Shown here: positions 1 to 64,000 of the stretch, in pieces
Layout of the letters: each line of letters starts with the position of its first letter
How positions within the stretch are numbered: the first letter of the stretch is position 1
DNA from: Acidobacteriota bacterium
GTDB lineage: Bacteria > Acidobacteriota > UBA890 > WLXD01
Direction of reading: 5' to 3'
NCBI GenBank assembly: GCA_963666215.2
Contig: CAXWPL010000005.1
Location: 896,001-960,000, forward strand
Length of the DNA: 64,000 nucleotides
Program-made: the position numbers and the translations under genes
Notes under the pieces: model-generated
The model's input: the letters and a program-made list of their open reading frames with translations, nothing else
Told to the model about the DNA's origin: nothing
Databases searched by the model: none

Positions 1-1
1 C

Positions 2-427
2 AAGTCCTGGGTCAGAGAGGCGCGCGGCAAGGTGCTCAAGGTCATCTCGCACCTGCTCAAGGACCTGCCTGACGAGAATTTCTACAACGTCATCTTCATG
101 CGCCGCGACCTCGACGAGGTCATCGCCTCGCAAAACAAGATGCTCGAGCGCCGCGGCGAGGACAATCCGATCGAGGATGAAAAGGCCAAGAACTACTACC
201 TGCGGCACCTCGTGCAGGTTCGATTCTTGGTCAAAGATCGCCCGAGCCTGGCCATGCTCGAGGTGCAGTATCGCGAGGCGCTCGAGCAGCCCGAAGAGTT
301 CGTCCGCAAGATCGATCAGTTTCTCGGCGGCGGCTACGACGTGAAAGCTATGGCCGACGTGGTTGATCGACAGCTGTATCGGAACCGCAAGCGGCAACTC
401 GAGAAAGACGCGAGCGCTAGCGGCTAG
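2..427 (+). CDS. Sulfotransferase-family protein, C-terminal part (runs off the window start)
   Basis: Open frame from nt 2; KVISHLL...YNVIFMRRDLDEVIASQ resembles the 3'-PB motif region of small bacterial sulfotransferase-like proteins. Confidence 0.65.
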   Translation, partial: KSWVREARGKVLKVISHLLKDLPDENFYNVIFMRRDLDEVIASQNKMLERRGEDNPIEDEKAKNYYLRHLVQVRFLVKDRPSLAMLEVQYREALEQPEEFVRKIDQFLGGGYDVKAMADVVDRQLYRNRKRQLEKDASASG

Positions 428-768
428 CGGCTGCCCACTCGCGCGGTCAGGCCAGCTTCGCCGGCAGCTCGGCCACCGAGGCCAGGACCAGAGCGGCTTC
501 CCGACGTCGCGCCGCAGGGTCGACCACGCTCCCCGTCGGCATCTCGCTGGCTCGGCCGCCGGCACCAAGGGTTGCTGCCGCTCTCGGCCAGAGCGGCGCG
601 CCCCTTCGACGTGGTATTGGTGAGGAAACGTAACTGTAGCGAGGTTTCGCGCAGCCTCGCCATAGCGCTTGCCGCTCCGGCTATCGGCATCTCGTTGTCG
701 TAGAGCGTGCCGTCGAGATCGAAGACCACGCCCCGAACTCGATTACGCGTCGTCGTCAAGAGCGTCAA
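424..768 (-). pseudogene. HAD-IIA (NagD/LHPP-like) hydrolase with a large internal deletion
   Basis: N-terminal VFDLDGTLY and FLTNTT motifs; a HAD-like C-terminus (LVLASVAELPAKLA*) lies in another frame only about 120 nt later. Confidence 0.65.
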
Positions 769-1129
769 CCTGAAGGCGATACCGTTGCGACCCGTGCGAA
801 GAAGCCGGCCGACGAATACACGCCATCTCGAACCCTGACGAGAACCTCGTTGCGGCCCAGCTCGAGCGCGACCGCGTCCCCGGGCGGATGATCCGGGTTC
901 ATGCCGAAGTCGTACCAGGCGTAGGGGTCGGTATCGCCGTAACCGCGGAAGCGACCATTGATCCAGATTGCCAGCGCGTCGGTGGTGCTGAACTCCAGCC
1001 GCGCGCTCGTGCCGACCTCCACGTCGATCGTCGTCGCCAGGTAGGCAACGGCTCGCGCGCCGACGAAATCAACCACCCGGCCAGTAAGAATCGCACCGCG
1101 TATTTGCCTCCGCTCGCTCTCACCCCCAT
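765..1129 (-). pseudogene. Internally deleted relative of the adjacent secreted beta-sandwich protein
   Basis: ATG at 1129 overlaps the upstream stop and encodes a signal-like MGVRASGGKYAVRFLL; the sequence then shifts frame into a domain (STTDALAIWING...LELGRNEVLVRV...AGFFARV) resembling the C-terminus of 1129-2346. Confidence 0.5.
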
Positions 1130-2346
1130 CAGTCTCTGCCGCGACTCAGCGGCCCGATGGGCAGAATTCCCAGGCCGTCGCGGTCGTCGATGCGGCCGAT
1201 CAAGCCCCAGCCTCCGAAGGTTTCGGTCACTGCGACCACGAGGGCGTTGTCACCGGCGTTGAGTTGCAGATACAGCGACGCTTGATCGAGTGTGATGAGC
1301 CCCTGCCGGCGCGGAAAGTTGAAGCTGTAGCCGTTGCGAGCCGAATAGATCAATTGGTTGTTGAGGAACACGCTGACATCATCGCTGAAGCCCCGATCGA
1401 GCCGCTTGATCTGTGCAGAAGAGGATCGCAGCAGCAACCGCGCCAGCACGCCGTGGCGGCCGTCCTGTTGTAATCGCGCCCGATGGCGATCGAAGAGCAG
1501 GACACCCGAGGCGTCGACGGCCGTGCTGTCCCAGTTACCGTCCACGATGACCTCGGGAAGTCTGGTGACGGGCTCGTCGTTGTCCACCAGGAACAGCTCG
1601 GACATCGCCCAGCGTCCAAGGATGCCGAGCGAGCGCGTCGGCGTCCGCGACGGCGGAAATCGATAGTTCGTGTCGCCCCGTATCCGCAGGTTCGCCACCG
1701 CCACCGGATAGGAGTCCGTCAGGCCGGCGCTCGGAAAGTTGCTCCACAACTCGATGGTCCCGGAGCGCGGTCCGCGGGCCAGCTGTGGAACGATGAGCTG
1801 CGGGCTCTCTGCTTCTCCAACGAATACCGCTGCCCGCGTGCCTTCAACGACCAGTCGAACGTGCACCCACTCGTCGTGCGCGAACGCGGCAGCCGCTGTG
1901 TAGCCCTCACCGTGATAGATCTGCCAGTTACCGACGCCCTGGAAGGCAGGTGTGTACTGCAGCGCATCGGGCGAGCCCGACTTGTGACCGCGCAGATAGA
2001 TCTCCTCACGGGCACGGTCCGATACAACTCGGAAGCGAATTCCGAGGAAAGCGCGATCACCGGTCAGAGCGACGTCAAAGTCGATCGTTCCGTCCAACAG
2101 CTCCAACGCGGGGAGGCTGGCCTCGGCGTTCCGCATTCGCAATGCGGTCTCGCCCAGAAACGTCTCGACCTTGGCGTCGCCTTCGATCTGCCACTCCTGC
2201 TGATCGAAGGCCAGATCCTGGGCCGGCGCGACCTGCACTCCAGCCTCGACACGGTGCCCAGGTTGGACAAAGACCGTCCCCAGCGCAGCGACCACGGAAC
2301 ACAGGTTGCCGGCCGCTCTTGTTGGATTCATGCCCGACGCGCTCAT
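1129..2346 (-). CDS. Secreted protein with an N-terminal DUF1080/LamG-like domain and a C-terminal beta-sandwich domain
   Basis: DGTIDFDV, ALQYTP, EWVHVRLVVEG..AAVFV and FSDDVSVFLN...LNAGDNALVV...GGWG patterns; hydrophobic N-terminus. Confidence 0.6.
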   Translation of the reverse strand: MSASGMNPTRAAGNLCSVVAALGTVFVQPGHRVEAGVQVAPAQDLAFDQQEWQIEGDAKVETFLGETALRMRNAEASLPALELLDGTIDFDVALTGDRAFLGIRFRVVSDRAREEIYLRGHKSGSPDALQYTPAFQGVGNWQIYHGEGYTAAAAFAHDEWVHVRLVVEGTRAAVFVGEAESPQLIVPQLARGPRSGTIELWSNFPSAGLTDSYPVAVANLRIRGDTNYRFPPSRTPTRSLGILGRWAMSELFLVDNDEPVTRLPEVIVDGNWDSTAVDASGVLLFDRHRARLQQDGRHGVLARLLLRSSSAQIKRLDRGFSDDVSVFLNNQLIYSARNGYSFNFPRRQGLITLDQASLYLQLNAGDNALVVAVTETFGGWGLIGRIDDRDGLGILPIGPLSRGRD

Positions 2347-2375
2347 CCGCTCATCCCTTTCTCGAGTCCACCCAT

Positions 2376-3095
2376 CTACGGCCGCTCCCCGCTGTTCACG
2401 TCGCCATCGTCGCCGGTGAAGTACGGCATTGTGGCGTGCCCAACGGCACTGATTCCCCTCCGAAGGATCACCTGCCCGAGCGTGCTGGCCAGAATCCTGA
2501 GATCGAGGGCCAGGCTCCCATTGTCGACATACCAAACGTCGTGTTCGAACTTCTCGTTCCACGAAATCGCGTTGCGGCCGTTGATTTGGGCCCATCCCGT
2601 GATACCGGGTAGCACCTCGTGCCGCCGTTTCTGAATCGACGAGTATCGAGGCAAGTACTCCATCAGGAGCGGTCGAGGTCCCACCAGGCTCATCTCGCCT
2701 CGGAAGATGTTGACCAATTCCGGCAACTCGTCAACGCTTGTTGCCCGCAAGAAGCTTCCGAGCCGGGTCAACCGTTCGCTGTCCGGCAGTTGGCGGCCGC
2801 GAGAATCCCGCAAGTCGCGCACGGTGCGGAACTTGTATAGATGGAATGGCTTGCCACGAAGCCCCGGCCGGAGTTGCCGCAAGAAAACCGGGCGACCCAT
2901 GAAAACCAAAACGAGGCAGGCGACGAGGGCGATGACGGGCGCTGTCAACAGGAGAGCGACCGTAGCTCCCAGCCAGTCGAGAGTGCGCTTCTGCCACCGA
3001 GGGTAGCGCCGAGAGATCGCGCGTTCGTAGCTGGGCAACCCCCGAGAACGAGGCCCCCGGCCCGACCCCGAGCGGCCGCGCTGTTCCGTCATCAC
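2376..3095 (-). CDS. Bacterial sugar transferase (PglC/EpsL/WcaJ-type phosphoglycosyl transferase)
   Basis: KRTLD, YKFRT, LRATSVDELPEL, GEMSLVGPRP, PGITGWAQINGRN and DVWYV motifs. Confidence 0.93.
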   Translation of the reverse strand: MMTEQRGRSGSGRGPRSRGLPSYERAISRRYPRWQKRTLDWLGATVALLLTAPVIALVACLVLVFMGRPVFLRQLRPGLRGKPFHLYKFRTVRDLRDSRGRQLPDSERLTRLGSFLRATSVDELPELVNIFRGEMSLVGPRPLLMEYLPRYSSIQKRRHEVLPGITGWAQINGRNAISWNEKFEHDVWYVDNGSLALDLRILASTLGQVILRRGISAVGHATMPYFTGDDGDVNSGERP

Positions 3096-3844
3096 GGCGC
3101 GCCAGGGCGCCGTTGCAATGCGAAGGCCTGAATAGGCGCGTAATTCCCAGCCGGTGGTAGAAACGAAAAGAACTTCACGAACTCGCTATTGCGCACCCAG
3201 TCCCCGCGCGTCAGGAGCGGATGGAGCACTCGCGCCACGAAAAAGTGGGAGCTGAGGAAATTGCTCTGCAGGATCTTTGTTTCCCGATCCGGATCGAAAG
3301 ATGCGAGGTCGACGACTTCGAACCAATCGTTAATGTCGCGGAAGAGCTCGTTCTTCTTGAGGTAGAGGTTGTGGTGTGCCGGTTCGATCGCTTCGAGTCC
3401 CATCTCGACACGAGCCTTGTTGTTGTTCTGCAAACCATCGTCGAAACACTCGACCATCAGATAGTGGCCCGCGGGTCGCAGAATTCGCCCGATCTCCCGG
3501 ACAGCTTCGAGCTGAGCCGCGTAGTCGAGGATATTGATCAGGCACCGCTCGGTGTAGACGACATCAAAATAGCCATCTGGGAAGGGTGCTCGTCGAACAT
3601 CCCCTACCTGAATGATGCAACCCTCCAGCTGACGTGCCTGAGCGATCTCCGCGAGCTCCTCGGTGAACTCGAGCCCTTGCAGCTCACACTCGGCGTGTGT
3701 CCGTGACAGGCAATCCAGCGTGTAGCCATTCCCGCATCCTGCATCCAGGACACGTAGGGTTCCTCGGCCCGAGTTGATCCGTATCGTTTCCAGGAACCTG
3801 CCGATGAGCTGAACCTCTTTCGAGCGCACGACTTCCTCGCGCAT
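3092..3844 (-). CDS. Class I SAM-dependent methyltransferase
   Basis: VLDAGCGNG motif I, FDVVYTERCLIN, RILRPAG; overlaps the start of the sugar transferase. Confidence 0.85.
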   Translation of the reverse strand: MREEVVRSKEVQLIGRFLETIRINSGRGTLRVLDAGCGNGYTLDCLSRTHAECELQGLEFTEELAEIAQARQLEGCIIQVGDVRRAPFPDGYFDVVYTERCLINILDYAAQLEAVREIGRILRPAGHYLMVECFDDGLQNNNKARVEMGLEAIEPAHHNLYLKKNELFRDINDWFEVVDLASFDPDRETKILQSNFLSSHFFVARVLHPLLTRGDWVRNSEFVKFFSFLPPAGNYAPIQAFALQRRPGAP

Positions 3845-4071
3845 CGTCGAGCGCGGCGAGGCGCCACATTCTTCGGCCTCGCGACGGTAATGCTCCCTGA
3901 TCAGAGTGTCGTAGCCCTCCGCCTGGCCCCCGCGTCCGTTCGCTTTCGCGTCTCCAAAAGCCGTACCCGGCTGTCCAACCTCCTAGCGAAAACGTCAGGC
4001 AACGGCGAACCGACCGCGGTTCTCTGATACGCGACGTCGGCGCGGGCCAGACGGCCGCCAACCGCTGCAGT

Positions 4072-4668
4072 TTACGCGGTCGGCCGAGCGGCGGAGGCGC
4101 GACGATGTCGCACGATGGCTGCTAACAGCAACAACCCGACCAACCCCAGCCCTAGCCAGAGCGCGCCGCCAGCGCTGCCGGAGTCTCGCAGGAACTCGTG
4201 AAGGCCAGAACCGGTCGCGCTGAACGCGATGGCACCGGGGGCAATACCCACGGCAGTCGTCCACACGAACGTACGCCGGCGCAGTGTTGTGAGACCCGCG
4301 GCCCAGTTGACCGCGGTGAACGCGACCGTGGGCACGAGGCGCAGCAGGAGCAGCGCCGGCCAGCCGGCGGTCAACGCGGCGGCGTCGGCCCTCTCGAGCC
4401 AGCGTGGCGGAACGAACCTGGCGCAGAGTGGCCGGCCACCGCGGCGAGCGATCTCGAAGCTGATCTGCGCGCCGACCAGAGCGAAGAACCAGGTGACCAA
4501 CGAGCCCCACCACGGGCCGAACGCCATACCGTTGACCACCGCGGGAATCTCGGCGGGGATCGGCAAGATCGCCACCACCACGGTGAACAGCGGCGCAGCC
4601 AGGTAGACGAGGTCGCCGGAGCTCTCAATCCAGCTTCCGAGATCCTCCAACACGGCGTAACCGTCCAC
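4072..4668 (-). CDS. VTT/DedA (TVP38/TMEM64) membrane protein
   Basis: GMAFGPWWG, FEIARRGGR and LRLVPTVAFTAVNWAAG motifs; multiple TM segments. Confidence 0.85.
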   Translation of the reverse strand: MDGYAVLEDLGSWIESSGDLVYLAAPLFTVVVAILPIPAEIPAVVNGMAFGPWWGSLVTWFFALVGAQISFEIARRGGRPLCARFVPPRWLERADAAALTAGWPALLLLRLVPTVAFTAVNWAAGLTTLRRRTFVWTTAVGIAPGAIAFSATGSGLHEFLRDSGSAGGALWLGLGLVGLLLLAAIVRHRRASAARPTA

Positions 4669-4906
4669 GGGGATGGCGGGGTGGCGGGATCACAAGCAGG
4701 CCAGGGGTCGCGAACCCCCTGCTTCCGGGCGCGTCGACCTACGCCGCGCCCGTCTCCGACTCAGTCCGACGAGTCTACCGCAGCGCCGAAGCTACCCGGC
4801 GAGTCGTTGGCCGAACGGACGCGATTGCGGGCGAACGGCCGTGATCAGGTCGCGCTCGGCCGCTCCCGTGCCGTGTGCCAGGCCTGTGGGTGATCGTCTG
4901 GACGCA

Positions 4907-7616
4907 CTATTCCAAACGCAGGGCCGTGATCGGATCGACCCGCGTCGCTCGGTAGGCCGGCATGCAGCTGGCTATCAGCCCCACCGTCAGCACCAGCAAG
5001 CCGACCGCTACCAGCGTGGCGGGATCGTGTGGAGTCACCTCGAAGAGCAACGTCGCCATCAACGCCCGCGCCGCCCAAAACGCCAACAGCAAGCCGAGCA
5101 CGACGCCGGCGCCGACGCGGGCCATGCTCGAGCGCACGACCAAACGAAGTACCTCGCCCCGCGCGGCACCAAGCGCCAACCGGATGCCAAACTCCCGGGT
5201 CCGCTGCGCCACCGAGTAGGCGACCACACCGTAGACGCCGACCGTACCCAACAGCAGCCCAACGGCGGCAAACGCGGCAAGCAGCAGCAGCGTGAAGCGC
5301 GGCTGGGAGACGATCCCCGCGACAGCTGTCTCCATCGTCTGCAGACCATTGATCGGCAGATCCGGATCGATCGTCCAAACTCTTTGTCGTGCCGCGGCGG
5401 CCAGGGCAAGCGGGTCGCCGCTCGTGCGGATTGCGATGCCGAGGTCGCGATCGAGCCAAGGGCCTCCCGTTTGGACCTCGATGTGCGGCAGGTAAATTCC
5501 CGGCCGCGGCGGCACTCCCGGGCCGCGATTGAGATGGTCCCCCACGACACCGACAACCGTCCTCCAGGTCGTGTCGGTGTTCATCAGCAGCCGCTTGCCG
5601 AGCACTTCCTCGTCGGGCCAGTAGAGCCGAGCCATCGTCTCGGTAACGATCACCGCCGGCGCCGCCACGGCGTCCTCGGGAAGGAACCTCCGGCCGCGCA
5701 GAAGCGGCAAGCCGACGGCCTCGAAATAGTCGCCCACCACGTTGGCGTAGTCGGGCCCCGGGAGGTCGGGGTCGGGCTCGCGACCCTCGACCTGCACGCC
5801 CCAGTTCGACGGGAACCGAATCAGCGGTAGCCAGCTCACCGCCCCGGCCGATTCGACACCGGGCAACGCAGCCACGTCGCCAACCAGTCTCTCGAAGAAG
5901 CCCGTGACGTCGTCGTTAGCCGGGTAGCGCGCGGCAGGAACAAACACGTTGAAGGTCAACCAACGCTGGGTCTCGATGCCGAGATCAACTCGGGTGAGCC
6001 GCCAGAAGCTGCGCGCCATGAGCCCTGCGCCGCTCATGAGGACGAACACGAGGGCCACCTCGGCAACCGCCAGGCCGCCACGGTAGCGCCCCGCGGCCGC
6101 GGAGTGCGTCGAACCGCGATCGCTGCCACCGAGTGATCGAGCCAGGCTCGTACGTCCGGCCCCCAGCGCCGGCACGAGCCCGAATAGCAGGCCAGTCGCG
6201 AGAGTGATCGCCAGCGCAAACACTAGAACATTGCCGTCGAGTTGAATCTCAGCGCTTCGCGGCATGCTGCCTGGCACGAGAGCCATCAGCCCATCGAAGG
6301 TCACGCTCGTAACGATGAGCCCGAACGCTCCGCCAAGCAGCGCGAAGAGCGTGCTCTCGACGAGCAGCTGGCGGACCACGCGCCCGCGTCCCGCGCCGAG
6401 CGCGAAGCGCAGCGCCACTTCACGCTGTCGAGATTCGGCGCGTGCCATCAGGAGGTTGGCAACATTCGTGCACGCGATCAACAGTAGCAATCCCACGGCA
6501 CCGAGCAGGGCCATCAGGGTCGGACGCATGGAGCCGACCATCACGTCGCGCAGCGGTTGAACCCGCGCAACGTGCGTCCCGTCGTGCTCGGGATGGTCGG
6601 CCAGCACGCCGGCGATAACGGCGTCGATTCTTTTGGTCGCTTGCTCGATACCGGTTTCGGGCCGCAACTTGCCGGTGATCGAGCTGCTGTGCGACAGGAA
6701 GTTGGGCGGCGGCGTGCTCGCTGGGTCGAGCGCGAGCGGCAGCCAGACGTCGGTTCCCGGGAAGTAGTCGAACCCCGCGGGCATGATGCCGACGATCGTC
6801 CGTTTGGCGCCATCCACCTGCAGCAGCGCGCCAACGGCTTCGGGGGGCTCCGCCGAGCAACCGCCGCCAAACGCCGTGACTGATCACCACCACAGCATCC
6901 GCGCCGGCGGCGTCTTCCTCGGGCAGAAACGTTCGTCCGTCGGCAGCCGCAACACCGAAGACGTCGAAGAAGTCGTGCATCACGTACGCCGCTGATACCT
7001 GCAGCGGCTCGTCACCGCCACTCAGATTGACGAAGTCGAGCGTGAACCCGGCGATCGACTCGAATACCTCCCCCAGACGATCATCGTCCAGGTAGGCAAC
7101 AATCTCGCCCGGCGAGATCGGGTTGCGGTATTGCCGGTTTTCGGCGTCGCCGTTCCAAACCCGCACAATGCGCTCAGCGTCCTCGTACGGCAGCGGACGC
7201 AGCAGCACACCGTTCACCACGCTGAAAATCGCCGTGTTGGCACCGATCCCGAGCGCCAACGTCAGTACGACGATCGCCGTGAAGCCAGGGTTCAGCCGCG
7301 CCCAGCGAAGCGCGAAGCGAAGATCCGTCAAACAGGACAGGAGCATGTTGCTCAGCCCGGTCGCACTCGCCGAGCGCCCCGCCCTAGCGTGATCCGATTG
7401 AGCGCGGCCGGCGCCGCGCCCGGGGCGAAGAACAGGTGCGATCGAGGCCAGCGTCTGGCGCCAGAACCAGCGGCGCGCCTGGCTGGTCTCACTGGCGGCG
7501 GCGAGCTCGGCATGCTTCTCGGCCAGATCGCCCAGCACCTGATCACGAATGTCACGTGGCAGAATGCTCTGCAGAAACAGCGAAGCCAGCCGCGGCGGAT
7601 GGATGTTGCGCTTCAT
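4907..7616 (-). CDS. ADOP-type (MacB/FtsX duplicated) ABC permease, frameshifted at the G6 run 6842-6847
   Basis: DLRFALR...[35 protein letters not shown] in ORF 6420-7616; [12 protein letters not shown]...[15 protein letters not shown] and [17 protein letters not shown] in ORF 4907-6817. Confidence 0.9.
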
Positions 7617-7990
7617 CGCGAGCTCCTCGCGGCCTTCGACGGGGTCGTCTCCAGAGAGCCAAGAGTCTCCACATTGAGGTCGATGCCGGCCCAGAAGCTG
7701 TCCAGCTGCTCGCGTGAGCGACGTAGCGCCTGCAATCCAGCTTCCTCGATGTTGAAGAACTTCTTGGCTCGTCCTCCACGAACAGGAGTTGCCTCGCCGA
7801 GAGACGCCGAAAGGTAGCCCTTGCCCTCGAGGCGCGAAAGGGTCACGTAAACCGCCGTAACCGCGACCTCGCGTGGACTGCGCCGCCCGATCTCTTCGTG
7901 AATCGCCTTGCCGTAAGCGTTATCGCCGAGCCGTAGCAAAGCGAGCAGGACAATCTGTTCGAACTCGCCGAGGTACCCGTGGGTTCCCAT
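7613..7990 (-). CDS. PadR-family transcriptional regulator (acidobacterial PadR/ADOP type)
   Basis: [39 protein letters not shown]; ATGA overlap with the permease. Confidence 0.92.
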
Positions 7991-8036
7991 TCTGCCTCCG
8001 AACATCGTTACGGCCGGCGGACTCGCTGACCCCTAT

Positions 8037-8068
8037 CTTCAACATCGTTTACTTAAACATTGTTTAAG
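8037..8068. promoter_or_regulatory. Palindromic operator CTTAAACA-T-TGTTTAAG with an adjacent degenerate copy; probable PadR site
   Basis: Perfect 8-bp inverted repeat at 8052-8068, preceded by CTTCAACATCGTTTAC, in the AT-rich divergent gap upstream of padR. Confidence 0.65.
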
Positions 8069-8107
8069 AAGTTCCGCAAGGGCCGGCTCCTGCTAACCTC
8101 GGCGCCC

Positions 8108-8857
8108 ATGAATCCTGACCCCGAACCTGCCGCGAGCACCCCACTGACCGCGGTCATCTGGGACTTCGACGGCACCCTCGTCGATACCCGCCCGCGCAAC
8201 CTGAGCGTGACTCGCCGTATCGCAGCCGCGCTACTCGGCGCGGACCCTCTGGCCATACCCGCCCTCGCCTCGCAGGAGGCGTACGACGCCGCGCTCGTGA
8301 AGCACCGCACGTGGCGCGACTTCTATCGTCAGGATCTCCGCCTGAACGACAAACAAGTCGGGCGCGCGGCAGCTCTTTGGGGCGAGGTCCACCTCAGCGA
8401 CGTCACGCGATGCGAGCCTTTCGACGGCATGCCACGCGTGCTCGAGCAATTCGGTCATCTGCCGCAGGGCATCGTGTCGAACAACTCGGGCGTCAATATC
8501 AGGGTGATGCTGCGCGACCTCGACCTCGACCATCATTTCAGCCGCGTCGTCGGCTACGAGGGACTCGACGCAAGAACCGAGAAGCCGCACCCACAGGTGC
8601 TGATCGACTGCATCGGTCACCTTACCGACCACGCGCCGGGACGCGTGCTTTACGTGGGCGATCATGAGACCGACATGGAGTGCGCGCTCAACGCCAATGC
8701 TCGATTCCGAGAGAAGAAGATCCCCGTCGAGGTGACCGCGGTCGGCGCGCTCTACGGACCCCACGTCGACGACAGCACCTGGAGCGCATCGCCCTACTAC
8801 CGCGCGTTGACACCCGAGACAATCCTCGACATCGCCCAGGCGATTACCGGACCGTAA
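8108..8857 (+). CDS. HAD-IA hydrolase (phosphoglycolate phosphatase-like)
   Basis: VIWDFDGTLVDT, GIVSNN, KPHP, YVGDHETDMECA. Confidence 0.85.
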   Translation: MNPDPEPAASTPLTAVIWDFDGTLVDTRPRNLSVTRRIAAALLGADPLAIPALASQEAYDAALVKHRTWRDFYRQDLRLNDKQVGRAAALWGEVHLSDVTRCEPFDGMPRVLEQFGHLPQGIVSNNSGVNIRVMLRDLDLDHHFSRVVGYEGLDARTEKPHPQVLIDCIGHLTDHAPGRVLYVGDHETDMECALNANARFREKKIPVEVTAVGALYGPHVDDSTWSASPYYRALTPETILDIAQAITGP

Positions 8858-8969
8858 GGAATCGCTTCCATCTCCCGACGGACTCGCAGCATGTGCACCT
8901 TCAAGCATTCGGCCGGCGGCCTGGGCGAGTACCCCAATCCACAACAACAACGCGCAGGAGCGCCGCCTG

Positions 8970-9593
8970 ATGTCTCTCACCGTCCAATCACGCTCCGATC
9001 GAGTCCGTTTCGACTCGCTTGCCACGCCGAGAGCCGCCGCGGCCCTTCCCGCGTGGCTCGCGTGGCTCTCTGTGCTCCCTCTTGTGGCAGTAGCCACAAA
9101 CAGCAACGCCACCGAGCTGGCGAGCGGGGGCGCGCTGGATCCTCGCATCGGAGGGCAAGAAACACCGAGCGACCTGCCCGCGGCGATCGTGGCGTCGGTG
9201 GCGCAGCTCGAGTGGTTGGCCGGCCGCTGGCGTGGGACCTTCGGCGATTCACCGTATGTGGAAGACCGCACCAGCGCGGCTGGCGGCATGATGCTGTGGA
9301 TGGCCAAGACTTTCCGCAATGAAAGCCTTGTCTTCTTCGAGTTCGGCGCCTTCGTCGATGTCGACGGCGGGGTGCTGATGACCCCCTACCCGCGCGGCCA
9401 GCAAGCCGCCAGCTTCACGCTTGTCGAGCTCGAGACCTCGCCACCTCGCGCCGTCTTCGACAATCCCGACAACGACTTCCCTACCCGCTTTGTCTATGAA
9501 CTGACGGGAGACAACAGCATGCGCATCACGCTGCTCGGCGCGGAAGGCGAGGCTGGACGGACCCAGCGCCTGGATCTCGAGCGCCTGCCCTGA
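8970..9593 (+). CDS. DUF6265-like secreted protein
   Basis: LEWLAGRWRG, GGMM, FFEF and VFDNPDNDFPTRFVY patterns; signal peptide. Confidence 0.7.
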   Translation: MSLTVQSRSDRVRFDSLATPRAAAALPAWLAWLSVLPLVAVATNSNATELASGGALDPRIGGQETPSDLPAAIVASVAQLEWLAGRWRGTFGDSPYVEDRTSAAGGMMLWMAKTFRNESLVFFEFGAFVDVDGGVLMTPYPRGQQAASFTLVELETSPPRAVFDNPDNDFPTRFVYELTGDNSMRITLLGAEGEAGRTQRLDLERLP

Positions 9594-9617
9594 AACCTCC
9601 GTGCTGCGGCGGGTGAG

Positions 9618-10385
9618 CTACATCTCCCACAGGCGAACTCGACGGCGACAACCCTCGCAGCACGCCGCAGCCACGTAGTCGCCAGCCCGGTCGCAACGCG
9701 GCAGAGAAACGAAGCTCCATCGCTCAGGGTCGTCTCCATCCATGTCGGTCCACGCCAGCCGTGGCGGCTCACTTGTCAGGTCGAGTCCGAAAGAGCGCGG
9801 CGGCAGCGACAGCCCGGTTCCGATTGCCTTCAGGTAGGCTTCCTTCAACGTCCACGTGCGGTAGAACGCCTCGCGCCACTCCGCGGGCGGCCGACTCAGC
9901 ACCACCTCACCTTCCTCGGGAACGAAGAATCGCCGCGCCAGGCGCTCAAACGGGCGTTCGGCGCGAGCATGCTCTACGTCGACTCCAAGCTCGGCTCCGG
10001 GTGCCACGCCGATCAGCGCCAGCTCGTGCGAGTGCGAGAGGTTGAACCCGAGCGTCTGTCCCGCCGCGAGCTCTACCAGGTAGGGCTTGCCGTGGTCGCC
10101 GTACGAGAACTGGATGTCGGCGGGCGGCCGGTCGATGTAACGCGCTAGCACGCGACGCAGAGCGTTCTGGCCGGCCGCGAACTGCTCGCGCTTGGCGTCG
10201 ATACGTAGCCGTTCGAGCCGCGCCCGCTCGCGCTCACCCAGCAGTCCGAGGTCGACAGCGAGATCGGCCAACGGAACGCGCCACAGGTCGAGCTCCGTCG
10301 CGTCCGGCGGCCGCCAATCCGACGCACTCCGCCAGCGCCCAGGGTGCTCATCCACCACCCCCGAGACCTCGCTGTGGCGGCTCAT
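9618..10385 (-). CDS. Sfp-type 4'-phosphopantetheinyl transferase
   Basis: GKPYL, FNLSHS, LGVDVE, FYRTWTLKEAYLKAIGTG. Confidence 0.93.
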   Translation of the reverse strand: MSRHSEVSGVVDEHPGRWRSASDWRPPDATELDLWRVPLADLAVDLGLLGERERARLERLRIDAKREQFAAGQNALRRVLARYIDRPPADIQFSYGDHGKPYLVELAAGQTLGFNLSHSHELALIGVAPGAELGVDVEHARAERPFERLARRFFVPEEGEVVLSRPPAEWREAFYRTWTLKEAYLKAIGTGLSLPPRSFGLDLTSEPPRLAWTDMDGDDPERWSFVSLPRCDRAGDYVAAACCEGCRRRVRLWEM

Positions 10386-10729
10386 GGCTCGTTTCCCATC
10401 TCTGCAGACTCTCCGACGGCCCCAGTCGTTCGTTTCAAATCACCCGACGTGTCGAGCAGACTCGTGTTGGGCCCACCGTCTCGACCATCTCGCCACTGCC
10501 CACGGTCGCGGTCGAGGCATCGTACACCGGCGGCCTCGGCGGGAATCGAGCGGACAACCGCGGCCAGATCGGGACAGTGAACCACCGACTGCCATCTGCG
10601 CTCGGCTACACTCGGCGCCCTGTTCCCTCACCTTCCAGAGTCGCGCCGAACGACTCCGCTCACCAAGCTGAGCGTGTTGCGCAAGGCGAGAACGACCGCG
10701 GTGGACGAAGCTCTCGAGCGAGTCAACTC

Positions 10730-11338
10730 ATGAAAAGAACCGATCGAGGGGTCGCAGTCGCCCCGATGAGCCCGGCCGCGGCGATCACCGCCGTCGTGCT
10801 CGCGACCCTCGTGGTCGCTTGGGCGACTCCCATGAGCTACGGCGCGCAGGACACGGCGGCATTGCGCTCGGCGTTGCAACGACTGCAGGCTCGCGACCTC
10901 GACGGCCGAGTTTGGAATCTGGAGCGCCTCCAAGGTCGCGTGATCCTCGTCGATTTTTGGGCAAGCTGGTGCGCGCCCTGTCTACGCGAGATCCCCTACA
11001 TGAAGGCCACCCGAGCCCGGGCGGGTCGTGAGAACTTCGAGATCGTCGGCATCAACCTCGATACGTTCAACGAGCAACGTCTGGTGACCTGGTTGGATCA
11101 ACACAACATCGACTGGCCACAAGTACACCAACAGCGCGGTTTCCACGACGACCTGCCGCGGCTGTTCGGCGTCGGCAAGCTGCCGACCTCGTTCCTCCTT
11201 GATCGCCAAGGCCGCGTCCGTGGTGTCGACCTCCGCGGCGCCAAGCTCACTCGAATGGTCCAGGAGCTGGTCGCGGAGTCGCCCTCGGCCGAGACACCTC
11301 AGGCCAACGATTTGCGGCTGAAGCGGCCCTCCAGGTAG
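10730..11338 (+). CDS. TlpA-family thiol:disulfide oxidoreductase
   Basis: LVDFWASWCAPC, LPTSFLLDRQG; N-terminal TM/signal segment; start uncertain. Confidence 0.88.
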   Translation: MKRTDRGVAVAPMSPAAAITAVVLATLVVAWATPMSYGAQDTAALRSALQRLQARDLDGRVWNLERLQGRVILVDFWASWCAPCLREIPYMKATRARAGRENFEIVGINLDTFNEQRLVTWLDQHNIDWPQVHQQRGFHDDLPRLFGVGKLPTSFLLDRQGRVRGVDLRGAKLTRMVQELVAESPSAETPQANDLRLKRPSR

Positions 11339-12146
11339 CGGCAGACCGACCGAAAACCGAGCCGCTCGTAGCAGCGCACGGCCGCGACGTTGTCGGCCTG
11401 CACGTTCAGGCCAATCAGCTCGATGCCGGCCACCGACAGGTCTCTGACGATCGCGGCCGCGACGCGGGTGGCGTGTCCGTGACCCCGGTGCTGAGGCCCG
11501 GTTGCTACGTTGCCGATTGCGGCCACGCCATATCGCATCGAGTTCACGTGCACGCCACCCACACGAACGAGCTCCTGGTGCGCTCGAATGCCGTAGCAGG
11601 GACCCAGCTCCAGGAGGTACGGGTCGAAAAATCGGCCCTCGTCCTCTCCGGGCGAGTAGGCGCCCTCGGCATAGAAGCGACAGACCTCGTCGCCGTCATC
11701 GACGCCCAGGCTCACCAGCTGTCCGATCTTCGCCGGCGTGGCCGCCGCGTCGAGCTCGCTCTCGCCTGCGGCCCGCGATCGCGGAAGCGACATCTTGACG
11801 TGCTCCGGCCCGAGCCCACCCGCGTGAGTGCTCCCGAAGACGTTGCCGAGGCCAGTGTCCGTGTGGCGTGGAAGGTGTCGGGAAGCGAGCCGGAGATCGT
11901 GCGCAAAAGGTCGCCCGTGGCGCGATGCCCGGGTGGGCAAACCGCATACACCACCGGCGGCACAACCTTCTCGAGTATCAGGCACACGGCCTCAATCGCC
12001 GCGGTCGCCGGATTGACCTGCCCATACCAGGTGCTGTGCGGCCAGAAGAAGTCGTCGAGATCAGCAAGCGCGTAGACGTCGAGGTCGGCTGCTTGCCGCA
12101 GGTACGACTCGATGGCCGATCGGTTCGCCAGTCGCACGACGTTCAT
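11299..12146 (-). CDS. GNAT acetyltransferase, frameshifted near 11865
   Basis: N-terminal half (YALADLDDFFWP) is in ORF 11712-12215; the GNAT motifs IGNVAT.PQHRGHGHA and LNVQADNVAAVRCYERLGF are in ORF 11299-11985. Confidence 0.8.
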
Positions 12147-12400
12147 CGTCGCAGTATGCGTTATCGACCGCGTTCCCGATGGTCGCGGTGTGATGCAGGC
12201 CACGGCCACACACATGTCCAGGGCCTCACCCGTGTAACCACCAGCCGACGGTCAGCGAAGTAGACGCAACGCGCAACGGAAGCTCGCGCTAGGAGCCCGG
12301 ATCGACGAGCCCCCAGCAAGAGCGAATCGATGCGTCGGCCCGCGGCGCCGCGGCCCATCCACTCCGTCGTACACGTTGAATTCCCCTGGAGCTTGCACAC

Positions 12401-13057
12401 ATGCGCAAGTACATCGCACTTCGTCTAGCCGCTACGGTGGCTGCCGTACCCTTTCTGACGCTCTCGGCGATCGCCGCCACCCCTTCCAGCGCCGGCCCGG
12501 CCGGCCTTTCCAGCAGTGCTCGCGTCTGGAACGTCGACACGGCGCACACCGAGGTCAACTTCTCGGTGAAGCACTTCTTCACCCCCATCACCGGCAGTTT
12601 CCAGGACTACGACGTCGAGCTGATGTTCGACAAGGACGACCCCGCCAACAGCAAGGTTTCGGCCAGGATTGCCGTCGGAAGTGTCAACACCGGCAACGAG
12701 GGCCGTGACAACCACCTGCGCTCGGACGACTGGTTCGAGGCCGACAAGTACCCCTACATCACGTTCGAGAGTAGCTCGGTCCGGCAGATATCGGAGACGG
12801 CTCTGGTTGCGGTCGGCGACCTCACGATCAAGGACGTCACGCGCAGAGTCGAGTTGCCCATCGAGCTGCTCGGCCTCAAGCAGATTCCCGAGCAGATGCG
12901 CGGCATGATGGGCGGCATCACCGAGGCGGCGGGATTCAGCACTGGGCTCGAGATCAACCGCAACGAGTTCAACGTGGGCGTCGGCTCGTGGGCCGCAACG
13001 ATGATCGTCGGTGACCAGGTGAACATCCAGATCCGCGTCGAGGCCAACCATAAATAG
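12401..13057 (+). CDS. YceI-family periplasmic protein
   Basis: WNVDTAHTEVNFSVKH, SVNTGNEGRDNHLRSDDWF, GDLTIKDVT; signal peptide. Confidence 0.93.
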   Translation: MRKYIALRLAATVAAVPFLTLSAIAATPSSAGPAGLSSSARVWNVDTAHTEVNFSVKHFFTPITGSFQDYDVELMFDKDDPANSKVSARIAVGSVNTGNEGRDNHLRSDDWFEADKYPYITFESSSVRQISETALVAVGDLTIKDVTRRVELPIELLGLKQIPEQMRGMMGGITEAAGFSTGLEINRNEFNVGVGSWAATMIVGDQVNIQIRVEANHK

Positions 13058-13103
13058 GCAACGCGGTGGCCGCCGACAGGCAACCTGTCGACAGCGCGTT
13101 CTC

Positions 13104-13136
13104 GGGAGGGGCCGGCTACGACGCCGGCCCTTTCTC
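13104..13136 (+). terminator. Probable intrinsic terminator after the YceI gene
   Basis: GGGCCGGC-TACGAC-GCCGGCCC stem-loop followed by TTTCTC, between convergent genes. Confidence 0.55.
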
Positions 13137-13187
13137 GTTCCTCTGAGCAAGCGTGATTCAGATCCTACGAGCGAAACTGGCGCTGAG

Positions 13188-14624
13188 CTACTGAATGTAG
13201 CCCATGGCTCGCAGGCGCTCGAGATCCTCCTCTTCGAGCTCACGCTCCACCAGCGGGTGCGACGCGGCAAACAGTGCGTTCTCCTCCATCCGCTCGCGCA
13301 GCAACGTTCGCGCCCGTTCGATCTGCTCGGCCGGCCAGTCCGCGGCGCGATCGCGGGCCTCGCCCGGATCGCTCGCGAGGTCGTACACCTCGACCGTGTT
13401 CGCAGCGAAGTCGAAGATGTACTTCGCCGAGTCCACATAGACAGCCTTGATCGTTCCGCGTGCCGGAACCTCCGCGAACGCGAGCTGAGTCCCGAGGTCT
13501 CCCGGCGATACATCCAGCAGCGGCAGGAGGCTGTTGCCGGCGAGCCCTTCGGGAACGGGCAGCGCGGCCGCATCGAGCAGGGTCGGCATCATGTCCACCA
13601 TCTCGGCGAGCACATCGGTGCGACGGCCGGAGTGCTGGCCTCGGGGAAGCTTCAGGATGATCGGCACGTGCAGGAGCTCGCCGTAAAGACTCTCTCCCGC
13701 GTGCTTGTACGTGCCGTGCTCGTAGAACGCCTCGCCGTGGTCCGAAGTGAGCAAGATCAGGGTGTCGTCGTAGCGGCCAGTGCGTTGCAGGTAGTCAACG
13801 GCGTCGCCCACGAGGTTGTCGAGGAACATCAGCTCGCTGTCGTACAGCGCCATCAGCTCGTCGCGATGCTCGGGCAGGAGCTCGAGCCGTTGCATGAATC
13901 GAGACTCCTCGTCGTGATCCCCACCAAGCGGCGGCAGCGTCCGCTCGGTGCGGAACACATCGCGGCGCTCAGCTGGCCGATACGGAAAATGGAGCTTCAA
14001 GAAGTGGAGATACGCGAAGAACGGAGCGTCACGCGTCGCTACTGGCCCCTCGACCCAGTCACTGAAGCGGTCCAGGACCCTACGATCGTTCTTCTTTTCG
14101 ACGTCATAGACGTCGAATCCCTGGGCGAACCCCATGTACTCCGGCATCTGCGCCTGATGGATAAAAGCGGCGGTAGCGTAGCCAGCGCGCTGGAACGCCT
14201 CGGCCAGCGTCGTGTAGTCCTCGGACAGAACATTGCCGCCACGGCGGCCCAAGACGCCACTGGCGATGCCGCCCTCCGGTTCCTGCTCTCGGTCGCCGGT
14301 GGGCACACGGTGCTGGCCGACGTAGAGCGAGCTGAACAGCGACGCAACCGACGGGCGCGTCCAGTTCGACTGCGCCACCGTGCGTTCGAAGACGATCCCG
14401 TCGCGCCCCAGCGCGTCGATCTGGGGCGAAGTCGGCCGTTCGTAGCCATAGGTCCCTAGATGATCGGCGCGTAAACAGTCGAGCAGCAGAACGAGCACGT
14501 TCGGTGTGCCGCTGGTGACGCCATCGCCGTTAGGCAAGCCCCCGCCGCAAGCGCCTGTCAGCACCAGGAACACGAGCGATCCGGAGACCGCTGCCGTCGT
14601 GCGCCTAGTCCGAGGTGAGGGCAT
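13188..14624 (-). CDS. Sulfatase-like lipoprotein (alkaline phosphatase superfamily)
   Basis: PNVLVLLLDCLRADHLGTYGY, WTRPSVAS, TSDHGEAF.EH, LRAMGYI; lipobox-like LTGAC. Confidence 0.88.
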   Translation of the reverse strand: MPSPRTRRTTAAVSGSLVFLVLTGACGGGLPNGDGVTSGTPNVLVLLLDCLRADHLGTYGYERPTSPQIDALGRDGIVFERTVAQSNWTRPSVASLFSSLYVGQHRVPTGDREQEPEGGIASGVLGRRGGNVLSEDYTTLAEAFQRAGYATAAFIHQAQMPEYMGFAQGFDVYDVEKKNDRRVLDRFSDWVEGPVATRDAPFFAYLHFLKLHFPYRPAERRDVFRTERTLPPLGGDHDEESRFMQRLELLPEHRDELMALYDSELMFLDNLVGDAVDYLQRTGRYDDTLILLTSDHGEAFYEHGTYKHAGESLYGELLHVPIILKLPRGQHSGRRTDVLAEMVDMMPTLLDAAALPVPEGLAGNSLLPLLDVSPGDLGTQLAFAEVPARGTIKAVYVDSAKYIFDFAANTVEVYDLASDPGEARDRAADWPAEQIERARTLLRERMEENALFAASHPLVERELEEEDLERLRAMGYIQ

Positions 14625-15627
14625 CAACCCGTCCCGCGAGTAGGTCGGCGATCGGAGCCGTGTGCTCCATGCGCGCCAGCAGAATCTTGGCAACGGCGGT
14701 CATCGGTGTCGCCAGCAGCATCCCGACCACGCCCCACAGCATTCCCCAGACCACCAGCGCCATCAAAATCACGACCGGGTGCAGGTCAAGCGAGTCACCG
14801 ATCACCTTCGGCTCAACAACGTTGCCCATAACGAGCTGGATCGACCCCGGCACCGAAATCGCCAGTATGGCGGCCGTGTTCGAGATTTCCGGCGTCACCA
14901 GGACCACGGGCAGCGGCAGCAACGTCGCCACAATGGAGCCGACGCTGGGAATGAAGTTGAGCAGGAAGGCGGCGAGCCCGAAGACCATCGCCAGTTGCAC
15001 GCCGAGAACCGACAGAACCACACCCACCATGATTCCCGTAGCGGCGGAAATCAGCGCCTTGAAGACGACGTAGCGCTTGATCCTCACCTCGACCTCGCCG
15101 AGCAGGCCGCCCACCGGTTGCACACGAGCCTCGCGAGAGATCATCAGGAAAAGCATGAAGACGAGCACCAGGGCGCCACGGGAAACAATGTCGACGAGCG
15201 CGTTGCCGATACCGACAATCATCCCGCCTATCGTGCCCACGGGGATCTGTTGCAACACCGCGCCGCGATCAATCCCAAAGCGGGTGAGCGGTAACGAGTC
15301 GAGGGTGTTGTTGACGAGAACGGAGATCTGCTGCTGGTAAACGCCGGCATTGGCGATCAGATTTCCCACCGACACCGATACCAACGCGCCGAGCAGCGTC
15401 AGGATGAGAAAGCCGATGCCGAACGCGCCAACCACCGCGAGAATGCGCGGGAACCGCAGCCGGTTCATCTGCACGTCGACCAGCGGCGACAGCCCGAGCG
15501 TGAACAGCAGAGCCAGCACGAACGGAATCAACACCGGACGCAACCAGTACAGCACGCCGGCGACGGCGACGGTCGCGAGGATCAACAGACAGACGGTCTG
15601 GATGCGCTGCTCCCGCTGCACGATCAC
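14605..15627 (-). CDS. AI-2E family transporter
   Basis: FLLNFIPSVGS, GNVVEPKVIG..LDLHP, WGMLWGVVGMLLATP. Confidence 0.92.
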   Translation of the reverse strand: MIVQREQRIQTVCLLILATVAVAGVLYWLRPVLIPFVLALLFTLGLSPLVDVQMNRLRFPRILAVVGAFGIGFLILTLLGALVSVSVGNLIANAGVYQQQISVLVNNTLDSLPLTRFGIDRGAVLQQIPVGTIGGMIVGIGNALVDIVSRGALVLVFMLFLMISREARVQPVGGLLGEVEVRIKRYVVFKALISAATGIMVGVVLSVLGVQLAMVFGLAAFLLNFIPSVGSIVATLLPLPVVLVTPEISNTAAILAISVPGSIQLVMGNVVEPKVIGDSLDLHPVVILMALVVWGMLWGVVGMLLATPMTAVAKILLARMEHTAPIADLLAGRVDALTSD

Positions 15628-15706
15628 GCGGGACGGCTCCAGATCGACGTGCGATCGAAGTCAGCTCGATCGAGTGGGCTGTACCCCACCATCGCGTCCG
15701 GAAGGG

Positions 15707-17512
15707 TCACTCCCCCGTCGTCTCCGTCGGCAGTTCCTGAGAGTCGACGTCCGGGCGCCTCAGGTGCCAGTCGGTTGCTGCTTGGTAGGCGTGCGCCAGT
15801 CGCAGCGCGTCGGCATCGCGGTACAAGCCGCCGATGAACGAGACGCTGACGGGTGTGCCCTCGTCGGTGAATCCGTTGGGAACGACGACGCACGGATGGC
15901 CCGTAAGGTTGGTGGCACCAACCAGGCCGCCGCGGAAGCTCGGCGCCACGAACACGTCGACGTCGCGAATGGCCTCGGAGAACAGCCGCATATACATCGT
16001 CCGTGCTCGGCTCGCCTGAATGTACTCCACGGCGGGAATCATCCGCGCCGTTCGGAAGGTGGTGGGCCACGCTCCCCGGGTCTGTCGGGTCAGCTCGTCG
16101 TCGCGATTCGAGCGCGTCAACTCATCGAACGCCGCGGCCGACTCCGCAACCAGCATGAAGCCAATTGCGTCAACCGGAAAGTCGGGAAGCGCGACCGGAA
16201 CGAGGTCGAGCCCGAGATCGTCGCGCAGCACGCGCAGCGTCTCCAAGTCGTCGGCTCGATTCTCGTAGCTCTCGCCCTCCTCGAACGCGCTCTCCAGAAA
16301 TCCGATCCGCAAATCGTCGAGCGGCCGGTACGGATCCCATCCGAAGGGGACGTCCCGTGCCGAGGGATCGAGACCGTCGGCACCATGGATGGCGGAGAAA
16401 ACCAGCGCGCAATCCTCGGCGCTGCGGCACATCGGTCCGATCTTGTCCATGCTCCAGGAGAGCGCCATGGCGCCGTTCCGGCTAACGCGACCGAACGTCG
16501 GTCGCAACCCGGTTACGCCGTTGCGCGTGCTCGGCGAGACGATGCTGCCACGGGTCTCGGTACCGATACCGAACCCAACGCAGCCGGCGGCCGTTGCCGA
16601 CCCCGGTCCGGCCGACGATCCGCTCGAGCCCTGGTCGATCTTCCAGGGGTTGCGCGTGCGGCCGCCGAACCAGTAGTCGCCCTGAGCCAGCGCACCGAGC
16701 GTGAGCTTGCCCACGAGCACGGCCCCAGCCGCTTCGAGCCGCTGCACGACCGTCGCGTCCTGGTGAATGGTCTGGTCCCTATAGGGAGCCGCTCCCCAGG
16801 TCGTGGGGTAGTCGCGCGTTGCCAGCAGGTCCTTGGCGCCCCACGGAATGCCGTGCAGCGGGCCGCGGTAGTTGCCCGCTGCGATCTCCTGATCGGCGCG
16901 GTGAGCCTGCTTCAGCGCCAGCTCCTCGGTGAGTGTCACCAGAAACTTCAGCTTCGGCTCGTAGCGACGCAAACGCCCCAGGTAAAGCTGAGTGAGCTCG
17001 GTCGAGCTGACCTTTCGGTCACGGACCAGGCTCGACAGGCTGGTGACAGGTAGGAAAGCGAGGTCGTCGCCACTCGGCACACCGCCAACAGGCGGAGCCG
17101 CCGCCCCGCTCACACGCAGCGGTGCGGAACGGTCGGAGGAAGGACTCGACGTCGACAAGACGCTGGCGGTCTCGACCCCCGGCATGGCCGGCTCGAACAC
17201 CAGCGAGGGTGGCACATCGTTCGGAATCTTCAGCTCGCGCAGCGCCGCATAGGAATCCAGGTTGCGTCCCAGTCCGCGACGCATCAGCTCGCGCTCTTCG
17301 TCGGTAAGCTCGAGCCCGGCGATCTTCTCCGCCTCGGCGATCATCGCCGAGGTAATCGGCGACTCGGGCGCCTCTTCTTGGATCCGCGCCCACAGGACGC
17401 CGGGAAAGAGCGTGCCGCTCAGGCCTGCTGCCGAGCACGCGCCCATGAAACGTCGCCGATCGAGCGCACCGTCGCTGGCGTTAGCGTCCCGTCCCAACGT
17501 GTCGTTGCCCAT
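15707..17512 (-). CDS. Tat-exported amidase (amidase-signature family)
   Basis: DRRRFM Tat motif; GPLHGIPWGAKD, GSSGSSAG, GTETRGSIVSP. Confidence 0.92.
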   Translation of the reverse strand: MGNDTLGRDANASDGALDRRRFMGACSAAGLSGTLFPGVLWARIQEEAPESPITSAMIAEAEKIAGLELTDEERELMRRGLGRNLDSYAALRELKIPNDVPPSLVFEPAMPGVETASVLSTSSPSSDRSAPLRVSGAAAPPVGGVPSGDDLAFLPVTSLSSLVRDRKVSSTELTQLYLGRLRRYEPKLKFLVTLTEELALKQAHRADQEIAAGNYRGPLHGIPWGAKDLLATRDYPTTWGAAPYRDQTIHQDATVVQRLEAAGAVLVGKLTLGALAQGDYWFGGRTRNPWKIDQGSSGSSAGPGSATAAGCVGFGIGTETRGSIVSPSTRNGVTGLRPTFGRVSRNGAMALSWSMDKIGPMCRSAEDCALVFSAIHGADGLDPSARDVPFGWDPYRPLDDLRIGFLESAFEEGESYENRADDLETLRVLRDDLGLDLVPVALPDFPVDAIGFMLVAESAAAFDELTRSNRDDELTRQTRGAWPTTFRTARMIPAVEYIQASRARTMYMRLFSEAIRDVDVFVAPSFRGGLVGATNLTGHPCVVVPNGFTDEGTPVSVSFIGGLYRDADALRLAHAYQAATDWHLRRPDVDSQELPTETTGE

Positions 17513-17676
17513 GTTTCCTCGCTTGTCGCAGTCGCTCCGCAGCTCGTCGCGGCGCGTGCAGTGAAGGCTGACGCGAGCCTACGCGCTGTCCTCCGGTGCA
17601 ACAAGCGTGGCTGCGACCAGCCTGATGCCCGATGGCACGCCGCGTGCCACAGAATGAAGACGAGTCGGCGCCCTTG

Positions 17677-18042
17677 CTAGGCCGGCTGGACCATCAGGTC
17701 GAGTATTGCCAGCGCCACGATTTTGGCTGCGGCCACCATGTCGTCGACCGCACACCACTCGTCCGGCTGGTGCGCCTGCTCGAGAACGCCCGGCCCATAG
17801 GCCACGCAGTGCTCGATACACGCGTGCCGCGCGAAGTGCTTCTGGTCGTACGTGCCGGGGCTCGCGACGAGCTGGGCCTCACGACCCGTCACCCGCGGGA
17901 TGGCGCGAGCAAGCGCTTCTGGCGGCGTGAAGCGCCCGTCGATGGCCGTCCATCCCCCGTCGACGAAGAGCACGCTGCCGGTGACGTAGCTGGCAGCATC
18001 CGACAGCAGAAAGACGGTCGGCGCGGCGATGTCGCCGATCAC
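17677..18042 (-). pseudogene. Chimeric remnant: SDR oxidoreductase C-terminus joined to an M20 (ArgE/DapE-like) C-terminus
   Basis: [24 protein letters not shown] (SDR end) runs directly into SPGTYDQKH...[15 protein letters not shown] (M20 end). Confidence 0.75.
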
Positions 18043-18085
18043 CGCGTGTACGGCCGCTCGGTGGCAGGTGCCCGCGGGGCCTCGA

Positions 18086-19498
18086 CTACCCGGCTACCGG
18101 TAAACCTGCGCCGCGCAGCGCGTGCATGCCGGCGAAGGCCACCGCGGATGCTAGCAAACCGACGGCGCTCGGATTGAACAGAGCCCCGGCAGCCACGCCA
18201 CCCATGTAGGCCCACGTCCAGCCAGCCACGCCGGCGAACACCGCGGCCAACGCCTCCGGCTGACCGGGGCGCCGCGTGTAGAGACCAGCGACCACAGGCA
18301 CGAACAGACTCACTGTGAGCAAGCCGTAGAACACCTGCAACGAGGAGATCACCGACTGCAGCAGCAGCGCCAGGCTGACGCCAAGCACTCCTCCCAGCAG
18401 CGCACCAAGGCGAGCGACGCGCAGGACGGCTGCATCGTCGGCATCGCGCCTGATGAACCGCTTGTAGAGATCCTCCGACAGCGACGTGGAGAGCATGAAG
18501 AGAATGGCGTCCGACGAGCTCACTTCGGCCGAGAAGACCGCAGCCAAGCCCAATCCGCCGATCAATGCCGGCAGCCCGAGTAGGAGAAGCGTCGGCAGGG
18601 CGTCGTCCGGGTTCGGCAAGTCGGGAGCCACCCCGCGAGCCAGCATTCCTAACAGCACGGGAACAGCCGCGAACAGCAGCAAGCCGACGCCAGCGAGCCC
18701 AACGCCGACGCGCACAGCGCGCTCGTCGCGCGCGCCGTAAACCTTCTGAAGAAGCCCTGGCGAGATGACGAACGCGGGCGCTATGAGCGTCAGGTAGTGC
18801 CACCCCGAGGAACCGCCCCTGGAGAATCTCAGATAGTCGTTGCCGCCGGGCGGGGCTAGCGCGCCGAGGCCTTCGAACAGCGTCCCGTCGCCGAGACCAC
18901 GAAGACCCCATACCAGGGCGAGCGCAAAGCCGACAACCAGCACGCCCAACTGCAGCAGGTTGACCCAGGCCGAGCTGAGCAGACCACCGGCGGAAAAGTA
19001 AATCACCATCACGACGCCACCCAGCAGACAGCCGACCGGACGCGGCACCCCGGCAACCGTATGCAGCACCGCCGCAATCGCTATCAGCTGCGCCGCCAGG
19101 ATGACGATAGTGAGAAACCAAAGCATCCCCGTGGTGACAGCACGCAGGCCGGTGCCGTAGCGCCACTCGAGAAAGTCGCCCACCGTTAGCAGGTTGTTGT
19201 CCTTGGCCACCCGCCAGATGCGCGGCCCCACCCAGAAGGCCAGCACCAACGTGCCTATACCGGCCGAGCCAACCCACCACCAGGCACTCAGGCCGTCTCG
19301 GTAGCCCAACCGTGCGGCGCCGACCGTAGTGCCAGCCCCGATGTTCGCGGCCAGGATGGTTGCGAACAACAGGCCCGGGCCCAGCGCGCGTCCGGCGACG
19401 AAGAAACCGCCGGTGCTGTCGACGCGACGCCCAATCCAAAGGCCGACGGCGATCATCGCCACCGAATAGACCGCTAGCAACGGCAGGTGCAACGTCAC
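18086..19498 (-). CDS. Sodium:solute symporter
   Basis: [33 protein letters not shown]; about 13 TM segments. Confidence 0.92.
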
Positions 19499-19831
19499 CG
19501 CACACTCGCAAGCTGGGCGCAAGGCCACGTGGGAAGGAGCGAGCGTTCGATCCTAGCAGTCGAGGGCGCGGGCGCGCTCGGTGGTTCACGACGCTGCGAA
19601 CGCTGAGAGCGCCACGTGCTCTCTGACCCGAAGCCTGGAACTACGACGGCCGCCCTGGCGACGCGCATGCTCGGCAAGAAAACCTGGCGTTCTCGGGCGA
19701 GAAGCAAGCCGGGTTGTGGGTGCCGGGCAACGGGTCGCCAAACGGGCGGCCGTCATCTTGGTCAGACGTCCATGGGCCGGGCGATTTCCGCGAGTCAGTC
19801 GCGGAACCCATGGAGTTATTCTGAGCCGGTA

Positions 19832-19862
19832 TTAGTCACTTGCAAATAGCATAAGTGACTAA
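19832..19862. promoter_or_regulatory. 10-bp inverted repeat TTAGTCACTT-N11-AAGTGACTAA in an AT-rich island
   Basis: Read directly from the sequence; 19815-19920 is strongly AT-rich against a GC-rich background. Confidence 0.5.
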
Positions 19863-20138
19863 AGATTTGAAAAGAATTTCTTAAATCACCAAATATGATC
19901 AAGTCATCACACAAATAATCCGAGCATCGTGACGATCATCGAGGCTCATGACATGCATGACGGCACCTGTCCAGTAGTCGTGTCGCCGATCCGTACGTGC
20001 TGGCCGCCAGAGTCCGTGCCTGGCGATAACCTGGACAAGAAATTTCAACTGTCGCGCGCCCGCTGTCGCGCAATGGCGCCCTCGGCCGGTTCTGTCCATC
20101 CACCGAGGGGACGCGCCTGGCGCCCACGAGTAGCGCGC

Positions 20139-21917
20139 CTACTGGATCTCGGGTCGCAGATCCAGCAGGTGCCGGGCTTCTTCGGCGACCAGGTCGCCGC
20201 GCGCAGTGGCCTGGTAAAGCTCCCGTAGCTCGGCATGGATCCACGGGCTTGCCGGCCACTCATCGTGCAGCTCTCGGAGGATCGGCTCGGCGCGCCCCAC
20301 GTCTCCGACGCCGCCGCGCCGGTACAACGAGCGCGCCAAGATCCGGCGGCCGAAGAACCCGTCTGGCTCCAGCGCGACCAGCAACTCGCTCGCGTCGACC
20401 GCATCGTCGAATCGCTCCTGATCGAGGAGCACGTCGATGACCTTGCTGTGCGTCGCGGGCAAATACCAGTCGAGCCGCTGCGCCTCGCGCGCCGTGGCAA
20501 GCGCGTCGGCCAACGCGCCGTCCTCCTGCTGCGACCCTGCGAGCGCCAGATAGCCCCACAGCGCACGCGGGTCGAGCTCGACAGCTCGGGCATGGGCGAG
20601 CCGCTCGGCCTCGTGGTCCCCGCGCAGATGATCAATCAATCCACTGGCCACGTGTACCAAGGGATCGGCCGGATCGGTCAGCAAGGCCTCATCCATCTCC
20701 GAGCGGGCGGCCGGCAACTCGTCCATGGTGATAAACTCCCACCTCACGCCTTCGGCGCGAAATCCGATCTTCGCCGCTCGAGCTCGCGCGCACTGCGGAT
20801 CGAGTGTCAGCGCGCGATCGAGAAGCTCCTCGGCCACGGCAACGTCGTTGAGGTCCTGCTGTGCCGCGCCCTGCAGGAGCTGCGCGGCGCGGACCAGCGC
20901 GAGTGTGCCTTCGCGGCTCGTCGTGCCGCGAATCTCCGAGTCGGGACCTACCAGATCAAGCAGGTGGCTGAGACGAGTGAAGACGCTGCGCGCCAGCTCG
21001 GGGAGCCGCAGCTGAGGCTCCGGTATGCGCCAGTCTCCGCGCCAAAGATTGCCGTCGATGGCGTCAACGCTGACAACGATCTCGACAGCAGCCCCGTCCC
21101 GACGAATGCGGCCTCCGACAGTAGCGTCGGCAACAACCGACTCACCACGATCTAGACGCGCTGCCGCGCCGTCGACAACGAGTGCCAACGTGGTCTCGTT
21201 AGCGAGCTGCTCGACAATCAGGTCCGATAGCCGCTGGGCGAGCTCGTTGGACACCCCTTGCCTATCGAGCGGCTCCACCCGCAGTCGTCGCAGGCGAATC
21301 GGCTCTTCGAGCGTCTCGGCTCCTTCGCCGGTGGAGCCTGGAAATCCGCCGTCTCCGGCCCACCAGGCCAGCGCGAAGATGGCGACGGCTCCAATCCCTA
21401 CGAGCAGCCCAGACCGACGCACTCGAGCTCCGCGGACTACAACCGGAGTCGTGGCAAGCAAGGGCTCGGCATTCGGGCCGGGGGCGTTGCCGGCCTGCTG
21501 GTCGCCTCTCGCCGCCGTATCCGGCCGACCTGCGAGGCTCGCCCGCCGATCCACCTCTGGCGCCAGATCGGCGACAAACCGATAGCCGCGCCGCGGCAGC
21601 GTTTGGATAAAGCGCGGGTCGTTCGGATCGTCGCCGAGCGCCTGGCGGATCACGCTGATCGCTTTGGTGAGCGAGTCCTCGGCGACGAACGCGTCGCCCC
21701 ACGCTTCGAGCAGGTCCTCCTTGGTCAACACCGCGCCGGGCCGTTGCAGGAAGAGCTCCAAGACCATGCTCGCCCGTACCGGCAGGACGATCTCCCGGGG
21801 GCCGCTGTACAGCAGCCCTGATCCCCATTCGTAGCGGAAGCCCCCGAACGACGTGGTGCGCGGGCTGTGGGGCAGAAGGTCGCTGTCCGGCGTTTCCGAC
21901 TCTGACATCGAAGCCAA
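20139..21917 (-). CDS. CadC/ToxR-like membrane-anchored regulator (wHTH, TM, TolB-N-like, TPR)
   Basis: VLTKEDLLEAW, SLTKAISVIRQALGDD...FIQTLPRRGYRF; single TM; TPR-like repeats. Confidence 0.88.
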   Translation of the reverse strand: MASMSESETPDSDLLPHSPRTTSFGGFRYEWGSGLLYSGPREIVLPVRASMVLELFLQRPGAVLTKEDLLEAWGDAFVAEDSLTKAISVIRQALGDDPNDPRFIQTLPRRGYRFVADLAPEVDRRASLAGRPDTAARGDQQAGNAPGPNAEPLLATTPVVVRGARVRRSGLLVGIGAVAIFALAWWAGDGGFPGSTGEGAETLEEPIRLRRLRVEPLDRQGVSNELAQRLSDLIVEQLANETTLALVVDGAAARLDRGESVVADATVGGRIRRDGAAVEIVVSVDAIDGNLWRGDWRIPEPQLRLPELARSVFTRLSHLLDLVGPDSEIRGTTSREGTLALVRAAQLLQGAAQQDLNDVAVAEELLDRALTLDPQCARARAAKIGFRAEGVRWEFITMDELPAARSEMDEALLTDPADPLVHVASGLIDHLRGDHEAERLAHARAVELDPRALWGYLALAGSQQEDGALADALATAREAQRLDWYLPATHSKVIDVLLDQERFDDAVDASELLVALEPDGFFGRRILARSLYRRGGVGDVGRAEPILRELHDEWPASPWIHAELRELYQATARGDLVAEEARHLLDLRPEIQ

Positions 21918-22259
21918 CGCGCGGCACGGGGTTGCGGCCTGACTCGAGCTCCTGGCCCCGGTTACCGCATCTCCAGTTGCCTCGCCAGAGGTCGGCTGAC
22001 GCCGCGATTCAGCTTTTGTTCAGCGAGCTTTCAGCGATTCGTCGGGCCGCTCTCAGGACTCCTTCGTCGCGCGCGGCAACGATCTCCTGCATGCGGAAGA
22101 CAGTCCATGGGTCCCAAACAAGCACACCCGGTCGGTTGGCGACGCCAGCGTACGGGACCACGCGTTCTTGTTCAACGGGATCTTCACAGCACACGTGGCG
22201 ACCCTCGCCGTCTTCCACCCGCGTTGACTCAGGGTCGTCCCAAGCGCAGGAGAAGCGTT

Positions 22260-23633
22260 ATGTCTCGCAACACTTTGTTTCGCGTCTTGTCTTTGGTCAT
22301 GCTCGTAGCCGCGGCGCCGCCGGCGGCCAACGCCGCACAGGAGCCCTCGAACACACTCGCCACGACCGTCAGCACTGGGGAGCTGGAGGAGGGCGACACG
22401 GTCCTGCTGACCGAGGCTCGGCCCGACGGCTCCTCCTCTGAAAGGAAAGAGGCGCGATTTCTACGCTATGCGAGCGGCAACCTCTTCGTCCTGGTGGACG
22501 AGCAAACCGTCGAGGTACCTGAGGCACGCATTCTGCGGGTCAAAAAGAAGTACAACGACCCGCTCACCAACTCCCTGCTCATCGGTGCCGGGATCATCGG
22601 CGCTGGGTACGTGCTCGGAGCCATCGATGACGCCGGCTGCACCGGCTTGTGCTTCGGCCCCGGATTCACCCTGGTCTTGACCGTGCCCGTGGCGCTGCTC
22701 GCGGTGATCAGCGACCTGGTGCACCGCGGCGAGAAGACCGTGTTCGTGGCCATGTTCGGTCTGTTCGCGGCGTTCGGTTGGCTGCTGCTCGGCGGCCTCG
22801 GTGGAGTGCTTTGGCTCGGTTCGATCGGCCTGCTTTCTGCCGCCCTGGGGGCGCGAGCGTCTCCTCATCTGCTCCTCCGTGCGTACCGGGCCGAGCCGAT
22901 AGCGCCGGCTAGAGCGCCTGGTCTGTTCCGTATTCTCGAGACGCTCGCCGAGCGCGCCGGTCTGCCGGGTGCGCCGCGTCCGTACTACGTCCCGAGCAAC
23001 ATGATCAACGCGTTCGCGGTCGGGTCACGCAGCAACTCCGCAATCGGTATCACCGACGGCCTGTTGCGCGGCTTGCAGCCGCGCGAGATGCAGGCGGTCC
23101 TGGCGCACGAGATCGCGCATGTTGCGAACAACGACGCCTGGGTGCTCGGTCTGGCCGACGTCTTTACTCGTATGGTCAACGTGTTGTCGCGGGTCGGGCA
23201 GCTCATGCTCCTCATCCAGCTGCCGGCCATCCTGCTCGGCAGGCGGCCTCCGTTCTCCTTCGAGCTCTTGTTGCTCATGATCCTGGCGCCGGCGATGAGC
23301 GCGCTGCTGCAGCTGGCGCTGTCGCGCACGCGCGAGTTCGACGCCGACCTCGGCGGTGCCCGACTGACGGGCGATCCCCGCGGGCTTGCAACGGCGCTGC
23401 ACCGCATGGACCAGATGCAAGGCGGCCTCTTCGAGCACCTGCTTCGACCGGGCCGCAACGTCCCCGACCCGTCGCTGCTGCGCACGCATCCACCGACTGC
23501 GGAGCGCGTGCGTCGTCTGCTCGCAATCGAGCAGGAGCTGAAACCCCTCGCCCCTCCGGTGGCGCAGATCGCGCAACTGCGATCGCGGCCACAGGAGCGG
23601 CCGCGCTGGCGCTGGTGGGGGAACTGGTACTGA
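22260..23633 (+). CDS. HtpX-like M48 metalloprotease with an unrelated secreted/membrane N-terminus (probable chimera)
   Basis: NAFAVG, AVLAHEIAH, LSRTREFDAD, LRTHPPT..RV; the first ~165 aa are not HtpX-like. Confidence 0.8.
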   Translation: MSRNTLFRVLSLVMLVAAAPPAANAAQEPSNTLATTVSTGELEEGDTVLLTEARPDGSSSERKEARFLRYASGNLFVLVDEQTVEVPEARILRVKKKYNDPLTNSLLIGAGIIGAGYVLGAIDDAGCTGLCFGPGFTLVLTVPVALLAVISDLVHRGEKTVFVAMFGLFAAFGWLLLGGLGGVLWLGSIGLLSAALGARASPHLLLRAYRAEPIAPARAPGLFRILETLAERAGLPGAPRPYYVPSNMINAFAVGSRSNSAIGITDGLLRGLQPREMQAVLAHEIAHVANNDAWVLGLADVFTRMVNVLSRVGQLMLLIQLPAILLGRRPPFSFELLLLMILAPAMSALLQLALSRTREFDADLGGARLTGDPRGLATALHRMDQMQGGLFEHLLRPGRNVPDPSLLRTHPPTAERVRRLLAIEQELKPLAPPVAQIAQLRSRPQERPRWRWWGNWY

Positions 23634-23648
23634 CGGTAAGCGGTAAAC

Positions 23649-23816
23649 ATGAGACACGAGAGGGTTGACCGCGGACACGTCTTCGGCGTTGCCCAGCGGG
23701 TGCTCGACGATCTGGAGCTCCACGGCTCGGCGCTCGTCGCGCGTCCCGAGGGCTCGACGACGAGCACCGACGGCAACCGCTGGCGCCTACGGCTCGAGGC
23801 CACGTTCGCCCTGTAA
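23649..23816 (+). CDS. 55-aa ORF or remnant ending in a beta-barrel-like terminal strand
   Basis: ATG 23649 to TAA 23816; ends RWRLRLEATFAL. Confidence 0.3.
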   Translation: MRHERVDRGHVFGVAQRVLDDLELHGSALVARPEGSTTSTDGNRWRLRLEATFAL

Positions 23817-23834
23817 GCCGAGGGGAGCTGGCGG

Positions 23835-26687
23835 CTAGTGAGCCGCCGAGGCCGCCTGCCCGGCAAGGCGCTCGAAGCTCTCGGCGGTGGCCGCCGACCA
23901 GCCGCCAATCACCTGCATCACACGGCCCGTGTCGTCGAGCAGTACCGACAGCGGAACGCTGATCCGGCCGCCGACGTACAGATCGGCGACGGCCTGGTCT
24001 TGGCTGACATAAATCGGGTACCGCGCACCGATCTGTTCGACGTAGCCGGCCACGGCGCCGAGTGTCTGGGTATCTATGCTGACGCCGACCAGATCAATGC
24101 CCTGTGCGTCGAAGCTGGACTGCAGACCTTGCAACTCGGGCATCTCGAGTCGGCAGGGCACACACCACGTGGCCCAAAGGTTCACCAGCAGCCGCCGGCC
24201 CGGAGACAACAGCTGACGAAGCGACGCCGGGTCGGGCCCGGCGAGCTTCGCGCCATCCGGGATCTGCTCCTTCGTGAGCATCTGAAGGTCGGGGAACACC
24301 TCGCCAGGCCGGAAAGTCAGGCTGGTCAACAACCGCTCTTCGCTTGAGAGCGGGTCCACCAGCGAGAACCGGCTCTCTGCCACCAGCGAGTTGCGGCCAC
24401 CCTCGGTGATCTCGAGCGTCGTTCCCGCCGGAATCCCCGACCGCCACGACCCTGGCAACCGCGACACGCGCTGCTGGGCGCCGCTCGGCCAGGCAACCTC
24501 TATCCACTCCGCCCCCGAGCTGTCGCCAAGACCGAACAGCAACCGCGGATCGTTCTGCGCCAGGAAGCCCGACCCCGCCGATTTCACCGCGGTCTGAATC
24601 CCAGCCGCCGTCTTGACGCGCACCACGGCACCGAAGGCGTCGAGGCCGCTGGCGGCGCCAATCAGGCGAACGCGCACGAAGCCGCGATCGCTGCCAACGT
24701 TGTTGCGGAACAGCTCGTGCCCGTCGCGCTGCAGCGAGACCAGCACGATGTCGGTGTCGCCGTCGTTGTCGAAATCGGCGAAGGCGGCTCCACGCCCGTC
24801 GCCGATTGAATCGAGGCCCGACACGCCGGAGATGTCGATGAGGCGTTCGCCTCGATCGCTCATCCCGAGGTAGTCGCGCTCATAGCCGCTGAACGACATG
24901 CCTTCCTTGAAGATCGCCGCCATGTGATTGTCGGCGTACTCGGCGTTGCCCGCCTCCTCGATTTCTGCCTGGGCAGCCACAACGTGGCGCCAGAAGGTGC
25001 TTCACGTGTCGTCCATCGTCTTGCCCGAGATGAAGCCATTGGGCGTGTAGACGTCCTGCCATCCGTCGTTGTCGAAATCGAAGAAGCCGCCGCCCCAAGC
25101 CCAGCCGGCCGATATGCCGCCGAGATCTTGTGTGGCGTCGGTGAAGCCGCCCTCGCCGTCGCCGCGGTAAATCGAGTTGCCCGAGGCGAGCTTCTTGAGG
25201 AGCTCCGTGTCGGAGGTCGCACCGGGCAACAGGCGGCTGAGGATCCGGTTGCCGGCGGTCGACGACATGTTGGAGACGTGCAGGTCGAGGCTGCCGTCGT
25301 TGTCGAAGTCGCCAAATGACACGCCCATCCCGTTGCCCGGGTCGAGCACGCCACGCTCGGCCGCCACGTCCCGAAAACGGCCGCCCTCGTTGAGGTACAG
25401 GCCGTTCTCGCCGAAATCGTTGGCCACGTACAGGTCCTGGTCGGCATCACCGTCGATGTCGGCGAACGCCGCAGCATAGCTCCAGCGGCCGTCGCGCACT
25501 CCCCACTCGGAGCCAGCCTCCCGAAACCGCAGGTCTCCCTGGTTGATGAACAGCAGGTTCGGGGTGCCGTTGGTCGCTTGGTGCCAGGAGTTGGGCATCA
25601 CCAGGCCGTAGCGATTGTAGGAGGCCACGTAGACATCGCCGAGCCCGTCGCTATTGACATCGGCAACGGCAACGCTGAAGCCAACCGCGTCGCGATCGAC
25701 ACCGGCGCGCAGCGACACATCAAAAAACCGCAGCGCGCCGTCTGGAATCAAACGGTTCTCGAGAAACATCTGACCACCGACCGAGGCCATGAACAGGTCC
25801 TGGTCACCGTCGTTGTCGGCATCGAAGAAAACGGCGCCGGTCGCCGGCGGAGTGAATCCGAGCAGTGACGACTCCGAGACGTCGACGAAGCCACCGTCGC
25901 CGTCGTTCAAGTACAGGACGTTGCGCTCGACACCCGTGGTCAGGAGGTCGACAAGCCCGTCGTTGTCGACGTCGGCAACAGCAGGACCGTGGGCGATGAC
26001 CGTGTCGTTAGGCGCTGTCCCGAAGTTGGGGAAATGGGTGCCGACGCCCGCGGGTAGGGCGACCTCGTCGAACAGGTCGCGCTCGGCCAGCGTCGAGCGC
26101 ATCGATTCGATGTCAACACGCTCGATCTGCCAGCGGCCCTCCCCCACTCCGCGGGCGGTCATTCGCAGCCATGCCACCATCCATTCGCGTCGGCCCCTTC
26201 CATCCCGGCCAACGATCTTGAACTCGACCCGAGCGGTCCCCAGCTCGTTGTCACCAGGCTCGAACATCGACTCCTTCACCTTGAAGCGCGCATCTTCAAT
26301 GGTGCCGAAGTGAGCCAGGATCGCGCCGAAACGATCGAGAAAGTCGTCACGACCTAGCGCCACCGCGGTCGGCTCGAGTGTCCAGTCGTGGCTCCAGAGC
26401 CAGTCGCGCTGTTGCTCCGGCTCCGCTGGCGCGCCTGGCAGCATCGGACTGACGATGGTATCGGCCCAATGCGACGCGATACGGGCCGCGTCGCGATCCC
26501 GTGTGGCCACCGACAACTCGAGCAGATCGTTAGCGAGCGACTCCGAGAGGTTCTCTAGCCTCTCGAGCGCAGCGCGATCGAGGTCTTGTGACGCGCTCGC
26601 TCCGATGAGCGTCGTCAGCGCCAGAAACGCACCGAGAGCAGCCGCTGGTCGTCGTAGCAATGGGTACCCCAAGCGAGCCCGACTCAT
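23835..26687 (-). CDS. Candidate selenoprotein: signal peptide, NTF2-like domain, FG-GAP propeller, ASPIC/UnbV (CRTAC1-like) and TlpA thioredoxin, with an in-frame TGA at 25002-25004
   Basis: ORFs 25002-26861 and 23835-24980 are in the same frame, reading GKTMDDT-TGA-STFWRHVVAAQ; DxDxDGxxD repeats on both sides; GFLAQND.RLLFGLG; C-terminal NLWATWCVPC. Confidence 0.75.
24969..24993 (-). promoter_or_regulatory. Putative bacterial SECIS hairpin
   Basis: mRNA CUG-GC-GCCAC-GUU-GUGGC-U-GC-C-CAG; the apical loop starts with GU 18 nt after the UGA. Confidence 0.6.
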
Positions 26688-26862
26688 GCCCACATCCTGG
26701 CGGGGAGCTTGATTCGTTCCATAATGAGGATAAGCATATCTTGTATTCCACTTATGCGACAACAAACCCAACGCTTGGTGACCGCGTCGCCGTGAGCCGG
26801 CAAGCGGATTCTCGCAGATCGGCACCTTACTCGGGACCCACCTTGCGGGCAACGCCGCCATC

Positions 26863-27567
26863 CTACGCCTTGCTCCGCGTCGCGACAGGATGAGTCAAGG
26901 CGTAACGCCCGTCGGTGTTGTCTGTTTCTTCCTCCCATCGGCTGTTGATCTCGTCGAACTCGACGAGCGCAATCGATAACTCGCTGGCGATCCAGCCGAG
27001 AGTCCAGTCGAAGCTCGCCAGGCCGCAGCGATCGGCGCGTGCCGCCAGCACGTCCCAGTAGCGTGACTCGCCGCGGCGCCGATCCGGATGCCGCAGGGCA
27101 GGCTCGTCCAGAAGGCCGGACTCGAGGATGCGCCGGACGCTCCCGCGGGTGATGCCAAGGCCACCGCCTTGGATCGAAACCTCGGGCATCCGACCCTGCA
27201 GCGTCCCGAAGATCGACTCTCCGGCAGGCAGGCGATGAAAACGTCGCTGCACCACGCTGTCGGGGTCGATCTTCACCAGATAGTCGGTCGGGCGTTCTTC
27301 GAACAGCACGAGCATGCGCTTCACGGCAGCGCCGCCATGCTCAACGGGCAGAAGGCGATCCTCGAGGTGGAGCTCCACACCGAAGCGGTCGGGGAAGGTC
27401 GACAGGAGGGGGTCGCGGTCGCCATCTGAGCGCACGATCACGCGGGCGTCCGGGTAGCAGGCTCGCAGCTCGCCCAAACAGCGCACCGCCTGCCGGGCGT
27501 CGCGGTGGACCGCCATGAACCAGCACAGATCTTGGTCCACGTAGGAGCGGGTCACGGTCGGACTCAC
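26863..27567 (-). CDS. Glycosyltransferase-like hypothetical protein
   Basis: YLVKIDPD (DxD-like) and SIQGGGLGITR resemble GT-A/galactosyltransferase motifs. Confidence 0.5.
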   Translation of the reverse strand: MSPTVTRSYVDQDLCWFMAVHRDARQAVRCLGELRACYPDARVIVRSDGDRDPLLSTFPDRFGVELHLEDRLLPVEHGGAAVKRMLVLFEERPTDYLVKIDPDSVVQRRFHRLPAGESIFGTLQGRMPEVSIQGGGLGITRGSVRRILESGLLDEPALRHPDRRRGESRYWDVLAARADRCGLASFDWTLGWIASELSIALVEFDEINSRWEEETDNTDGRYALTHPVATRSKA

Positions 27568-27699
27568 GGGCGAGAGGGAGGCATCGACGGCGAGCTGTGG
27601 CGTTACCGACGAGCACCTATCCTGCCAGTGTGCGCCTGGTGTCGCCTACTCTCGTGGCGCCCAAAAGGGCACGATCGCCGTCAAGAAGGGTGTGAACAC

Positions 27700-28722
27700 C
27701 CCCCGTTAACGCTTTCCGCGCGGTTCAACTTCCTGCCGTTCGCCGACAACGAAGCTCAACAGGGCATCGAGATCGAAGACAAGCCGGCGCCCGACGGCAC
27801 CTACCGCATGGCTCATCTACGCGCCGTCGACGACGGGTTTTTCCGCACGCTCGGCATCCAGATGCTGGCCGGCAGGCCGCTCGAGCGCGCCGATATGCTG
27901 CCCGGCGTCCCACCGCCGGGCTCCACGGCCCCGGGCGCGGTGGGGGATAGCGCGGTCGCCGCGTCCTCACGGGGGCCGGTCGAGAGCGACCCGGTGAGCG
28001 TGGCCGTGGTCAATCAAACGCTGGCCGAGCGCTACTGGCCCAACGGCGACGCCATCGGCGCACGCTTCCGGGCCGGCGGCGACACGCTGTACCGCGTCGT
28101 CGGGATCGCCCCGGTCCTCAAGTGGCACGGCTTCGACGAGGAGCCGGTGGCCCGCTTCTACATCCCCTACACCGACGATCCGTCGCCACGCGCGGTTTCC
28201 TGCTGCACACCGAGGGCGACCCGCTAGCGCTCGCTCAGAGCGTGCGCCAAGCCGTCCAGCAGCTGGAACCCGACCAGTCCGTCTACGACATCCAGACGAT
28301 GTCGCAACGGCTGCACACGTCGGTGGCGGCCACCCGATTCTCGCTGATGACGCTGATGTCATTCGCGGCGCTCGCCCTGGCGCTCGCCGTGGTCGGAACG
28401 TACGCGGTTTTCTCCTGGCTCGTCAGCCGTCGTTCGGCCGAGATCGGCATCCGCATGGCACTCGGCGCCCGAGCCAGTCAGGTGCAGCGCCTGATGCTCG
28501 GGCAAACCGTTTTCCTTGCTGCGCTCGGCGCCGGGCTCGCCATCTTGGGGTCGCGCCTACTCGCGGGCGTGGTCCTCGAGCTACCTGTTCGAGGTAACTC
28601 CGGGCAACCCGCTCGTGCTCGCGTCGGTAACCGGCCTGCTCGTTGGCGCTGCAGTGCTGGCCACCTGGGCGCCGGCACGCCGCGCGGCGAGTATCGAGCC
28701 GGCCATCGCGCTACGCGACTGA
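27700..28722 (+). pseudogene. C-terminal fragment of an ADOP/MacB-type permease, frameshifted near 28195
   Basis: FFRTLGIQMLAGR, VAVVNQTLAERYWP, EIGIRMALGA, PARRAASIEPAIALRD spread over three frames; N-terminal half absent. Confidence 0.8.
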
Positions 28723-28827
28723 CGGCGGCCGAGTCGGGAGCGTGCTGGTTGGCGGTCGCAATCGAGCGCCGCCCGGCCCACGACACTTCCCCCACGGGCC
28801 GCTGACGTCGTCGCCAGCGGTCTCGGG

Positions 28828-29568
28828 CTACGACAGAAGCTTCTCGCGTTGTTCCATGCGTCGCAGCCCGAGGAAGGCGAACAGGCAACCAATCGCGAAG
28901 ATCCCCAGGCGATTGAGCAGCACGCGCTCGAGCCAGTAGGGGTTGTTGGTGCCGAGCGGCGGCCTGAACGGGTCGAGGAACAACCAGAAGCTCGTCTCCG
29001 CCAGGAGCTCCGCGCTCAGCAGCACCACGAACAACGACGCCGAGGCAAGCATCGCCGCGGTGTTGGCGCCGCGCACGTACACCGAGTACATGAAGGTCAG
29101 GTTGGCGACGAGGAAGGCGGGCAGGAAAGCGTTCAGCGCCACGCGTACGAAGGGGAACTCGGCGAAGAAGAAGTAGCCTACCGTACTGATCACCAGAAGG
29201 GTGGCGACAAGCACGGCGTAGAGCGCCAGCAGGCGCACCATCCAAATCGCGTAGTGCGCGCTCGCGGTGCCGAAGAGGGTTTCGAGAGTCTGATGGTCGC
29301 GCTCCCTGGCGAGCAGATCCATCGTCAGGTAAATCGCCAGCACGGTGCCAGGGATCTCGACCAGGATGATGCGCGCGTCACTGGCGTTGAATCCCTCGCT
29401 GGGATCGTAGACGACGATGGCGTAGAGAATCGCGTAGTAGATCAGCAGACCTATCGACATGAACAAGGGCTTGCGCCGGAAAGAGATACGGAAGCTCAGC
29501 CGCGCCAGACGCCAGGTGCTCCGCAGCACCTCGCCCCAGCTCAGCAGCCTGGCCTCTGTGGTGCTCAC
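28828..29568 (-). CDS. ABC-2-like membrane permease
   Basis: About 6 TM segments; DLLARERDHQTLETLF is an ABC-2 cytoplasmic loop pattern; GTGA overlap with the upstream gene. Confidence 0.7.
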   Translation of the reverse strand: MSTTEARLLSWGEVLRSTWRLARLSFRISFRRKPLFMSIGLLIYYAILYAIVVYDPSEGFNASDARIILVEIPGTVLAIYLTMDLLARERDHQTLETLFGTASAHYAIWMVRLLALYAVLVATLLVISTVGYFFFAEFPFVRVALNAFLPAFLVANLTFMYSVYVRGANTAAMLASASLFVVLLSAELLAETSFWLFLDPFRPPLGTNNPYWLERVLLNRLGIFAIGCLFAFLGLRRMEQREKLLS

Positions 29569-32500
29569 GCCGGGCTCCGTTCGCTCTCGAGCAGGTAGAT
29601 GTAGGCGTCCTCGAGCGTCGGCTCGACGTGTTGCGCCTCGACACCCTCCACCTGCGTGGCGCGGGCACTCAGGAAGCGGGCGCGAATACCGTCGGGCGTC
29701 CGCAGCTGGGTGACTACCTTGGCGTTCGTATCGCCCGAGAGCGCGTCGAGACGCTCCTCATCGACGATCGCCTCCCAAACCACTCCAGCCGCCCTCTCTC
29801 TCATTTCTTCGGGGCTGCCGATGTAAAGGATCTTGCCGCGATCGAGCACCGCCAGGCGATTGCAGCTGCCGGCGACGTCCTCGACGATGTGTGTCGAGAA
29901 GATGACGATGCGCTCCTTGCTCAGACTCGCCAACAGGTTGCGAAAGCGGATGCGCTCGACCGGGTCGAGCCCCGCCGTGGGCTCGTCGACGACGACGACC
30001 TGCGGCGTGTGCAGCAAGGTCTGCGCGATCCCGACGCGCTGCCGCATGCCGCCCGAGAACGAGCCGATCACGTCCTCCTGGCGATCTGCCAGATGCACCT
30101 GCTCCAGACACCACTGCACGCGCTCGCGCCGCTCCTCGTCGCCGCGAAAGCCCTCGAGCAGGGCGCGGTACTCGAGGTACTCACACGCGGTCATGTGGTC
30201 GTAGAGGCCGAAGCGTTGCGGCAGGTAGCCGATGACACCGTGAAGACTGCCAAAATCGGCGACCCGCTTGCCGTTGAGCAGCACCGAACCATGCGTGGGT
30301 TCGAGCACCTGACAGACGATGCGCATGAGCGTTGTCTTGCCGGCGCCGTTGGGTCCCAGGAGGCCGAACATACCGCGGCCGATCTCGAGGCTGACTCCGG
30401 CGAGAGCGGCGAACGGGGGCCGCCGTACACCGATGATGGGCACCCGGCCGGCCGCCGCGTAGCTGCGTCGGCGTAACCAGCGTAGCGGCCGCGGCCCACC
30501 CTCGATCTTGTCCGGATTGACCTTGCCGCTACGCACCCTGGCGGCGAGCCAGCGAACAGCCCCCACCGCCAGCCAGATAACAGCGGTGGCGATGGTGACG
30601 GAAGTCAGTCCAACACGCGAGTGGATGTAGGCGAACACGACACCTGCGACAACGACGCGCCCCAGAGCCCGCAGACGCACCGCACCGGGCGGCACCAGCG
30701 CCCCAACAGCACCCGCCATGTTGAGCACCAGGCCCCAGGTCAGCAGGCTGAGAAGATAGACCCAGACAGGATCCTCGAGATAGCTGTGCAGGAACACGAC
30801 GAGCCCCAGGAACAACGACTTGAACACCAACCCCTGGCGAATCTCAGCCGCCGCGACGGGTTCCAGCCCCGCAGCGCGGCGCAGCTCCATGCCGCGCTCG
30901 AAGCGCCCCCATTCGCGGCGGAAGCGGCCCGGCGCGCCATAAAGCTTGGTCAGAGTACGTAGCCTTATGGAGAGGATGGGCTCGTTACGCAGATCTGCAG
31001 CAACGCGCATCCCACGCACGCGCAGCGTCAGCCAGACGAGCGTGAGACAGGCGAACCACAGTGGCAGCACGAGCAGCGAGGTCCAGAACACGCTCTCGTA
31101 GCGGGCATCGAAAACGTAGACCAGCGCCGCGGTAGCGAGCGTCGCCGTGCCGATCCCCAGCCAGCCGATACCACGCAGCCACTCTTTGACCTGGTCGATT
31201 CCCAAGTAGGCCACGGGGATGAAGATCAGCGTCGAGACAGTCGAAACGGCCAGCCCGCCGAGGATCGTGATGGCGAACGGCGGCCACACCTCGTAGTCGA
31301 CGCCCCTTTCGAGCGCCAGCGGCAAAACACCCAGAAGCGTCGTGGCCGAGGTCATCAGCACCGGTCGCACCCGCGAGCGCCCAGCAGCGACCACAGCGCG
31401 CTCACGCCCGAAGCCGCGCGTGCGCAATCTCGAAATCGCATCAATGAGGATGATGCCGTTGTTGACCGCGATCCCGATGAGCACGACGAGGCCGAGCATC
31501 GCCATCGGCGCCGCCTGTGAGGTGAGCCCCGTTCCCGAGAGGAGGAGCGCGAGAATGGCCCCGATCGCCGCGGGTGGCAGCGTGGCGAAGACGACGATCG
31601 GCGAAGAGAACGACTCGAACAGCGCCGCCAGAATCATGTACACGAGGATCGCCGCAACCCCCATCATCCAGTAGTAGACCGTATCTACCACGGCCTCGAT
31701 GACCTCGATCGTGTAGCCAGTCGGCAGTGCCAAGCCCTGGATAACGGATCGCGTCAACTGCCGGGCGGAGTCGAGTCGCGGCTGCGAGCCGGTAACCTCC
31801 TCGAGGAACGCGTAGCTGACAATCACCCGCCGTGCCTGGTTCGTGCGCAAGATCGAGCGACGCCCCTCGTCGATGCGCAGACGCGCCAGCTCCCCCATCG
31901 CCGTCGCGCTGCCAGCGGAGTTCAACACCGGCAGCTGCGACAGATCGGCGAGACGCAGACCTCTGTTGGCGGAGCTACCGGGGCCGCCAACCTCGCCGCC
32001 ATCGAGATCAAACGGGCGCACCTCGATCACCGTCTCGGTGCCGTCCGCCTCGAGGAACGCAGTCGCAGTGGTGAACCCCTCCACATCGGATTCGCTCACC
32101 GCGTCGAGGAGCGTCTGGATCTCGACATCGCGATCGAACATGGCCATGGCGTCGGGCACGATTTGCACCTCGGGACCACTGCGCTCGACGTCGATCTGAA
32201 TCGAGTCGGGGTCGATATCCTCGACCTCCTCGAGACGAAATGCGAGATCCTCCGCGATCATCTGCATCGTCGCGAAGTCCTGGCCACGGATCACCGCGGT
32301 CTCGCCAGTGCTCCCGAGGTCAAGACTGAAGCCGCCCCCCCCACCGCCTGCGGGCCTGCCACCGCCGGCGGGCCCGGCAGCGCTGGCTGGTGGGTCGAAA
32401 CCAACAACCGCATCGGCCTCCGCGAACTGGTCGAATCCCTCGGCAAGACGATCCTGCATAGCGCTAACGCCGAGTCCGCCCGGACGCTCGTTGCGATCGA

Positions 32501-34304
32501 GCACGCTCACGGTGATGCTCCCCTGCCCCTCCTGAACGCTGCTGGTGAACCCCGCGACGCCCGCGAGATCGCCGACAGCCTCCTCAACCCGGCGCACCAC
32601 CGCGTCGGTGGCGTCGAGCGTGGCGCCCTCCGGCAGCTCGACGTAGACAGGGAACTGGCTCTCGGCCGGCACGCTCTGTTGCTGCAGCAGCAGGAAGAAG
32701 GCGGCTATGAGCGTCACCACCAGCGCCACGCCGATCGTCAGCGTCACCTGCACGCGATGCCGCAACGCGGTCTTGAGCAGCACCGTGTACATCTGCAGAA
32801 GCCGACCCGGGCGCCGTGGCGGCGGAGCGCCCCGCGACAGCGTACGCGAACCGAGCATGGGCACGAGCGTGAGCGCAACGAACAACGACGCCGCGAGTGG
32901 GAACCCGATCGGCATCGCCAGGTCGCTGAGGATGTCCTGGAAGTCGCTCTGAATGAACACCACCGGCAGGAAGACGGCTACGGTCGTGGCGGTTGACGCG
33001 ATCACGGCGCGGCGAACTTCGGCGGTACCATCGCGCGCCGCCTCCGCGGGTTTCTTGCCGCGCTCGTAGTGCTTGAAGATGCTCTCCAGGACAACGATTC
33101 CGTTGTCCGCCAGCATCCCCATCGCCAGCGCCAGCCCGCACAGCGACAGCACGTTCAGTGAAAGGTCGCCGGCGTACATCAGGTTGAACGTCACCAGCAG
33201 CGACACCGGAATGGCCACAACGAGCACCGACACGAAGCGCAGGCTGCGCAGAAAAACGAAGAGCACGACCAGGCTCAGCAGCAGGCCGATCACCGCCGCC
33301 TGCGTGAGCGTTCCCAGCGCCACTTCCATCAAGTCGGCCTGGTTGGCGCCGACGAGCAGTTGCGTGCCCGCGCCGGCGAGCTCGGAGTTGAGCCGCTCCA
33401 CCGCCGCCACCACGGCCTCCGAGACCTCGAGCAGATTCGCCTCGTCTTCCTTCATGATGCGGATGCTGACGGCCGACAGGCCGTTGACGCGACTCAGGTC
33501 GGTGCGCTGCTGCTCGCCATAGCGCACTTCGGCAATGTCGTCGAGACGCAGCGGGATCGTGCGATCGATCATCACCGCGCGCACCTGGCTCAACGTGGTG
33601 AACTGGCCCTGGATGCTCACCGGGTAGGCGCTGCTCCCGCGGTGCACTTCGCCCAGATAGGCCCGCGGTCGGTTGGCCGCGGTGATCGCCGTATTCACTC
33701 GGGTGGCCGTGAGCCCATAGGCCTCGAGCGCGTCTCGATTGAGGATCACCAACACGGCACGCCGCTGACCACCGAGTACCGTGGCGCTGACCACACCCTC
33801 AACCGCCTCGAGCTGCGGCCGAACATTCTGCTCGGTGAACTCGCGCAGCCAGTTGAGGTCGCCCTCGCCGAGCACCTGCAACTCCATGACCACGGCGGTC
33901 AAGATCGAAGTGTCGAAGCGCAGGACGCTGATCTGTGTCTGCTCCGGGAGCTGCGGCTGCAGGCGGTCCATACGGCTCTGCACCTGCAGCAGCGCGAACT
34001 TCATGTCGGTTGCGGGGGCGAACGAGACGCGCACCGTCGCGCGCCCCTGGCTAGCGTTCGACTCGAGCGCCACCACGCCCTGGAGCACACCGACCTCTCC
34101 CTCGGCAGGAATCAGCAGCTCACGCTCGGCCTGCTCCGGCGACAACGTGCGCTGGGTAAGCTGTACGAAGATCTCCGGGTAGACAACCTCGGGAAGCAGC
34201 TCAACCCGCAGCCGATCGAGCGACGCCAGCCCGAGCAAGCTCACGGCGAGAAAGAACATCGCCGTCGCGACGGGGCGGCGAATGGCGAGCGCCGAAATGC
34301 TCAT
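29565..34304 (-). CDS. AcrB/SwrC-type RND permease fused to a C-terminal ABC ATPase (~1579 aa)
   Basis: IRRPVAT, GMLADNGIVVLE, AVNNGIILID, RVRPVLMTS; then Walker A GPNGAGKT, Q-loop GYLPQ, signature FSGGMRQ, Walker B VVVVDEP and H-loop STH. Confidence 0.9.
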   Translation of the reverse strand: MSISALAIRRPVATAMFFLAVSLLGLASLDRLRVELLPEVVYPEIFVQLTQRTLSPEQAERELLIPAEGEVGVLQGVVALESNASQGRATVRVSFAPATDMKFALLQVQSRMDRLQPQLPEQTQISVLRFDTSILTAVVMELQVLGEGDLNWLREFTEQNVRPQLEAVEGVVSATVLGGQRRAVLVILNRDALEAYGLTATRVNTAITAANRPRAYLGEVHRGSSAYPVSIQGQFTTLSQVRAVMIDRTIPLRLDDIAEVRYGEQQRTDLSRVNGLSAVSIRIMKEDEANLLEVSEAVVAAVERLNSELAGAGTQLLVGANQADLMEVALGTLTQAAVIGLLLSLVVLFVFLRSLRFVSVLVVAIPVSLLVTFNLMYAGDLSLNVLSLCGLALAMGMLADNGIVVLESIFKHYERGKKPAEAARDGTAEVRRAVIASTATTVAVFLPVVFIQSDFQDILSDLAMPIGFPLAASLFVALTLVPMLGSRTLSRGAPPPRRPGRLLQMYTVLLKTALRHRVQVTLTIGVALVVTLIAAFFLLLQQQSVPAESQFPVYVELPEGATLDATDAVVRRVEEAVGDLAGVAGFTSSVQEGQGSITVSVLDRNERPGGLGVSAMQDRLAEGFDQFAEADAVVGFDPPASAAGPAGGGRPAGGGGGGFSLDLGSTGETAVIRGQDFATMQMIAEDLAFRLEEVEDIDPDSIQIDVERSGPEVQIVPDAMAMFDRDVEIQTLLDAVSESDVEGFTTATAFLEADGTETVIEVRPFDLDGGEVGGPGSSANRGLRLADLSQLPVLNSAGSATAMGELARLRIDEGRRSILRTNQARRVIVSYAFLEEVTGSQPRLDSARQLTRSVIQGLALPTGYTIEVIEAVVDTVYYWMMGVAAILVYMILAALFESFSSPIVVFATLPPAAIGAILALLLSGTGLTSQAAPMAMLGLVVLIGIAVNNGIILIDAISRLRTRGFGRERAVVAAGRSRVRPVLMTSATTLLGVLPLALERGVDYEVWPPFAITILGGLAVSTVSTLIFIPVAYLGIDQVKEWLRGIGWLGIGTATLATAALVYVFDARYESVFWTSLLVLPLWFACLTLVWLTLRVRGMRVAADLRNEPILSIRLRTLTKLYGAPGRFRREWGRFERGMELRRAAGLEPVAAAEIRQGLVFKSLFLGLVVFLHSYLEDPVWVYLLSLLTWGLVLNMAGAVGALVPPGAVRLRALGRVVVAGVVFAYIHSRVGLTSVTIATAVIWLAVGAVRWLAARVRSGKVNPDKIEGGPRPLRWLRRRSYAAAGRVPIIGVRRPPFAALAGVSLEIGRGMFGLLGPNGAGKTTLMRIVCQVLEPTHGSVLLNGKRVADFGSLHGVIGYLPQRFGLYDHMTACEYLEYRALLEGFRGDEERRERVQWCLEQVHLADRQEDVIGSFSGGMRQRVGIAQTLLHTPQVVVVDEPTAGLDPVERIRFRNLLASLSKERIVIFSTHIVEDVAGSCNRLAVLDRGKILYIGSPEEMRERAAGVVWEAIVDEERLDALSGDTNAKVVTQLRTPDGIRARFLSARATQVEGVEAQHVEPTLEDAYIYLLESERSPA

Positions 34305-35074
34305 TCCTTCGCGGCGCTGCCGGCGGCACGGGCGCGGGATCTTCCCGACCAAATCCCGTCGATCAGCTCGTACGCCACCGGAATGAGCACGAGCGTCATG
34401 ACGGTCGACGTCACCAGCCCGCCAATCACAGCGATGGCCATCGGGGCCCGCAAACGCGCCCCCTCGCCGACGCCAATGGCCATCGGCAGCAGCGCCAGCA
34501 CGGTGGTGGCGCTGGTCATCAGAATCGGCCGCAACCGATCCTGCGTGGCCTGAACGACCGCTTGGCGTAAGACCATCAGGTCTCGCTGCGGGCCGCGCAG
34601 CTGGTTGATTCGGTCGACGAGAATAATCGCGTCGTTCACCGCGATGCCGCCGAGCATGATGATGCCGATCAACGCCATCACGCTGAGCGGCTCGCCGAGG
34701 GCCGAGAAAGCAACGACCACGCCGATGCCTGCCAACGGCACCGTGAGCATGACCGTGAACGGGTGTACGAGCGACTCGAAGAGCGACGCCATCACCATGT
34801 AAACCAGTAGCATCGACAGCGCCAGGGCAAAGCCAAGGCTCTGAAACGATTCGGCGCGCTCGCGCTCCTCGCCGCCGAGCTGCACGCCGTACCCGGTCGG
34901 CAGCACGACGTCGGCGAGCGTCGCCTCGACCTGACGTGCCGCGCTGCCGAGCGTGGCCCCCTCCACGAGATATCCCGAGATCCGTCCCATGCGCCGTTGC
35001 CCATCGCGCAGAATCTCGCGCGGGCCCTCCACGATGCGCGGTTCGGCGATGTCGCCAAGGGTGAGCACAAGCAA
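34301..35074 (-). pseudogene. C-terminal ~255 aa of a second RND permease (5' part missing)
   Basis: LVYMVMASLFES, GIAVNDAIILVD, RLRPILMTS, PMAIAVIGGL; ATGA overlap with the RND-ABC gene. Confidence 0.85.
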
Positions 35075-38000
35075 CGGCTGTTCTACACCCTGCTAGCGGC
35101 GGTGCTGCTCGGGCTCTCCGTGGAGCGCTATCCGCGCTTGTCGCAGGGCGGCACGTGGCGCCAGGGGGGCCGGCTGGCGACCGTGGCCACGCTGCTCGCC
35201 GCGGTGGGTCTGTTCGTGACCATGCGGAATCAGGACGCGGCGGCTCTGCACACGCGTGCGGAGTTGCTCCGCGCCCACGTCACCCGCTCCGCGCTGCCGG
35301 CGCCCGCGGTCAGCCACTACGACCTCGATGTGCACCTGCTCGGCGACGATCGGCCGCTCGCGGTCACAGCGGATCTGCGGGTGCGAAACCCGAACACCGA
35401 ACCGATTGCCGAGCTGCTGTTCACCCTCAACCCAGGCCTGGAGCTGCGCGCGGTTCGCGACGCCAGTGGCGACGCGATGATCTGGGAGCGCGACGGATCT
35501 GTTGTAGAGATCGCTCTCGGGCAATCACTGGCGCCGGAGGGCGAGGTCTCGCTCACCCTCGAGTACGCGGGCGATATCGACCGCAATGGCTTCGACCTGT
35601 TGCGCACAGCGCCGCGAGTCGAGCGTGACGACGGTCCGATGCACATGCCCGAGCTCACGGCGTGGATCCGCGACAACACCGTCTACCTGCCGGCGCGCAG
35701 CGCCTGGTACCCCACTGCCGGCGTCGACTACGGGCACGAGGAGCCGCCGCTGCCGTCGTACGCCACAGCCGAGATCGCCGTGACCGCGCCCGCCACGCTG
35801 CAGATCATTACGCAGGGGGTACCGCAACGCGACGAATCGAGCGCCGACGACGCGTCGGAGGCCGCGTTGACGTCTGCCACGGCGACGACCACGTTCACGG
35901 TGGAGCGCGCGGTACCCGTCCTGTCGCTCAACGCGGGCACCTACCGCACTTGGGAGACGCGCATCGGCGATCTTGATCTGGCGCTCTACGTCCACCCGGA
36001 TCATGCCAGCAAGGTGCAGTTCTTCGAGGACGCCACCGCCGAGGTGATTGCGGCGGTGGAGCAGCTGCGCGGGGCCATGGAGCGCGAGACCGGAATGCGA
36101 TACCCGTACGGACGGCTGAATGTTGTCGAGGTGCCGTTCGTCGTGCAGTGGTACTACGAGGGCTGGCGCGAGGTGGGAGGGCTGACGCAGCCAGGAGTGC
36201 TGATGGTGGAGGAGGACGTCTTCACCGGGCAGCGCTTCGAACGCGACCTCCGCAGACGGCAGCAGGAATCACAAGACGAGGTGGACGTCGGCAAGACCAA
36301 GCGCGACCTGCTCGTTGCATCGATCTTCCAACTGTTCCTGAGCCCCGAGAGCGATCAGTACGGGTTATTCCGCAGTCCGCTTGTGCAGCTGTGGTCGTTC
36401 GATCGAGCCTTCGTCGGCCAGCGAGCCACGTTGCTCGAGCGAGGGATGCCTGTCTACCTACAGCAAGATGTCGGGAGCGAGGTGCGCTCGATGATGCTGC
36501 AGCGCGGCCGCGGCGGTTTCGCGGGACGCCTCCAAGCACGCGGCGGTCGCCCGCCGGCCGCGGGCGGACCGGGCGTGCGGATCACCGTCGGCGACGAGCC
36601 CCCGCCTGACTCGCCCACGGCCGGCGGCAGAAGCGACTGGGACGCCACGCTCGAGGCAATGCAGCGGCAGTCGTTCTCCGAGATGAATCCCGACGAGGAT
36701 CCAGAGCTCTACCGCTCGGTGCTCGACGTCAAGAGCATCTCGATCTTCCGCATGATGAAGGCGGTTGTGGGAGCCGACGCCTTCGTTGAGGCCCTCGAGG
36801 GATTCGCCGACGAATCGCGCTACGGGAACGTAGATTTCGCTTCGTTCGAGAAAGCGATTGTGTCCGCGGAAGCGTCCGAGGATGGCGTCGCCGCGACGGG
36901 CAGCCTCGTCGGCACCCAAACCAGGCCGCCTGACCGGATGCGCCCCGGCGCAGCCGCTGGTGAGCCTCCCCCTGAGGGGTTCCGCCGTGGCGCCTTCCGG
37001 GAGCGCATGGCCGCTGGCGCTGAGCCGGTCGACGGCGAAACCCGTTCACCGGCCGCCGGCGGTGCGCGACCGCCGGGTGCGGGTCGTGAGCAACCGCCAG
37101 GCGCTACGGGCGAGCGGCCGGCCGGCGCAACGGGCGAACGGCCACCCGGACGCGGGCGTCCAGGCGTTGGGCAAAGGCCAGCAGCAGGCCCGGAGGGCGC
37201 CAACCCGGCTGGCGAGCGACCGGCGGCTCGCCGTTTTCCCGGCGCCGACACTGGCGGCGACCTTCCCGAGGATCCGGAAGAGCGCCGCGCGATAATGCGC
37301 GAGCGCTTCGCGGCCATGCGTGCCGAGCGCGCCGCGGGCGCCGCGGGCGAAATCCCGTTTGCCGGCCGCTTCCCCGGCGGCACGCCGCTGCGCGAGCCAG
37401 AACCGCAGCGCCAACCGCAGCCCGAGCCGAACCCACACGATTCAGACCTCGAGCGCCTCGTCGCCGCCTGGCTCGACGGCACCTCGGTACCAGGCTACGA
37501 GCTCACGCGAGCCACAGCCCGCAAGGTCGAGGGCTCCGGCAACGCCGTCACTCACCAGGTGGTTGTGCGTGTGCGCAACGGCGAGCCCGGCCTGGGGTTC
37601 GTGGAGGTCAAGGTGTCGGCGTTCGGCGACGAGGTGACCAAGGGTGTCCAGATTGAGGGGGGCACGGAGGTGGAGGTGGCGCTGGTGATCGCGGCGCGCC
37701 CGACACGCGTGAGCGTGGAGCCGTTTTTCGCGAAGAACAGGCGGCCGCTGGTTGCCCCGCTGCGCGTATCCGACGAGGTCGAGGCAGGGCCTCCCGAGTC
37801 GTACGTGCACCTCGTCACCGAGGACGACGCACCGTTCGTCGAGCTCATCGTCGACAACGAGGACGAGGGCTTTTCCATGCCCGCGCGACACGTGCAACGC
37901 TACTTTCGACCCGGGCTGGCCGGCGACAACTGGTATGTCAGGTCGGCGACGTTCGCCTTTGGACGCTACGAAACCAACTACCGGTACAAGAACCCGGGCG

Positions 38001-38413
38001 ACGGTGCCCTACCCGCTGTTTGGCAGACGACGGTTCCACGCACCGGCGAGTACGACGTTGCCTTCTACTTCCTGCCGCCGTCCATTGGCTCCCGTAGAAC
38101 GGGCGTCAGCGGCCTGGCGTCCGAGTTCGACCTTACACTCGTGGGCAACGATGAAGCGGTGAGCGTGAAGCTCGACACGTCGTTGCTGCGCGGCGGATGG
38201 AACCTCATCGGACGGTTCACCTACGAGGAGGGCGACCAGGTGAGCGTCGAGCTCTCCGACCGCGCTGATGGTCGTTTGTACGCCGACGCCATCCGATGGC
38301 GCTACATCGACCCGGAGCAGCCGGCGCGCGCCTATGAGGAAGAGATCGCACCGTGGGAGTTTCGGGCGCGTCCGGGTGGGCCCGGTGGAGCTCCGAGAAG
38401 GTCCGGGCAGTAG
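35070..38413 (+). CDS. 5'-truncated membrane-anchored M1-aminopeptidase-like protein (no HExxH) with a low-complexity insert and a C-terminal golvesin/xanthan-lyase-type beta-sandwich
   Basis: QRLFY..LL TM segment, FTLNPGL, SLNAG.Y, YPYGRLNVVEVP; C-terminal IVDNEDEGF...YDVAFY...GWNLIGRF...YADAIRW. Confidence 0.65.
37055..37235 (+). repeat. Degenerate coding repeat of GERP(P/A)GA(T)-like units
   Basis: GARPPGAG-REQPPGAT-GERPAGAT-GERPPG...GQRPAAG...GERPAA; ~24-nt period near 37100-37150. Confidence 0.6.
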
Positions 38414-38639
38414 CCGCCTGCAAAACTTGTGGGATCCTGCTGGCGTCCCGACCTCGGCCGCCACGATCGTGCCTCCAACCCTCAGCCTCCAGGCTGCGCC
38501 ACATGCCCTCACCGCCGCCGAGCTTCGGAGCCCAGCGACTGCGGGTCTTCGGCCTCCTGTTGGCGGTCGCTGCACGATCAACATCGCCACCGCCACCCAG
38601 TCGCTGGCCGCCGACGCACACCCGGAAGCGCTGATCGGT

Positions 38640-38942
38640 CTACGTAACGTCCACGTCTTCGGCGCTCGGCAGGTCGACCGTTCGCCCGGTGGCACCGGCA
38701 CGACTGCGCACGTCGCCATACGCTCGGCGCGCGGCGAGCTTCCCGTCGGCGAGCGGCTCCTCGTCGAGAGCGCGATCACCGGCGGCCGCTTTGTCGGCCG
38801 CAACGTCGGCGAGACCCAGCTCGGCGGTCACCCCGCCGTTGTGACCGAGGTCACGGGATCAGCCCACATCACCGGCTTCCATCAGTTCGTCGTCGACCCC
38901 GATGACCGCCTCGCCGAAGGCTTCCTGATTGAAGACGCCTGA
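38640..38942 (+). pseudogene. C-terminal fragment of a proline racemase-family gene
   Basis: RNVHVFG.RQVDRSPGGTGT, ESAITGGRF, EVTGSAHITG...FVVDPDD.L.EGF; N-terminus absent. Confidence 0.8.
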
Positions 38943-38945
38943 ACG

Positions 38946-38984
38946 AAAAACACCCGGCCCGGGAAGACCCGGGACCGGGTGTTT
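38946..38984 (-). terminator. Intrinsic (possibly bidirectional) terminator
   Basis: AAACACCCGG-CCCGGG-AAGA-CCCGGG-A-CCGGGTGTTT hairpin with a T-tract on the minus strand, between convergent genes. Confidence 0.8.
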
Positions 38985-39014
38985 CGAAGTTGTGCTGTCA
39001 GGGTCGTGCGGACG

Positions 39015-39719
39015 CTACATCGCCGGCTTGCGGAACTTCAGCACCATACGGTCGGTGTTCGTACGGCCCGACATGCCTTCCCACTTGCCGAAATCATCGT
39101 CCGGGTTGGCAAGCATCTCGGACTTCTCGACGAGCTCGAAGCCAGCGGCCGTCACGTGGTCGATGATCACCTGCTCGTTGATGCGGTGGGTGCCTTCGTC
39201 GTAGCCGTCTTTGTTCGTGCGGGCGTCGACCACGCCGAGAACGCCGCCGGCCTTGAGCATGGCGAAGAACTGCCCGTAGGCGGCAGTCGCGTTGCCGCCA
39301 CCCTCCAGGTCGTGGAAGTTACGCACCGAGATTGCAACGTCGGCAGTACCGCCTTCAACGCCGCCGAAGTCGGCGATCACCGTGACGTTCGAGAGCCCGT
39401 CTGCCTCGACCCGCGGCGCCAGGTTGCCGCGACGATCGGGGCCGGCGTAGATAGCTCCGTGATCACCCACGAGCTTCGAGAGGATGAACGTGTTGTAACC
39501 ACCGCCCGGCATCAGGTCGACGACGGTCATCCCTGACTCCACGCCGAAGAAGGAATAGACCTCGAGCGGCTTGCTGCCGCTGTCGCGCTCGCGCTCTTCG
39601 TCCGGACGGGCCGCGTTGTCGAGAATGCTCTGCGCCAGCAGGGTGGCGGGAAGAACCAGCGCTACAACGCCCAGCAGGGTGAGAAAAGATCGTGACTTCG
39701 GGAAGTGCATGTGCCGCAT
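39015..39719 (-). CDS. Secreted predicted SAM-dependent methyltransferase (COG4798-like)
   Basis: RD..KP.EV..FFGV..GMTVVDLMPGGGY, RNFHD, LKAGG, LANPDD, TDRMVLKFRKP. Confidence 0.85.
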   Translation of the reverse strand: MRHMHFPKSRSFLTLLGVVALVLPATLLAQSILDNAARPDEERERDSGSKPLEVYSFFGVESGMTVVDLMPGGGYNTFILSKLVGDHGAIYAGPDRRGNLAPRVEADGLSNVTVIADFGGVEGGTADVAISVRNFHDLEGGGNATAAYGQFFAMLKAGGVLGVVDARTNKDGYDEGTHRINEQVIIDHVTAAGFELVEKSEMLANPDDDFGKWEGMSGRTNTDRMVLKFRKPAM

Positions 39720-39832
39720 CTCCGTGAGGGTATTGAGGTTTGGGAAGAATCAGAAGATACCGCAGCGTCTTCGGAAAGGTGCGTCCGTCCCGAGGATTGA
39801 TCTGTGAGTGACGATCTGGTTGTCTGCGCCGC

Positions 39833-41008
39833 ATGATCGTTTCGGAAATCGAGCGTAGCGACGTTCCACGGGGTTGGGAGCTGGCGGCCAACGTCATCTA
39901 CGAAACGCCGCCTCGCGAATCGGTGCGGTTGTGGTTCCGAGGCCCCGCGGAGCACAGGCCGGAAGAGCACCTGGGCGACGTCATCCTGACGTCGCTGTTG
40001 CCGCAGTGCATGCTGCTGCACGAGCCGCTGACCATCGAGGCTCTGGTGTCGGAGGAGCTCGCCGCAGCAGCGCGCGACGGCATCGTTCCGCCACTGCGCG
40101 AGGCCTTCCCGCGCCTGGCTGGCCTCGAGCTCCACGCGCCGATGCGGAAGGCGGCGCCGACCTCCGCTCCTGGATCAAGGGGGAGTGCGTCCTTCTTCTC
40201 CGGCGGGCTCGATAGCTGGTACACGGCGTTGAGCAATCAGGAAGAGCTTCGTTACCTGATCTTCATTCACGGCTTCGACATCCCGCTGGCAAACGAAACG
40301 CTCATGAGCGTCGCGTGGCGCAACGCCGCCGCCGCGGCGCAGACGCTGGGACTGAAGCTGATTCCTCTCAGCACCAACCTGCGCGACCTGCTCTACGAGC
40401 AATCCGCCGCCCGCGTCGCGAAGGTCGGAATGCCGCGGTTCGCGCGCTTCGCCAACTGCTGGATGAGCTCTTTTCTGCCGGCAGTCGCAACGACGCTTCG
40501 CCGGAGTATCAACCGGATTCGGATTCCGGCGGGGTTCGCCGAAGGACAAGAGGTTCCACGGCCCGTGGTCGAGGCTCGCTGGTCGACTCCGGAGCTGGAC
40601 GTCGTCGTCGACGGTACCGAACATGACCGCATCGGGAAGATCCGCTGGATCGCCGACCATGCGCCGGAGACTCTCGCCAGCCTGCGTGTCTGTGGCGACA
40701 AGTCGGGCTCGCAGCTCAACTGCGGCATCTGCGGCAAATGCTTGCGCACGCTGGCCGAGCTGAGGGCCGGGGATGCGCTCCACCTGGCGACGTCGTTCCC
40801 GGTAACCCTCCACCTGAATGCGATCAGGCGAGCGACGTGCTACCGCGATTCCTACTGGGACGACATCGTCGTCGCCGCGCGGCAGAAAGGCGACGTCGAG
40901 CTCGAACGAGCGGTGGAGGTCTTCCTGGGCAGGAGATACCACTGGCGACGCCTCCTCGACGGCCTGGGGCGACACACACTGCGAATATTGGGGCGACCAC
41001 GCCGATGA
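39833..41008 (+). CDS. PP-loop/QueC-like protein with a Cys cluster
   Basis: SFFSGGLDS; LRVC...NCGICGKCLRT. Confidence 0.65.
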   Translation: MIVSEIERSDVPRGWELAANVIYETPPRESVRLWFRGPAEHRPEEHLGDVILTSLLPQCMLLHEPLTIEALVSEELAAAARDGIVPPLREAFPRLAGLELHAPMRKAAPTSAPGSRGSASFFSGGLDSWYTALSNQEELRYLIFIHGFDIPLANETLMSVAWRNAAAAAQTLGLKLIPLSTNLRDLLYEQSAARVAKVGMPRFARFANCWMSSFLPAVATTLRRSINRIRIPAGFAEGQEVPRPVVEARWSTPELDVVVDGTEHDRIGKIRWIADHAPETLASLRVCGDKSGSQLNCGICGKCLRTLAELRAGDALHLATSFPVTLHLNAIRRATCYRDSYWDDIVVAARQKGDVELERAVEVFLGRRYHWRRLLDGLGRHTLRILGRPRR

Positions 41009-42031
41009 GCGCCCCGAAGCAGGCCCTACGTCGCCTGGTCGCGACGGCATCCCGTCTGGCTGAGCCACACGATGGGCCACTACGGCGTGGCCAACAGCCG
41101 TGCCCTCGAGATAGCCGGCATCACCCGCGCCACCGCCGACCCGCCCGGCGGCACGATCAATCGCGACGCCGAAGGCAATCCGACGGGGGTGCTCAAGGAG
41201 TCGGCGCAGCGCCTGGTCAGTCGACTGATCCCGGCGAGCTCGCCTGAGCAGGTGCGCAACGGCATGCGACAGCTTGCCGCCGCGTTCAACGAAGAGGGCA
41301 TGACGGGGTTGAAGGACCCTGGTATTGGCGCCGGAGTGTGGAGTGCCTATCAGGACGTTCTCGCTGCCGGAGCGCTATCTGTACGCGTATTCGCGCTGTG
41401 GCAGGGCGGCGGCGACCTGCACGACGCTGCCGAGCTCGTCGAGCGCATCGGGCCGTTCAACAAGCCGTACTTGTCGACCGGCGACGATCACCTCATCTCC
41501 GGCGGCATCAAGCTCTACATCGACGGCAGCGGCGGTGCACGAACCGCATGGCTGCACGATCCGTGGAGCGTTGGCTTCGACGCCCTTGATGATGGCAACT
41601 TTGGCTATCCCGTCGTTGAGCCGCAGCTGTTGCGCGACAAGATCCGCATGTTTCACAATGCCGGGATCCACGTCTCGGTGCATTCGATTGGCGACCGCGC
41701 CATCGACTGGTCGTCGGTAGCGCGCGAGCCCCTGCTCGGGGTGTACAACGCCAAGGCGGACGGCAGTCCTTTCGGCTCTGACGAGTCGGTTGATATCCAC
41801 ACCGCGCTGTGCTCGTTCACCATCTGGAGCGCGCGACAGATCTTCCTCGAGGACAAGATCGGCTCGATCGAAATCGGCAAGTACGCCGACATCGCCATCT
41901 GGGACCGAGATCTCTATTCGGTTCCCACAGCCGACCTCGAGAATCTCGACTGCCAGATGACGATCTTCAACGGCCGCATCGTCTACCAGGATCCGGAAAC
42001 CGCGCTCGTCGTCTCCGAAATCGCCAGCTGA
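41005..42031 (+). pseudogene. Amidohydrolase-3 (YtcJ-like) gene with N-terminal and internal deletions
   Basis: GHYGVANSRAL, GNPTGVLKE and KLYIDGS; HSIGDRAIDW joins directly to late sequence; GSIEIGKYAD present; the HxH start and RIEH/GSD regions are missing. Confidence 0.75.
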
Positions 42032-42283
42032 TCGATAGGCGATCGGGATGCGGAGGATGTTCTTCGCGAGGTGGTGGTTGGATTGAGCGAGTGGGGGGCG
42101 TTTCAGACGCGCCGCGGCGAGCCTCCGGGCATCGGAACTCACAGCCGGTCGGGCGAGTTTCCGGAAATCGCCGGCCGGTGGCCATCCAACTCGACTAAAG
42201 GGGGCGCTCCGTCGCCCCCGACCAGAACCACGCAACAACAGGCCTTCCCCGGGCGAGCTCCATAAGAATTGGGAGAGGACTGT

Positions 42284-42610
42284 ATGAGCGCACTGCGAGT
42301 GGAGCACCGACTGTTTGCCGCCGAGCTGATGGCGGCCCAACCGTGTCGCGGCTATCGGATCTGGCTGCGCTACTCCGACAACGCCGAGGGCTGGCTCGAT
42401 CTCAGGCAGCTGGCCGCCCGCGCTGAGTTCGCCGGCTGGCGAGAGCCCGGAGCGTTCACCCGAATGCGCATCACGCCGGCGGGCCACCTGGCCTGGCCGG
42501 GAGGCATCGCGCTCGCCTCCGCCGCCCTCTACTCGGCTCTGGCGGCGAATCAGGACCTCGAAAAGCTGTTCCCGTGGCCGAACGGCGTCGCCCCTGCGTA
42601 CCGATCGTAA
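42284..42610 (+). CDS. DUF2442-domain protein
   Basis: YRIWLRYSD..EG.LDL, W.....F, LAWPGGIALAS.ALY. Confidence 0.75.
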   Translation: MSALRVEHRLFAAELMAAQPCRGYRIWLRYSDNAEGWLDLRQLAARAEFAGWREPGAFTRMRITPAGHLAWPGGIALASAALYSALAANQDLEKLFPWPNGVAPAYRS

Positions 42611-42647
42611 TAGGTCGCTTTATTGGTCTATAATTCGACCTATTACG
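42606..42647 (+). promoter_or_regulatory. TA promoter/operator: 12-bp inverted repeat flanking a TATAAT -10 box
   Basis: CGTAATAGGTCG-N18-CGACCTATTACG with TATAAT at 42629-42634. Confidence 0.7.
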
Positions 42648-42676
42648 TCGAAGCGCCCCACACCAGGTGTAGAGAC

Positions 42677-42955
42677 TTGCCGACTGTCCCGCTGTCGTTC
42701 GCGAAGACACACTTCGCGAAGTTGATTACCGATGTCGTCGAACTGGGCGAACGGGTCCTCATCACGAAGTCGGGCAAGCCGGCCGGCATGCTGCTTTCGG
42801 TGGACGAGTACGAGGGACTGCTCGAGACGCTGGAGATTCTTGCAGACCCGGAGCTAGCGGCCGCCGTCCGAACCGGCCTGGCGGAAGCTGAGCGCGGTGA
42901 GCTCGTGGAGCACGACGAGGTCTGGCGTGACGTGGACGCTGCCGTACACGAGTAG
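42677..42955 (+). CDS. Phd/YefM-family antitoxin
   Basis: AKTHFAKLI..V, VLITKSGKPAGMLLSVDEYEGLLETLEIL. Confidence 0.92.
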   Translation: MPTVPLSFAKTHFAKLITDVVELGERVLITKSGKPAGMLLSVDEYEGLLETLEILADPELAAAVRTGLAEAERGELVEHDEVWRDVDAAVHE

Positions 42956-43202
42956 CGCCGCGCGCTCGATTCAGAAGCTCGACCCGCAGGTACGGGCACG
43001 CGTGCGTCGCGCTCTCGAGCGGTTGCGCGTCGATCCGCTCCGCGGCAAGCCGCTGCAGCTCACGCTTCGCGGACTGCGCTCCTGGAGAACGGGCGACTTC
43101 CGAATCGTCTATCGAGTGGTTCAGCAGCGAATCGAGATCATCGTGATCGCGATGGGCCATCGGCGAGACGTCTATGCGCAGCTGCGCGACCGACTGAAGT
43201 AG
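42927..43202 (+). CDS. RelE/ParE-family toxin
   Basis: GKPL...LRGLRSWRTGDFRIVY...IAMGHRRDVY; overlaps the antitoxin. Confidence 0.92.
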   Translation: MTWTLPYTSSAARSIQKLDPQVRARVRRALERLRVDPLRGKPLQLTLRGLRSWRTGDFRIVYRVVQQRIEIIVIAMGHRRDVYAQLRDRLK

Positions 43203-43245
43203 CGCAAGCCGGCCCGGCGACAAACAGAACCGGGCCTTCGGTTCT

Positions 43246-45861
43246 CTAGCGGAGTCCGAAGGCGTAGAGCGTGCCGCGCGTTCGTACGTAAATCCGACCG
43301 TCGGCGATCGCGGGCGTGGCGTAAACGAGATCGTCGAGATCGCCCACCGAGATCACGTCGAGCGTGGGACCGGGACGCAGGACCGCAGTCTTGCCGAGCT
43401 CACTGATGAGATCGATCTTGCCGTCGGCTGCGACCGGCGAAGCGTAGTAGCTGTCGATGGCACCTTCGACACGACCTTGATCGAGGCTTTCGCCGCTGAC
43501 CGGGTCGAGAATCGTGACGATTCCGCCGTCGTTGATCATGTAGAGGCGGCCGCCGTAGTGCACCGGCGACGGAAGCTGTGGCACCGCGCGGCTGTAACGC
43601 CACAGGAAGCTCGTTGAAGTGGTGTCTCCCGAGCCGCCAAGTCGGATGGCGAACATGCCGTTGGTCATTGCCATGGAGTTACGGAAGTAATCCCAGTCGC
43701 GGTCGCTGAGAAAACCATCGCGGTCGAGATCGCTCATGCGAAAGCGCTGCTTGGCGCGGCCGTCGGGCAGCTCTTCGGCGATGAGCAGTCCGTCGCCGTC
43801 GGAATCGCTCTCTGTGAGAGCCGCGGAAAAGGGCCCCATCTCCATCGTGTTGCCCGGATTGTTGAGCGGCGACCCGTAGCCGTTGACGAACACCACGCCG
43901 GCGGCGATCACGGGTACCGACTTCATCTCGTGGATCATTCCGCGCGTCCACCAAAGACGCTCGCCGGTTGCCATCGAGTAGCCACTGAACAGAAAGGAGC
44001 CCACGACGAGGAGCTGCGGGTCTTTAGAAAGATCCGGCGCTCCGTCGGGTCCGACCGGCTGGTAGATGATCGGGGTGGCGTGGGAGCTTGCAGCTTCGGG
44101 GCGTTCGACTCGCCAGACAACGCCACCGTCGGCGGCGTTGAGAGCGACGAGGAAGGAGTCCGTACGCTGATCGCAAACGAGATAAACCACGCCCTCGTGC
44201 AACAGCGGCGACGCGCCCATGCCGTAGAGGTTGTCGAAGGGTCCGAGAGGCTGTCGCCAGAGCTCCATACCGTCGTGGTCGTAGGCAATCAGGCCGTAGT
44301 CGGCAAAGAAAACAACCACGCGATCTGCGTCCACCGCAGCGCTCGGCGCGGCGGGATTGTTGCGCGAGTCGAGTCGTTCGACGCGCTCGCGCGGCGCCTC
44401 GCGGCGCCACAGCTCGGCACCCGTAGCGCGGTCGTACGCTAGCGTCAGCAGCTTGTCGTCATCGAACGCCGTGATGAACAGGCGATCGTCGCTCAGAATC
44501 GGCGACGAGTGCCCGGCAGGCGCGGTGACGCTCCAGATCACGTTCGATGCCGGATCCAGGCGCTCGGGCAACGGTCCGGCCTCGGCGGTGCCCGACCCGT
44601 TCGGCCCACGGAAGCGTTCCCATTCCGGGCTCGTGGCTGCCGCCTCGCTCGGCCCGAGGTGCGCGTCTCTCGGGATGAGGGCACCCTCCTGGGCCGCGCC
44701 CGACGGAATGGCCTCGATCTCGATCTCGATCTGGTAGACGAGCATCTCGTTTGGCGAGATCACGAACCGAGGCTCGCCCGGCACGTCGCGGCCGTAGAAA
44801 CCCGAGGCGCCGTACGCCAGTGAGGCCGGCACGATGGCCACTCGGCGGTCTCCTGGCCTCATGCTCGAGAGCACCTCGGTGAATCCGGCGTTGACGTTCT
44901 CTTCGCCACGAACAACCCGAAACCTTACTGGAGCTTCACCGGGGCCAGGCTCGCCTCGCTGACCGGCGCTCGCGAAACGCCGGCCGCCCAGTGTCCGGCC
45001 GGTGTAGCGCACCCACGCATCGCCGCCTGCGGCCGCCACTCCCCCAGCCTCGCTCGCCGCGCCATCCACGCCCTCGGCAAGCGTCTGCGTGCGCAGGCCG
45101 CTCGGCCACACGGTCGCGTCCGGCCAGTTGTCGGCAACGAACTTCTCCTCGGCCTGCCGACGGCGTTCGTCGTCGCGCCGCACGCCTGCCTCCGCCGAGG
45201 CCACGAGCTCGCGGAACGATTCCGTCGTCGGCCGGAATGCCTGCGCCTGGGGCCCCACACGAACGATACGTACGCTCTCGATGGCGTCGTCCTGAACGAT
45301 CGCCTCGACCACATCGAGTCCGACCACCACCTCGCCAAACACCGTGTAGTTGCCGTCCAGATACGAGCGGTCGCCGAGGGTGACGTAGAACTGACTCGCG
45401 TTGGTGTGCGGACCACCGTTGGCCATACCCACCATCCCGGCACGACCGTGCGTCAGCTCGGGGTGGATCTCGTTGGGGAAGGCGTACCCGGGATCCCGGG
45501 CCTGCTCGCTGCGTGGAGTCCCGCCCTGGACGACGTGACCCGGCACGACCCGATGGAAGGTCGTGCCATCGAAGTAGGGCACGCCAGGTCCGAAGGCGTC
45601 GTTGGCGACGCTGCCTTCGGCCAAACCGACGAAACTCGACACGGTCACCGGCGCGCGCTCCGCGTCGAGCGCAATCACGATGAGACCACGGCTCGTTTGC
45701 AGCTCAGCGTACAACCCGTTCGTATAACTCGGCTGCTGCGCCGCCGAATCGACAGCTCCCAGAACAGCCCCGAGCGCACATGCGCCCGCGCAGAATCGAC
45801 CGGCGACGGCGAAACCCCGCTGTACCGACGTTGGGCTTACGCGTGGCGGCATCGTGGTCAT
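43246..45861 (-). CDS. Secreted fusion: cyclophilin PPIase, FKBP PPIase and PQQ/BamB-like beta-propeller with EF-hand-like loops
   Basis: FHRVVPGHVVQGG, MANGGPHTNASQFY, LDGNYTVFG; VRYTG...F, IVPASLAYG; WERFRGPNGSG, DSDGDG, DLDRDG, ATPAIADGRIYVRT. Confidence 0.85.
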   Translation of the reverse strand: MTTMPPRVSPTSVQRGFAVAGRFCAGACALGAVLGAVDSAAQQPSYTNGLYAELQTSRGLIVIALDAERAPVTVSSFVGLAEGSVANDAFGPGVPYFDGTTFHRVVPGHVVQGGTPRSEQARDPGYAFPNEIHPELTHGRAGMVGMANGGPHTNASQFYVTLGDRSYLDGNYTVFGEVVVGLDVVEAIVQDDAIESVRIVRVGPQAQAFRPTTESFRELVASAEAGVRRDDERRRQAEEKFVADNWPDATVWPSGLRTQTLAEGVDGAASEAGGVAAAGGDAWVRYTGRTLGGRRFASAGQRGEPGPGEAPVRFRVVRGEENVNAGFTEVLSSMRPGDRRVAIVPASLAYGASGFYGRDVPGEPRFVISPNEMLVYQIEIEIEAIPSGAAQEGALIPRDAHLGPSEAAATSPEWERFRGPNGSGTAEAGPLPERLDPASNVIWSVTAPAGHSSPILSDDRLFITAFDDDKLLTLAYDRATGAELWRREAPRERVERLDSRNNPAAPSAAVDADRVVVFFADYGLIAYDHDGMELWRQPLGPFDNLYGMGASPLLHEGVVYLVCDQRTDSFLVALNAADGGVVWRVERPEAASSHATPIIYQPVGPDGAPDLSKDPQLLVVGSFLFSGYSMATGERLWWTRGMIHEMKSVPVIAAGVVFVNGYGSPLNNPGNTMEMGPFSAALTESDSDGDGLLIAEELPDGRAKQRFRMSDLDRDGFLSDRDWDYFRNSMAMTNGMFAIRLGGSGDTTSTSFLWRYSRAVPQLPSPVHYGGRLYMINDGGIVTILDPVSGESLDQGRVEGAIDSYYASPVAADGKIDLISELGKTAVLRPGPTLDVISVGDLDDLVYATPAIADGRIYVRTRGTLYAFGLR

Positions 45862-46016
45862 CGTGGGAATCCCTCGTCCGGGGGCAAACGGTCAGTGCGA
45901 CGAGCCTACTGCACCCCAGGCCGCTCTGGAGGCGCCGGGTAGGAACTCCGTGGGCGGCGGCTTGGAGTTAGCATGCGGGCGTATCGGATACCGCTCTCGA
46001 GCTCGGAGACAGATCG

Positions 46017-47516
46017 CTGACCAAGCGCACACGCACGGGACTGATCGTCGGTGCCATCGTCGTTGGTGTCGCCAGCATCGCCGCAGCCCGCCCTGCCCTG
46101 CGCACGTGGCGATTCGCCGCGGTGGCAGCCGGCATCAAGGCCAAGATGATGTGCTCGGGGGTCTTCGTCGGCGGCAGGGACGCCGCCGACGTCGAGCGGG
46201 CCGACCTGCTCCCCGAGCTGATGGCCCTCGACACCGACATCGACCAGCGCTCGCGGCAGGTGACCGTTTCGCTGCTCGGCGGCCTGGTAAAGCGGACCGC
46301 GGTGTTTCGCGACGGGCTCGGCTGCAGTCTGGCAATCGGCATCACTCCGGAGGAGCTGAGGTCCGTGGCGCCGGACTGGAGTCCGACCACACCGCCACCA
46401 CCGTCCGATTGGCCCTCCGAGGGCACGGCCCAGAAACCGACGACCGGCGTGATCGCGTCCGATCGCGCAGAGAGCGCAGAGAGCGCAGTACCGTCGGACA
46501 CAAGCGCCGCAAACCGCCTGGCGCAGGCCGTGGAGGAGGCCTTCCTCGAACCCGACCCCGAGCGGCCACGCGACACCCGTGCGCTGCTGGTCGTGCACCG
46601 GGGTTCGATCATCGCCGAGCGTTATGGCGATGGCTTCACCGCCGACACCCCGCAGCACGGGTGGTCGATGACCAAGAGCATCCTGAACGCCCTGATCGGC
46701 ATCCGCGTAGGCCAAGGCAAGCTGGCGATCGACGCTCCGGCTGCGGCTCGCGAATGGTCCGCCAAGGATCCCCGCCGCCAGATCACGCTCGCCAACCTGC
46801 TGCACATGAGCAGCGGCCTCGGCTTTCAGGAGAGCTCCAACGATCTGCTCTCCGACGTCGTCGTGATGCTGTTCTCCTCGCCGGATTCGGCGGCGGTCGC
46901 CGCTGTGCAACCGGCGATGGCCGAGCCGGGCACCCGCTGGGCCTACTCCAGCGGGACGAGCAACCTGATATCGCGAGTGCTCCGCGAATCGTTCACCAGC
47001 GACGACGACTACCTCACCTTCGCGCGGCGCGAGCTGTTCGACCGAATCGGCATGCACAGCGCGTTGATCGAGACCGACCCCTCGGGCACGTTCGTGGCGT
47101 CGTCGTTCGGGTACGCAACGGCACGCGACTGGGCTCGTTTCGGCATGCTCTACCTGAACGACGGTGTGTGGAACGGTGCGCGGATCCTGCCCGAGGGCTG
47201 GGTCACCTACAGCACCACCCCGGCGCCCGCCGCGCCGAACGGGCACTATGGCTCCCAGATCTGGCTCAACCGCGGCGAGCTCAACGCCGACGGCCGGCCC
47301 CTCAGCCCCCTCTCTGCCCAGAACCGCCCATGGCCGAATGTACCCGACGACGCCTTCTACTTGTCGGGCTTCGACGGGCAGTGGGTGGTGGTCGTGCCCT
47401 CCCACGAGCTCGTTGTCGTGCGTCTAGGACGCATGCCCGACAGCCGAGCCTGGAGTATCAGAGATTTCGTGGCCGAGGTGATCGCCTCGTTTGTCGATGA
47501 ACCCGCCGCAGGCTGA
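46017..47516 (+). CDS. Serine hydrolase (class C beta-lactamase-like); probable CTG start
   Basis: WSMTKS (SxxK), LLHMSSG, WAYSS, ARDWARFG, GFDGQ; the frame extends upstream through a signal anchor to a CTG preceded by GGAG. Confidence 0.88.
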   Translation: MTKRTRTGLIVGAIVVGVASIAAARPALRTWRFAAVAAGIKAKMMCSGVFVGGRDAADVERADLLPELMALDTDIDQRSRQVTVSLLGGLVKRTAVFRDGLGCSLAIGITPEELRSVAPDWSPTTPPPPSDWPSEGTAQKPTTGVIASDRAESAESAVPSDTSAANRLAQAVEEAFLEPDPERPRDTRALLVVHRGSIIAERYGDGFTADTPQHGWSMTKSILNALIGIRVGQGKLAIDAPAAAREWSAKDPRRQITLANLLHMSSGLGFQESSNDLLSDVVVMLFSSPDSAAVAAVQPAMAEPGTRWAYSSGTSNLISRVLRESFTSDDDYLTFARRELFDRIGMHSALIETDPSGTFVASSFGYATARDWARFGMLYLNDGVWNGARILPEGWVTYSTTPAPAAPNGHYGSQIWLNRGELNADGRPLSPLSAQNRPWPNVPDDAFYLSGFDGQWVVVVPSHELVVVRLGRMPDSRAWSIRDFVAEVIASFVDEPAAG

Positions 47517-47520
47517 CAAG

Positions 47521-48699
47521 ATGAAACACTTCGCAACCGCCAATAACGCCATCAGCCAACCTCCGTGGCGCCCAAGCCGCTGTGGGCGCTGCGCCGGATG
47601 GCTGCTGCTCGCGCCGCTCGTCGCCGTACCGACGGCATCGGCTCAGCAGCCCGGCGTCGGTTTCGAGCGTCGCGACATCGTCACGCCGGCGCCGCCCTAC
47701 AACCTGGTGGCCGCCGACCTCGACGGCGACGGCGACATCGACATCGCCACCGTGGAACAGACGTCGAGCTCCGTTACGGTGCTGCACAACGACGGCGAGG
47801 CGGGGTTTACGCTTTCGTCGCGTCTGGGTGTGGCGTCGCGACCGGAGGCGATCGACGCCACCGACATCGACGCTGACGGCGACCTCGATCTTGCCATCGC
47901 GGTGGCCGGTGACGACGCGGCAGTCTTCCTGATCAACGACGGCGCCGGGCGATTCACCGTCGGACCGGCAATCGAGGTGGGCGGTTCGCCTCACGCGATC
48001 GTGGCCGCCGACATCGACGGAGACGGTGATTTCGATGCTATCGTTTCGAACTTTGCGGGCGGCACCGTGTCGATTCTGCGCAATAACGGCGCCGGCAGCG
48101 GAGGCTTCGTGGAGACGAGCCAGGTGCCAACCGGCCCCGGTACAGAGCGCCCGATCGTCGCCGATCTCGACGGCGATGGCGACCTCGACCTCGCGGTCCC
48201 GACCTTCATGGCGGCAACGCTGACCACATTGCGCAACGACGGGCACGGCACGTTCACGCCCGACGGTGCGCTGCAGCTCGGCAAGGGGCAGCACATCCCG
48301 GCTGCCGGCGATTTCGACGCCGACGGCGACATCGACGTTCTGGTGACCAGCTCTGGTAGCGGCGAGGTCTTCGTTCTCGACAACGACGGCGGTGCGCTGT
48401 CGGTGATCGAGACCGTGGTGCTCGCGGAGTCGCCGTGGGCCGGCGCCGCCGGCGACTTCGACGGCGACGGCGATCTGGACTGCGCAATCGCTCAGTACGG
48501 CGCCAACAAGATCACCATGCTCGACAACGACGGGGAGGGCCGGCTCGAGCCCGCGGCCTCGTTTGAGGTCGGGAAGCAGCCGCATCAGGTGGTGGCCGCA
48601 GACTTCGACGGCGACGGCGATATCGATCTGGCCACGGCGAACGACGCCGAGGCCTCCGTCACGCTGCTGCTGAATCTTCGTATTCGGGCCTCGCGCTGA
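47521..48699 (+). CDS. Secreted FG-GAP/VCBS repeat protein
   Basis: Seven (A/G)DxDxDGDxD repeats; signal peptide. Confidence 0.9.
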   Translation: MKHFATANNAISQPPWRPSRCGRCAGWLLLAPLVAVPTASAQQPGVGFERRDIVTPAPPYNLVAADLDGDGDIDIATVEQTSSSVTVLHNDGEAGFTLSSRLGVASRPEAIDATDIDADGDLDLAIAVAGDDAAVFLINDGAGRFTVGPAIEVGGSPHAIVAADIDGDGDFDAIVSNFAGGTVSILRNNGAGSGGFVETSQVPTGPGTERPIVADLDGDGDLDLAVPTFMAATLTTLRNDGHGTFTPDGALQLGKGQHIPAAGDFDADGDIDVLVTSSGSGEVFVLDNDGGALSVIETVVLAESPWAGAAGDFDGDGDLDCAIAQYGANKITMLDNDGEGRLEPAASFEVGKQPHQVVAADFDGDGDIDLATANDAEASVTLLLNLRIRASR

Positions 48700-48888
48700 G
48701 CAGCCGGGCGAGGTCCGGTCACAGATCCCACCCGGGGCAAGACCGCCGACACTCAACGCCAGGGCGTGCGGTGGATCGTCGGGTGTCGTTCGGAGCGGCT
48801 CGCGACGTCGTTTCGGTTCGCCTCGACTCACGCGTTGTCGCGGGTTCTGGTAACGTCCCGCCACCTCAAATCGGTCGCCGCTAGAGCC

Positions 48889-50721
48889 ATGGATCACGAC
48901 GCCATCGCCGTTGTCGATTTCGGTGGGCAGTACGCCCACTTGATCGCCACGAAGGTGCGTCGACAGGGAGTGCTCGCGGAGATCCGGCAGCCTGAAGACC
49001 CAATCGAGGCCTTCGCGCCGTACAAGGGCATCATCCTCTCGGGCAGCCCGGCGCTGACGTCGCACGGCGAAGACTCCGACTACAACAAGCAGATCTACGA
49101 CCTCGACGTACCGATCGTCGGGTTCTGCTTCGGCCATCAGGAGATTGCCAAGCACTACGGTGGCGACGTCGTCCATGGCGGCCGCGAATGGGGCAAGGCG
49201 ACGCTGCACCTGATGGAGGAGCACCCGCTCTTCGAGGGCCTCGGCCCCGCCGAGCAGGTGTGGATGAGCCACTACGACTCGGTCGCCTCGGTTGGCCCCG
49301 AGTTTCGCGAGCTCGGCTACAGCTCGAGCAGCAACGGCCAGCCCGACCACCGCTTTGCGGCGATTGCCTCCGACTCGCTGCGGCGCTACGGCTTCCAGTA
49401 CCACGCTGAGGTCGACCACACGGTGCACGGCGACCAGATGATCGCCAACTTCGTGCTGCGGATTTGTGGCTGCGAGCCCACCTGGTCGATGAAAACCTAC
49501 GTCGACGAAGAAATCGAACGTATTCGGCGCCAGGTTGGCGACCGCTCGGTCTTCCTGCTCGCCTCGGGCGGCGTCGATTCCACCGTCGCCGCCGCGCTAC
49601 TCGGCCGAGCCCTCGGGTCGGAGCGGTTGCACCTGCTGCACATCGACAACGGCTTCATGCGCAAGAACGAGAGCCGACAGGTGGTCGAGCTCTTCGACGA
49701 TCTCGGGCTCGACGCCAACCTGCACTTCGTCGACGCCTCCGACGTGTTTCTCGAGGCCATCGCCGGCGCCATCGAGCCCGAGCACAAGCGCCGCATCATC
49801 GGCGACACCTTCGTCGCCGTGTTCGAGAACGCCGCCAGGCGCCTCGGCCTCGAGGACCACCTGCTCGGCCAGGGGACGATCTACCCCGACACCATCGAAA
49901 CCGGCGGCACCAAGCGCTCCGACACCATCAAGACGCACCACAACCGCGTGCCACTCATCGAGGAGATGATCGCCGCCGGCCGCGTCGTCGAGCCTCTGGC
50001 GGATCTCTACAAGGTGGAGGTCCGCGAGCTCGGCGAGGAGCTGGGAATTCCCCATCACCTCGTGTGGCGACACCCGTTCCCCGGCCCCGGTCTCGGTGTC
50101 CGCCTGTTGTGCGACGACGGCACACCCGACACCGAGGGGTTCGAGGCGCTCGAGCCGCAGCTGGCGAAGGTCGCCGCCACGTTCGGACTCGAGGCACTCG
50201 CGCTGCCGATCCGCTCGGTTGGCGTGAAAGCCGATCTCCGGGCCTATGAGCATCCCGTGCTGCTGACGGGCGAGATCGCCTGGGATCGGCTGATCGAAGC
50301 GATGTCGGTCATCACCGCCGAGGTCCCGGGGCTGAATCGTTGCATCTGGAACCTGGGTCCCACGCATCCGCCCGGTGCACAACCGATTGCGGCGACGGCG
50401 ACGCGCGAAAGACTCGACCTGTTGCGCGCGGCCGACGACATCGTTATGCAAGCGCTCGCGCGTCACGGCCTCTACGACGACATCTGGCAGTGTCCGACGG
50501 TTCTGATACCGCTCGATCTCGGGCCGAACGACGATAACGGCGGAGGCGAGCTCGTCGTCGTCCGCCCGGTTCACTCGGCGCGTGCCATGACGGCGGAGGC
50601 GGTTGAGCTACCGCTGGCGCTGCTCGCCGAGCTGCGCGAAGGCATCCTCTCGATGCCCGGCATCACCGGTCTGGCGCTCGACCTGACGTCGAAGCCCCCC
50701 GGCACGATTGAATGGGAATAG
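48889..50721 (+). CDS. guaA: GMP synthase (glutamine-hydrolysing)
   Basis: DFGGQYAHLIA, GFCFGHQ, WMSH.D, SGGVDS, QGTIYPD, IKTHHN, RHPFPGPGL, KPPGTIEWE. Confidence 0.96.
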   Translation: MDHDAIAVVDFGGQYAHLIATKVRRQGVLAEIRQPEDPIEAFAPYKGIILSGSPALTSHGEDSDYNKQIYDLDVPIVGFCFGHQEIAKHYGGDVVHGGREWGKATLHLMEEHPLFEGLGPAEQVWMSHYDSVASVGPEFRELGYSSSSNGQPDHRFAAIASDSLRRYGFQYHAEVDHTVHGDQMIANFVLRICGCEPTWSMKTYVDEEIERIRRQVGDRSVFLLASGGVDSTVAAALLGRALGSERLHLLHIDNGFMRKNESRQVVELFDDLGLDANLHFVDASDVFLEAIAGAIEPEHKRRIIGDTFVAVFENAARRLGLEDHLLGQGTIYPDTIETGGTKRSDTIKTHHNRVPLIEEMIAAGRVVEPLADLYKVEVRELGEELGIPHHLVWRHPFPGPGLGVRLLCDDGTPDTEGFEALEPQLAKVAATFGLEALALPIRSVGVKADLRAYEHPVLLTGEIAWDRLIEAMSVITAEVPGLNRCIWNLGPTHPPGAQPIAATATRERLDLLRAADDIVMQALARHGLYDDIWQCPTVLIPLDLGPNDDNGGGELVVVRPVHSARAMTAEAVELPLALLAELREGILSMPGITGLALDLTSKPPGTIEWE

Positions 50722-50864
50722 CCCCGGAGTAGCCGCCCGAAACGGTTCGAGTCGGCGCGGCGCAGATCACGTCGCCGCACAACGGGCACAGGGAAGCCGG
50801 AACGAACCGGTAATGAGCTCGGTCCGATCCGCGGGAGGCCCGGACATGGCGCTCTCGGCGGCGG

Positions 50865-52121
50865 CTACGCGAACCGGCTCGGTGCGAATGGATCGCAATC
50901 GATATCAGCCCGGCCGTCCACCAGCAACGCCGCCAGGAGCTCGCCGGTGGAAGGCGCCAACGTGATTCCCACCATGCCATGACCAGCTGCCGCCCACAGA
51001 TCCGGGCCGCCGCTGTGAGGGATCCGCCCGATGAGTGGCAGCCCGTCGGGGGTGAGCGGGCGCATGCCCATCCATTCGCGGGCACTCGCACCGGCAGGCG
51101 GACGTCGCATGTAGCCGGCGATGGCGATTTCCAGCGATCGAAAGCGGCGCCGATCGAGCCGCGCGTTCACACCCGACAGCTCCATCGTGCCGCCAAAGCG
51201 CAGGGCGCCGGCGAACGGGGTGCCCGCCGCCTTCGAGTCTCCGAGATAGAGCGGCGCTCGAATCGTCCATTCCGGATCGTCGTAGGTGACGGAATAGCCC
51301 TTGCCTGCCTGTACGGGCAACGAGGCCCCGAAGCGCTCGGACACTTTCCCCGACCAGGCTCCCGCGGCAATCACCACCGCCCCGGCCTCGATCTCTCCGG
51401 CGCTGGTCAGCAACCTGCCGCCGCAACGACCGTTGGCTCGGTAGCCGACAACCTCTTGGTTGTCGAGCACCTCGACGCCATTGCGACCCAGCCAGGTCAC
51501 CAAGCCATGCGTCAGGCTCTCGGGCCGCACGTGCCGCTCGGGACCGATGAACAGGCCCGCAACCACGGCATCGTTCAGCTCAGGCTCACGGTGTCGAGCT
51601 TCGTCGCCCGACAGCGACTGGAGATCGGCATAACCGTGATCGCGCCAGTACTCGAGCTCCTCGATCTCGGCACGCTGCTCGCGCTGGCTCTTGAAGGCGA
51701 ACAGCAGGCCCTGCTCGTAGATCTCGAGCTCCACACCATCTCCGGCGAGCTGTTCATAGAGCTCCATCGTGCCGTTACCGAACGCGGCCATGGCTTCGAG
51801 GCCACGGTGGTGGTCGCGCGCGTTGCAGTGCCGCCAGAAGCGCCACAGCCAGCCTGCGGTTTCGGGTAGCGCGCGCGGCGCGATGTAGAGCGGATTGTCG
51901 CTGCGCAGCAGCCAGCGGAGAGCGGTCAGACCGAGCCCGGGCGACGGCATCGGCGCGGTTAGCGACGGTACAATCCAGCCCGCGTTTCCCTCCGTGCAAC
52001 CACTGCCCGGTGCGGACTTGTCGACAACCATCACGTCAACACCGCGCCGCCGGAGCGAGTATGCGCAACACAGGCCGACGGCGCCCGCTCCAACCACGAC
52101 CACGTCGGCTCGCTTGCTCAT
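50865..52121 (-). CDS. D-amino acid dehydrogenase (DadA-like FAD oxidoreductase)
   Basis: VVGAGAVG, GNAG, GKGYS, WMGMRPLTPDGLP, GHGMVG.T. Confidence 0.88.
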   Translation of the reverse strand: MSKRADVVVVGAGAVGLCCAYSLRRRGVDVMVVDKSAPGSGCTEGNAGWIVPSLTAPMPSPGLGLTALRWLLRSDNPLYIAPRALPETAGWLWRFWRHCNARDHHRGLEAMAAFGNGTMELYEQLAGDGVELEIYEQGLLFAFKSQREQRAEIEELEYWRDHGYADLQSLSGDEARHREPELNDAVVAGLFIGPERHVRPESLTHGLVTWLGRNGVEVLDNQEVVGYRANGRCGGRLLTSAGEIEAGAVVIAAGAWSGKVSERFGASLPVQAGKGYSVTYDDPEWTIRAPLYLGDSKAAGTPFAGALRFGGTMELSGVNARLDRRRFRSLEIAIAGYMRRPPAGASAREWMGMRPLTPDGLPLIGRIPHSGGPDLWAAAGHGMVGITLAPSTGELLAALLVDGRADIDCDPFAPSRFA

Positions 52122-52251
52122 CTGTTCGCTCGACTGTCCATGCGGGCGGGCTCGGCAGCGCAGGCCGGCTGCGAAATCAGGGTTGTGGGTTGCACCGTTG
52201 GGCGCCCGGGCTTTGCGTTGGCACCCGATCGTACGTTATGCATTGGGCTCC

Positions 52252-53840
52252 ATGGTCCGACGAATCTTCTTCACGAGCTCGATTCTGCTGCCCGCGCTGG
52301 TCGTGCTGGCGGCCCGCCAGTGGCCGCCAGCCATCTGGCTGCTCGCTGTGATCGTCCCGATCATTCTGCTCGGGCTGCACGACGTCATCCAAACCAAGCA
52401 CGCACTGCTACGAATCTTCCCGGTAATCGGTCACGGGCGCTATCTGATGGAGGAGATCCGGCCGGAGATCCAGCAGTACTTCGTAGAAAACAACATCGAC
52501 GGAGCTCCCTACTCACGGGAGCACCGCTCGCAGATCTACCAACGCGCCAAAGGCCAGCTCGACACCGTGCCGTTCGGCACGCAGCGCGACGTCGAGCGCG
52601 AAGGCTACGAGCAGATGGCGCACTCGATCGATCCCGCGGCAACGCTGCACGAGGAGCCTCGTGTGCGCATGGGTGGTCCCGACTGCGCGCAACCGTACGA
52701 CGCCTCGCGGCTCAACATCTCAGCCATGAGCTTCGGGTCTCTCGGGAAAACCGCGGTGATGGCTCTCAACGAAGGGGCACGGCGTGGTGGCTTCGCCCAC
52801 AACACCGGCGAAGGGGGCATCAGCCCGTACCACCTCGAGCCGGGCGGCGACCTGATTTGGCAGGTAGGAACCGGCTACTTCGGGGCGCGCGCCGCCGATG
52901 GCGGCTTCGACCCCGATCGGTATCGCGACAACGCCCAGCGACCCACTGTCAAAGCCGTCGAGCTGAAGCTCTCGCAGGGCGCCAAGCCGGGGCATGGCGG
53001 CATCCTGCCGGCCGCCAAGCTCACCGAAGAGATCGCGCCGGCATCCGCGGCGTACCGATGGGCCAGGACGTGCTCTCACCGCCCGGCCACAGCGCCTTCG
53101 ACTCGCCCACCGGCCTGCTGGAGTTCCTGGCACGGCTGCGCGATCTGTCGGGCGGCAAGCCGGTCGGGTTCAAGCTATGCGTCGGCCGACGCTCGGAGTT
53201 TCTGGGGATTTGCCGCGCCATGGAGCAGACCGGTATCACTCCCGACTTCATCACCATCGACGGCTCAGAGGGTGGCACGGGCGCCGCACCACTCGAATTC
53301 TCCAACTCGGTCGGCCTGCCGCTGCGTGAAGGACTGCGCTTCGCGCACAACGCGTTGGTGGGGTTCGGGGTCCGCGATCGGATCCGCATTGTCGCGGCAG
53401 GCAAGATCAGCACCGCGTTCCACATCTTCAAGGCAATCGCTCTGGGAGCCGACCTCTGCAACTCGGCTCGCGGCATGATGTTCGCGCTCGGCTGCATCCA
53501 GGCGCGGGTTTGCAACACGAACCGCTGTCCGGTGGGCCTGACCACGCAAGATCCCTCGCGCATGCAGGCGCTGCACGTGCCGACCAAGGCCGAGCGTGTG
53601 GCCTCGTACCACCGAGACACCATCCACACCTTCCTCGAGCTCGTCGCCGCCGCGGGCCTCGAGCACCCCACGCAAATCGGCTCGCAGCATGTTCTACGCC
53701 GCGTCGACCCGTTCACCATCAAGCCGTTCTGCGACGTCTACCCGTGTCTCGAGCCGGGCACGCTGCTCCACGACGGCGAGGTGCCCGAGCGCTGGCAGCC
53801 GTGGATGGCGGCGGCGAGCGCCGACCGGTTCCGCGCCTGA
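52252..53840 (+). CDS. FMN-binding glutamate synthase family protein, frameshifted near 53040
   Basis: SAMSFGSL, HNTGEGG and ELKLSQGAKPGHGG in one frame; IDGSEGGTGAAP and GCIQARVCNTNRCPVG in the next. Confidence 0.9.
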
Positions 53841-53884
53841 ACCACCGAGTTAACGGGCGCGCCTGGAGGTGAAAGCTCGGCGCG

Positions 53885-54421
53885 TCACGATTCGGTCGGC
53901 GACATCCTCTGGGCCAACCACGCCAGCACCAATCCGGCAAGGAAGAACCCGACCACCAACTCCATCGCGCGCGCGAAAGCGTACGCCAGAGGAAAGCCGT
54001 ACCCGATCGTGTCGGAGCCGTAGGTCACGAGAGCGGCAGCAAGCCCGGCAAGGGCGAGCACGCCGGCGCGCTCGAGCACGGCGCTGCACGTGATCGCCTG
54101 CAACAGTGCCGCCAGCGCCAGCGCCACCACCATGTCAAGAGCGAGCTCGCCCGCCAGCCGTGACCCGATCCCCGCCGCCTTGTCGGAGCGATCGGGCAGC
54201 ACCGACATCACGGCAAAGACGCCATACGAGCTGTAATAGATGCCGTTGCCTGCCGCATACGGCCGCATCGCGTCGATCAGCTCGACTTGGGCCGAGCCGT
54301 TGCCGCGAAAGCCCTGGACCGGTGGCCCCGGCCACGGGACCGCGGCATTGGCCAACGAGCGCCAGACAAACAGCGTAAGCCCGCCCAAGATGGCCCCGGC
54401 CACCAGGAATCTGCGATTCAT
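53885..54421 (-). CDS. Four-TM membrane protein of unknown function
   Basis: MNRRFLVAGAILGGLTLFVW plus three further hydrophobic segments; ATGA overlap with the upstream small gene. Confidence 0.65.
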   Translation of the reverse strand: MNRRFLVAGAILGGLTLFVWRSLANAAVPWPGPPVQGFRGNGSAQVELIDAMRPYAAGNGIYYSSYGVFAVMSVLPDRSDKAAGIGSRLAGELALDMVVALALAALLQAITCSAVLERAGVLALAGLAAALVTYGSDTIGYGFPLAYAFARAMELVVGFFLAGLVLAWLAQRMSPTES

Positions 54422-54612
54422 CGCCGGGCTGGCGTGTCTTCGCGGCTGCGCAGCGGGCGCAGAAGCCCGACCCAGAACGACAATTCGAAGGCGGCACCGA
54501 GAACAAGGAACACGACGAACGTAATCCCGGCGCCCACCATCGTGATCGCCGACAGGAAGTAGCAAACCAGCGCCGCTACCAGATAGACCGCCAAGCGACC
54601 CGCTCTACGCAT
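54418..54612 (-). CDS. Small two-TM membrane protein
   Basis: Hydrophobic 64-aa ORF with a GGAG-like RBS, coupled to the downstream gene. Confidence 0.55.
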   Translation of the reverse strand: MRRAGRLAVYLVAALVCYFLSAITMVGAGITFVVFLVLGAAFELSFWVGLLRPLRSREDTPARR

Positions 54613-54897
54613 TGTCACGACTCCCTTCTCGAGTTCTCGCCGACTCGTCTGCGCTGCACGCTGCAACGCCTGGCGCTCAGCCTAGCAGCAGCTGGCGCAC
54701 GATTGATGAGAGTTGGTTCTTGACCGCAGTGTCCGGGAGCAGTTATCCAAGAGCCGGTTCCCTGCCCGCACCGACGTGGCGGCTTACTACACAAAACGAA
54801 CATCGGCTGCATCGAGGCTGACCACTCAGCCCCCTGATGGGCGCCTTCTTCCTGAGCGGCCTCGATCGCGAAGCGACCTGCTCGACGGCCGCCAAAA

Positions 54898-55203
54898 CTA
54901 GGCCGAGCCGCGCGCGCGGTCGATCTCGAAGCGCTGCTGAGCCACCTGGCGCACCAACATGCGCTTCATGAGCGACTGATACGGCACGTCCTGCTCCGCC
55001 GCGAGTAGCTTGATCGACGCAAGCAGCCAGGCAGGCATTCGCACTGTGACGCGCTCCGTCGACTTCGCTTCGCTGGGTAGCGCGGCATCGGGACGCTCTC
55101 GTGTGTCGAAGTACGGCAGCCACTCCGCCTGCCGACCCCACCACTCGGCTTCTTCTTGCTCTGAAGCGAACTCGGGAATCTGCTTGACCTTCGCGGGGCT
55201 CAT
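54898..55203 (-). CDS. BrnA/CopG-type RHH antitoxin
   Basis: IPEFASEQEEAEWW, RVTVRMPAWLL..IK..A....VPYQSLMK. Confidence 0.88.
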   Translation of the reverse strand: MSPAKVKQIPEFASEQEEAEWWGRQAEWLPYFDTRERPDAALPSEAKSTERVTVRMPAWLLASIKLLAAEQDVPYQSLMKRMLVRQVAQQRFEIDRARGSA

Positions 55204-55500
55204 GACTCGAAGAACCTCCTTTCTTTGCGACTCATCGGTCGCGCCGAGATCACTCGGATCTTGCGGTCGCGGCTCGTCCAAAATCACGGCGATGAGCCGC
55301 CCGTCGCCCGTCTGGCCCAAAGCGAGAAAGCGCTCCTCGCCGACCGCTCTGGCTCGAAATACCCGTAGTCGATCGTGACGACCGAAGATCTCCTCAGCCT
55401 CTCCAGCGCAGACTCCATGCTTCGCGAGCTTGTCGGTATTCGAGGCGTCCCAGTCGAACCGAAGTTCGCCAGCCGTCAGGATCTCTGGGTAAATGTACAT
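55200..55500 (-). CDS. BrnT-family toxin, frameshifted at the A4 run 55280-55283
   Basis: FDWD..N..K..KHGV...EAEEIF, EERF.ALG.T; removing one T restores WTSRDRKIRVISARPMSRKERRFFES*. Confidence 0.85.
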
Positions 55501-55655
55501 GATCAAAGCGCAATAAACGACGATCAAGGCACCCAAGAACGACAGCTAGGGCGCGTGGCAGCGTCGCAACGGTCTTGGTGCGAGCAGTTCTCTCTCAGCT
55601 ATGTGAGACGGTCACGGCTCGGATTGCCGACAAGGGGACCCCTGCCCCGCCTTCG

Positions 55656-58040
55656 CTAGAAGAGCCTCAGCAGCGCCTCGAGCAGATCGACTTCCTCGGC
55701 GGTCAGCGCGACGACGGGGCCATCGGAAACGCCGCCCTCGGCGGGCGGCGGCAGCGGGATCAGCGGCTCCTGGTCGCCGCCCTCCGGCCGATCCCGATCC
55801 CGAGCGCGCTCGGCGGATGCGTCGTAGTGATGCCAGGCCCGCGCGCCTCGGTAGCGGAAACGCTCCAGCAGGTCACGCATGGAGCTCGCCGAGCCGTTGG
55901 TGAAGTAGGGTCGCTTGTCCCACACGCGACGCAGGCTCGGTACGCGGGCGCCGCGCGCCGAGATGTAGGGAACGATGCCGGTCTTGGTCATCGAAGCCGC
56001 GCCCCAGACGGCGTCTCGACCCTCGAGCTGCAGCCAGTCGGCCCACTCGGCGAACGCCACGCCTTCCCCGGCGTCACGAGTCGAGGTGCCCGCCTGGTGG
56101 CAGCTCGCGCAGCGATCGCGGAAAACCGTGAGCGCCCGGCGCGCGCCGTCGCCCAGCGTCGCACCCTGGGCAATCTGAGGGTTGGGCGGGTGCGGGCTGT
56201 CGACGAAGAAGGCGAGCATGGCGCGGCGTTGGTCGGCGGGCGCGAGCACATCGGGAAGGTCGCCGAGCTCGCGTAGCCAGGCGTGATCGTCGACTGGTAG
56301 ATCGAAGAAGGCCTGGCGCTCCTGATTGGCGACGCGAAACTCGTTCATGATCATCACGGCGAGCGACGAATCACCCGCGCGTGAGAACAGCGGCACGTTG
56401 TTGGCCAGGCCGCGGAGGGTCTTGGTGGTGGCGAAGACGTCGTCACGGCCGGTGTAGTGAGTGCGGCCGTCGACGCCGCCCTCGAAGTGGCAAGTCTCAC
56501 AGGAAAACCGCGACAGCTCACCCTCGGTGCGATTGTCGGGCGCCATGAGGGTTGTGTAAAAGAGCTGCTCGCCAAGGCGTACGTCGACTGCGTGTGCGTC
56601 GCGAGCCTCGCCGAGCTCGGGGGCGTCGGGCATGCGAATGCGATGCGTCCGGAACGTTGAAGCTGCCAGCGGCACGGTGACGACCCGATCGATCAGCGTG
56701 CTCGTCGCCACGATGCGCTCGGACTCGACGACGAAATCGGTAACCCCGGCTGGCACCGCAAGCTCCTCTAACAAATCGAGCCGATCCGGCCGAACGGCGA
56801 AGAGCCCGAGAGTTTCGGAGCCGAAGCCGCTGACCCATGCGCAGCCAACGGTTACGCGGAGGCGCTCGCATTCCGGATGGGCCGCGCTCTGCTCTTCGCT
56901 CAGCAGATGAATTGCCTTGGGCGTGACGATGGGAATCTCCGAGAGATTGAGCTCGGCGAGCAGCGTTGCGCGCGTGTTGGGCGGTTCTGAACCGGAACGA
57001 GAGTCCACCTCTCGGCCATCCAACCGGGGCACGTGGTACGCGAACAGGAAGGAGTCGACGTAGCCGAACTCACCGCCTGTGCGATCGAGAGGCCGATTCT
57101 CGACGCCTCCGGCGACCACCAGAAACCCGTCGTCGTGGTGCTGTACATCGAACGACCAGATGGGGCCGTCGTGTTCGATGCGAATCGCACGACCGAGCTC
57201 CGGTTCCCCCTCGACGAGAGGAATCACGACGAGCGCGTGGCCGAGCAGCTCGTTGACGAACAGATGTCCAGCCAGAGAGCGGACCCGCAAAGGCCTCGAC
57301 CCGAGCTCGTAGCTCGTAGCTCCATCGACGTTTCCGGCGAGACCTCCCGCCGGGTCGTCGATCGACATCTCCGGAAGCTCGAGCCGTTGCATCGAATCGT
57401 CGAAATCGTTCAGCGCGTAGATATGATCGCCAACTCGAACCAGGTCGCGCGCACGCGCGCCGCCATGCGGTAGATCCCACAGATGACGCAGCTCAGAACC
57501 GGATACGTGGTAGGCGCCGATGTTGGCGGAGAGCTCGCCAACAACCAGCAGATGTCGTCCGTCTACCAGGTCCCACCCCACAGGTGAGCGCGGCACCCGG
57601 ATCGAGTCGAGAAGTTGGAGCCCTTCGTCGAGAAGCACCACCCGCGACGCGTGCCGCAGCATCACCAGGTACCGCCGCGGGCCATCGAGCGCCAGCAATC
57701 GATAGGGCTCGGTTCCAAAGCGAGCGACCGTATTGGCGATCGTCTCCTCCGGTGTGCGCGGTTCGCCGCCGGCAGGATGGGTGAGCAGCATCGCCTCTTC
57801 TTCGGCCCACAGAGCGAGGCCGATGCGCTCCTCTTGCGAGCGCATGCAGCCGCCCGCGGCCAACGCCGCGAATACCAAGGCCAGCACAAACGTCGAAGAG
57901 ACGACCGTTCCAACCGCGCCGGCGACGATGCTGATCCCGGTCCTCAAAGCCGTGTCTCCCCGGCGGCGACGGTGCGCGCGCGATAAAGCGAGGGCCCCGC
58001 GCCTTCCTTGATCGAAGACACGGGGCCCTGATGTTGCCAC
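55656..58040 (-). CDS. Lipoprotein with a beta-propeller and a di-heme cytochrome c peroxidase/MauG-like domain
   Basis: Lipobox-like AGGC; LGEQLFY, SCETCH, CASCH, VPSLR.V....PYFTNGS; start uncertain. Confidence 0.75.
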   Translation of the reverse strand: MATSGPRVFDQGRRGALALSRAHRRRRGDTALRTGISIVAGAVGTVVSSTFVLALVFAALAAGGCMRSQEERIGLALWAEEEAMLLTHPAGGEPRTPEETIANTVARFGTEPYRLLALDGPRRYLVMLRHASRVVLLDEGLQLLDSIRVPRSPVGWDLVDGRHLLVVGELSANIGAYHVSGSELRHLWDLPHGGARARDLVRVGDHIYALNDFDDSMQRLELPEMSIDDPAGGLAGNVDGATSYELGSRPLRVRSLAGHLFVNELLGHALVVIPLVEGEPELGRAIRIEHDGPIWSFDVQHHDDGFLVVAGGVENRPLDRTGGEFGYVDSFLFAYHVPRLDGREVDSRSGSEPPNTRATLLAELNLSEIPIVTPKAIHLLSEEQSAAHPECERLRVTVGCAWVSGFGSETLGLFAVRPDRLDLLEELAVPAGVTDFVVESERIVATSTLIDRVVTVPLAASTFRTHRIRMPDAPELGEARDAHAVDVRLGEQLFYTTLMAPDNRTEGELSRFSCETCHFEGGVDGRTHYTGRDDVFATTKTLRGLANNVPLFSRAGDSSLAVMIMNEFRVANQERQAFFDLPVDDHAWLRELGDLPDVLAPADQRRAMLAFFVDSPHPPNPQIAQGATLGDGARRALTVFRDRCASCHQAGTSTRDAGEGVAFAEWADWLQLEGRDAVWGAASMTKTGIVPYISARGARVPSLRRVWDKRPYFTNGSASSMRDLLERFRYRGARAWHHYDASAERARDRDRPEGGDQEPLIPLPPPAEGGVSDGPVVALTAEEVDLLEALLRLF

Positions 58041-58106
58041 CCTGAGCTCAGGCCCGCGCGGTGCGTTGCCGTCGCGTGGTCGAAGCGTCAGGGCTCAGCG
58101 GTGCGA

Positions 58107-58577
58107 CTACCAGCCGCCGCCGCCGCCGCTAGGCATCGACGGACGCGGTGCGGTCCGCTTTTCCTTCAGCTCCATCGTGATGTTCCACGTCGGAGCGTCC
58201 TCGGGCAGGCTCGTCATCGCCACGAGGCCGGCAATGGCGTCGGAGTCGTCGGAAGTATCGACCTCCATCGCCGGGAGAACCAAGACGGTGATCGTCTCGC
58301 CACCAGCAAGCGTCACGATGTCGTCACGCACCATCTGAACGAGATAGGCCTTCTTGTCCTTCTTGATCCAGTACTCGGTCTTGCCGTCCGACAGATCCTT
58401 GAGGGTGAAGGAGTGCTCCTTGCCGTTGTTCTTGAGCGTCTTGCCCTTCTCGCCCACCTTCATGAGCTTGACTTCGATCTCGCGGCTGGTCTGGTGACTC
58501 GCGTAGGCTGCCGTCAACCCAACTGCGAGCACAACCGCCACGACCGCGACGAACAGCGAGCATTTGCGCATATGCAT
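58107..58577 (-). CDS. Small secreted protein ending SGGGGGW
   Basis: Signal peptide, Lys-rich with biased codon usage, GGAG upstream of the ATG. Confidence 0.7.
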   Translation of the reverse strand: MHMRKCSLFVAVVAVVLAVGLTAAYASHQTSREIEVKLMKVGEKGKTLKNNGKEHSFTLKDLSDGKTEYWIKKDKKAYLVQMVRDDIVTLAGGETITVLVLPAMEVDTSDDSDAIAGLVAMTSLPEDAPTWNITMELKEKRTAPRPSMPSGGGGGW

Positions 58578-58740
58578 GCTTCTCCGATGGGGGGAGTTGA
58601 GAGGTCACAGACATTATCCACCATCGCGGGCCGTTCAGAGCAACCTGGCGGGGACGAAGTGCGTCAGCGCAATGACGAGCGACAGCGTTTTGACCCATCC
58701 ACGAGATCTATTCTCGTCTCGACGCCGCTCCATTACCGAT

Positions 58741-59469
58741 CTACTCCGGCGCGACCAATCGGATACGCAAGATCCGATCGAGCAGCGGAAACGAAGCATC
58801 GAGATGCGCATTGCCGCCGGCGATCATGCGTGCCTGCTTGCCCAGCCGCATACCACCGCCGGCCGATTCGCCGTATCCGGCGTGGAGAGAGTCGAGCACA
58901 TCCATCCCTTCGATCACACGCCCCAGCGGTGCGAAGCCCTGCTCGTCGAGCTCCGGATTGTCGACCAGGTTGAAGTAAATCTGAGTGGTACGAGTGTCGG
59001 GGCCGGTCATCGCGTAGGAGAAGCTGCCGCGTGCGTTGGTCGCCGCTACGGGGTCGTCGCGCAACGCTCGGCCGCGCCAGGCGGCGGTAACAGCGGGGTT
59101 GCCGGGCAAGCCGAACTGAGCGATAAAACGCTCGCGCAAACGATAGAAGCGGGAGTCGTCGTAGAACCCGAGTCGAATCAGGTTGTAGAAGCGATCGGCC
59201 CCAATCGGCGCCTGCGCCCGCTGCACCTCGATCGTGACATCGCCCTTGCTGGTCTCGAGGAGCGCTCGAAATCGATCGGGCGCCTGTCGCGACCACTCGG
59301 CGTGGTCAGGATCGAGCAACAAAGAGCCGGGGTTCGCCGCGCGCGCCTGCGACACCGCCCGTGCGTCTGCGGGGCTGAGGCTGGCGGCGAGCAGCACCGG
59401 CAGACTCGAGGCGACGATCGTGCTTACGATCACCCAGCGAGTTGACCACCACTCACGTTTCTCGTTCAC
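58741..59469 (-). CDS. Cyclophilin-type peptidyl-prolyl isomerase
   Basis: ETSKGDVTIEV, APIGADRFYNL, FIAQFG, TRTTQIYFNL.DN..LD..GFAP.G.V. Confidence 0.92.
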   Translation of the reverse strand: MNEKREWWSTRWVIVSTIVASSLPVLLAASLSPADARAVSQARAANPGSLLLDPDHAEWSRQAPDRFRALLETSKGDVTIEVQRAQAPIGADRFYNLIRLGFYDDSRFYRLRERFIAQFGLPGNPAVTAAWRGRALRDDPVAATNARGSFSYAMTGPDTRTTQIYFNLVDNPELDEQGFAPLGRVIEGMDVLDSLHAGYGESAGGGMRLGKQARMIAGGNAHLDASFPLLDRILRIRLVAPE

Positions 59470-59527
59470 TCATCACCTCGCGCAGGGCCGGTTCAGGATA
59501 AGCTCGAACGGTAGGCAAGGATACGTG

Positions 59528-60790
59528 ATGGGACGCAAAACAAGGGTCGGAGCGACGCTGCTCGCGGCGGCTTGTTCTGCCTGCTCGAGCGGGGAGCCCC
59601 CGGTTGCCGAGCCGCCACTCGGCCACAACCCCGACTCGATATCCGCGGCAGCTGGCGACGACGCCAGCCGGCGCGCCGGCAGGCCCACGGACCCCGAGCG
59701 TATTCGCCGCGCAATGCGCTCCTACGGCGTTCTGGAGTTCATTGGCGAAGACACGATCCCCTCCGCAACCCAACTCGAAGGCACCGAGGTCGGCGGGCTC
59801 TCCGGAATCACCTTTGCCGGCGACGATCGCTACTTCGTGGTCTCCGACGATCGTGGCACGCACGGTCCGGGGCGGATCTACCTGCTGCAGATCAACCTCG
59901 ACGACGGCACGCTCGATCCGGGCGATGTCGAGCTTCGAGGCTGGACCGCAGTGCTCGGCGACAACGGCCGCCCGCTGGTCGCCGAGACATTCGATCTGGA
60001 AGGAATCGCGCTGGGACCCGACAGCACGCTCTATCTCGCGTCGGAAGGCGAAGCGGCGGCGCTCATCCCGCCGTTCGTGGCGCAGCAAGCAGCCGATGGG
60101 CGGCTGCTCCGGAGGTTCGAGCTACCGACCAAGTTTCTGCCGAAAGCGGGAGGCACTGCTGGCGTGCGCCGCAACATGGCGTTCGAGAGTCTCTCCATAT
60201 CGCCGAGCGGACGCTACGTTTTCACGGCAACCGAGAACGCCCTGGCGCAGGACGGACCGGAGGCCGGTCGCTCGGTTTCGAGTCCGTCGCGTTTGCTGGT
60301 GTTCGATCGAGAGTCGGGCCAGGCGGTGTCGGAGTACCTGTATGAGGTGAGCCCGATCGGGCTCGAGCGTTCGCGACCCCTCGCGTTCAACTCCGCCGGC
60401 CTCGCCGATCTGGCGGCGATCGACGATCAGCACATGGTGACCCTGGAGCGCTCGTTCGCCGCCGGCATCGGCTTTCACGCCCAACTCTACTGCTCGTGCA
60501 TCGAGGATGCCGACGACATCAGCTCGCTCGAATCTTTGACCGCGGCAGGCGCAGCGTCTCCGCCGCAACATCCCGTGCCGGTGCGGAAGGTTCTGCTGCT
60601 TGACCTCGCCGAGGTGGATATCCGACTCGACAACCTGGAGGGAATCGGTTTCGGACCGTCGCTACCCGACGGCAGACGGACGCTGCTCCTGGTGAGTGAC
60701 AACAACTTCAACGCCGACCTCCAGATCACCCAGTTTCTGGCGTTCGCCGCTCCCGCCGATATGCTCGCCGCGTGCGAGGGGCTGCATTGA
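59528..60790 (+). CDS. Esterase-like activity of phytase family lipoprotein
   Basis: GGLSGI, SDDRG, DLEGI, N.AFESL, ENALAQDG, DNLEG, VSDNNF. Confidence 0.9.
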   Translation: MGRKTRVGATLLAAACSACSSGEPPVAEPPLGHNPDSISAAAGDDASRRAGRPTDPERIRRAMRSYGVLEFIGEDTIPSATQLEGTEVGGLSGITFAGDDRYFVVSDDRGTHGPGRIYLLQINLDDGTLDPGDVELRGWTAVLGDNGRPLVAETFDLEGIALGPDSTLYLASEGEAAALIPPFVAQQAADGRLLRRFELPTKFLPKAGGTAGVRRNMAFESLSISPSGRYVFTATENALAQDGPEAGRSVSSPSRLLVFDRESGQAVSEYLYEVSPIGLERSRPLAFNSAGLADLAAIDDQHMVTLERSFAAGIGFHAQLYCSCIEDADDISSLESLTAAGAASPPQHPVPVRKVLLLDLAEVDIRLDNLEGIGFGPSLPDGRRTLLLVSDNNFNADLQITQFLAFAAPADMLAACEGLH

Positions 60791-60877
60791 GCCAGGGGCT
60801 CCTTCGGGCCAACCCCCACCGGCTCGGCCGCCTCCGCCGCCCCGATCGACAACCAGCCGAGCTCGTCCGCTGACGCA

Positions 60878-61405
60878 CGACTGCTCCTGCTGAGCACGTC
60901 GACCGTGCACGGCTCGAGCTATCTGGATTACGCCGAAGAACACGTCCGCGAGCACCTGCGAGGTGTCGGCAGGCTGCTGTTCGTCCCGTACGCCCGACCA
61001 AGCGGCGTGAGCCACGCCGCCTACACCGAACTGGCACGAGGCGCCAGCGCCGGATCCAACGTTGCCGGGATGTCGATTGGAACCACCAACGACATGCCGA
61101 TCGCGCACCCACCGTCGCTCGACGCACTCGCGCTGGTGCCGTTCAACATCAACCCGCACTACATCGACCCCGACCCTGAGTCCAAGCACGTGGGCGAAAC
61201 CCGAGAAACGCGCATCAAAGAGTTCCACGTCTTCAACAACCCGGCTGTGATCGGGCTGCGAGAAGGGGCGGTGCTGCGACTACGCCAGGGAGAGCTCACA
61301 CTGGAAGGGTGCGGCGGAGCACGCCTGTTTCGACGCGACCGACGGCCCACGGAGCACCTCGCGGGAGCGGTGCTCAATGACCTCTTGGCGCCCGCCCGAA
61401 GCTAG
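60878..61405 (+). pseudogene. pepE: Dipeptidase E with an internal deletion
   Basis: LLLLSTSTVHGSSYLDY and LFVPYA lead directly to GASAGSNV, TTNDMPI, INPHY, GETRETRI.EF; the GGGNT region is missing. Confidence 0.8.
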
Positions 61406-61489
61406 TCACGGTGGAAATCTCGACCACGCTCGCACACCCATCGACATGCTCGGCAACCACCCCACGGCAGCGACCGGGGACCTGGAGCG

Positions 61490-62548
61490 CTAGCGTCGTA
61501 CCGCGATCTCCACGCGACGGTTGGCGCGGCGACCCGGTGTAGAGCCATTGCTGGCGGTGGGCTGTTCCTCGCCGTAGGCAACCGTAGCAACGCGGTCGAA
61601 GGCAAGGCCCGCCGCGGTCAGCGCTTCCGACACCACGGCGACTCGGCGTTCACTGAGCGTCATGTTCAACTGCGATGGGCCGCTCGAGTCGGTATAACCG
61701 TTGATCTGCAGGCGCACGCCAGGACATCCAGCGGCCTGTTCGGCCAGCTCCGCCAGGAAGCGCCGCGACTCGGTTCTCAAACGACGGCTGCCGTTGTCGA
61801 ACAGAATGTGGCGGTCGTTGACCAGCCCCTCAATCTGCCGAACACACGCCGCCGATGCCGTCGCCGTTGTCTCCGCCGCCGCGACAGCAACCGACAGGTC
61901 GATCTCCGCAGCGTATCCGGCAGGCAATGCGCCGCGAATCGCCGCCGCGAGCTCGTCGCGCTGAGCCGCAGAGGAGACCTCGCCCGCAACCGTGACTGTG
62001 GTGTCGATGATCGTGGCGGTGGCGCGATCGGCCCCACCGAGCGCGCCCAACGCCGCTGCCGCCGCGGCCTCCCAGCCGGCGGGAGCCCCTGCCGCGATTT
62101 CGAGGTCACCTGCGACACGCTCGGCGCCGAAAACGTTCGCGAGCAGCTCTCGGATGGCCGTACGCACCGGCTCATCGGGAGTGACGCCACTCAGGCGAGC
62201 GCTCGATCCGTCGTAGTCGAGCGCCATCCAATAGCCGCCGGTGAGCTTGGCGGCTTCGAGCGGCGAGGCCACGACGCGGATTCCGTTGGCCACAGATGCC
62301 ACGCCCCACACCGCCCCGACGACCTGGCGGACGCGAGTCTTGTCGTCCTCGCTCGCGGTGATTCCTTCGAGCGTCAGGTTCTGGCCGTCAGCAGTTGCCG
62401 TGGCCCAGTCGATCCCGGCGGCGGCCAGCGCCTCGTTGCTGCGTTGCCCGATCTCGGCCTCGATGCCCGGGGCGTGCCCACGAATGCAGAAGAACGCCAG
62501 CACCGCCAGCGCCAAGACCGCGACGATCAGCAAACCTGCTCTGTTCAT
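61490..62548 (-). CDS. BON-domain/OmpA-family peptidoglycan-binding protein
   Basis: VWGVASVANGI (BON); INGYTDSSG...N..LSERR, YGEEQP.ASN, NRRVEI. Confidence 0.9.
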   Translation of the reverse strand: MNRAGLLIVAVLALAVLAFFCIRGHAPGIEAEIGQRSNEALAAAGIDWATATADGQNLTLEGITASEDDKTRVRQVVGAVWGVASVANGIRVVASPLEAAKLTGGYWMALDYDGSSARLSGVTPDEPVRTAIRELLANVFGAERVAGDLEIAAGAPAGWEAAAAAALGALGGADRATATIIDTTVTVAGEVSSAAQRDELAAAIRGALPAGYAAEIDLSVAVAAAETTATASAACVRQIEGLVNDRHILFDNGSRRLRTESRRFLAELAEQAAGCPGVRLQINGYTDSSGPSQLNMTLSERRVAVVSEALTAAGLAFDRVATVAYGEEQPTASNGSTPGRRANRRVEIAVRR

Positions 62549-62652
62549 CCGACATCCTCACTCGCATGCAAGGCCCCAGGCCGGATCGGAAGGCTACGCC
62601 AACAGCATCGCCGACGCAACGGAATCGTACGTGTGGACGATACCGCCGGGCG

Positions 62653-63510
62653 TCAGCGGTCGACGGCGCGGATCTCGAAGAGCTTCGACCACAGCTTGCC
62701 GGTCACGAAAACTCGTTTGCGCTCGGCATCGTAGGCGATTCCGTTCAACACCGCGTCGATGGAAGCAGGTCGTTCTGGGTACAGGCCCGACATGTCGATA
62801 CGACCCACCACGTTTCCCGAGCGTGGGTCGATGCGCACAATGACATCGCTCTGCCAGACGTTGGCCCAAATCTCGCCGTCGATCACCTCGAGCTCATTCA
62901 GGCTGCGAACCGGCCCGCTCGTGTCGGTCACCTCGATGCGGTCGACGCGCTCAAAGCTCCGCGGATCGAGGAAGAACAGCTCCGCGCTGCCGTCGCTCAT
63001 GATCAGGTGGCGGCCGTCGTGCGTCAGCCCCCAACCCTCGGTGGCGTACTCGAAGCTGCCCACCGGGGCCAGCGAGTCGAGCGTGTACACGAACCCCGAC
63101 CCCGACTTCCAGGTGAGCTGGTAGACGCGACCCTCCATGATCGCGATCCCTTCGCCGAACAGCTGCCGTGGCAACGGGGTTTCCTGCTGCACCCGACCGG
63201 TAGCCAGATCCACGCGCCGAACGCCCGACGATCCGTAACGCCCCGTCCCCTCGTAGAGCGCGCCATCGACCATCACCAGCCCTTGTGTAAAAGCGCTGGC
63301 GTCATGCGGGTACTCGTTCACCACCTCGAACGTCTGCTCCGCAACGCGCGTGCGCTGCCGCCGCTCGGCGGCGGGCGCCGCGGCTGGCTCCTCCGAGACC
63401 GTTGGTGTCGCGGACCCCGAGTCCAGCGGCGACTGCCCCGGAGCGCAAGCCGGGGCGAGGAGCGCGGTCGAGGTCATCACCGTCAACATCGCCACACGAC
63501 AAACCTTCAT
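62653..63510 (-). CDS. Glutaminyl-peptide cyclotransferase (lipoprotein)
   Basis: PHD..AFTQGL, FGEG, EGWGL, LNELE, ANVW, VLNGIA, VTGKLW. Confidence 0.95.
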   Translation of the reverse strand: MKVCRVAMLTVMTSTALLAPACAPGQSPLDSGSATPTVSEEPAAAPAAERRQRTRVAEQTFEVVNEYPHDASAFTQGLVMVDGALYEGTGRYGSSGVRRVDLATGRVQQETPLPRQLFGEGIAIMEGRVYQLTWKSGSGFVYTLDSLAPVGSFEYATEGWGLTHDGRHLIMSDGSAELFFLDPRSFERVDRIEVTDTSGPVRSLNELEVIDGEIWANVWQSDVIVRIDPRSGNVVGRIDMSGLYPERPASIDAVLNGIAYDAERKRVFVTGKLWSKLFEIRAVDR

Positions 63511-63652
63511 GGTCGCCGTCGTTCGCCCTTGTAAGCCGGTCAGTCACCGGCCGGTCAATTGAATGGAGAAGACGCAATCGGCCGCGTAGTCGTCACAATT
63601 CACGCCTCCGCGGCAGCGTAACAGGCGAGGGAGATCCTCGGGACACGAGAAG

Positions 63653-64000
63653 CTACGGGCTCGAAGCAGCAACGGTGAGGCGCAGGTAGGGGTCGAGCGG
63701 CTCGTCCGGCCGATCGTAGGACGACTGCTCGACTTCGTAGCTCGCTGACTCGAGCACGACTCGCAGCTCCGCAGCTGAAACCGGGAAGTCGCGACGATGC
63801 ATGTGACGGACGATCTCGTCGGCGCCCTCCCGACCGCCACCGCGATCCACGAAGCCCCCCGTGAGCCGCTCGATGAGCTCGAGCTTCCATTCTGGCGTTG
63901 TCGCGCGCGTGTCGGCGGCAAACCCGAAGGCCGGGACATTCGACAGAGCCAGGGTTTCAGGAGCGACGAGGGCTGTGGGCTGCGCTGGGTCGCCATCGAG
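63653..64000 (-). CDS. C-terminal part of a gene running off the window, possibly a methyltransferase
   Basis: Open frame from the window end to TAG; HMHRRDFPVSAAEL...L..ASY resembles class I MTase C-termini. Confidence 0.4.
   Translation of the reverse strand, partial: LDGDPAQPTALVAPETLALSNVPAFGFAADTRATTPEWKLELIERLTGGFVDRGGGREGADEIVRHMHRRDFPVSAAELRVVLESASYEVEQSSYDRPDEPLDPYLRLTVAASSP

Follow-up and report, generated by a model that had tools for sequence, protein, structure and literature searches.

To our knowledge, the biochemical function of CRTAC1/ASPIC-UnbV proteins is not known, and we know of no member that is a selenoprotein. The thioredoxin-fold proteins TlpA, ResA and DsbE are extracytoplasmic thiol-disulfide oxidoreductases that occur as free membrane-anchored proteins. 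In their Sec-containing bacterial relatives (UGC-containing TlpA and the ResA-like WAxxUGC family, NF041054), Sec lies inside the thioredoxin motif. The bacterial SECIS (bSECIS), both in the consensus and in the type of Escherichia coli fdhF, is an in-CDS hairpin directly 3' of the UGA with a small apical loop that opens with G-U, and the bacterial model sets a spacing of 16-37 nt and a minimum free energy of -7.5 kcal/mol or lower (PMC13188914 section 5). Current selenoprotein predictors need Cys-containing homologues (deep-Sep text).

We analysed a gene on the minus strand of a 64,000-nucleotide stretch (the window) of an Acidobacteriota genome that resembles each of these systems in part. 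Our preferred reading, to which we give a probability of roughly 85%, is that an in-frame TGA in this gene is a selenocysteine codon within one protein of about 950 residues that may work by a redox mechanism. As in CRTAC1/ASPIC-UnbV proteins, the Pfam families FG-GAP_3, FG-GAP and UnbV_ASPIC are above their cut-offs, the best Foldseek match is murine CRTAC1 (9etn_A, E 3e-28, TM 0.73 on target), and 'CRTAC1 family protein' is the NCBI name of the non-Sec relatives. Ordinary members of that family, however, are without the roughly 45-residue helical insert with DT-U-SxFWRxVV (a gap in 64/80 loci), without the N-terminal alpha+beta domain and without a fused thioredoxin-fold domain.

Over its last 120 residues the protein matches AhpC-TSA and Redoxin and has W-x-x-W-C-x-P-C, and this part superposes on the ResA, DsbE and TlpA structures that Foldseek returned for it, but here it is a domain within a 950-aa protein. 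NCBIfam equivalog scores fall well short of their cut-offs (TlpA 68.4 vs 230, ResA 66.2 vs 170), and the kinship is at domain level only. The Sec-containing TlpA/ResA-like proteins belong to the same thioredoxin-fold subfamily and are also bacterial, but the window protein has CVPC in the thioredoxin motif and the candidate Sec in the propeller, 280 residues before that motif; its score against NF041054 is 49.4, with a cut-off of 300.

The gene appears as two open reading frames, 26861..25002 (619 aa) and 24980..23835 (381 aa). As an earlier sequence-only reading had described, they lie in one frame with only the TGA in between (...GFISGKTMDDT-TGA-STFWRHVVAAQ...), and the propeller resumes afterwards with the FG-GAP repeat FADFDNDGDTD. 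The ATG at 26687 is the likely start codon; a recorded N-terminal fragment of 561 aa (P0032) and the orthologue N-termini are consistent with it, and the joined protein then has 950 codons, the size proposed earlier; the upstream ATG at 26861 is a less likely start. Positions 24500-25500 of the window are fully covered by contigs of four runs from four different studies, with 0 differences over 1001 nt. Four independent contigs are thus identical across the TGA, which is therefore not an assembly error. The only RNA runs found (X19 and X20) contain 0.04 of the sampled words. The coordinates of all features are collected in Table 1.

Table 1. Features of the candidate selenoprotein gene, in window coordinates.
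Feature	Position	Strand	Remarks
Whole CDS of the candidate selenoprotein	23835..26687	minus	950 codons including one putative Sec-TGA; stop at 23835..23837 is not TGA
In-frame TGA, very probably read as Sec (residue 562 of the 950-aa protein)	25002..25004	minus	same-column TGA in homologues
Signal-peptide-like or membrane-anchor-like N-terminus, residues 1-32	26592..26687	minus	basic stretch then hydrophobic; AlphaFold pLDDT <50
N-terminal alpha+beta domain, residues 38-205	26073..26576	minus	pLDDT ~90; no Pfam family
CRTAC1-type FG-GAP beta-propeller	24693..26000	minus	Pfam FG-GAP_3 (E 9e-36, 5 stretches) and FG-GAP
Helical-hairpin insert in the propeller, residues 555-600	24888..25025	minus	motif DT-U-S-x-F-W-R-H-V-V; helices 562-573 and 582-593
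SECIS-like hairpin, 25 nt, CUGGCGCCAC[GUU]GUGGCUGCCCAG	24969..24993	minus	begins 9 nt downstream of the UGA
Hairpin core stem	24988..24985 paired with 24979..24976	minus	pair counts in homologues
Hairpin apical loop C-GUU-G	24984..24980	minus	G and U invariant
UnbV_ASPIC domain	24453..24638	minus	PF07593, E 2.7e-15, 56.5 bits vs cut-off 23.4
C-terminal TlpA/ResA-like thioredoxin-fold domain	23910..24269	minus	Pfam AhpC-TSA 48.3 bits (cut-off 26), Redoxin 46.8 (26.6)
CVPC motif, Cys842 and Cys845	24164..24153	minus	within the thioredoxin-fold domain

The signal-like N-terminus and the TlpA-type domain suggest that the protein is probably exported or secreted. AlphaFold models the read-through protein with a mean pLDDT of 88.6 and a pTM of 0.87, with values of 85-92 near the Sec site, and Sec562 is the first residue of the helix 562-573 in this model. 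The N-terminal alpha+beta domain is modelled as helices followed by a long curved sheet, and may resemble NTF2/SnoaL-like folds.

The TGA is shared by more than 100 homologous genes, which answers the earlier question of what homologues carry at this position. A search of 41 related genomes gave a match at E<=1e-30 in 22 of them. In the loci fetched from the related genomes, the TGA occupies one alignment column in 21/21 motif-bearing orthologues and paralogues. Identity across these 21 sequences ranges from 30 to 72%, and one of them is a paralogue from the same genome, at 39%; seven ordinary paralogues in the same alignment have a gap at this column. Among 80 loci from named genomes we found four further TGA forms, in Acidobacteriota and Verrucomicrobiota MAGs, and a metagenome scan found the motif in 77/80 loci, with TGA in all 82 motif instances. 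In a sample of the phylum, 80/401 genomes had a match at E<=1e-60 (97 matches in all), and 70 of the 97, from 58 genomes, hold one TGA, the column itself being aligned for fetched loci only. For 53 full-length orthologues the alignment runs through the TGA and spans 850 aa or more. The TGA-bearing family is thus widespread, present in about one in seven sampled phylum genomes (58/401) and on many metagenome contigs.

A hairpin with its loop G 18 nt after the UGA had been proposed, and it was located directly downstream of the codon (Table 1), with 18 nt between the UGA and the loop G, which is thus the 19th nucleotide downstream. In isolation the 25-nt hairpin has an energy of -11.7 kcal/mol, and with a loop of 3-5 nt starting (C)GU, a spacing of 17-18 nt and a stem of at least 4 bp it agrees with the published criteria for bacterial SECIS elements. 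When a 71-nt stretch is folded, another structure has the minimum energy, at a level like that of shuffled sequences (z 0.08), so the case for the hairpin rests on conservation and not on energy. RNAalifold predicted only 3 pairs from 24 sequences, and the pairs of the named structure were then counted directly. Among 88 distinct sequences, many of them close kin, the four core pairs are each intact in 86-87, and covariation is seen at a single stem pair, 24-34 (CG 59, UA 22, GU 4, AU 2, other 1). The Val codon in the stem is GTG in 88/88 sequences, against a GTG background of 37.8% in 68 orthologues; the neighbouring Val codon in the loop is GTC in 54, GTG in 26 and GTT in 8. The conservation and covariation sought for the proposed hairpin were thus found in its core pairs, in one covarying pair and in the fixed GTG codon. 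In non-Sec DNA, for which two loci were compared, the stem is broken in one (L077) and retained in the other (L078). Compared with fdhF-type elements, the window stem is short, with a core of 4-5 bp and clade-specific outer pairs. It has no sequence likeness to fdhF itself, and the match to the SelB type is that of a predicted element.

The genome carries the machinery for Sec insertion, and all four of the genes in question (selA, selB, selC and selD) were found. SelA scores 437.6 bits and SelD 341 bits, the selD gene having one in-frame TGA of its own; a SelB wing domain lies inside a 674-aa open frame; and there is a single tRNA-Sec with anticodon TCA (67.8 bits; gathering score 47). Among the 50 tRNAs that ARAGORN, which may overlook tRNAs of 8/4 or 9/3 structure, found in the whole genome, the tRNA-Sec alone has a stop-reading (UCA) anticodon. 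TGA terminates 49% of open frames of at least 400 codons, and this common use as a terminator means that the codon is not reassigned in this genome. SelA is above the cut-off in 37/41 related genomes, and the sole genome with a TGA form and no SelA (G023) is 69% complete.

Homologues that carry the motif but not the TGA are variable at the Sec column. With the best 120 of 6429 protein matches inspected, there are 24 such non-Sec forms, with Ser in 11, Asn in 5, Ala in 2 and a single occurrence of each of the residues Cys, Thr, Asp, Gly, Leu and Val. The sole Cys form in this set is P0022 (1/24). Three close relatives disagree at the column, with Ser, Leu and Val, which is odd for an essential catalytic position. 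SelA is retained in the genomes of a Ser form (L077) and a Gly form (L078), and loss of the machinery therefore does not explain these two replacements. A FastTree tree gives at least 7 state changes at the Sec site within the propeller family, and 14/24 non-Sec forms end without a thioredoxin domain. The sequence-only reading had named variable residues combined with an absence of TGA as the pattern that would speak against Sec. The variable residues are there, with Cys in only 1/24, but TGA is far from absent; the TGA forms are abundant and therefore outweigh the variability of the non-Sec homologues. PMC4561486 describes a precedent in SelD/SPS1 paralogues, where non-Cys residues took the Sec position after functional divergence. 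That protein family is unrelated, however, and the replacements in the propeller family arose several times. P0011, P0013 and P0014, which share the FWRHVVA peptide and are the three nearest non-Sec forms among the best 120 of 6429 matches, have no DNA among the 80 loci retrieved, and the hairpin comparison in non-Sec genes therefore covers L077 and L078.

Gene callers and public annotation handle the TGA as a true stop, which would make the locus a pseudogene or a split gene, with an N-terminal propeller piece of 561 aa and a C-terminal piece that has its own initiation. Databases hold many entries of 554-650 aa that represent only the N-terminal part and stop here (P0109, 576 aa, is an NCBI 'VCBS repeat-containing protein'), and TGA is an ordinary terminator in this genome. 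However, both parts stay in one frame with nothing inserted in each of more than 100 homologues, the most distant at 30% identity, and the break falls inside the propeller, in its helical insert, with no conserved start in the downstream part. The TGA is also followed by a SECIS-type hairpin with synonymous-site constraint, and the read-through protein is predicted as one confident fold. We consider a true stop extremely improbable. It is also very improbable, by a hair less so, that the TGA is read through without Sec, by an opal suppressor (an allo-tRNA or a selC*-type tRNA-Cys of the kinds reported in Acidobacteria and Deltaproteobacteria) or by near-cognate decoding as Ser, Cys or Trp. Ser is indeed the commonest residue in non-TGA homologues (best 120 of 6429 protein matches inspected), and PMC5389517 reports suppressor tRNAs that are tRNA-Sec-like, part of them in Acidobacteria. 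On the other hand, the single UCA-anticodon tRNA detected by ARAGORN, from which 8/4 and 9/3 tRNAs may escape, is the tRNA-Sec, and those sub-threshold tRNA-Sec-like Rfam matches that were checked (5/11) are ordinary Ser, Leu, Met, Thr, Gly and Tyr tRNAs. The genome has the full selA/selB/selD set, and the hairpin fits the SelB-type SECIS model. The conserved TGA column, the Sec machinery and the constraint on the hairpin all point to Sec, as had been proposed from the sequence. The codon is very probably read as Sec, and the family is very probably a real selenoprotein family.

With Sec accepted, a further question is what the selenol would do. SelB and tRNA-Sec would decode the UGA, helped by the downstream hairpin, to give a product with a signal-like N-terminus, the alpha+beta domain, the CRTAC1-type propeller with UnbV_ASPIC and the TlpA/ResA-like CxxC domain. 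In the mechanism that we favour, the Sec562 selenol would serve as the redox-active site of an oxidoreductase outside the cytoplasm; selenium oxidised in a turnover (Se-OH or Se-S) would each time be reduced by the fused CxxC domain, and a membrane thiol-reductant system would recharge the CxxC domain. The CxxC domain is present in 92/92 Sec forms for which the locus extends to the C-terminus; 12 more run off the locus ends. W..CxxC is found in 53/53 full-length Sec forms, and 29 of these have no Cys beyond residue 40 other than the CxxC pair. We give even odds to such a relay between Sec562 and the CxxC motif.

A different role, unlikely in our view, is that the selenol is a soft metal or metalloid ligand, and that the TlpA-like domain does no more than keep it in the reduced state; TlpA plays this part for ScoI and CoxB, whose cysteines bind copper. 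Two mixed-disulfide complexes, TlpA-ScoI and TlpA-CoxB (4txo, 4txv), are among the Foldseek matches of the C-terminal domain, non-Sec forms tolerate residues with O or N ligands (Ser, Asn, Asp, Thr), and FG-GAP propellers are scaffolds that bind metal. However, a second conserved Cys, His or Met ligand was not identified beside Sec, the gene neighbourhood gives no hint of metal handling, and redox-active Cys or Sec typically sits at the N-terminus of a helix, as Sec562 does in the model.

The family has no counterpart among the 119 prokaryotic selenoprotein families in the 2026 list (PMC13188914 Table 1), the list to which the comparison extends. The earlier suggestion of a fold outside the classical selenoprotein families agrees with this list, and the CRTAC1-like FG-GAP beta-propeller would be an added fold among Sec carriers. 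Hundreds of public genes would then be mis-annotated, each stored as a pair of truncated pieces labelled 'VCBS repeat' or 'CRTAC1'. The scarcity of Cys forms (1/24) would account for the family having escaped Cys-based pipelines, and comparable families with few Cys homologues may remain hidden from current predictors. A subfamily with a predicted redox centre and a built-in reductase would also offer a first experimental handle on CRTAC1/ASPIC-UnbV function.

More speculatively, the protein could be the first beta-propeller selenoenzyme, extracytoplasmic and self-recharging through its Sec centre and fused TlpA-type reductase, perhaps with chemistry beyond that of cysteine, and a major use of selenium that has gone unnoticed in environments rich in Acidobacteriota. 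We hold this proposal only tentatively. Chemistry beyond cysteine, if true, would explain why Sec is replaced by inert residues and not by Cys, and the occurrence in 58/401 phylum genomes and on many metagenome contigs is why the use of selenium could be major. If the proposal is true, the family marks a blind spot of every Sec/Cys-based discovery pipeline.

No conserved gene neighbour was found beside the orthologues in the 100 loci searched, and hence neither an operon partner nor a neighbour that would indicate a pathway. The genes neighbouring the window gene encode an M48 peptidase, an OmpR-type/TPR regulator, a 234-aa open frame without a family and MacB/FtsX pieces.

The two open reading frames (ORFs) of the candidate gene are in the same frame, and the sole break between them is the TGA at 25004..25002 (GFISGKTMDDT-TGA-STFWRHVVAAQ), with FG-GAP repeats before it and continuing past it. 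This confirmed the sequence-only reading that one frame is split by an in-frame TGA, and its interpretation as a selenoprotein also stands. The gene likely starts at ATG 26687, giving 950 codons, because this start agrees with a 561-aa N-terminal fragment on record (database homologue P0032) and with the orthologue N-termini. Public annotation keeps the gene as truncated fragments. Assembly error as the source of the TGA was excluded by Logan contigs of 4 runs from 4 different studies, each spanning window 24500-25500 in one piece, with 0 differences and 0 gaps.

Features of the candidate gene (window coordinates) and of its predicted product (residues)
Feature	Position	Strand	Length	Source
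Upstream ORF	26861..25002	-	619 aa	
Downstream ORF	24980..23835	-	381 aa	
SECIS-like hairpin, CUGGCGCCAC[GUU]GUGGCUGCCCAG	24993..24969	-		as described in the sequence-only reading
N-terminus, disordered and signal-like	1-32			AlphaFold2 model
Alpha+beta domain	38-205			AlphaFold2 model
Propeller	after alpha+beta domain			AlphaFold2 model
UnbV_ASPIC sandwich	after propeller			AlphaFold2 model
Thioredoxin fold	832-941			AlphaFold2 model

We tabulated the residue at the TGA position across homologues, and TGA prevailed wherever the surrounding motif was sampled from related genomes and metagenomes. Matches at E<=1e-30 were present in 22 of 41 related genomes. In the alignment of the loci fetched from these genomes, TGA occupied a single column in 21/21 motif-bearing sequences (30-72% identity), and seven ordinary CRTAC1-like paralogues had a gap there. 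On named genome contigs, most of the 80 loci (64) were ordinary members whose alignment has a gap at this position. TGA was found in four loci, three from Acidobacteriota MAGs and one from a Verrucomicrobiota MAG, and in two others the motif contains Ser (TCC) or Gly (GGC). Querying metagenomes with the motif region gave 80 loci, 77 of which carried the motif, in 82 instances, all with TGA. An evenly drawn sample of 401 genomes of the phylum (cut-off E<=1e-60) gave matches in 80 genomes and TGA forms in 58; its 97 matches comprised 70 with one TGA, positions being confirmed for previously fetched loci only, and 27 with none. The genomes G076 and G171, both unpublished, contribute to these counts; none of the claims depends on them alone.

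A same-genome paralogue (39% identity) has TGA at the homologous position (DVDT-TGA-PTLWRSVV) and a C-terminal thioredoxin-like domain with WCIAC. It is present in two copies on different contigs, 4187/4188 identical (L017, G000:C1:764954-769141; L018, G000:C4:466223-470410), explained by a recent duplication or else by duplication in the assembly. Five metagenome loci (L182, L185, L191, L192 and L194) contain tandem paralogues with TGAs ~2.9 kb apart; in each pair one paralogue has a DT-U-SLFWRHVV-type motif and its partner a DL-U-SFFWRQVVSQSP-type motif. A distant subfamily (L065 in genome G039 and L083 in a Verrucomicrobiota MAG) has EEPDG-U-SC/PC-[VL]W, a U-x-C motif that places a Cys at position +2 from Sec. 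The hairpin of this subfamily lies ~6 nt further downstream, with compensatory differences between the two sequences seen by eye.

The SECIS-like hairpin proposed from sequence was also borne out. The bacterial consensus, according to PMC13188914, has a small apical loop opening with G-U, an upper stem of 4-16 bp, a UGA-to-loop distance of 16-37 nt and an MFE <= -7.5 kcal/mol. The window hairpin has a C-GUU-G loop, a 5-bp upper stem with more pairs past bulges, 17-18 nt spacing and -11.7 kcal/mol. Four core pairs are kept in 86-87 of 88 distinct sequences, and the G and U of the loop never vary. Covariation, suggested as a check, was found for one pair only (24-34: CG 59, UA 22, GU 4, AU 2, other 1, among the 88). 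RNAalifold on 24 sequences gave only three pairs. Pair 24-34 links position 3 of an Arg codon with position 1 of an Ala/Thr/Ser codon, so that a synonymous change accompanies an amino-acid change. In a within-gene control, the stem Val codon is GTG in 88/88 sequences, whereas GTG accounts for 37.8% of all valine codons in 68 orthologues, and the neighbouring loop Val codon is mixed (GTC 54, GTG 26, GTT 8), which shows selection at the RNA level. The fold energy of the 71-nt context was ordinary, giving no energy signal. Two non-Sec genes were available as DNA; codons of the Ser-form locus (L077) disrupt the stem, and the Gly-form locus (L078) retains it.

The sel genes that the sequence-only reading called for are present in the window's genome (5 contigs, 4.65 Mb, 91.7% complete), which encodes SelA, a SelB wing domain within a 674-aa frame, SelD, and a tRNA-Sec (anticodon TCA) that exceeds the Rfam gathering score. 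The SelD gene (L011, G000:C2:219892-220839) has one in-frame TGA, so SelD itself is a predicted selenoprotein; the SelB gene shares this contig, at a distance of ~6 kb. SelA was above cut-off in 37 of 41 related genomes. Of 11 sub-threshold tRNA-Sec-like Rfam matches, the five checked were ordinary tRNAs. The orthologue and selA are close on the same strand in two genomes that belong to a single related genus, ~1.1 kb (G001:C1:1154760-1158285) and ~4.4 kb (G007:C9:31890-38712) apart between matched parts. In the window's genome they are on different contigs.

Pfam matched FG-GAP_3 in five stretches (E 9e-36), FG-GAP, UnbV_ASPIC and, at the C-terminus, AhpC-TSA/Redoxin with the motif WATWCVPC; no Pfam family matched the alpha+beta domain. 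NCBIfam gave no whole-protein model and only sub-threshold TlpA/ResA domain matches. In the AlphaFold2 model (30-row input alignment; mean pLDDT 88.6, pTM 0.87), the TGA-spanning product is predicted to fold confidently as a single polypeptide. Helix 562-573 begins with Sec562 and, together with helix 582-593, forms an insert absent from ordinary family members. The best Foldseek match was the murine CRTAC1 crystal structure (9etn_A, E 3e-28), and ResA, DsbE and TlpA structures matched the C-terminal domain. The signal-like N-terminus and TlpA-type domain suggest that the protein is exported.

Sec occurs obligatorily with the CxxC domain. Among 104 Sec-form instances, W..CxxC follows downstream in 92, and the remaining 12 are truncated by the locus edge. 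All 53 full-length Sec forms have CxxC, and 29 of them contain no Cys beyond residue 40 other than the two in this motif; the complete set in the window protein is U562, C842 and C845. Of the 24 non-Sec motif-bearing homologues, 14 lack a thioredoxin domain and terminate after UnbV. Four retain the domain (Ser, Leu, Val and Cys forms), and six are long forms with TPR fusions, the CxxC pattern unmatched, two of these having a precomputed AhpC-TSA match.

The TGA might instead belong to a split gene or pseudogene, or be read by another suppressor tRNA. TGA is an ordinary stop elsewhere in the genome, terminating 49% of open frames >=400 codons, and the candidate's own terminator is other than TGA. 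Among the 50 tRNAs found by ARAGORN in the whole genome, the sole stop-codon reader is tRNA-Sec. The case for a Sec family rests on the conserved in-frame TGA, the constrained SECIS-type hairpin, the Sec machinery, the single folded polypeptide and the co-occurrence with CxxC, and we consider these non-Sec explanations jointly improbable. Sec may serve as a redox centre at the helix N-terminus, regenerated by the fused CxxC domain. The main functional rival is Sec as a metal ligand.

To our knowledge, selenoproteins nearly always have Cys homologues. Here, the site residue in 24 non-Sec forms is Ser (11), Asn (5), Ala (2), or Cys, Thr, Asp, Gly, Leu or Val (one each). Variable residues without TGA or Cys had been named as a pattern speaking against Sec; the variability is there, with Cys in 1/24, but TGA forms are abundant. 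We built a quick FastTree phylogeny from 78 motif-bearing sequences, with two ordinary paralogues as root; some of its branches are long. Both main clades have Sec forms at their base, non-Sec forms nest at several points, and the tree requires at least 7 state changes. We interpret Sec as probably ancestral in the motif-bearing clade and repeatedly lost, usually along with its redox partner domain. The Ser- and Gly-form genomes still have SelA, and we therefore take these replacements as functional divergences, not consequences of lost machinery.

None of the 119 families and subfamilies in Table 1 of a 2026 prokaryotic selenoproteome review (PMC13188914) is FG-GAP, VCBS, ASPIC/UnbV or CRTAC1, in line with the earlier proposal of a fold outside the classical selenoprotein families. 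FG-GAP, VCBS, ASPIC, CRTAC and propeller are unmentioned in the main texts of this review, deep-Sep and BSepDB. A full-text literature search gave nothing relevant on FG-GAP/VCBS/UnbV/ASPIC/CRTAC1 selenoproteins or on an acidobacterial selenoproteome, though supplementary family lists may differ. The deep-Sep homology filter demands known Sec or Cys homologues, and its paper states that selenoproteins without Cys homologues may go undetected, which would explain why the family was missed so far. From its sequence features, the candidate appears to represent a new family of selenoproteins with standard decoding, a new fold and an atypical replacement pattern.

Immediately upstream of the gene is a 234-aa ORF (26863-27567, minus strand) with no Pfam family and no counterpart beside orthologues in 100 loci searched. 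On the plus strand, overlapping ORFs in different frames encode part of a MacB periplasmic core (27505..28227) and part of an FtsX permease (28122..28805), and 27505-28805 looks like one ABC-permease gene split by a frameshift. A single 1595-aa ORF (29565-34352, minus strand) contains a complete AcrB/RND transporter (residues 19-1051) and an ABC-transporter ATPase domain (1319-1460). It could be an unusual fusion; alternatively, a lost stop or a frameshift could have merged two genes.

Follow-up and report, generated by a model that had tools for sequence, protein, structure and literature searches.

RND pumps are proton-driven and trimeric, ABC transporters are ATP-driven and dimeric, and the two are taught as alternative efflux engines. 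The proton relay of AcrB (D407/D408/K940/R971) comprises an Asp-Asp pair in TM4, a Lys in TM10, and an Arg in TM11. The NosDFY(L) system consists of an ATPase (NosF), an ABC-2 permease (NosY), and the periplasmic protein NosD. The mdtA-mdtB-mdtC genes are arranged with the adaptor first and two RND genes behind it, and the RND stage of MdtABC has the composition MdtB2C. A review describes MdtBC as a rare heterotrimer (PMC8277102).

Our analysis of a 64,000-nucleotide stretch of DNA from an Acidobacteriota bacterium (GCA_963666215.2 CAXWPL010000005.1:896001-960000; hereafter the window) identified a conserved gene that welds an RND pump to an ABC ATPase and that, across several phyla, belongs to a fixed cassette. 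The cassette is a widespread hybrid RND/ABC export system; no description of the fusion or of the cassette was found in the literature, in agreement with an earlier, sequence-only reading of the window that knew of no characterized example. An export machine without prior description is thus indicated, and with it comes a testable question, namely how one machine could combine two energy sources with two symmetries.

The RND/ABC Fusion Gene

29565..34304, minus strand: RND-B::ABC fusion gene, 1579 aa from ATG at 34304; stop TGA 29567-29565
31200..34298, minus strand: complete RND domain, AcrB/MdtB-like (ACR_tran profile positions 1-1019 of 1021, matched by residues 19-1051, E 1.1e-168)

The frame is uninterrupted from 29565 to 34352 on the minus strand (1595 aa from a TTG at 34352 by ORF calling); the likely start codon is the ATG at 34304, which has AAGGA just 5′ to it and overlaps the upstream ORF (ATGA). 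Its product has a full RND domain and a complete ABC ATPase (Pfam ABC_tran, residues 1319-1460, E 9.7e-28), with six additional membrane helices. The single ORF of about 1579 aa described in the sequence-only reading, a full RND followed by an ATPase with intact motifs, is borne out by ORF calling, Pfam, and alignment. Both PF00873 and PF00005 occur in every one of the 120 best homologues listed, of which 109 have lengths of 1524-1646 aa; several ESM Atlas clusters of 64-143 members each carry the two families in 100% of members. A match spanning the domain junction is present in 14 of 31 related genomes, that of the window (G000) included. Full-length homologues lie on contigs of 5-8 Mb, and their source labels include Acidobacteriota, Gemmatimonadota, Latescibacterota, KSB1, Calditrichota, and Bacteroidota. 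With a 4.7-kb open frame, a third-position GC of 0.84, two strong domain matches, and more than 100 full-length homologues, a chance origin is far too unlikely. Contigs from four studies bridge the RND-ABC linker, and two of them (X4 record 17 and X9 record 25) are unbroken from 28500 to 33140. The concern that the gene might be a misassembly is answered by these contigs from independent runs and by the full-length homologues across the junction; the 1579-aa gene is a genuine, conserved RND/ABC fusion.

The best solved relative of the RND part is MdtB (9lyq_B, E 8.1e-79). No NCBIfam RND model reaches its cutoff on the fusion: the best, NF033617 (RND_permease_2), gives 462 bits against 1250, and the fusion is also below the cutoffs for MdtC (312 vs 1774 bits) and MdtB (298 vs 1584 bits). 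At the proton-relay sites, alignment with MdtB gives Asp-Asn in TM4 and Asn-Asn in TM10, where MdtB has Asp-Asp and Lys; the Arg of TM11 is kept. The same Asp-Asn/Asn-Asn pattern occurs in RND-A, the second RND of the cassette, and in an ordinary unfused RND of the same genome (own_C4_RND), so it is a trait of the subfamily and not a loss linked to the fusion.

The Tethered ATPase and Its Predicted Membrane Insert

30990..31178, minus strand: two extra membrane helices after RND TM12 (AF2 model helices 2-46 and 49-82; hydropathy)
30939..30971, minus strand: strand 1 of the ATPase (ILSIRLRTLTKLYG region), predicted to lie apart from the remainder of the domain (model strand 89-99)
30444..30926, minus strand: ATPase-domain insertion of about 160 aa (amphipathic helix, four long membrane helices, one further helix)
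29568..30398, minus strand: ABC ATPase main body and C-terminal regulatory-type domain (Pfam ABC_tran 1319-1460; Walker A 30333-30356)

An AF2 model of the 556-aa C-terminal piece of the fusion (mean pLDDT 89.8) predicts that the two helices after TM12 bring the chain back to the cytoplasmic side. Strand 1 of the ATPase follows, with K97 and Y99 invariant in 54 aligned sequences; in the structural comparison with solved ABC ATPases, each of the 50 alignments listed begins at model residue 85-89, and the facing chain residue is 0-10 in 47 rows and 35-36, the start of the NBD, in three ABCG25 rows. In the predicted model, strand 1 is split from strand 2 (275 onward) by the membrane insert, whose helices span 104-121, 129-152, 156-180, 183-208, 211-235, and 249-264. 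LptB (4p31_B) aligns over model range 88-482 with 220 residues (Z 27.7, rmsd 1.8), leaving about 175 residues as insert. Both the covalent link and the insert are conserved in 54 of 54 aligned sequences.

The ATPase motifs are invariant or nearly so in the same alignment (n = 54): GPNGAGKTT (Walker A), LPQ (Q-loop), SGGMRQR (signature), VVVDEPT (Walker B), and STH (H-loop). The modeled domain resembles TM_1403 (4yer_A; VIA Z 29.2, rmsd 4.5, 272 aligned), NosF, and ABCA-type ATPases, NosF being among the top Foldseek matches. A further ATPase encoded in the relatives' loci (ATPase2) likewise keeps all catalytic motifs and shares the C-terminal domain; to judge from these residues, both ATPases look catalytically competent.

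The Small, Putative ABC-2 Permease

28828..29568, minus strand: 246-aa six-TM ABC-2 permease, NosY-like; GTG start overlaps the fusion stop (GTGA); six hydrophobic segments

The window permease has no family match in Pfam or NCBIfam. Within its family, PF12679 (ABC2_membrane_2) is matched by 37 of 46 aligned members and PF12698 by 33 of 46 (E ≤ 0.01), and an orthologue in one related locus (L020) reaches 33.3 bits, above the cutoff of 27.2. Its third-position GC is 0.87. The AF2 model (pLDDT 77.4) has an N-terminal helix and six long helices; it is closest to NosY (7o0y_D, E 3.5e-3, TMq 0.64), with NosY, CcmB/C, and ABCG transmembrane domains as top Foldseek matches, all at E-values above 0.001. 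GTGA coupling of the fusion to a downstream six-TM ABC-2-like permease had been noted from the sequence alone, and hydropathy, the family's Pfam matches, and the NosY-like model agree with it.

Complex prediction for the tethered ATPase with the small permease gave a score of 0.53 (best of three controls, 0.00), within a range (≤0.60) given by only 18 of 157 solved complexes and by both mismatched pairs that passed; the mark itself was reached by 116 of the 157 solved complexes and, among 215 mismatched pairs, by 2. The runs share at least 86% of contacts, and partner pLDDT is at least 72. The prediction lends weak support to the pairing, and since NosFY is a solved look-alike, the pass may reflect that likeness.

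A Six-Gene Cassette in Relatives

Searches by tblastn, ORF calling, and Pfam/NCBIfam recovered all six cassette genes in each of the seven same-order loci (L017-L023). One arm encodes ATPase2 and then an ABC-2-permease::M1-like::Golvesin_C protein; the other, divergent arm encodes an adaptor (MFP; 163 bits on TIGR01730, cutoff 94.9), RND-A, RND-B::ABC as the fifth gene, and the small NosY-like permease. In each of these seven loci the fusion stands directly behind the adaptor and a full-length RND-A and ahead of the permease, whose dedicated gene always overlaps or abuts the 3′ end of the fusion in relatives' loci. An adaptor and two complete adjacent RND genes are also present at L024. RND-A and RND-B of the relatives are 31%-35% identical. 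No outer-membrane factor (OEP family) was present among the three flanking ORFs scanned.

Five other genomes of the same family are without a junction-spanning match; each belongs to genus g3 and has a completeness of 92% or more. Having been lost by these family members, the cassette is dispensable.

A Deletion in the Window Locus

34301..35074, minus strand: RND-A remnant, 257 aa (ACR_tran profile positions 788-1020 of 1021; no native start codon)
35071..35075, no strand: deletion junction, where RND-A residue ~800 (minus strand) abuts permease::M1-like residue ~229 (plus strand); tblastn and sequence
35075..38413, plus strand: permease::M1-like::Golvesin_C remnant (frame open from a fortuitous TTG at 34997; ORF 34997..38413)

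The operon with a second RND gene, joined to the fusion by ATGA, that the sequence-only reading proposed does not hold for the window: the overlap is real, but the RND is a 257-aa, 5′-truncated stump. It keeps only the last ~255 residues (the last periplasmic subdomain and TM8-12) of a ~1050-aa RND and shares 72%-79% identity with the C-terminal ends of full-length RND-A from seven relatives, with homology beginning abruptly at residue ~799-803. The space where the rest of RND-A is expected is filled by the plus-strand ORF, which contains a Golvesin_C domain (E 6.4e-14, Pfam). The M1-like remnant is without its first ~228 residues, about six ABC-2-type permease helices; this N-terminal TM domain is present in relatives, and the match to their proteins starts at residue 219-229. 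Peptidase_M1 is below its cutoff of 27.7 bits in the window protein (17.1) and in the L020 orthologue (22.6). M1 aminopeptidases carry HEXXH and GXMEN motifs, found in none of eight M1-like sequences; "M1-like" is a loose label only. For the earlier suggestion that the system may secrete or assemble surface proteins or glycans, the sub-threshold M1-like region and the Golvesin_C domain offer only hints.

About 5.3 kb of the relatives' locus, equal to L017 positions 12860-18112, is missing from the window. Four of the six cassette genes are removed or cut down. ATPase2 and the adaptor are gone, together with the shared promoter region; RND-A is shorter by ~800 aa, and the M1-like protein has lost its permease part. 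Contigs bridge the junction in 4 of 4 runs examined, from four studies, and the deletion-bearing form is present in 20 runs from eight studies. No orthologue of the MFP, ATPase2, the RND-A N-terminus, or the M1-like N-terminus was found in the window or the whole genome (91.7% complete), where the best other matches to the lost genes are paralogues, 27%-40% identical; because of that completeness, relocated copies in unassembled DNA remain conceivable. By the tblastn comparison, a single ~5.3-kb deletion is what produced the present locus.

Both remnants are still open frames. Mean p-distances to outgroups, given for G000 versus the intact G003, are 0.392 versus 0.381 for the fusion, 0.267 versus 0.247 for the RND-A remnant, 0.510 versus 0.497 for the M1-like protein, and 0.437 versus 0.440 for the permease; on these values the G000 genes are not clearly faster-evolving. 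The open remnants and the lack of clear excess divergence suggest that the deletion is probably recent. A promoter scan gave 0 sites against 1.1 expected, with a sigma-70-type consensus only, which says little for the host lineage.

As far as its coding content goes, a heteromeric RND/ABC machine cannot be built from the window locus: RND-A is a stump, the adaptor and ATPase2 are gone, and the M1-like protein is without its permease half. As a deletion derivative, the window copy is a poor template for whole-machine modeling or annotation transfer ("two RNDs" is wrong there). It documents a route of cassette loss and provides a natural test of stand-alone function for the fusion-plus-permease pair.

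Proposed Function and Alternatives

We consider it probable, on balance, that the window holds a recently crippled copy of a hybrid cassette whose small permease works beside a heteromeric RND pump and is driven by a tethered NosF-like ATPase. Where the cassette is intact, this ATPase would power an ABC-2 (type V) exporter formed by the small permease, possibly as a heterodimer of the tethered ATPase and small permease with ATPase2 and the permease::M1-like protein. The GTGA overlap, the TM_1403/NosF/ABCA-like ATPase model, and the NosY-like permease model are the basis for pairing the tethered ATPase with the small permease. The exporter would be kept beside the MdtBC-like RND-A/RND-B heteromer, and a substrate leaving the cytoplasm or inner leaflet would pass to the proton-driven RND/adaptor stage, a hand-over that we infer from gene order alone. 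The hybrid of an ABC exporter with a heteromeric RND envisaged in the sequence-only reading stands at the family level, where the gene set is complete in 7 of 7 same-order loci, and fails in the window, where the partners are deleted. There the machine would no longer be assembled, and the fusion and permease would be survivors of the deletion, not a working operon.

Continued function of the two surviving genes would look the same, and a reduced but working module has a real though minor chance. In one form of it, RND-B with its tethered ATPases would be a homotrimer and the small permease a homodimer, served by an adaptor borrowed from another RND operon and by a new or read-through promoter. 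The fusion and permease frames are intact, high in third-position GC, and translationally coupled, without excess divergence from intact relatives; the genome has other adaptor-plus-RND pairs (e.g., C4:446072-450249), and a lineage found in 20 runs from eight studies is evidently successful. Against this, the locus has lost its native promoter region and its dedicated adaptor as well as RND-A, the partner that lies next to the fusion in all seven same-order loci; the upstream DNA on the minus strand is only antisense to a 3.4-kb gene remnant; and the cassette, wholly lost in other members of the family, is dispensable. The truncated remnants are equally "intact," which speaks for time, not selection, as the reason for the open frames.

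A different division of labor, in which the ATPase acts on the RND itself (an ATP-driven or ATP-gated RND, with the six extra helices coupling hydrolysis to the RND TM domain), would account for the conserved covalent link and unusual membrane insert (54 of 54 aligned sequences) and for an RND-B without the TM10 Lys and second TM4 Asp of MdtB/AcrB. We regard it as improbable: the unfused own_C4_RND and RND-A have the same residues, the TM4 Asp and TM11 Arg are retained, a dedicated ABC-2 permease gene is always at the 3′ end of the fusion, and an ABC ATPase requires a dimer partner whereas RND pumps are trimers. Somewhat less doubtful, and still unlikely, is an elaboration of the favored tethered-ATPase-and-permease scheme into a dual-energy exporter of fixed stoichiometry, RND-A2/RND-B1, whose one tethered ATPase would pair with ATPase2 and whose small permease would pair with the permease::M1-like protein, giving an asymmetric type V exporter welded to an RND and making the window a natural "half-machine." If so, ATP-driven extraction from the inner membrane would be mechanically coupled to proton-driven expulsion, and the window would show which parts persist alone. 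Finally, contigs of two runs break at 30338-30363 and the genome assembly consists of five contigs, 91.7% complete, as might be expected if the fusion, the 5.3-kb gap, or both came from chimeric or collapsed assembly. That break falls on Walker A, whose words are common to many organisms and so raise the depth 5- to 50-fold, and two other runs cross it in the single contigs noted above. With the deletion junction bridged in every run examined and full-length homologues on 5-8-Mb contigs, an artefact is already contradicted and has next to no probability.

Comparison with Known Systems

MacAB-TolC likewise spans the envelope with an ABC ATPase, a permease in the membrane, and a periplasmic adaptor, and the structural matches include the ATPase domain of MacB (5lj9_B, Z 26.2, rmsd 2.3, 219 aligned). 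Whereas the cassette has an ABC-2-type permease and an ATPase joined to an RND, MacB carries its ATPase on its own type VII (FtsX-fold) permease and has no RND component. GldA/GldF/GldG and DrrAB pair an ATPase with a six-TM ABC-2 permease, and the NCBIfam ATPase models that score highest on the tethered ATPase/ATPase2 are GldA (176/173 bits) and DrrA (167/186 bits); these scores are well below the cutoffs of 402.6 and 312.45 bits, so neither is an equivalog. The cassette has no GldG-like gene, and those systems have no RND link.

NosDFY(L) is similar in several respects. The fusion ATPase model matches NosF (7osf_B, E 2.7e-19; also 7o14_B and 7o0y_C) among the top Foldseek matches, NosY chains fill eight of the top ten rows for the small-permease model, and some homologues are labeled "multi-copper enzyme maturation permease" by JGI. 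There is also a loose parallel between NosY plus NosD and the cassette's second permease, which is fused to a large periplasmic domain. The window permease has only 15%-18% sequence identity to NosY, nos genes are absent nearby, and the periplasmic partner is M1-like/Golvesin_C instead of the NosD beta-helix. Unlike NosF, the cassette ATPase is tethered to an RND and, in the predicted model, interrupted by a membrane insert.

The relatives' adaptor gene followed by two adjacent RNDs resembles MdtABC-TolC and MuxABC-OpmB, each with two RND paralogues. Unlike these, the window is without an adaptor, a complete second RND, and, among the three flanking ORFs, an outer-membrane factor. The cassette RNDs have Asp-Asn in TM4 and Asn-Asn/Asn-Asp in TM10 in place of Asp-Asp and Lys, and one of the two paralogues carries ~530 extra residues, comprising six helices and an ABC ATPase.

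The Fusion Gene

The cassette occupies four reading frames of the window:

28828..29568, minus strand: small permease, an ABC-2-like ORF of 246 aa
29565..34304, minus strand: RND-B::ABC, an RND subunit joined to a tethered ABC ATPase (the fusion)
34301..35074, minus strand: ORF upstream of the fusion, a remnant of the partner RND gene (RND-A)
35075..38413, plus strand: remnant of permease::M1-like, a protein with ABC-2 permease, M1-like, and Golvesin_C parts

The minus strand carries all three ORFs of the sequence-only reading (fusion, upstream ORF, and small permease). Between a TTG at 34352 and the stop at 29565 the fusion frame stays open for 1595 aa; its likely start is an ATG at 34304 (1579 aa), with AAGGA 4 nt before it and an ATGA overlap with the upstream stop. 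At its 3' end, the TGA stop and the downstream ORF's GTG start share bases (GTGA). Pfam identifies a complete ACR_tran domain (residues 19-1051, profile positions 1-1019 of 1021, E 1.1e-168) followed by ABC_tran (residues 1319-1460, E 9.7e-28). The best NCBIfam models for the RND and ATPase parts, RND_permease_2 (462 bits, cutoff 1250), GldA (176 bits, cutoff 402.6), and DrrA (167 bits, cutoff 312.45), score far under their curated cutoffs, so the fusion is a superfamily member with no named equivalog.

The RND::ABC fusion is real. The misassembly or local chimera that the sequence-only reading had allowed for is contradicted by full-length homologs spanning the junction and by contigs of independent runs bridging the linker. 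A search with the junction-spanning residues 1000-1595 among proteins of 877-2792 aa yielded 4328 matches at E<=0.001 from 7999 scored candidates; all of the 120 best listed homologs carry both PF00873 and PF00005, 109 of them are 1524-1646 aa long, and their identity over the junction region is 39-64%. By their source labels, the homologs come from metagenome-assembled genomes of Gemmatimonadota, Latescibacterota, Acidobacteriota, KSB1, and Calditrichota; the contigs carrying them are 5-8 Mb long in some cases. Fragments labeled Bacteroidales, Prolixibacteraceae, Aminicenantes, and others came from a second search. Both families occur in 100% of the members of several ESM Atlas clusters (64-143 members each). 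Junction-spanning matches were found in 14 of 31 related genomes, the host included, and, at E<=1e-100, in 13 of 201 genomes of an even phylum sample, confined to three families (f1, 2/8; f2, 7/8; f8, 3/3).

DNA of the stretch is present in 20 runs from eight studies, and contigs of four runs from four studies were mapped to the window. For RNA no such run was listed, which bears on expression in neither direction. The whole linker is crossed in single contigs by two of the four (X4 record 17 and X9 record 25, both 28500-33140). Contigs of the other two break at 30338-30363, the Walker A motif, because short contigs of many other organisms share Walker A words and depth jumps there. Summed contig depth at 30102-30368, peaking over the Walker A/P-loop coding stretch, is 125-166 in all four runs versus 3-25 in flanking bins.

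A search for unfused forms among proteins of 305-973 aa returned fragments at contig ends for the most part. Of the 120 matches listed, seven lack PF00873 and lie on contigs of at least 20 kb (P0245, P0255, P0256, P0259, P0273, P0295, and P0324). Split or stand-alone forms of the fusion are possible.

The Cassette in Relatives

Stretches of 20 kb around the fusion gene were taken from eight relatives, seven from the same taxonomic order (loci L017-L023) and one from a more distant genome (L024). By tblastn, ORF calling, and Pfam/NCBIfam searches, a fixed six-gene cassette is present in seven of the seven same-order loci.

Table. Genes of the cassette in loci L017-L023
Gene; arm; description
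ATPase2 (separate ATPase gene); first arm; ~300 aa, 42-46% identical to the tethered ATPase
permease::M1-like; first arm; ~1165 aa, ~six N-terminal ABC-2-type membrane helices, sub-threshold Peptidase_M1 region, Golvesin_C
RND adaptor; divergent arm; TIGR01730, 163 bits versus cutoff 94.9
RND-A; divergent arm; ~1030-1060 aa
RND-B::ABC fusion; divergent arm; after RND-A
Small permease; divergent arm; after the fusion

HEXXH and GXMEN, the catalytic motifs of M1 peptidases, are absent from all eight M1-like sequences, and NCBIfam gave no match on this protein; "M1-like" is a loose label. At L024 the M1-like protein is followed by adaptor, RND-A, fusion, and small permease, all on one strand, with an ATPase-like stretch at the locus edge; in tblastn of this locus the ATPase2 query matched only the ATPase domain of the fusion itself, and the N-terminal permease query matched nothing. 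At L019 (genome G011; 1409-6067, minus strand), ATPase2 and permease::M1-like share a single uninterrupted 1552-aa frame, possibly another natural fusion in this cassette (ATPase-permease-periplasmic domain).

A Deletion in the Window

The second RND gene that had been placed in an operon with the fusion proved to be a stump of 257 aa, left by a ~5.3-kb deletion that gutted the cassette. The upstream ORF matches ACR_tran profile positions 788-1020 of 1021 only (Pfam). Minus-strand homology to RND-A starts abruptly at ~35071, at RND-A residue ~799-803 ("VLTLGDIAEPRIVEG"), and plus-strand homology to permease::M1-like starts at ~35075 ("RLFY"), which corresponds to residue ~229 in the protein of the relatives. 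Compared with the relatives, the window lacks the first ~228 residues of permease::M1-like, ATPase2, the divergent intergenic region, the adaptor, and ~800 residues of RND-A, a stretch corresponding to L017 positions 12860-18112. Queries with the missing parts found no ortholog in the window by tblastn and no relocated copy in the whole genome, where the best other matches are paralogs at 27-40% identity. Position 35071 is bridged by contigs in four of the four runs mapped, from four studies (X1 record 8, X2 record 16, X4 record 24, and X9 record 31); the source sample may be among these runs. The deletion is thus genuine and widespread in the lineage.

On the plus strand, 27505..28227 and 28122..28805 are overlapping ORFs read in separate frames, and they match only positions 494-626 and 618-754 of the 803 in the ADOP duplicated-permease model (79 and 129 bits versus a cutoff of 622). 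From these matches the region 27505-28805 reads as a 5'-truncated, frameshifted ADOP pseudogene, convergent with the cassette; L019 has a full 910-aa ADOP permease (960 bits) in the same place. Besides the deletion, this pseudogene also points to gene decay at the cassette locus. Two further genes, at 23835-26861 (minus strand) immediately past the cassette, encode proteins with FG-GAP/ASPIC-UnbV repeats (619 and 381 aa); the 381-aa product additionally carries a thioredoxin-like AhpC/TSA-Redoxin domain. A 508-aa protein (22107-23633, plus strand) matches the HtpX zinc metalloprotease over its C-terminal 265 residues (149 bits versus a cutoff of 412) and has an N-terminal extension of ~210 aa without a family match.

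The window copy is probably a recent relic. Both remnants, of RND-A and of permease::M1-like, are open frames, neither with a native start codon. Mean protein distances to four outgroups, compared between the host genome (G000) and the intact G003, are 0.392 versus 0.381 for the fusion, 0.267 versus 0.247 for the RND-A remnant, 0.510 versus 0.497 for the M1-like protein, and 0.437 versus 0.440 for the small permease. Relaxed selection after the deletion gave no signal, the excess being just 0.01-0.02 in three of the four segments and the intact G001 being more divergent than both genomes. It is also conceivable, if doubtful, that a reduced module still works with borrowed partners, as the intact fusion and small permease might suggest; since the unusable stumps show no decay either, that intactness is taken to indicate recency and does not prove function. 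No junction-spanning match occurs in five genomes (each at least 92% complete) from a different genus of the family, so the cassette is dispensable in the group. A scan of 28000-40000 for sigma-70-like promoters found 0 sites versus 1.1 expected, but a sigma-70 consensus has no diagnostic value in this lineage.

The Tethered ATPase and the Small Permease

An AF2 model of fusion residues 1040-1595, built on a 54-row alignment (mean pLDDT 89.8, pTM 0.76), starts at the end of RND TM12, continues with two more long helices, and then has an 11-residue strand (model residues 89-99) inside the conserved "NLTKIYGAPGRFRREW" region, where K97 and Y99 are invariant across the alignment. The strand is followed by an amphipathic helix, four long helices (129-235), one further helix, and, from residue 275 onward, the remaining ATPase, whose Walker A motif spans 294-301. 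When the model is aligned to solved ABC ATPase structures, each of the 50 alignments listed begins at model residue 85-89 and pairs it with the beginning of the solved chain's ATPase domain (chain residue 0-10 in 47 rows and 35-36 in the three ABCG25 rows). LptB (4p31_B) aligns over model range 88-482 (Z 27.7, rmsd 1.8, 220 residues) and TM_1403 (4yer_A) over 272 residues (Z 29.2, rmsd 4.5). These alignment starts place the isolated strand at the ATPase first-strand position, so that in the model strand 1 is split from strand 2 by a membrane insert of ~175 residues. The even number of extra helices (2 + 4) would keep the strand and ATPase body cytoplasmic, like the RND termini, a placement that we infer from the model and hydropathy. 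Foldseek ranks highest TM_1403, NosF, and ABCA1/3/4/7, which are ABC-2-type ATPases carrying a regulatory domain at the C terminus; ATPase domains fill the Foldseek and VIA matches, and the six extra helices are thus barely probed against known folds.

The description of the downstream permease as ABC-2-like holds at the family level, with weak support from its fold. The 246-aa protein alone matched no Pfam or NCBIfam model, and its family has 127 members at E<=0.001; among 46 aligned members, 37 match PF12679 and 33 match PF12698, and some homologs carry the JGI label of a NosY-type "multi-copper enzyme maturation" permease. In its AF2 model (pLDDT 77.4), six long helices accompany a helix at the N terminus; NosY chains fill eight of the ten top structural rows (best 7o0y_D, E 3.5e-3, TMq 0.64), and the nearest solved chains after NosY are CcmB/C and ABCG transmembrane domains. 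An X4 contig (one contig, depth 8.45) has an 8-base insertion (GGCGCCGC) at window position 29064, which would shift the small-permease reading frame in that strain.

Proposed Mechanism of the Intact Machine

In the intact machine, the tethered ATPase and small permease, whose genes overlap, would form a NosF/NosY-type (type V) ABC pair. A two-chain prediction with the C-terminal 556 residues and the permease scored 0.53 (best of three controls, 0.00). Among solved complexes, 116 of 157 reach this value, as do 2 of 215 mismatched pairs, although scores <=0.60 include only 18 of the solved complexes and both mismatches that passed. The runs agreed in at least 86% of contacts, with partner pLDDT of at least 72. 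The prediction lends weak support to the pairing; memorization of the solved NosFY structure may account for the pass. The tethered ATPase and ATPase2 keep all catalytic motifs and share the same C-terminal domain, and the cassette holds two ABC-2 permeases, which makes a heterodimeric exporter plausible, with the tethered ATPase paired with ATPase2 and the small permease with permease::M1-like. Such an exporter would fit an MdtB2C-like A2B trimer presenting a single tethered ATPase.

That ATP instead drives the RND itself seems improbable, and is judged less likely than the ATPase-permease pairing: the dedicated permease is never missing, and unfused relatives show the same RND motifs. The best solved relative of the RND part is MdtB (9lyq_B, E 8.1e-79). 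The RND part has Asp-Asn in TM4 versus Asp-Asp in MdtB, and Asn-Asn in TM10 versus Lys-Asn, with the TM11 Arg kept. An ordinary unfused RND of the host genome has the same Asp-Asn and Asn-Asn, and RND-A of the relatives has Asp-Asn in TM4 and Asn-Asp in TM10; the pattern is thus a trait of the RND subfamily and not a loss linked to the fusion. Proton-relay loss as a specific sign of an ATP-driven RND was ruled out, since the ordinary RND shares these residues.

Comparison with Known Systems

A literature search at the level of listings and abstracts found no description of an RND-ABC fusion. Passages of a review of tripartite pumps mention MdtBC heterotrimers and the ATPase fusion of MacB itself, and these passages make no mention of an RND-ABC fusion (PMC8277102). 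The fusion belongs to an interesting, undescribed hybrid family, and what is new here is that the window copy is a deletion derivative of the cassette. The closest known systems are two-RND pumps of the MdtABC/MuxABC type, NosDFY, MacAB-TolC, and the ABC-2 exporters GldAFG and DrrAB; none of these has an RND and an ABC ATPase in one chain, whereas the fusion does.
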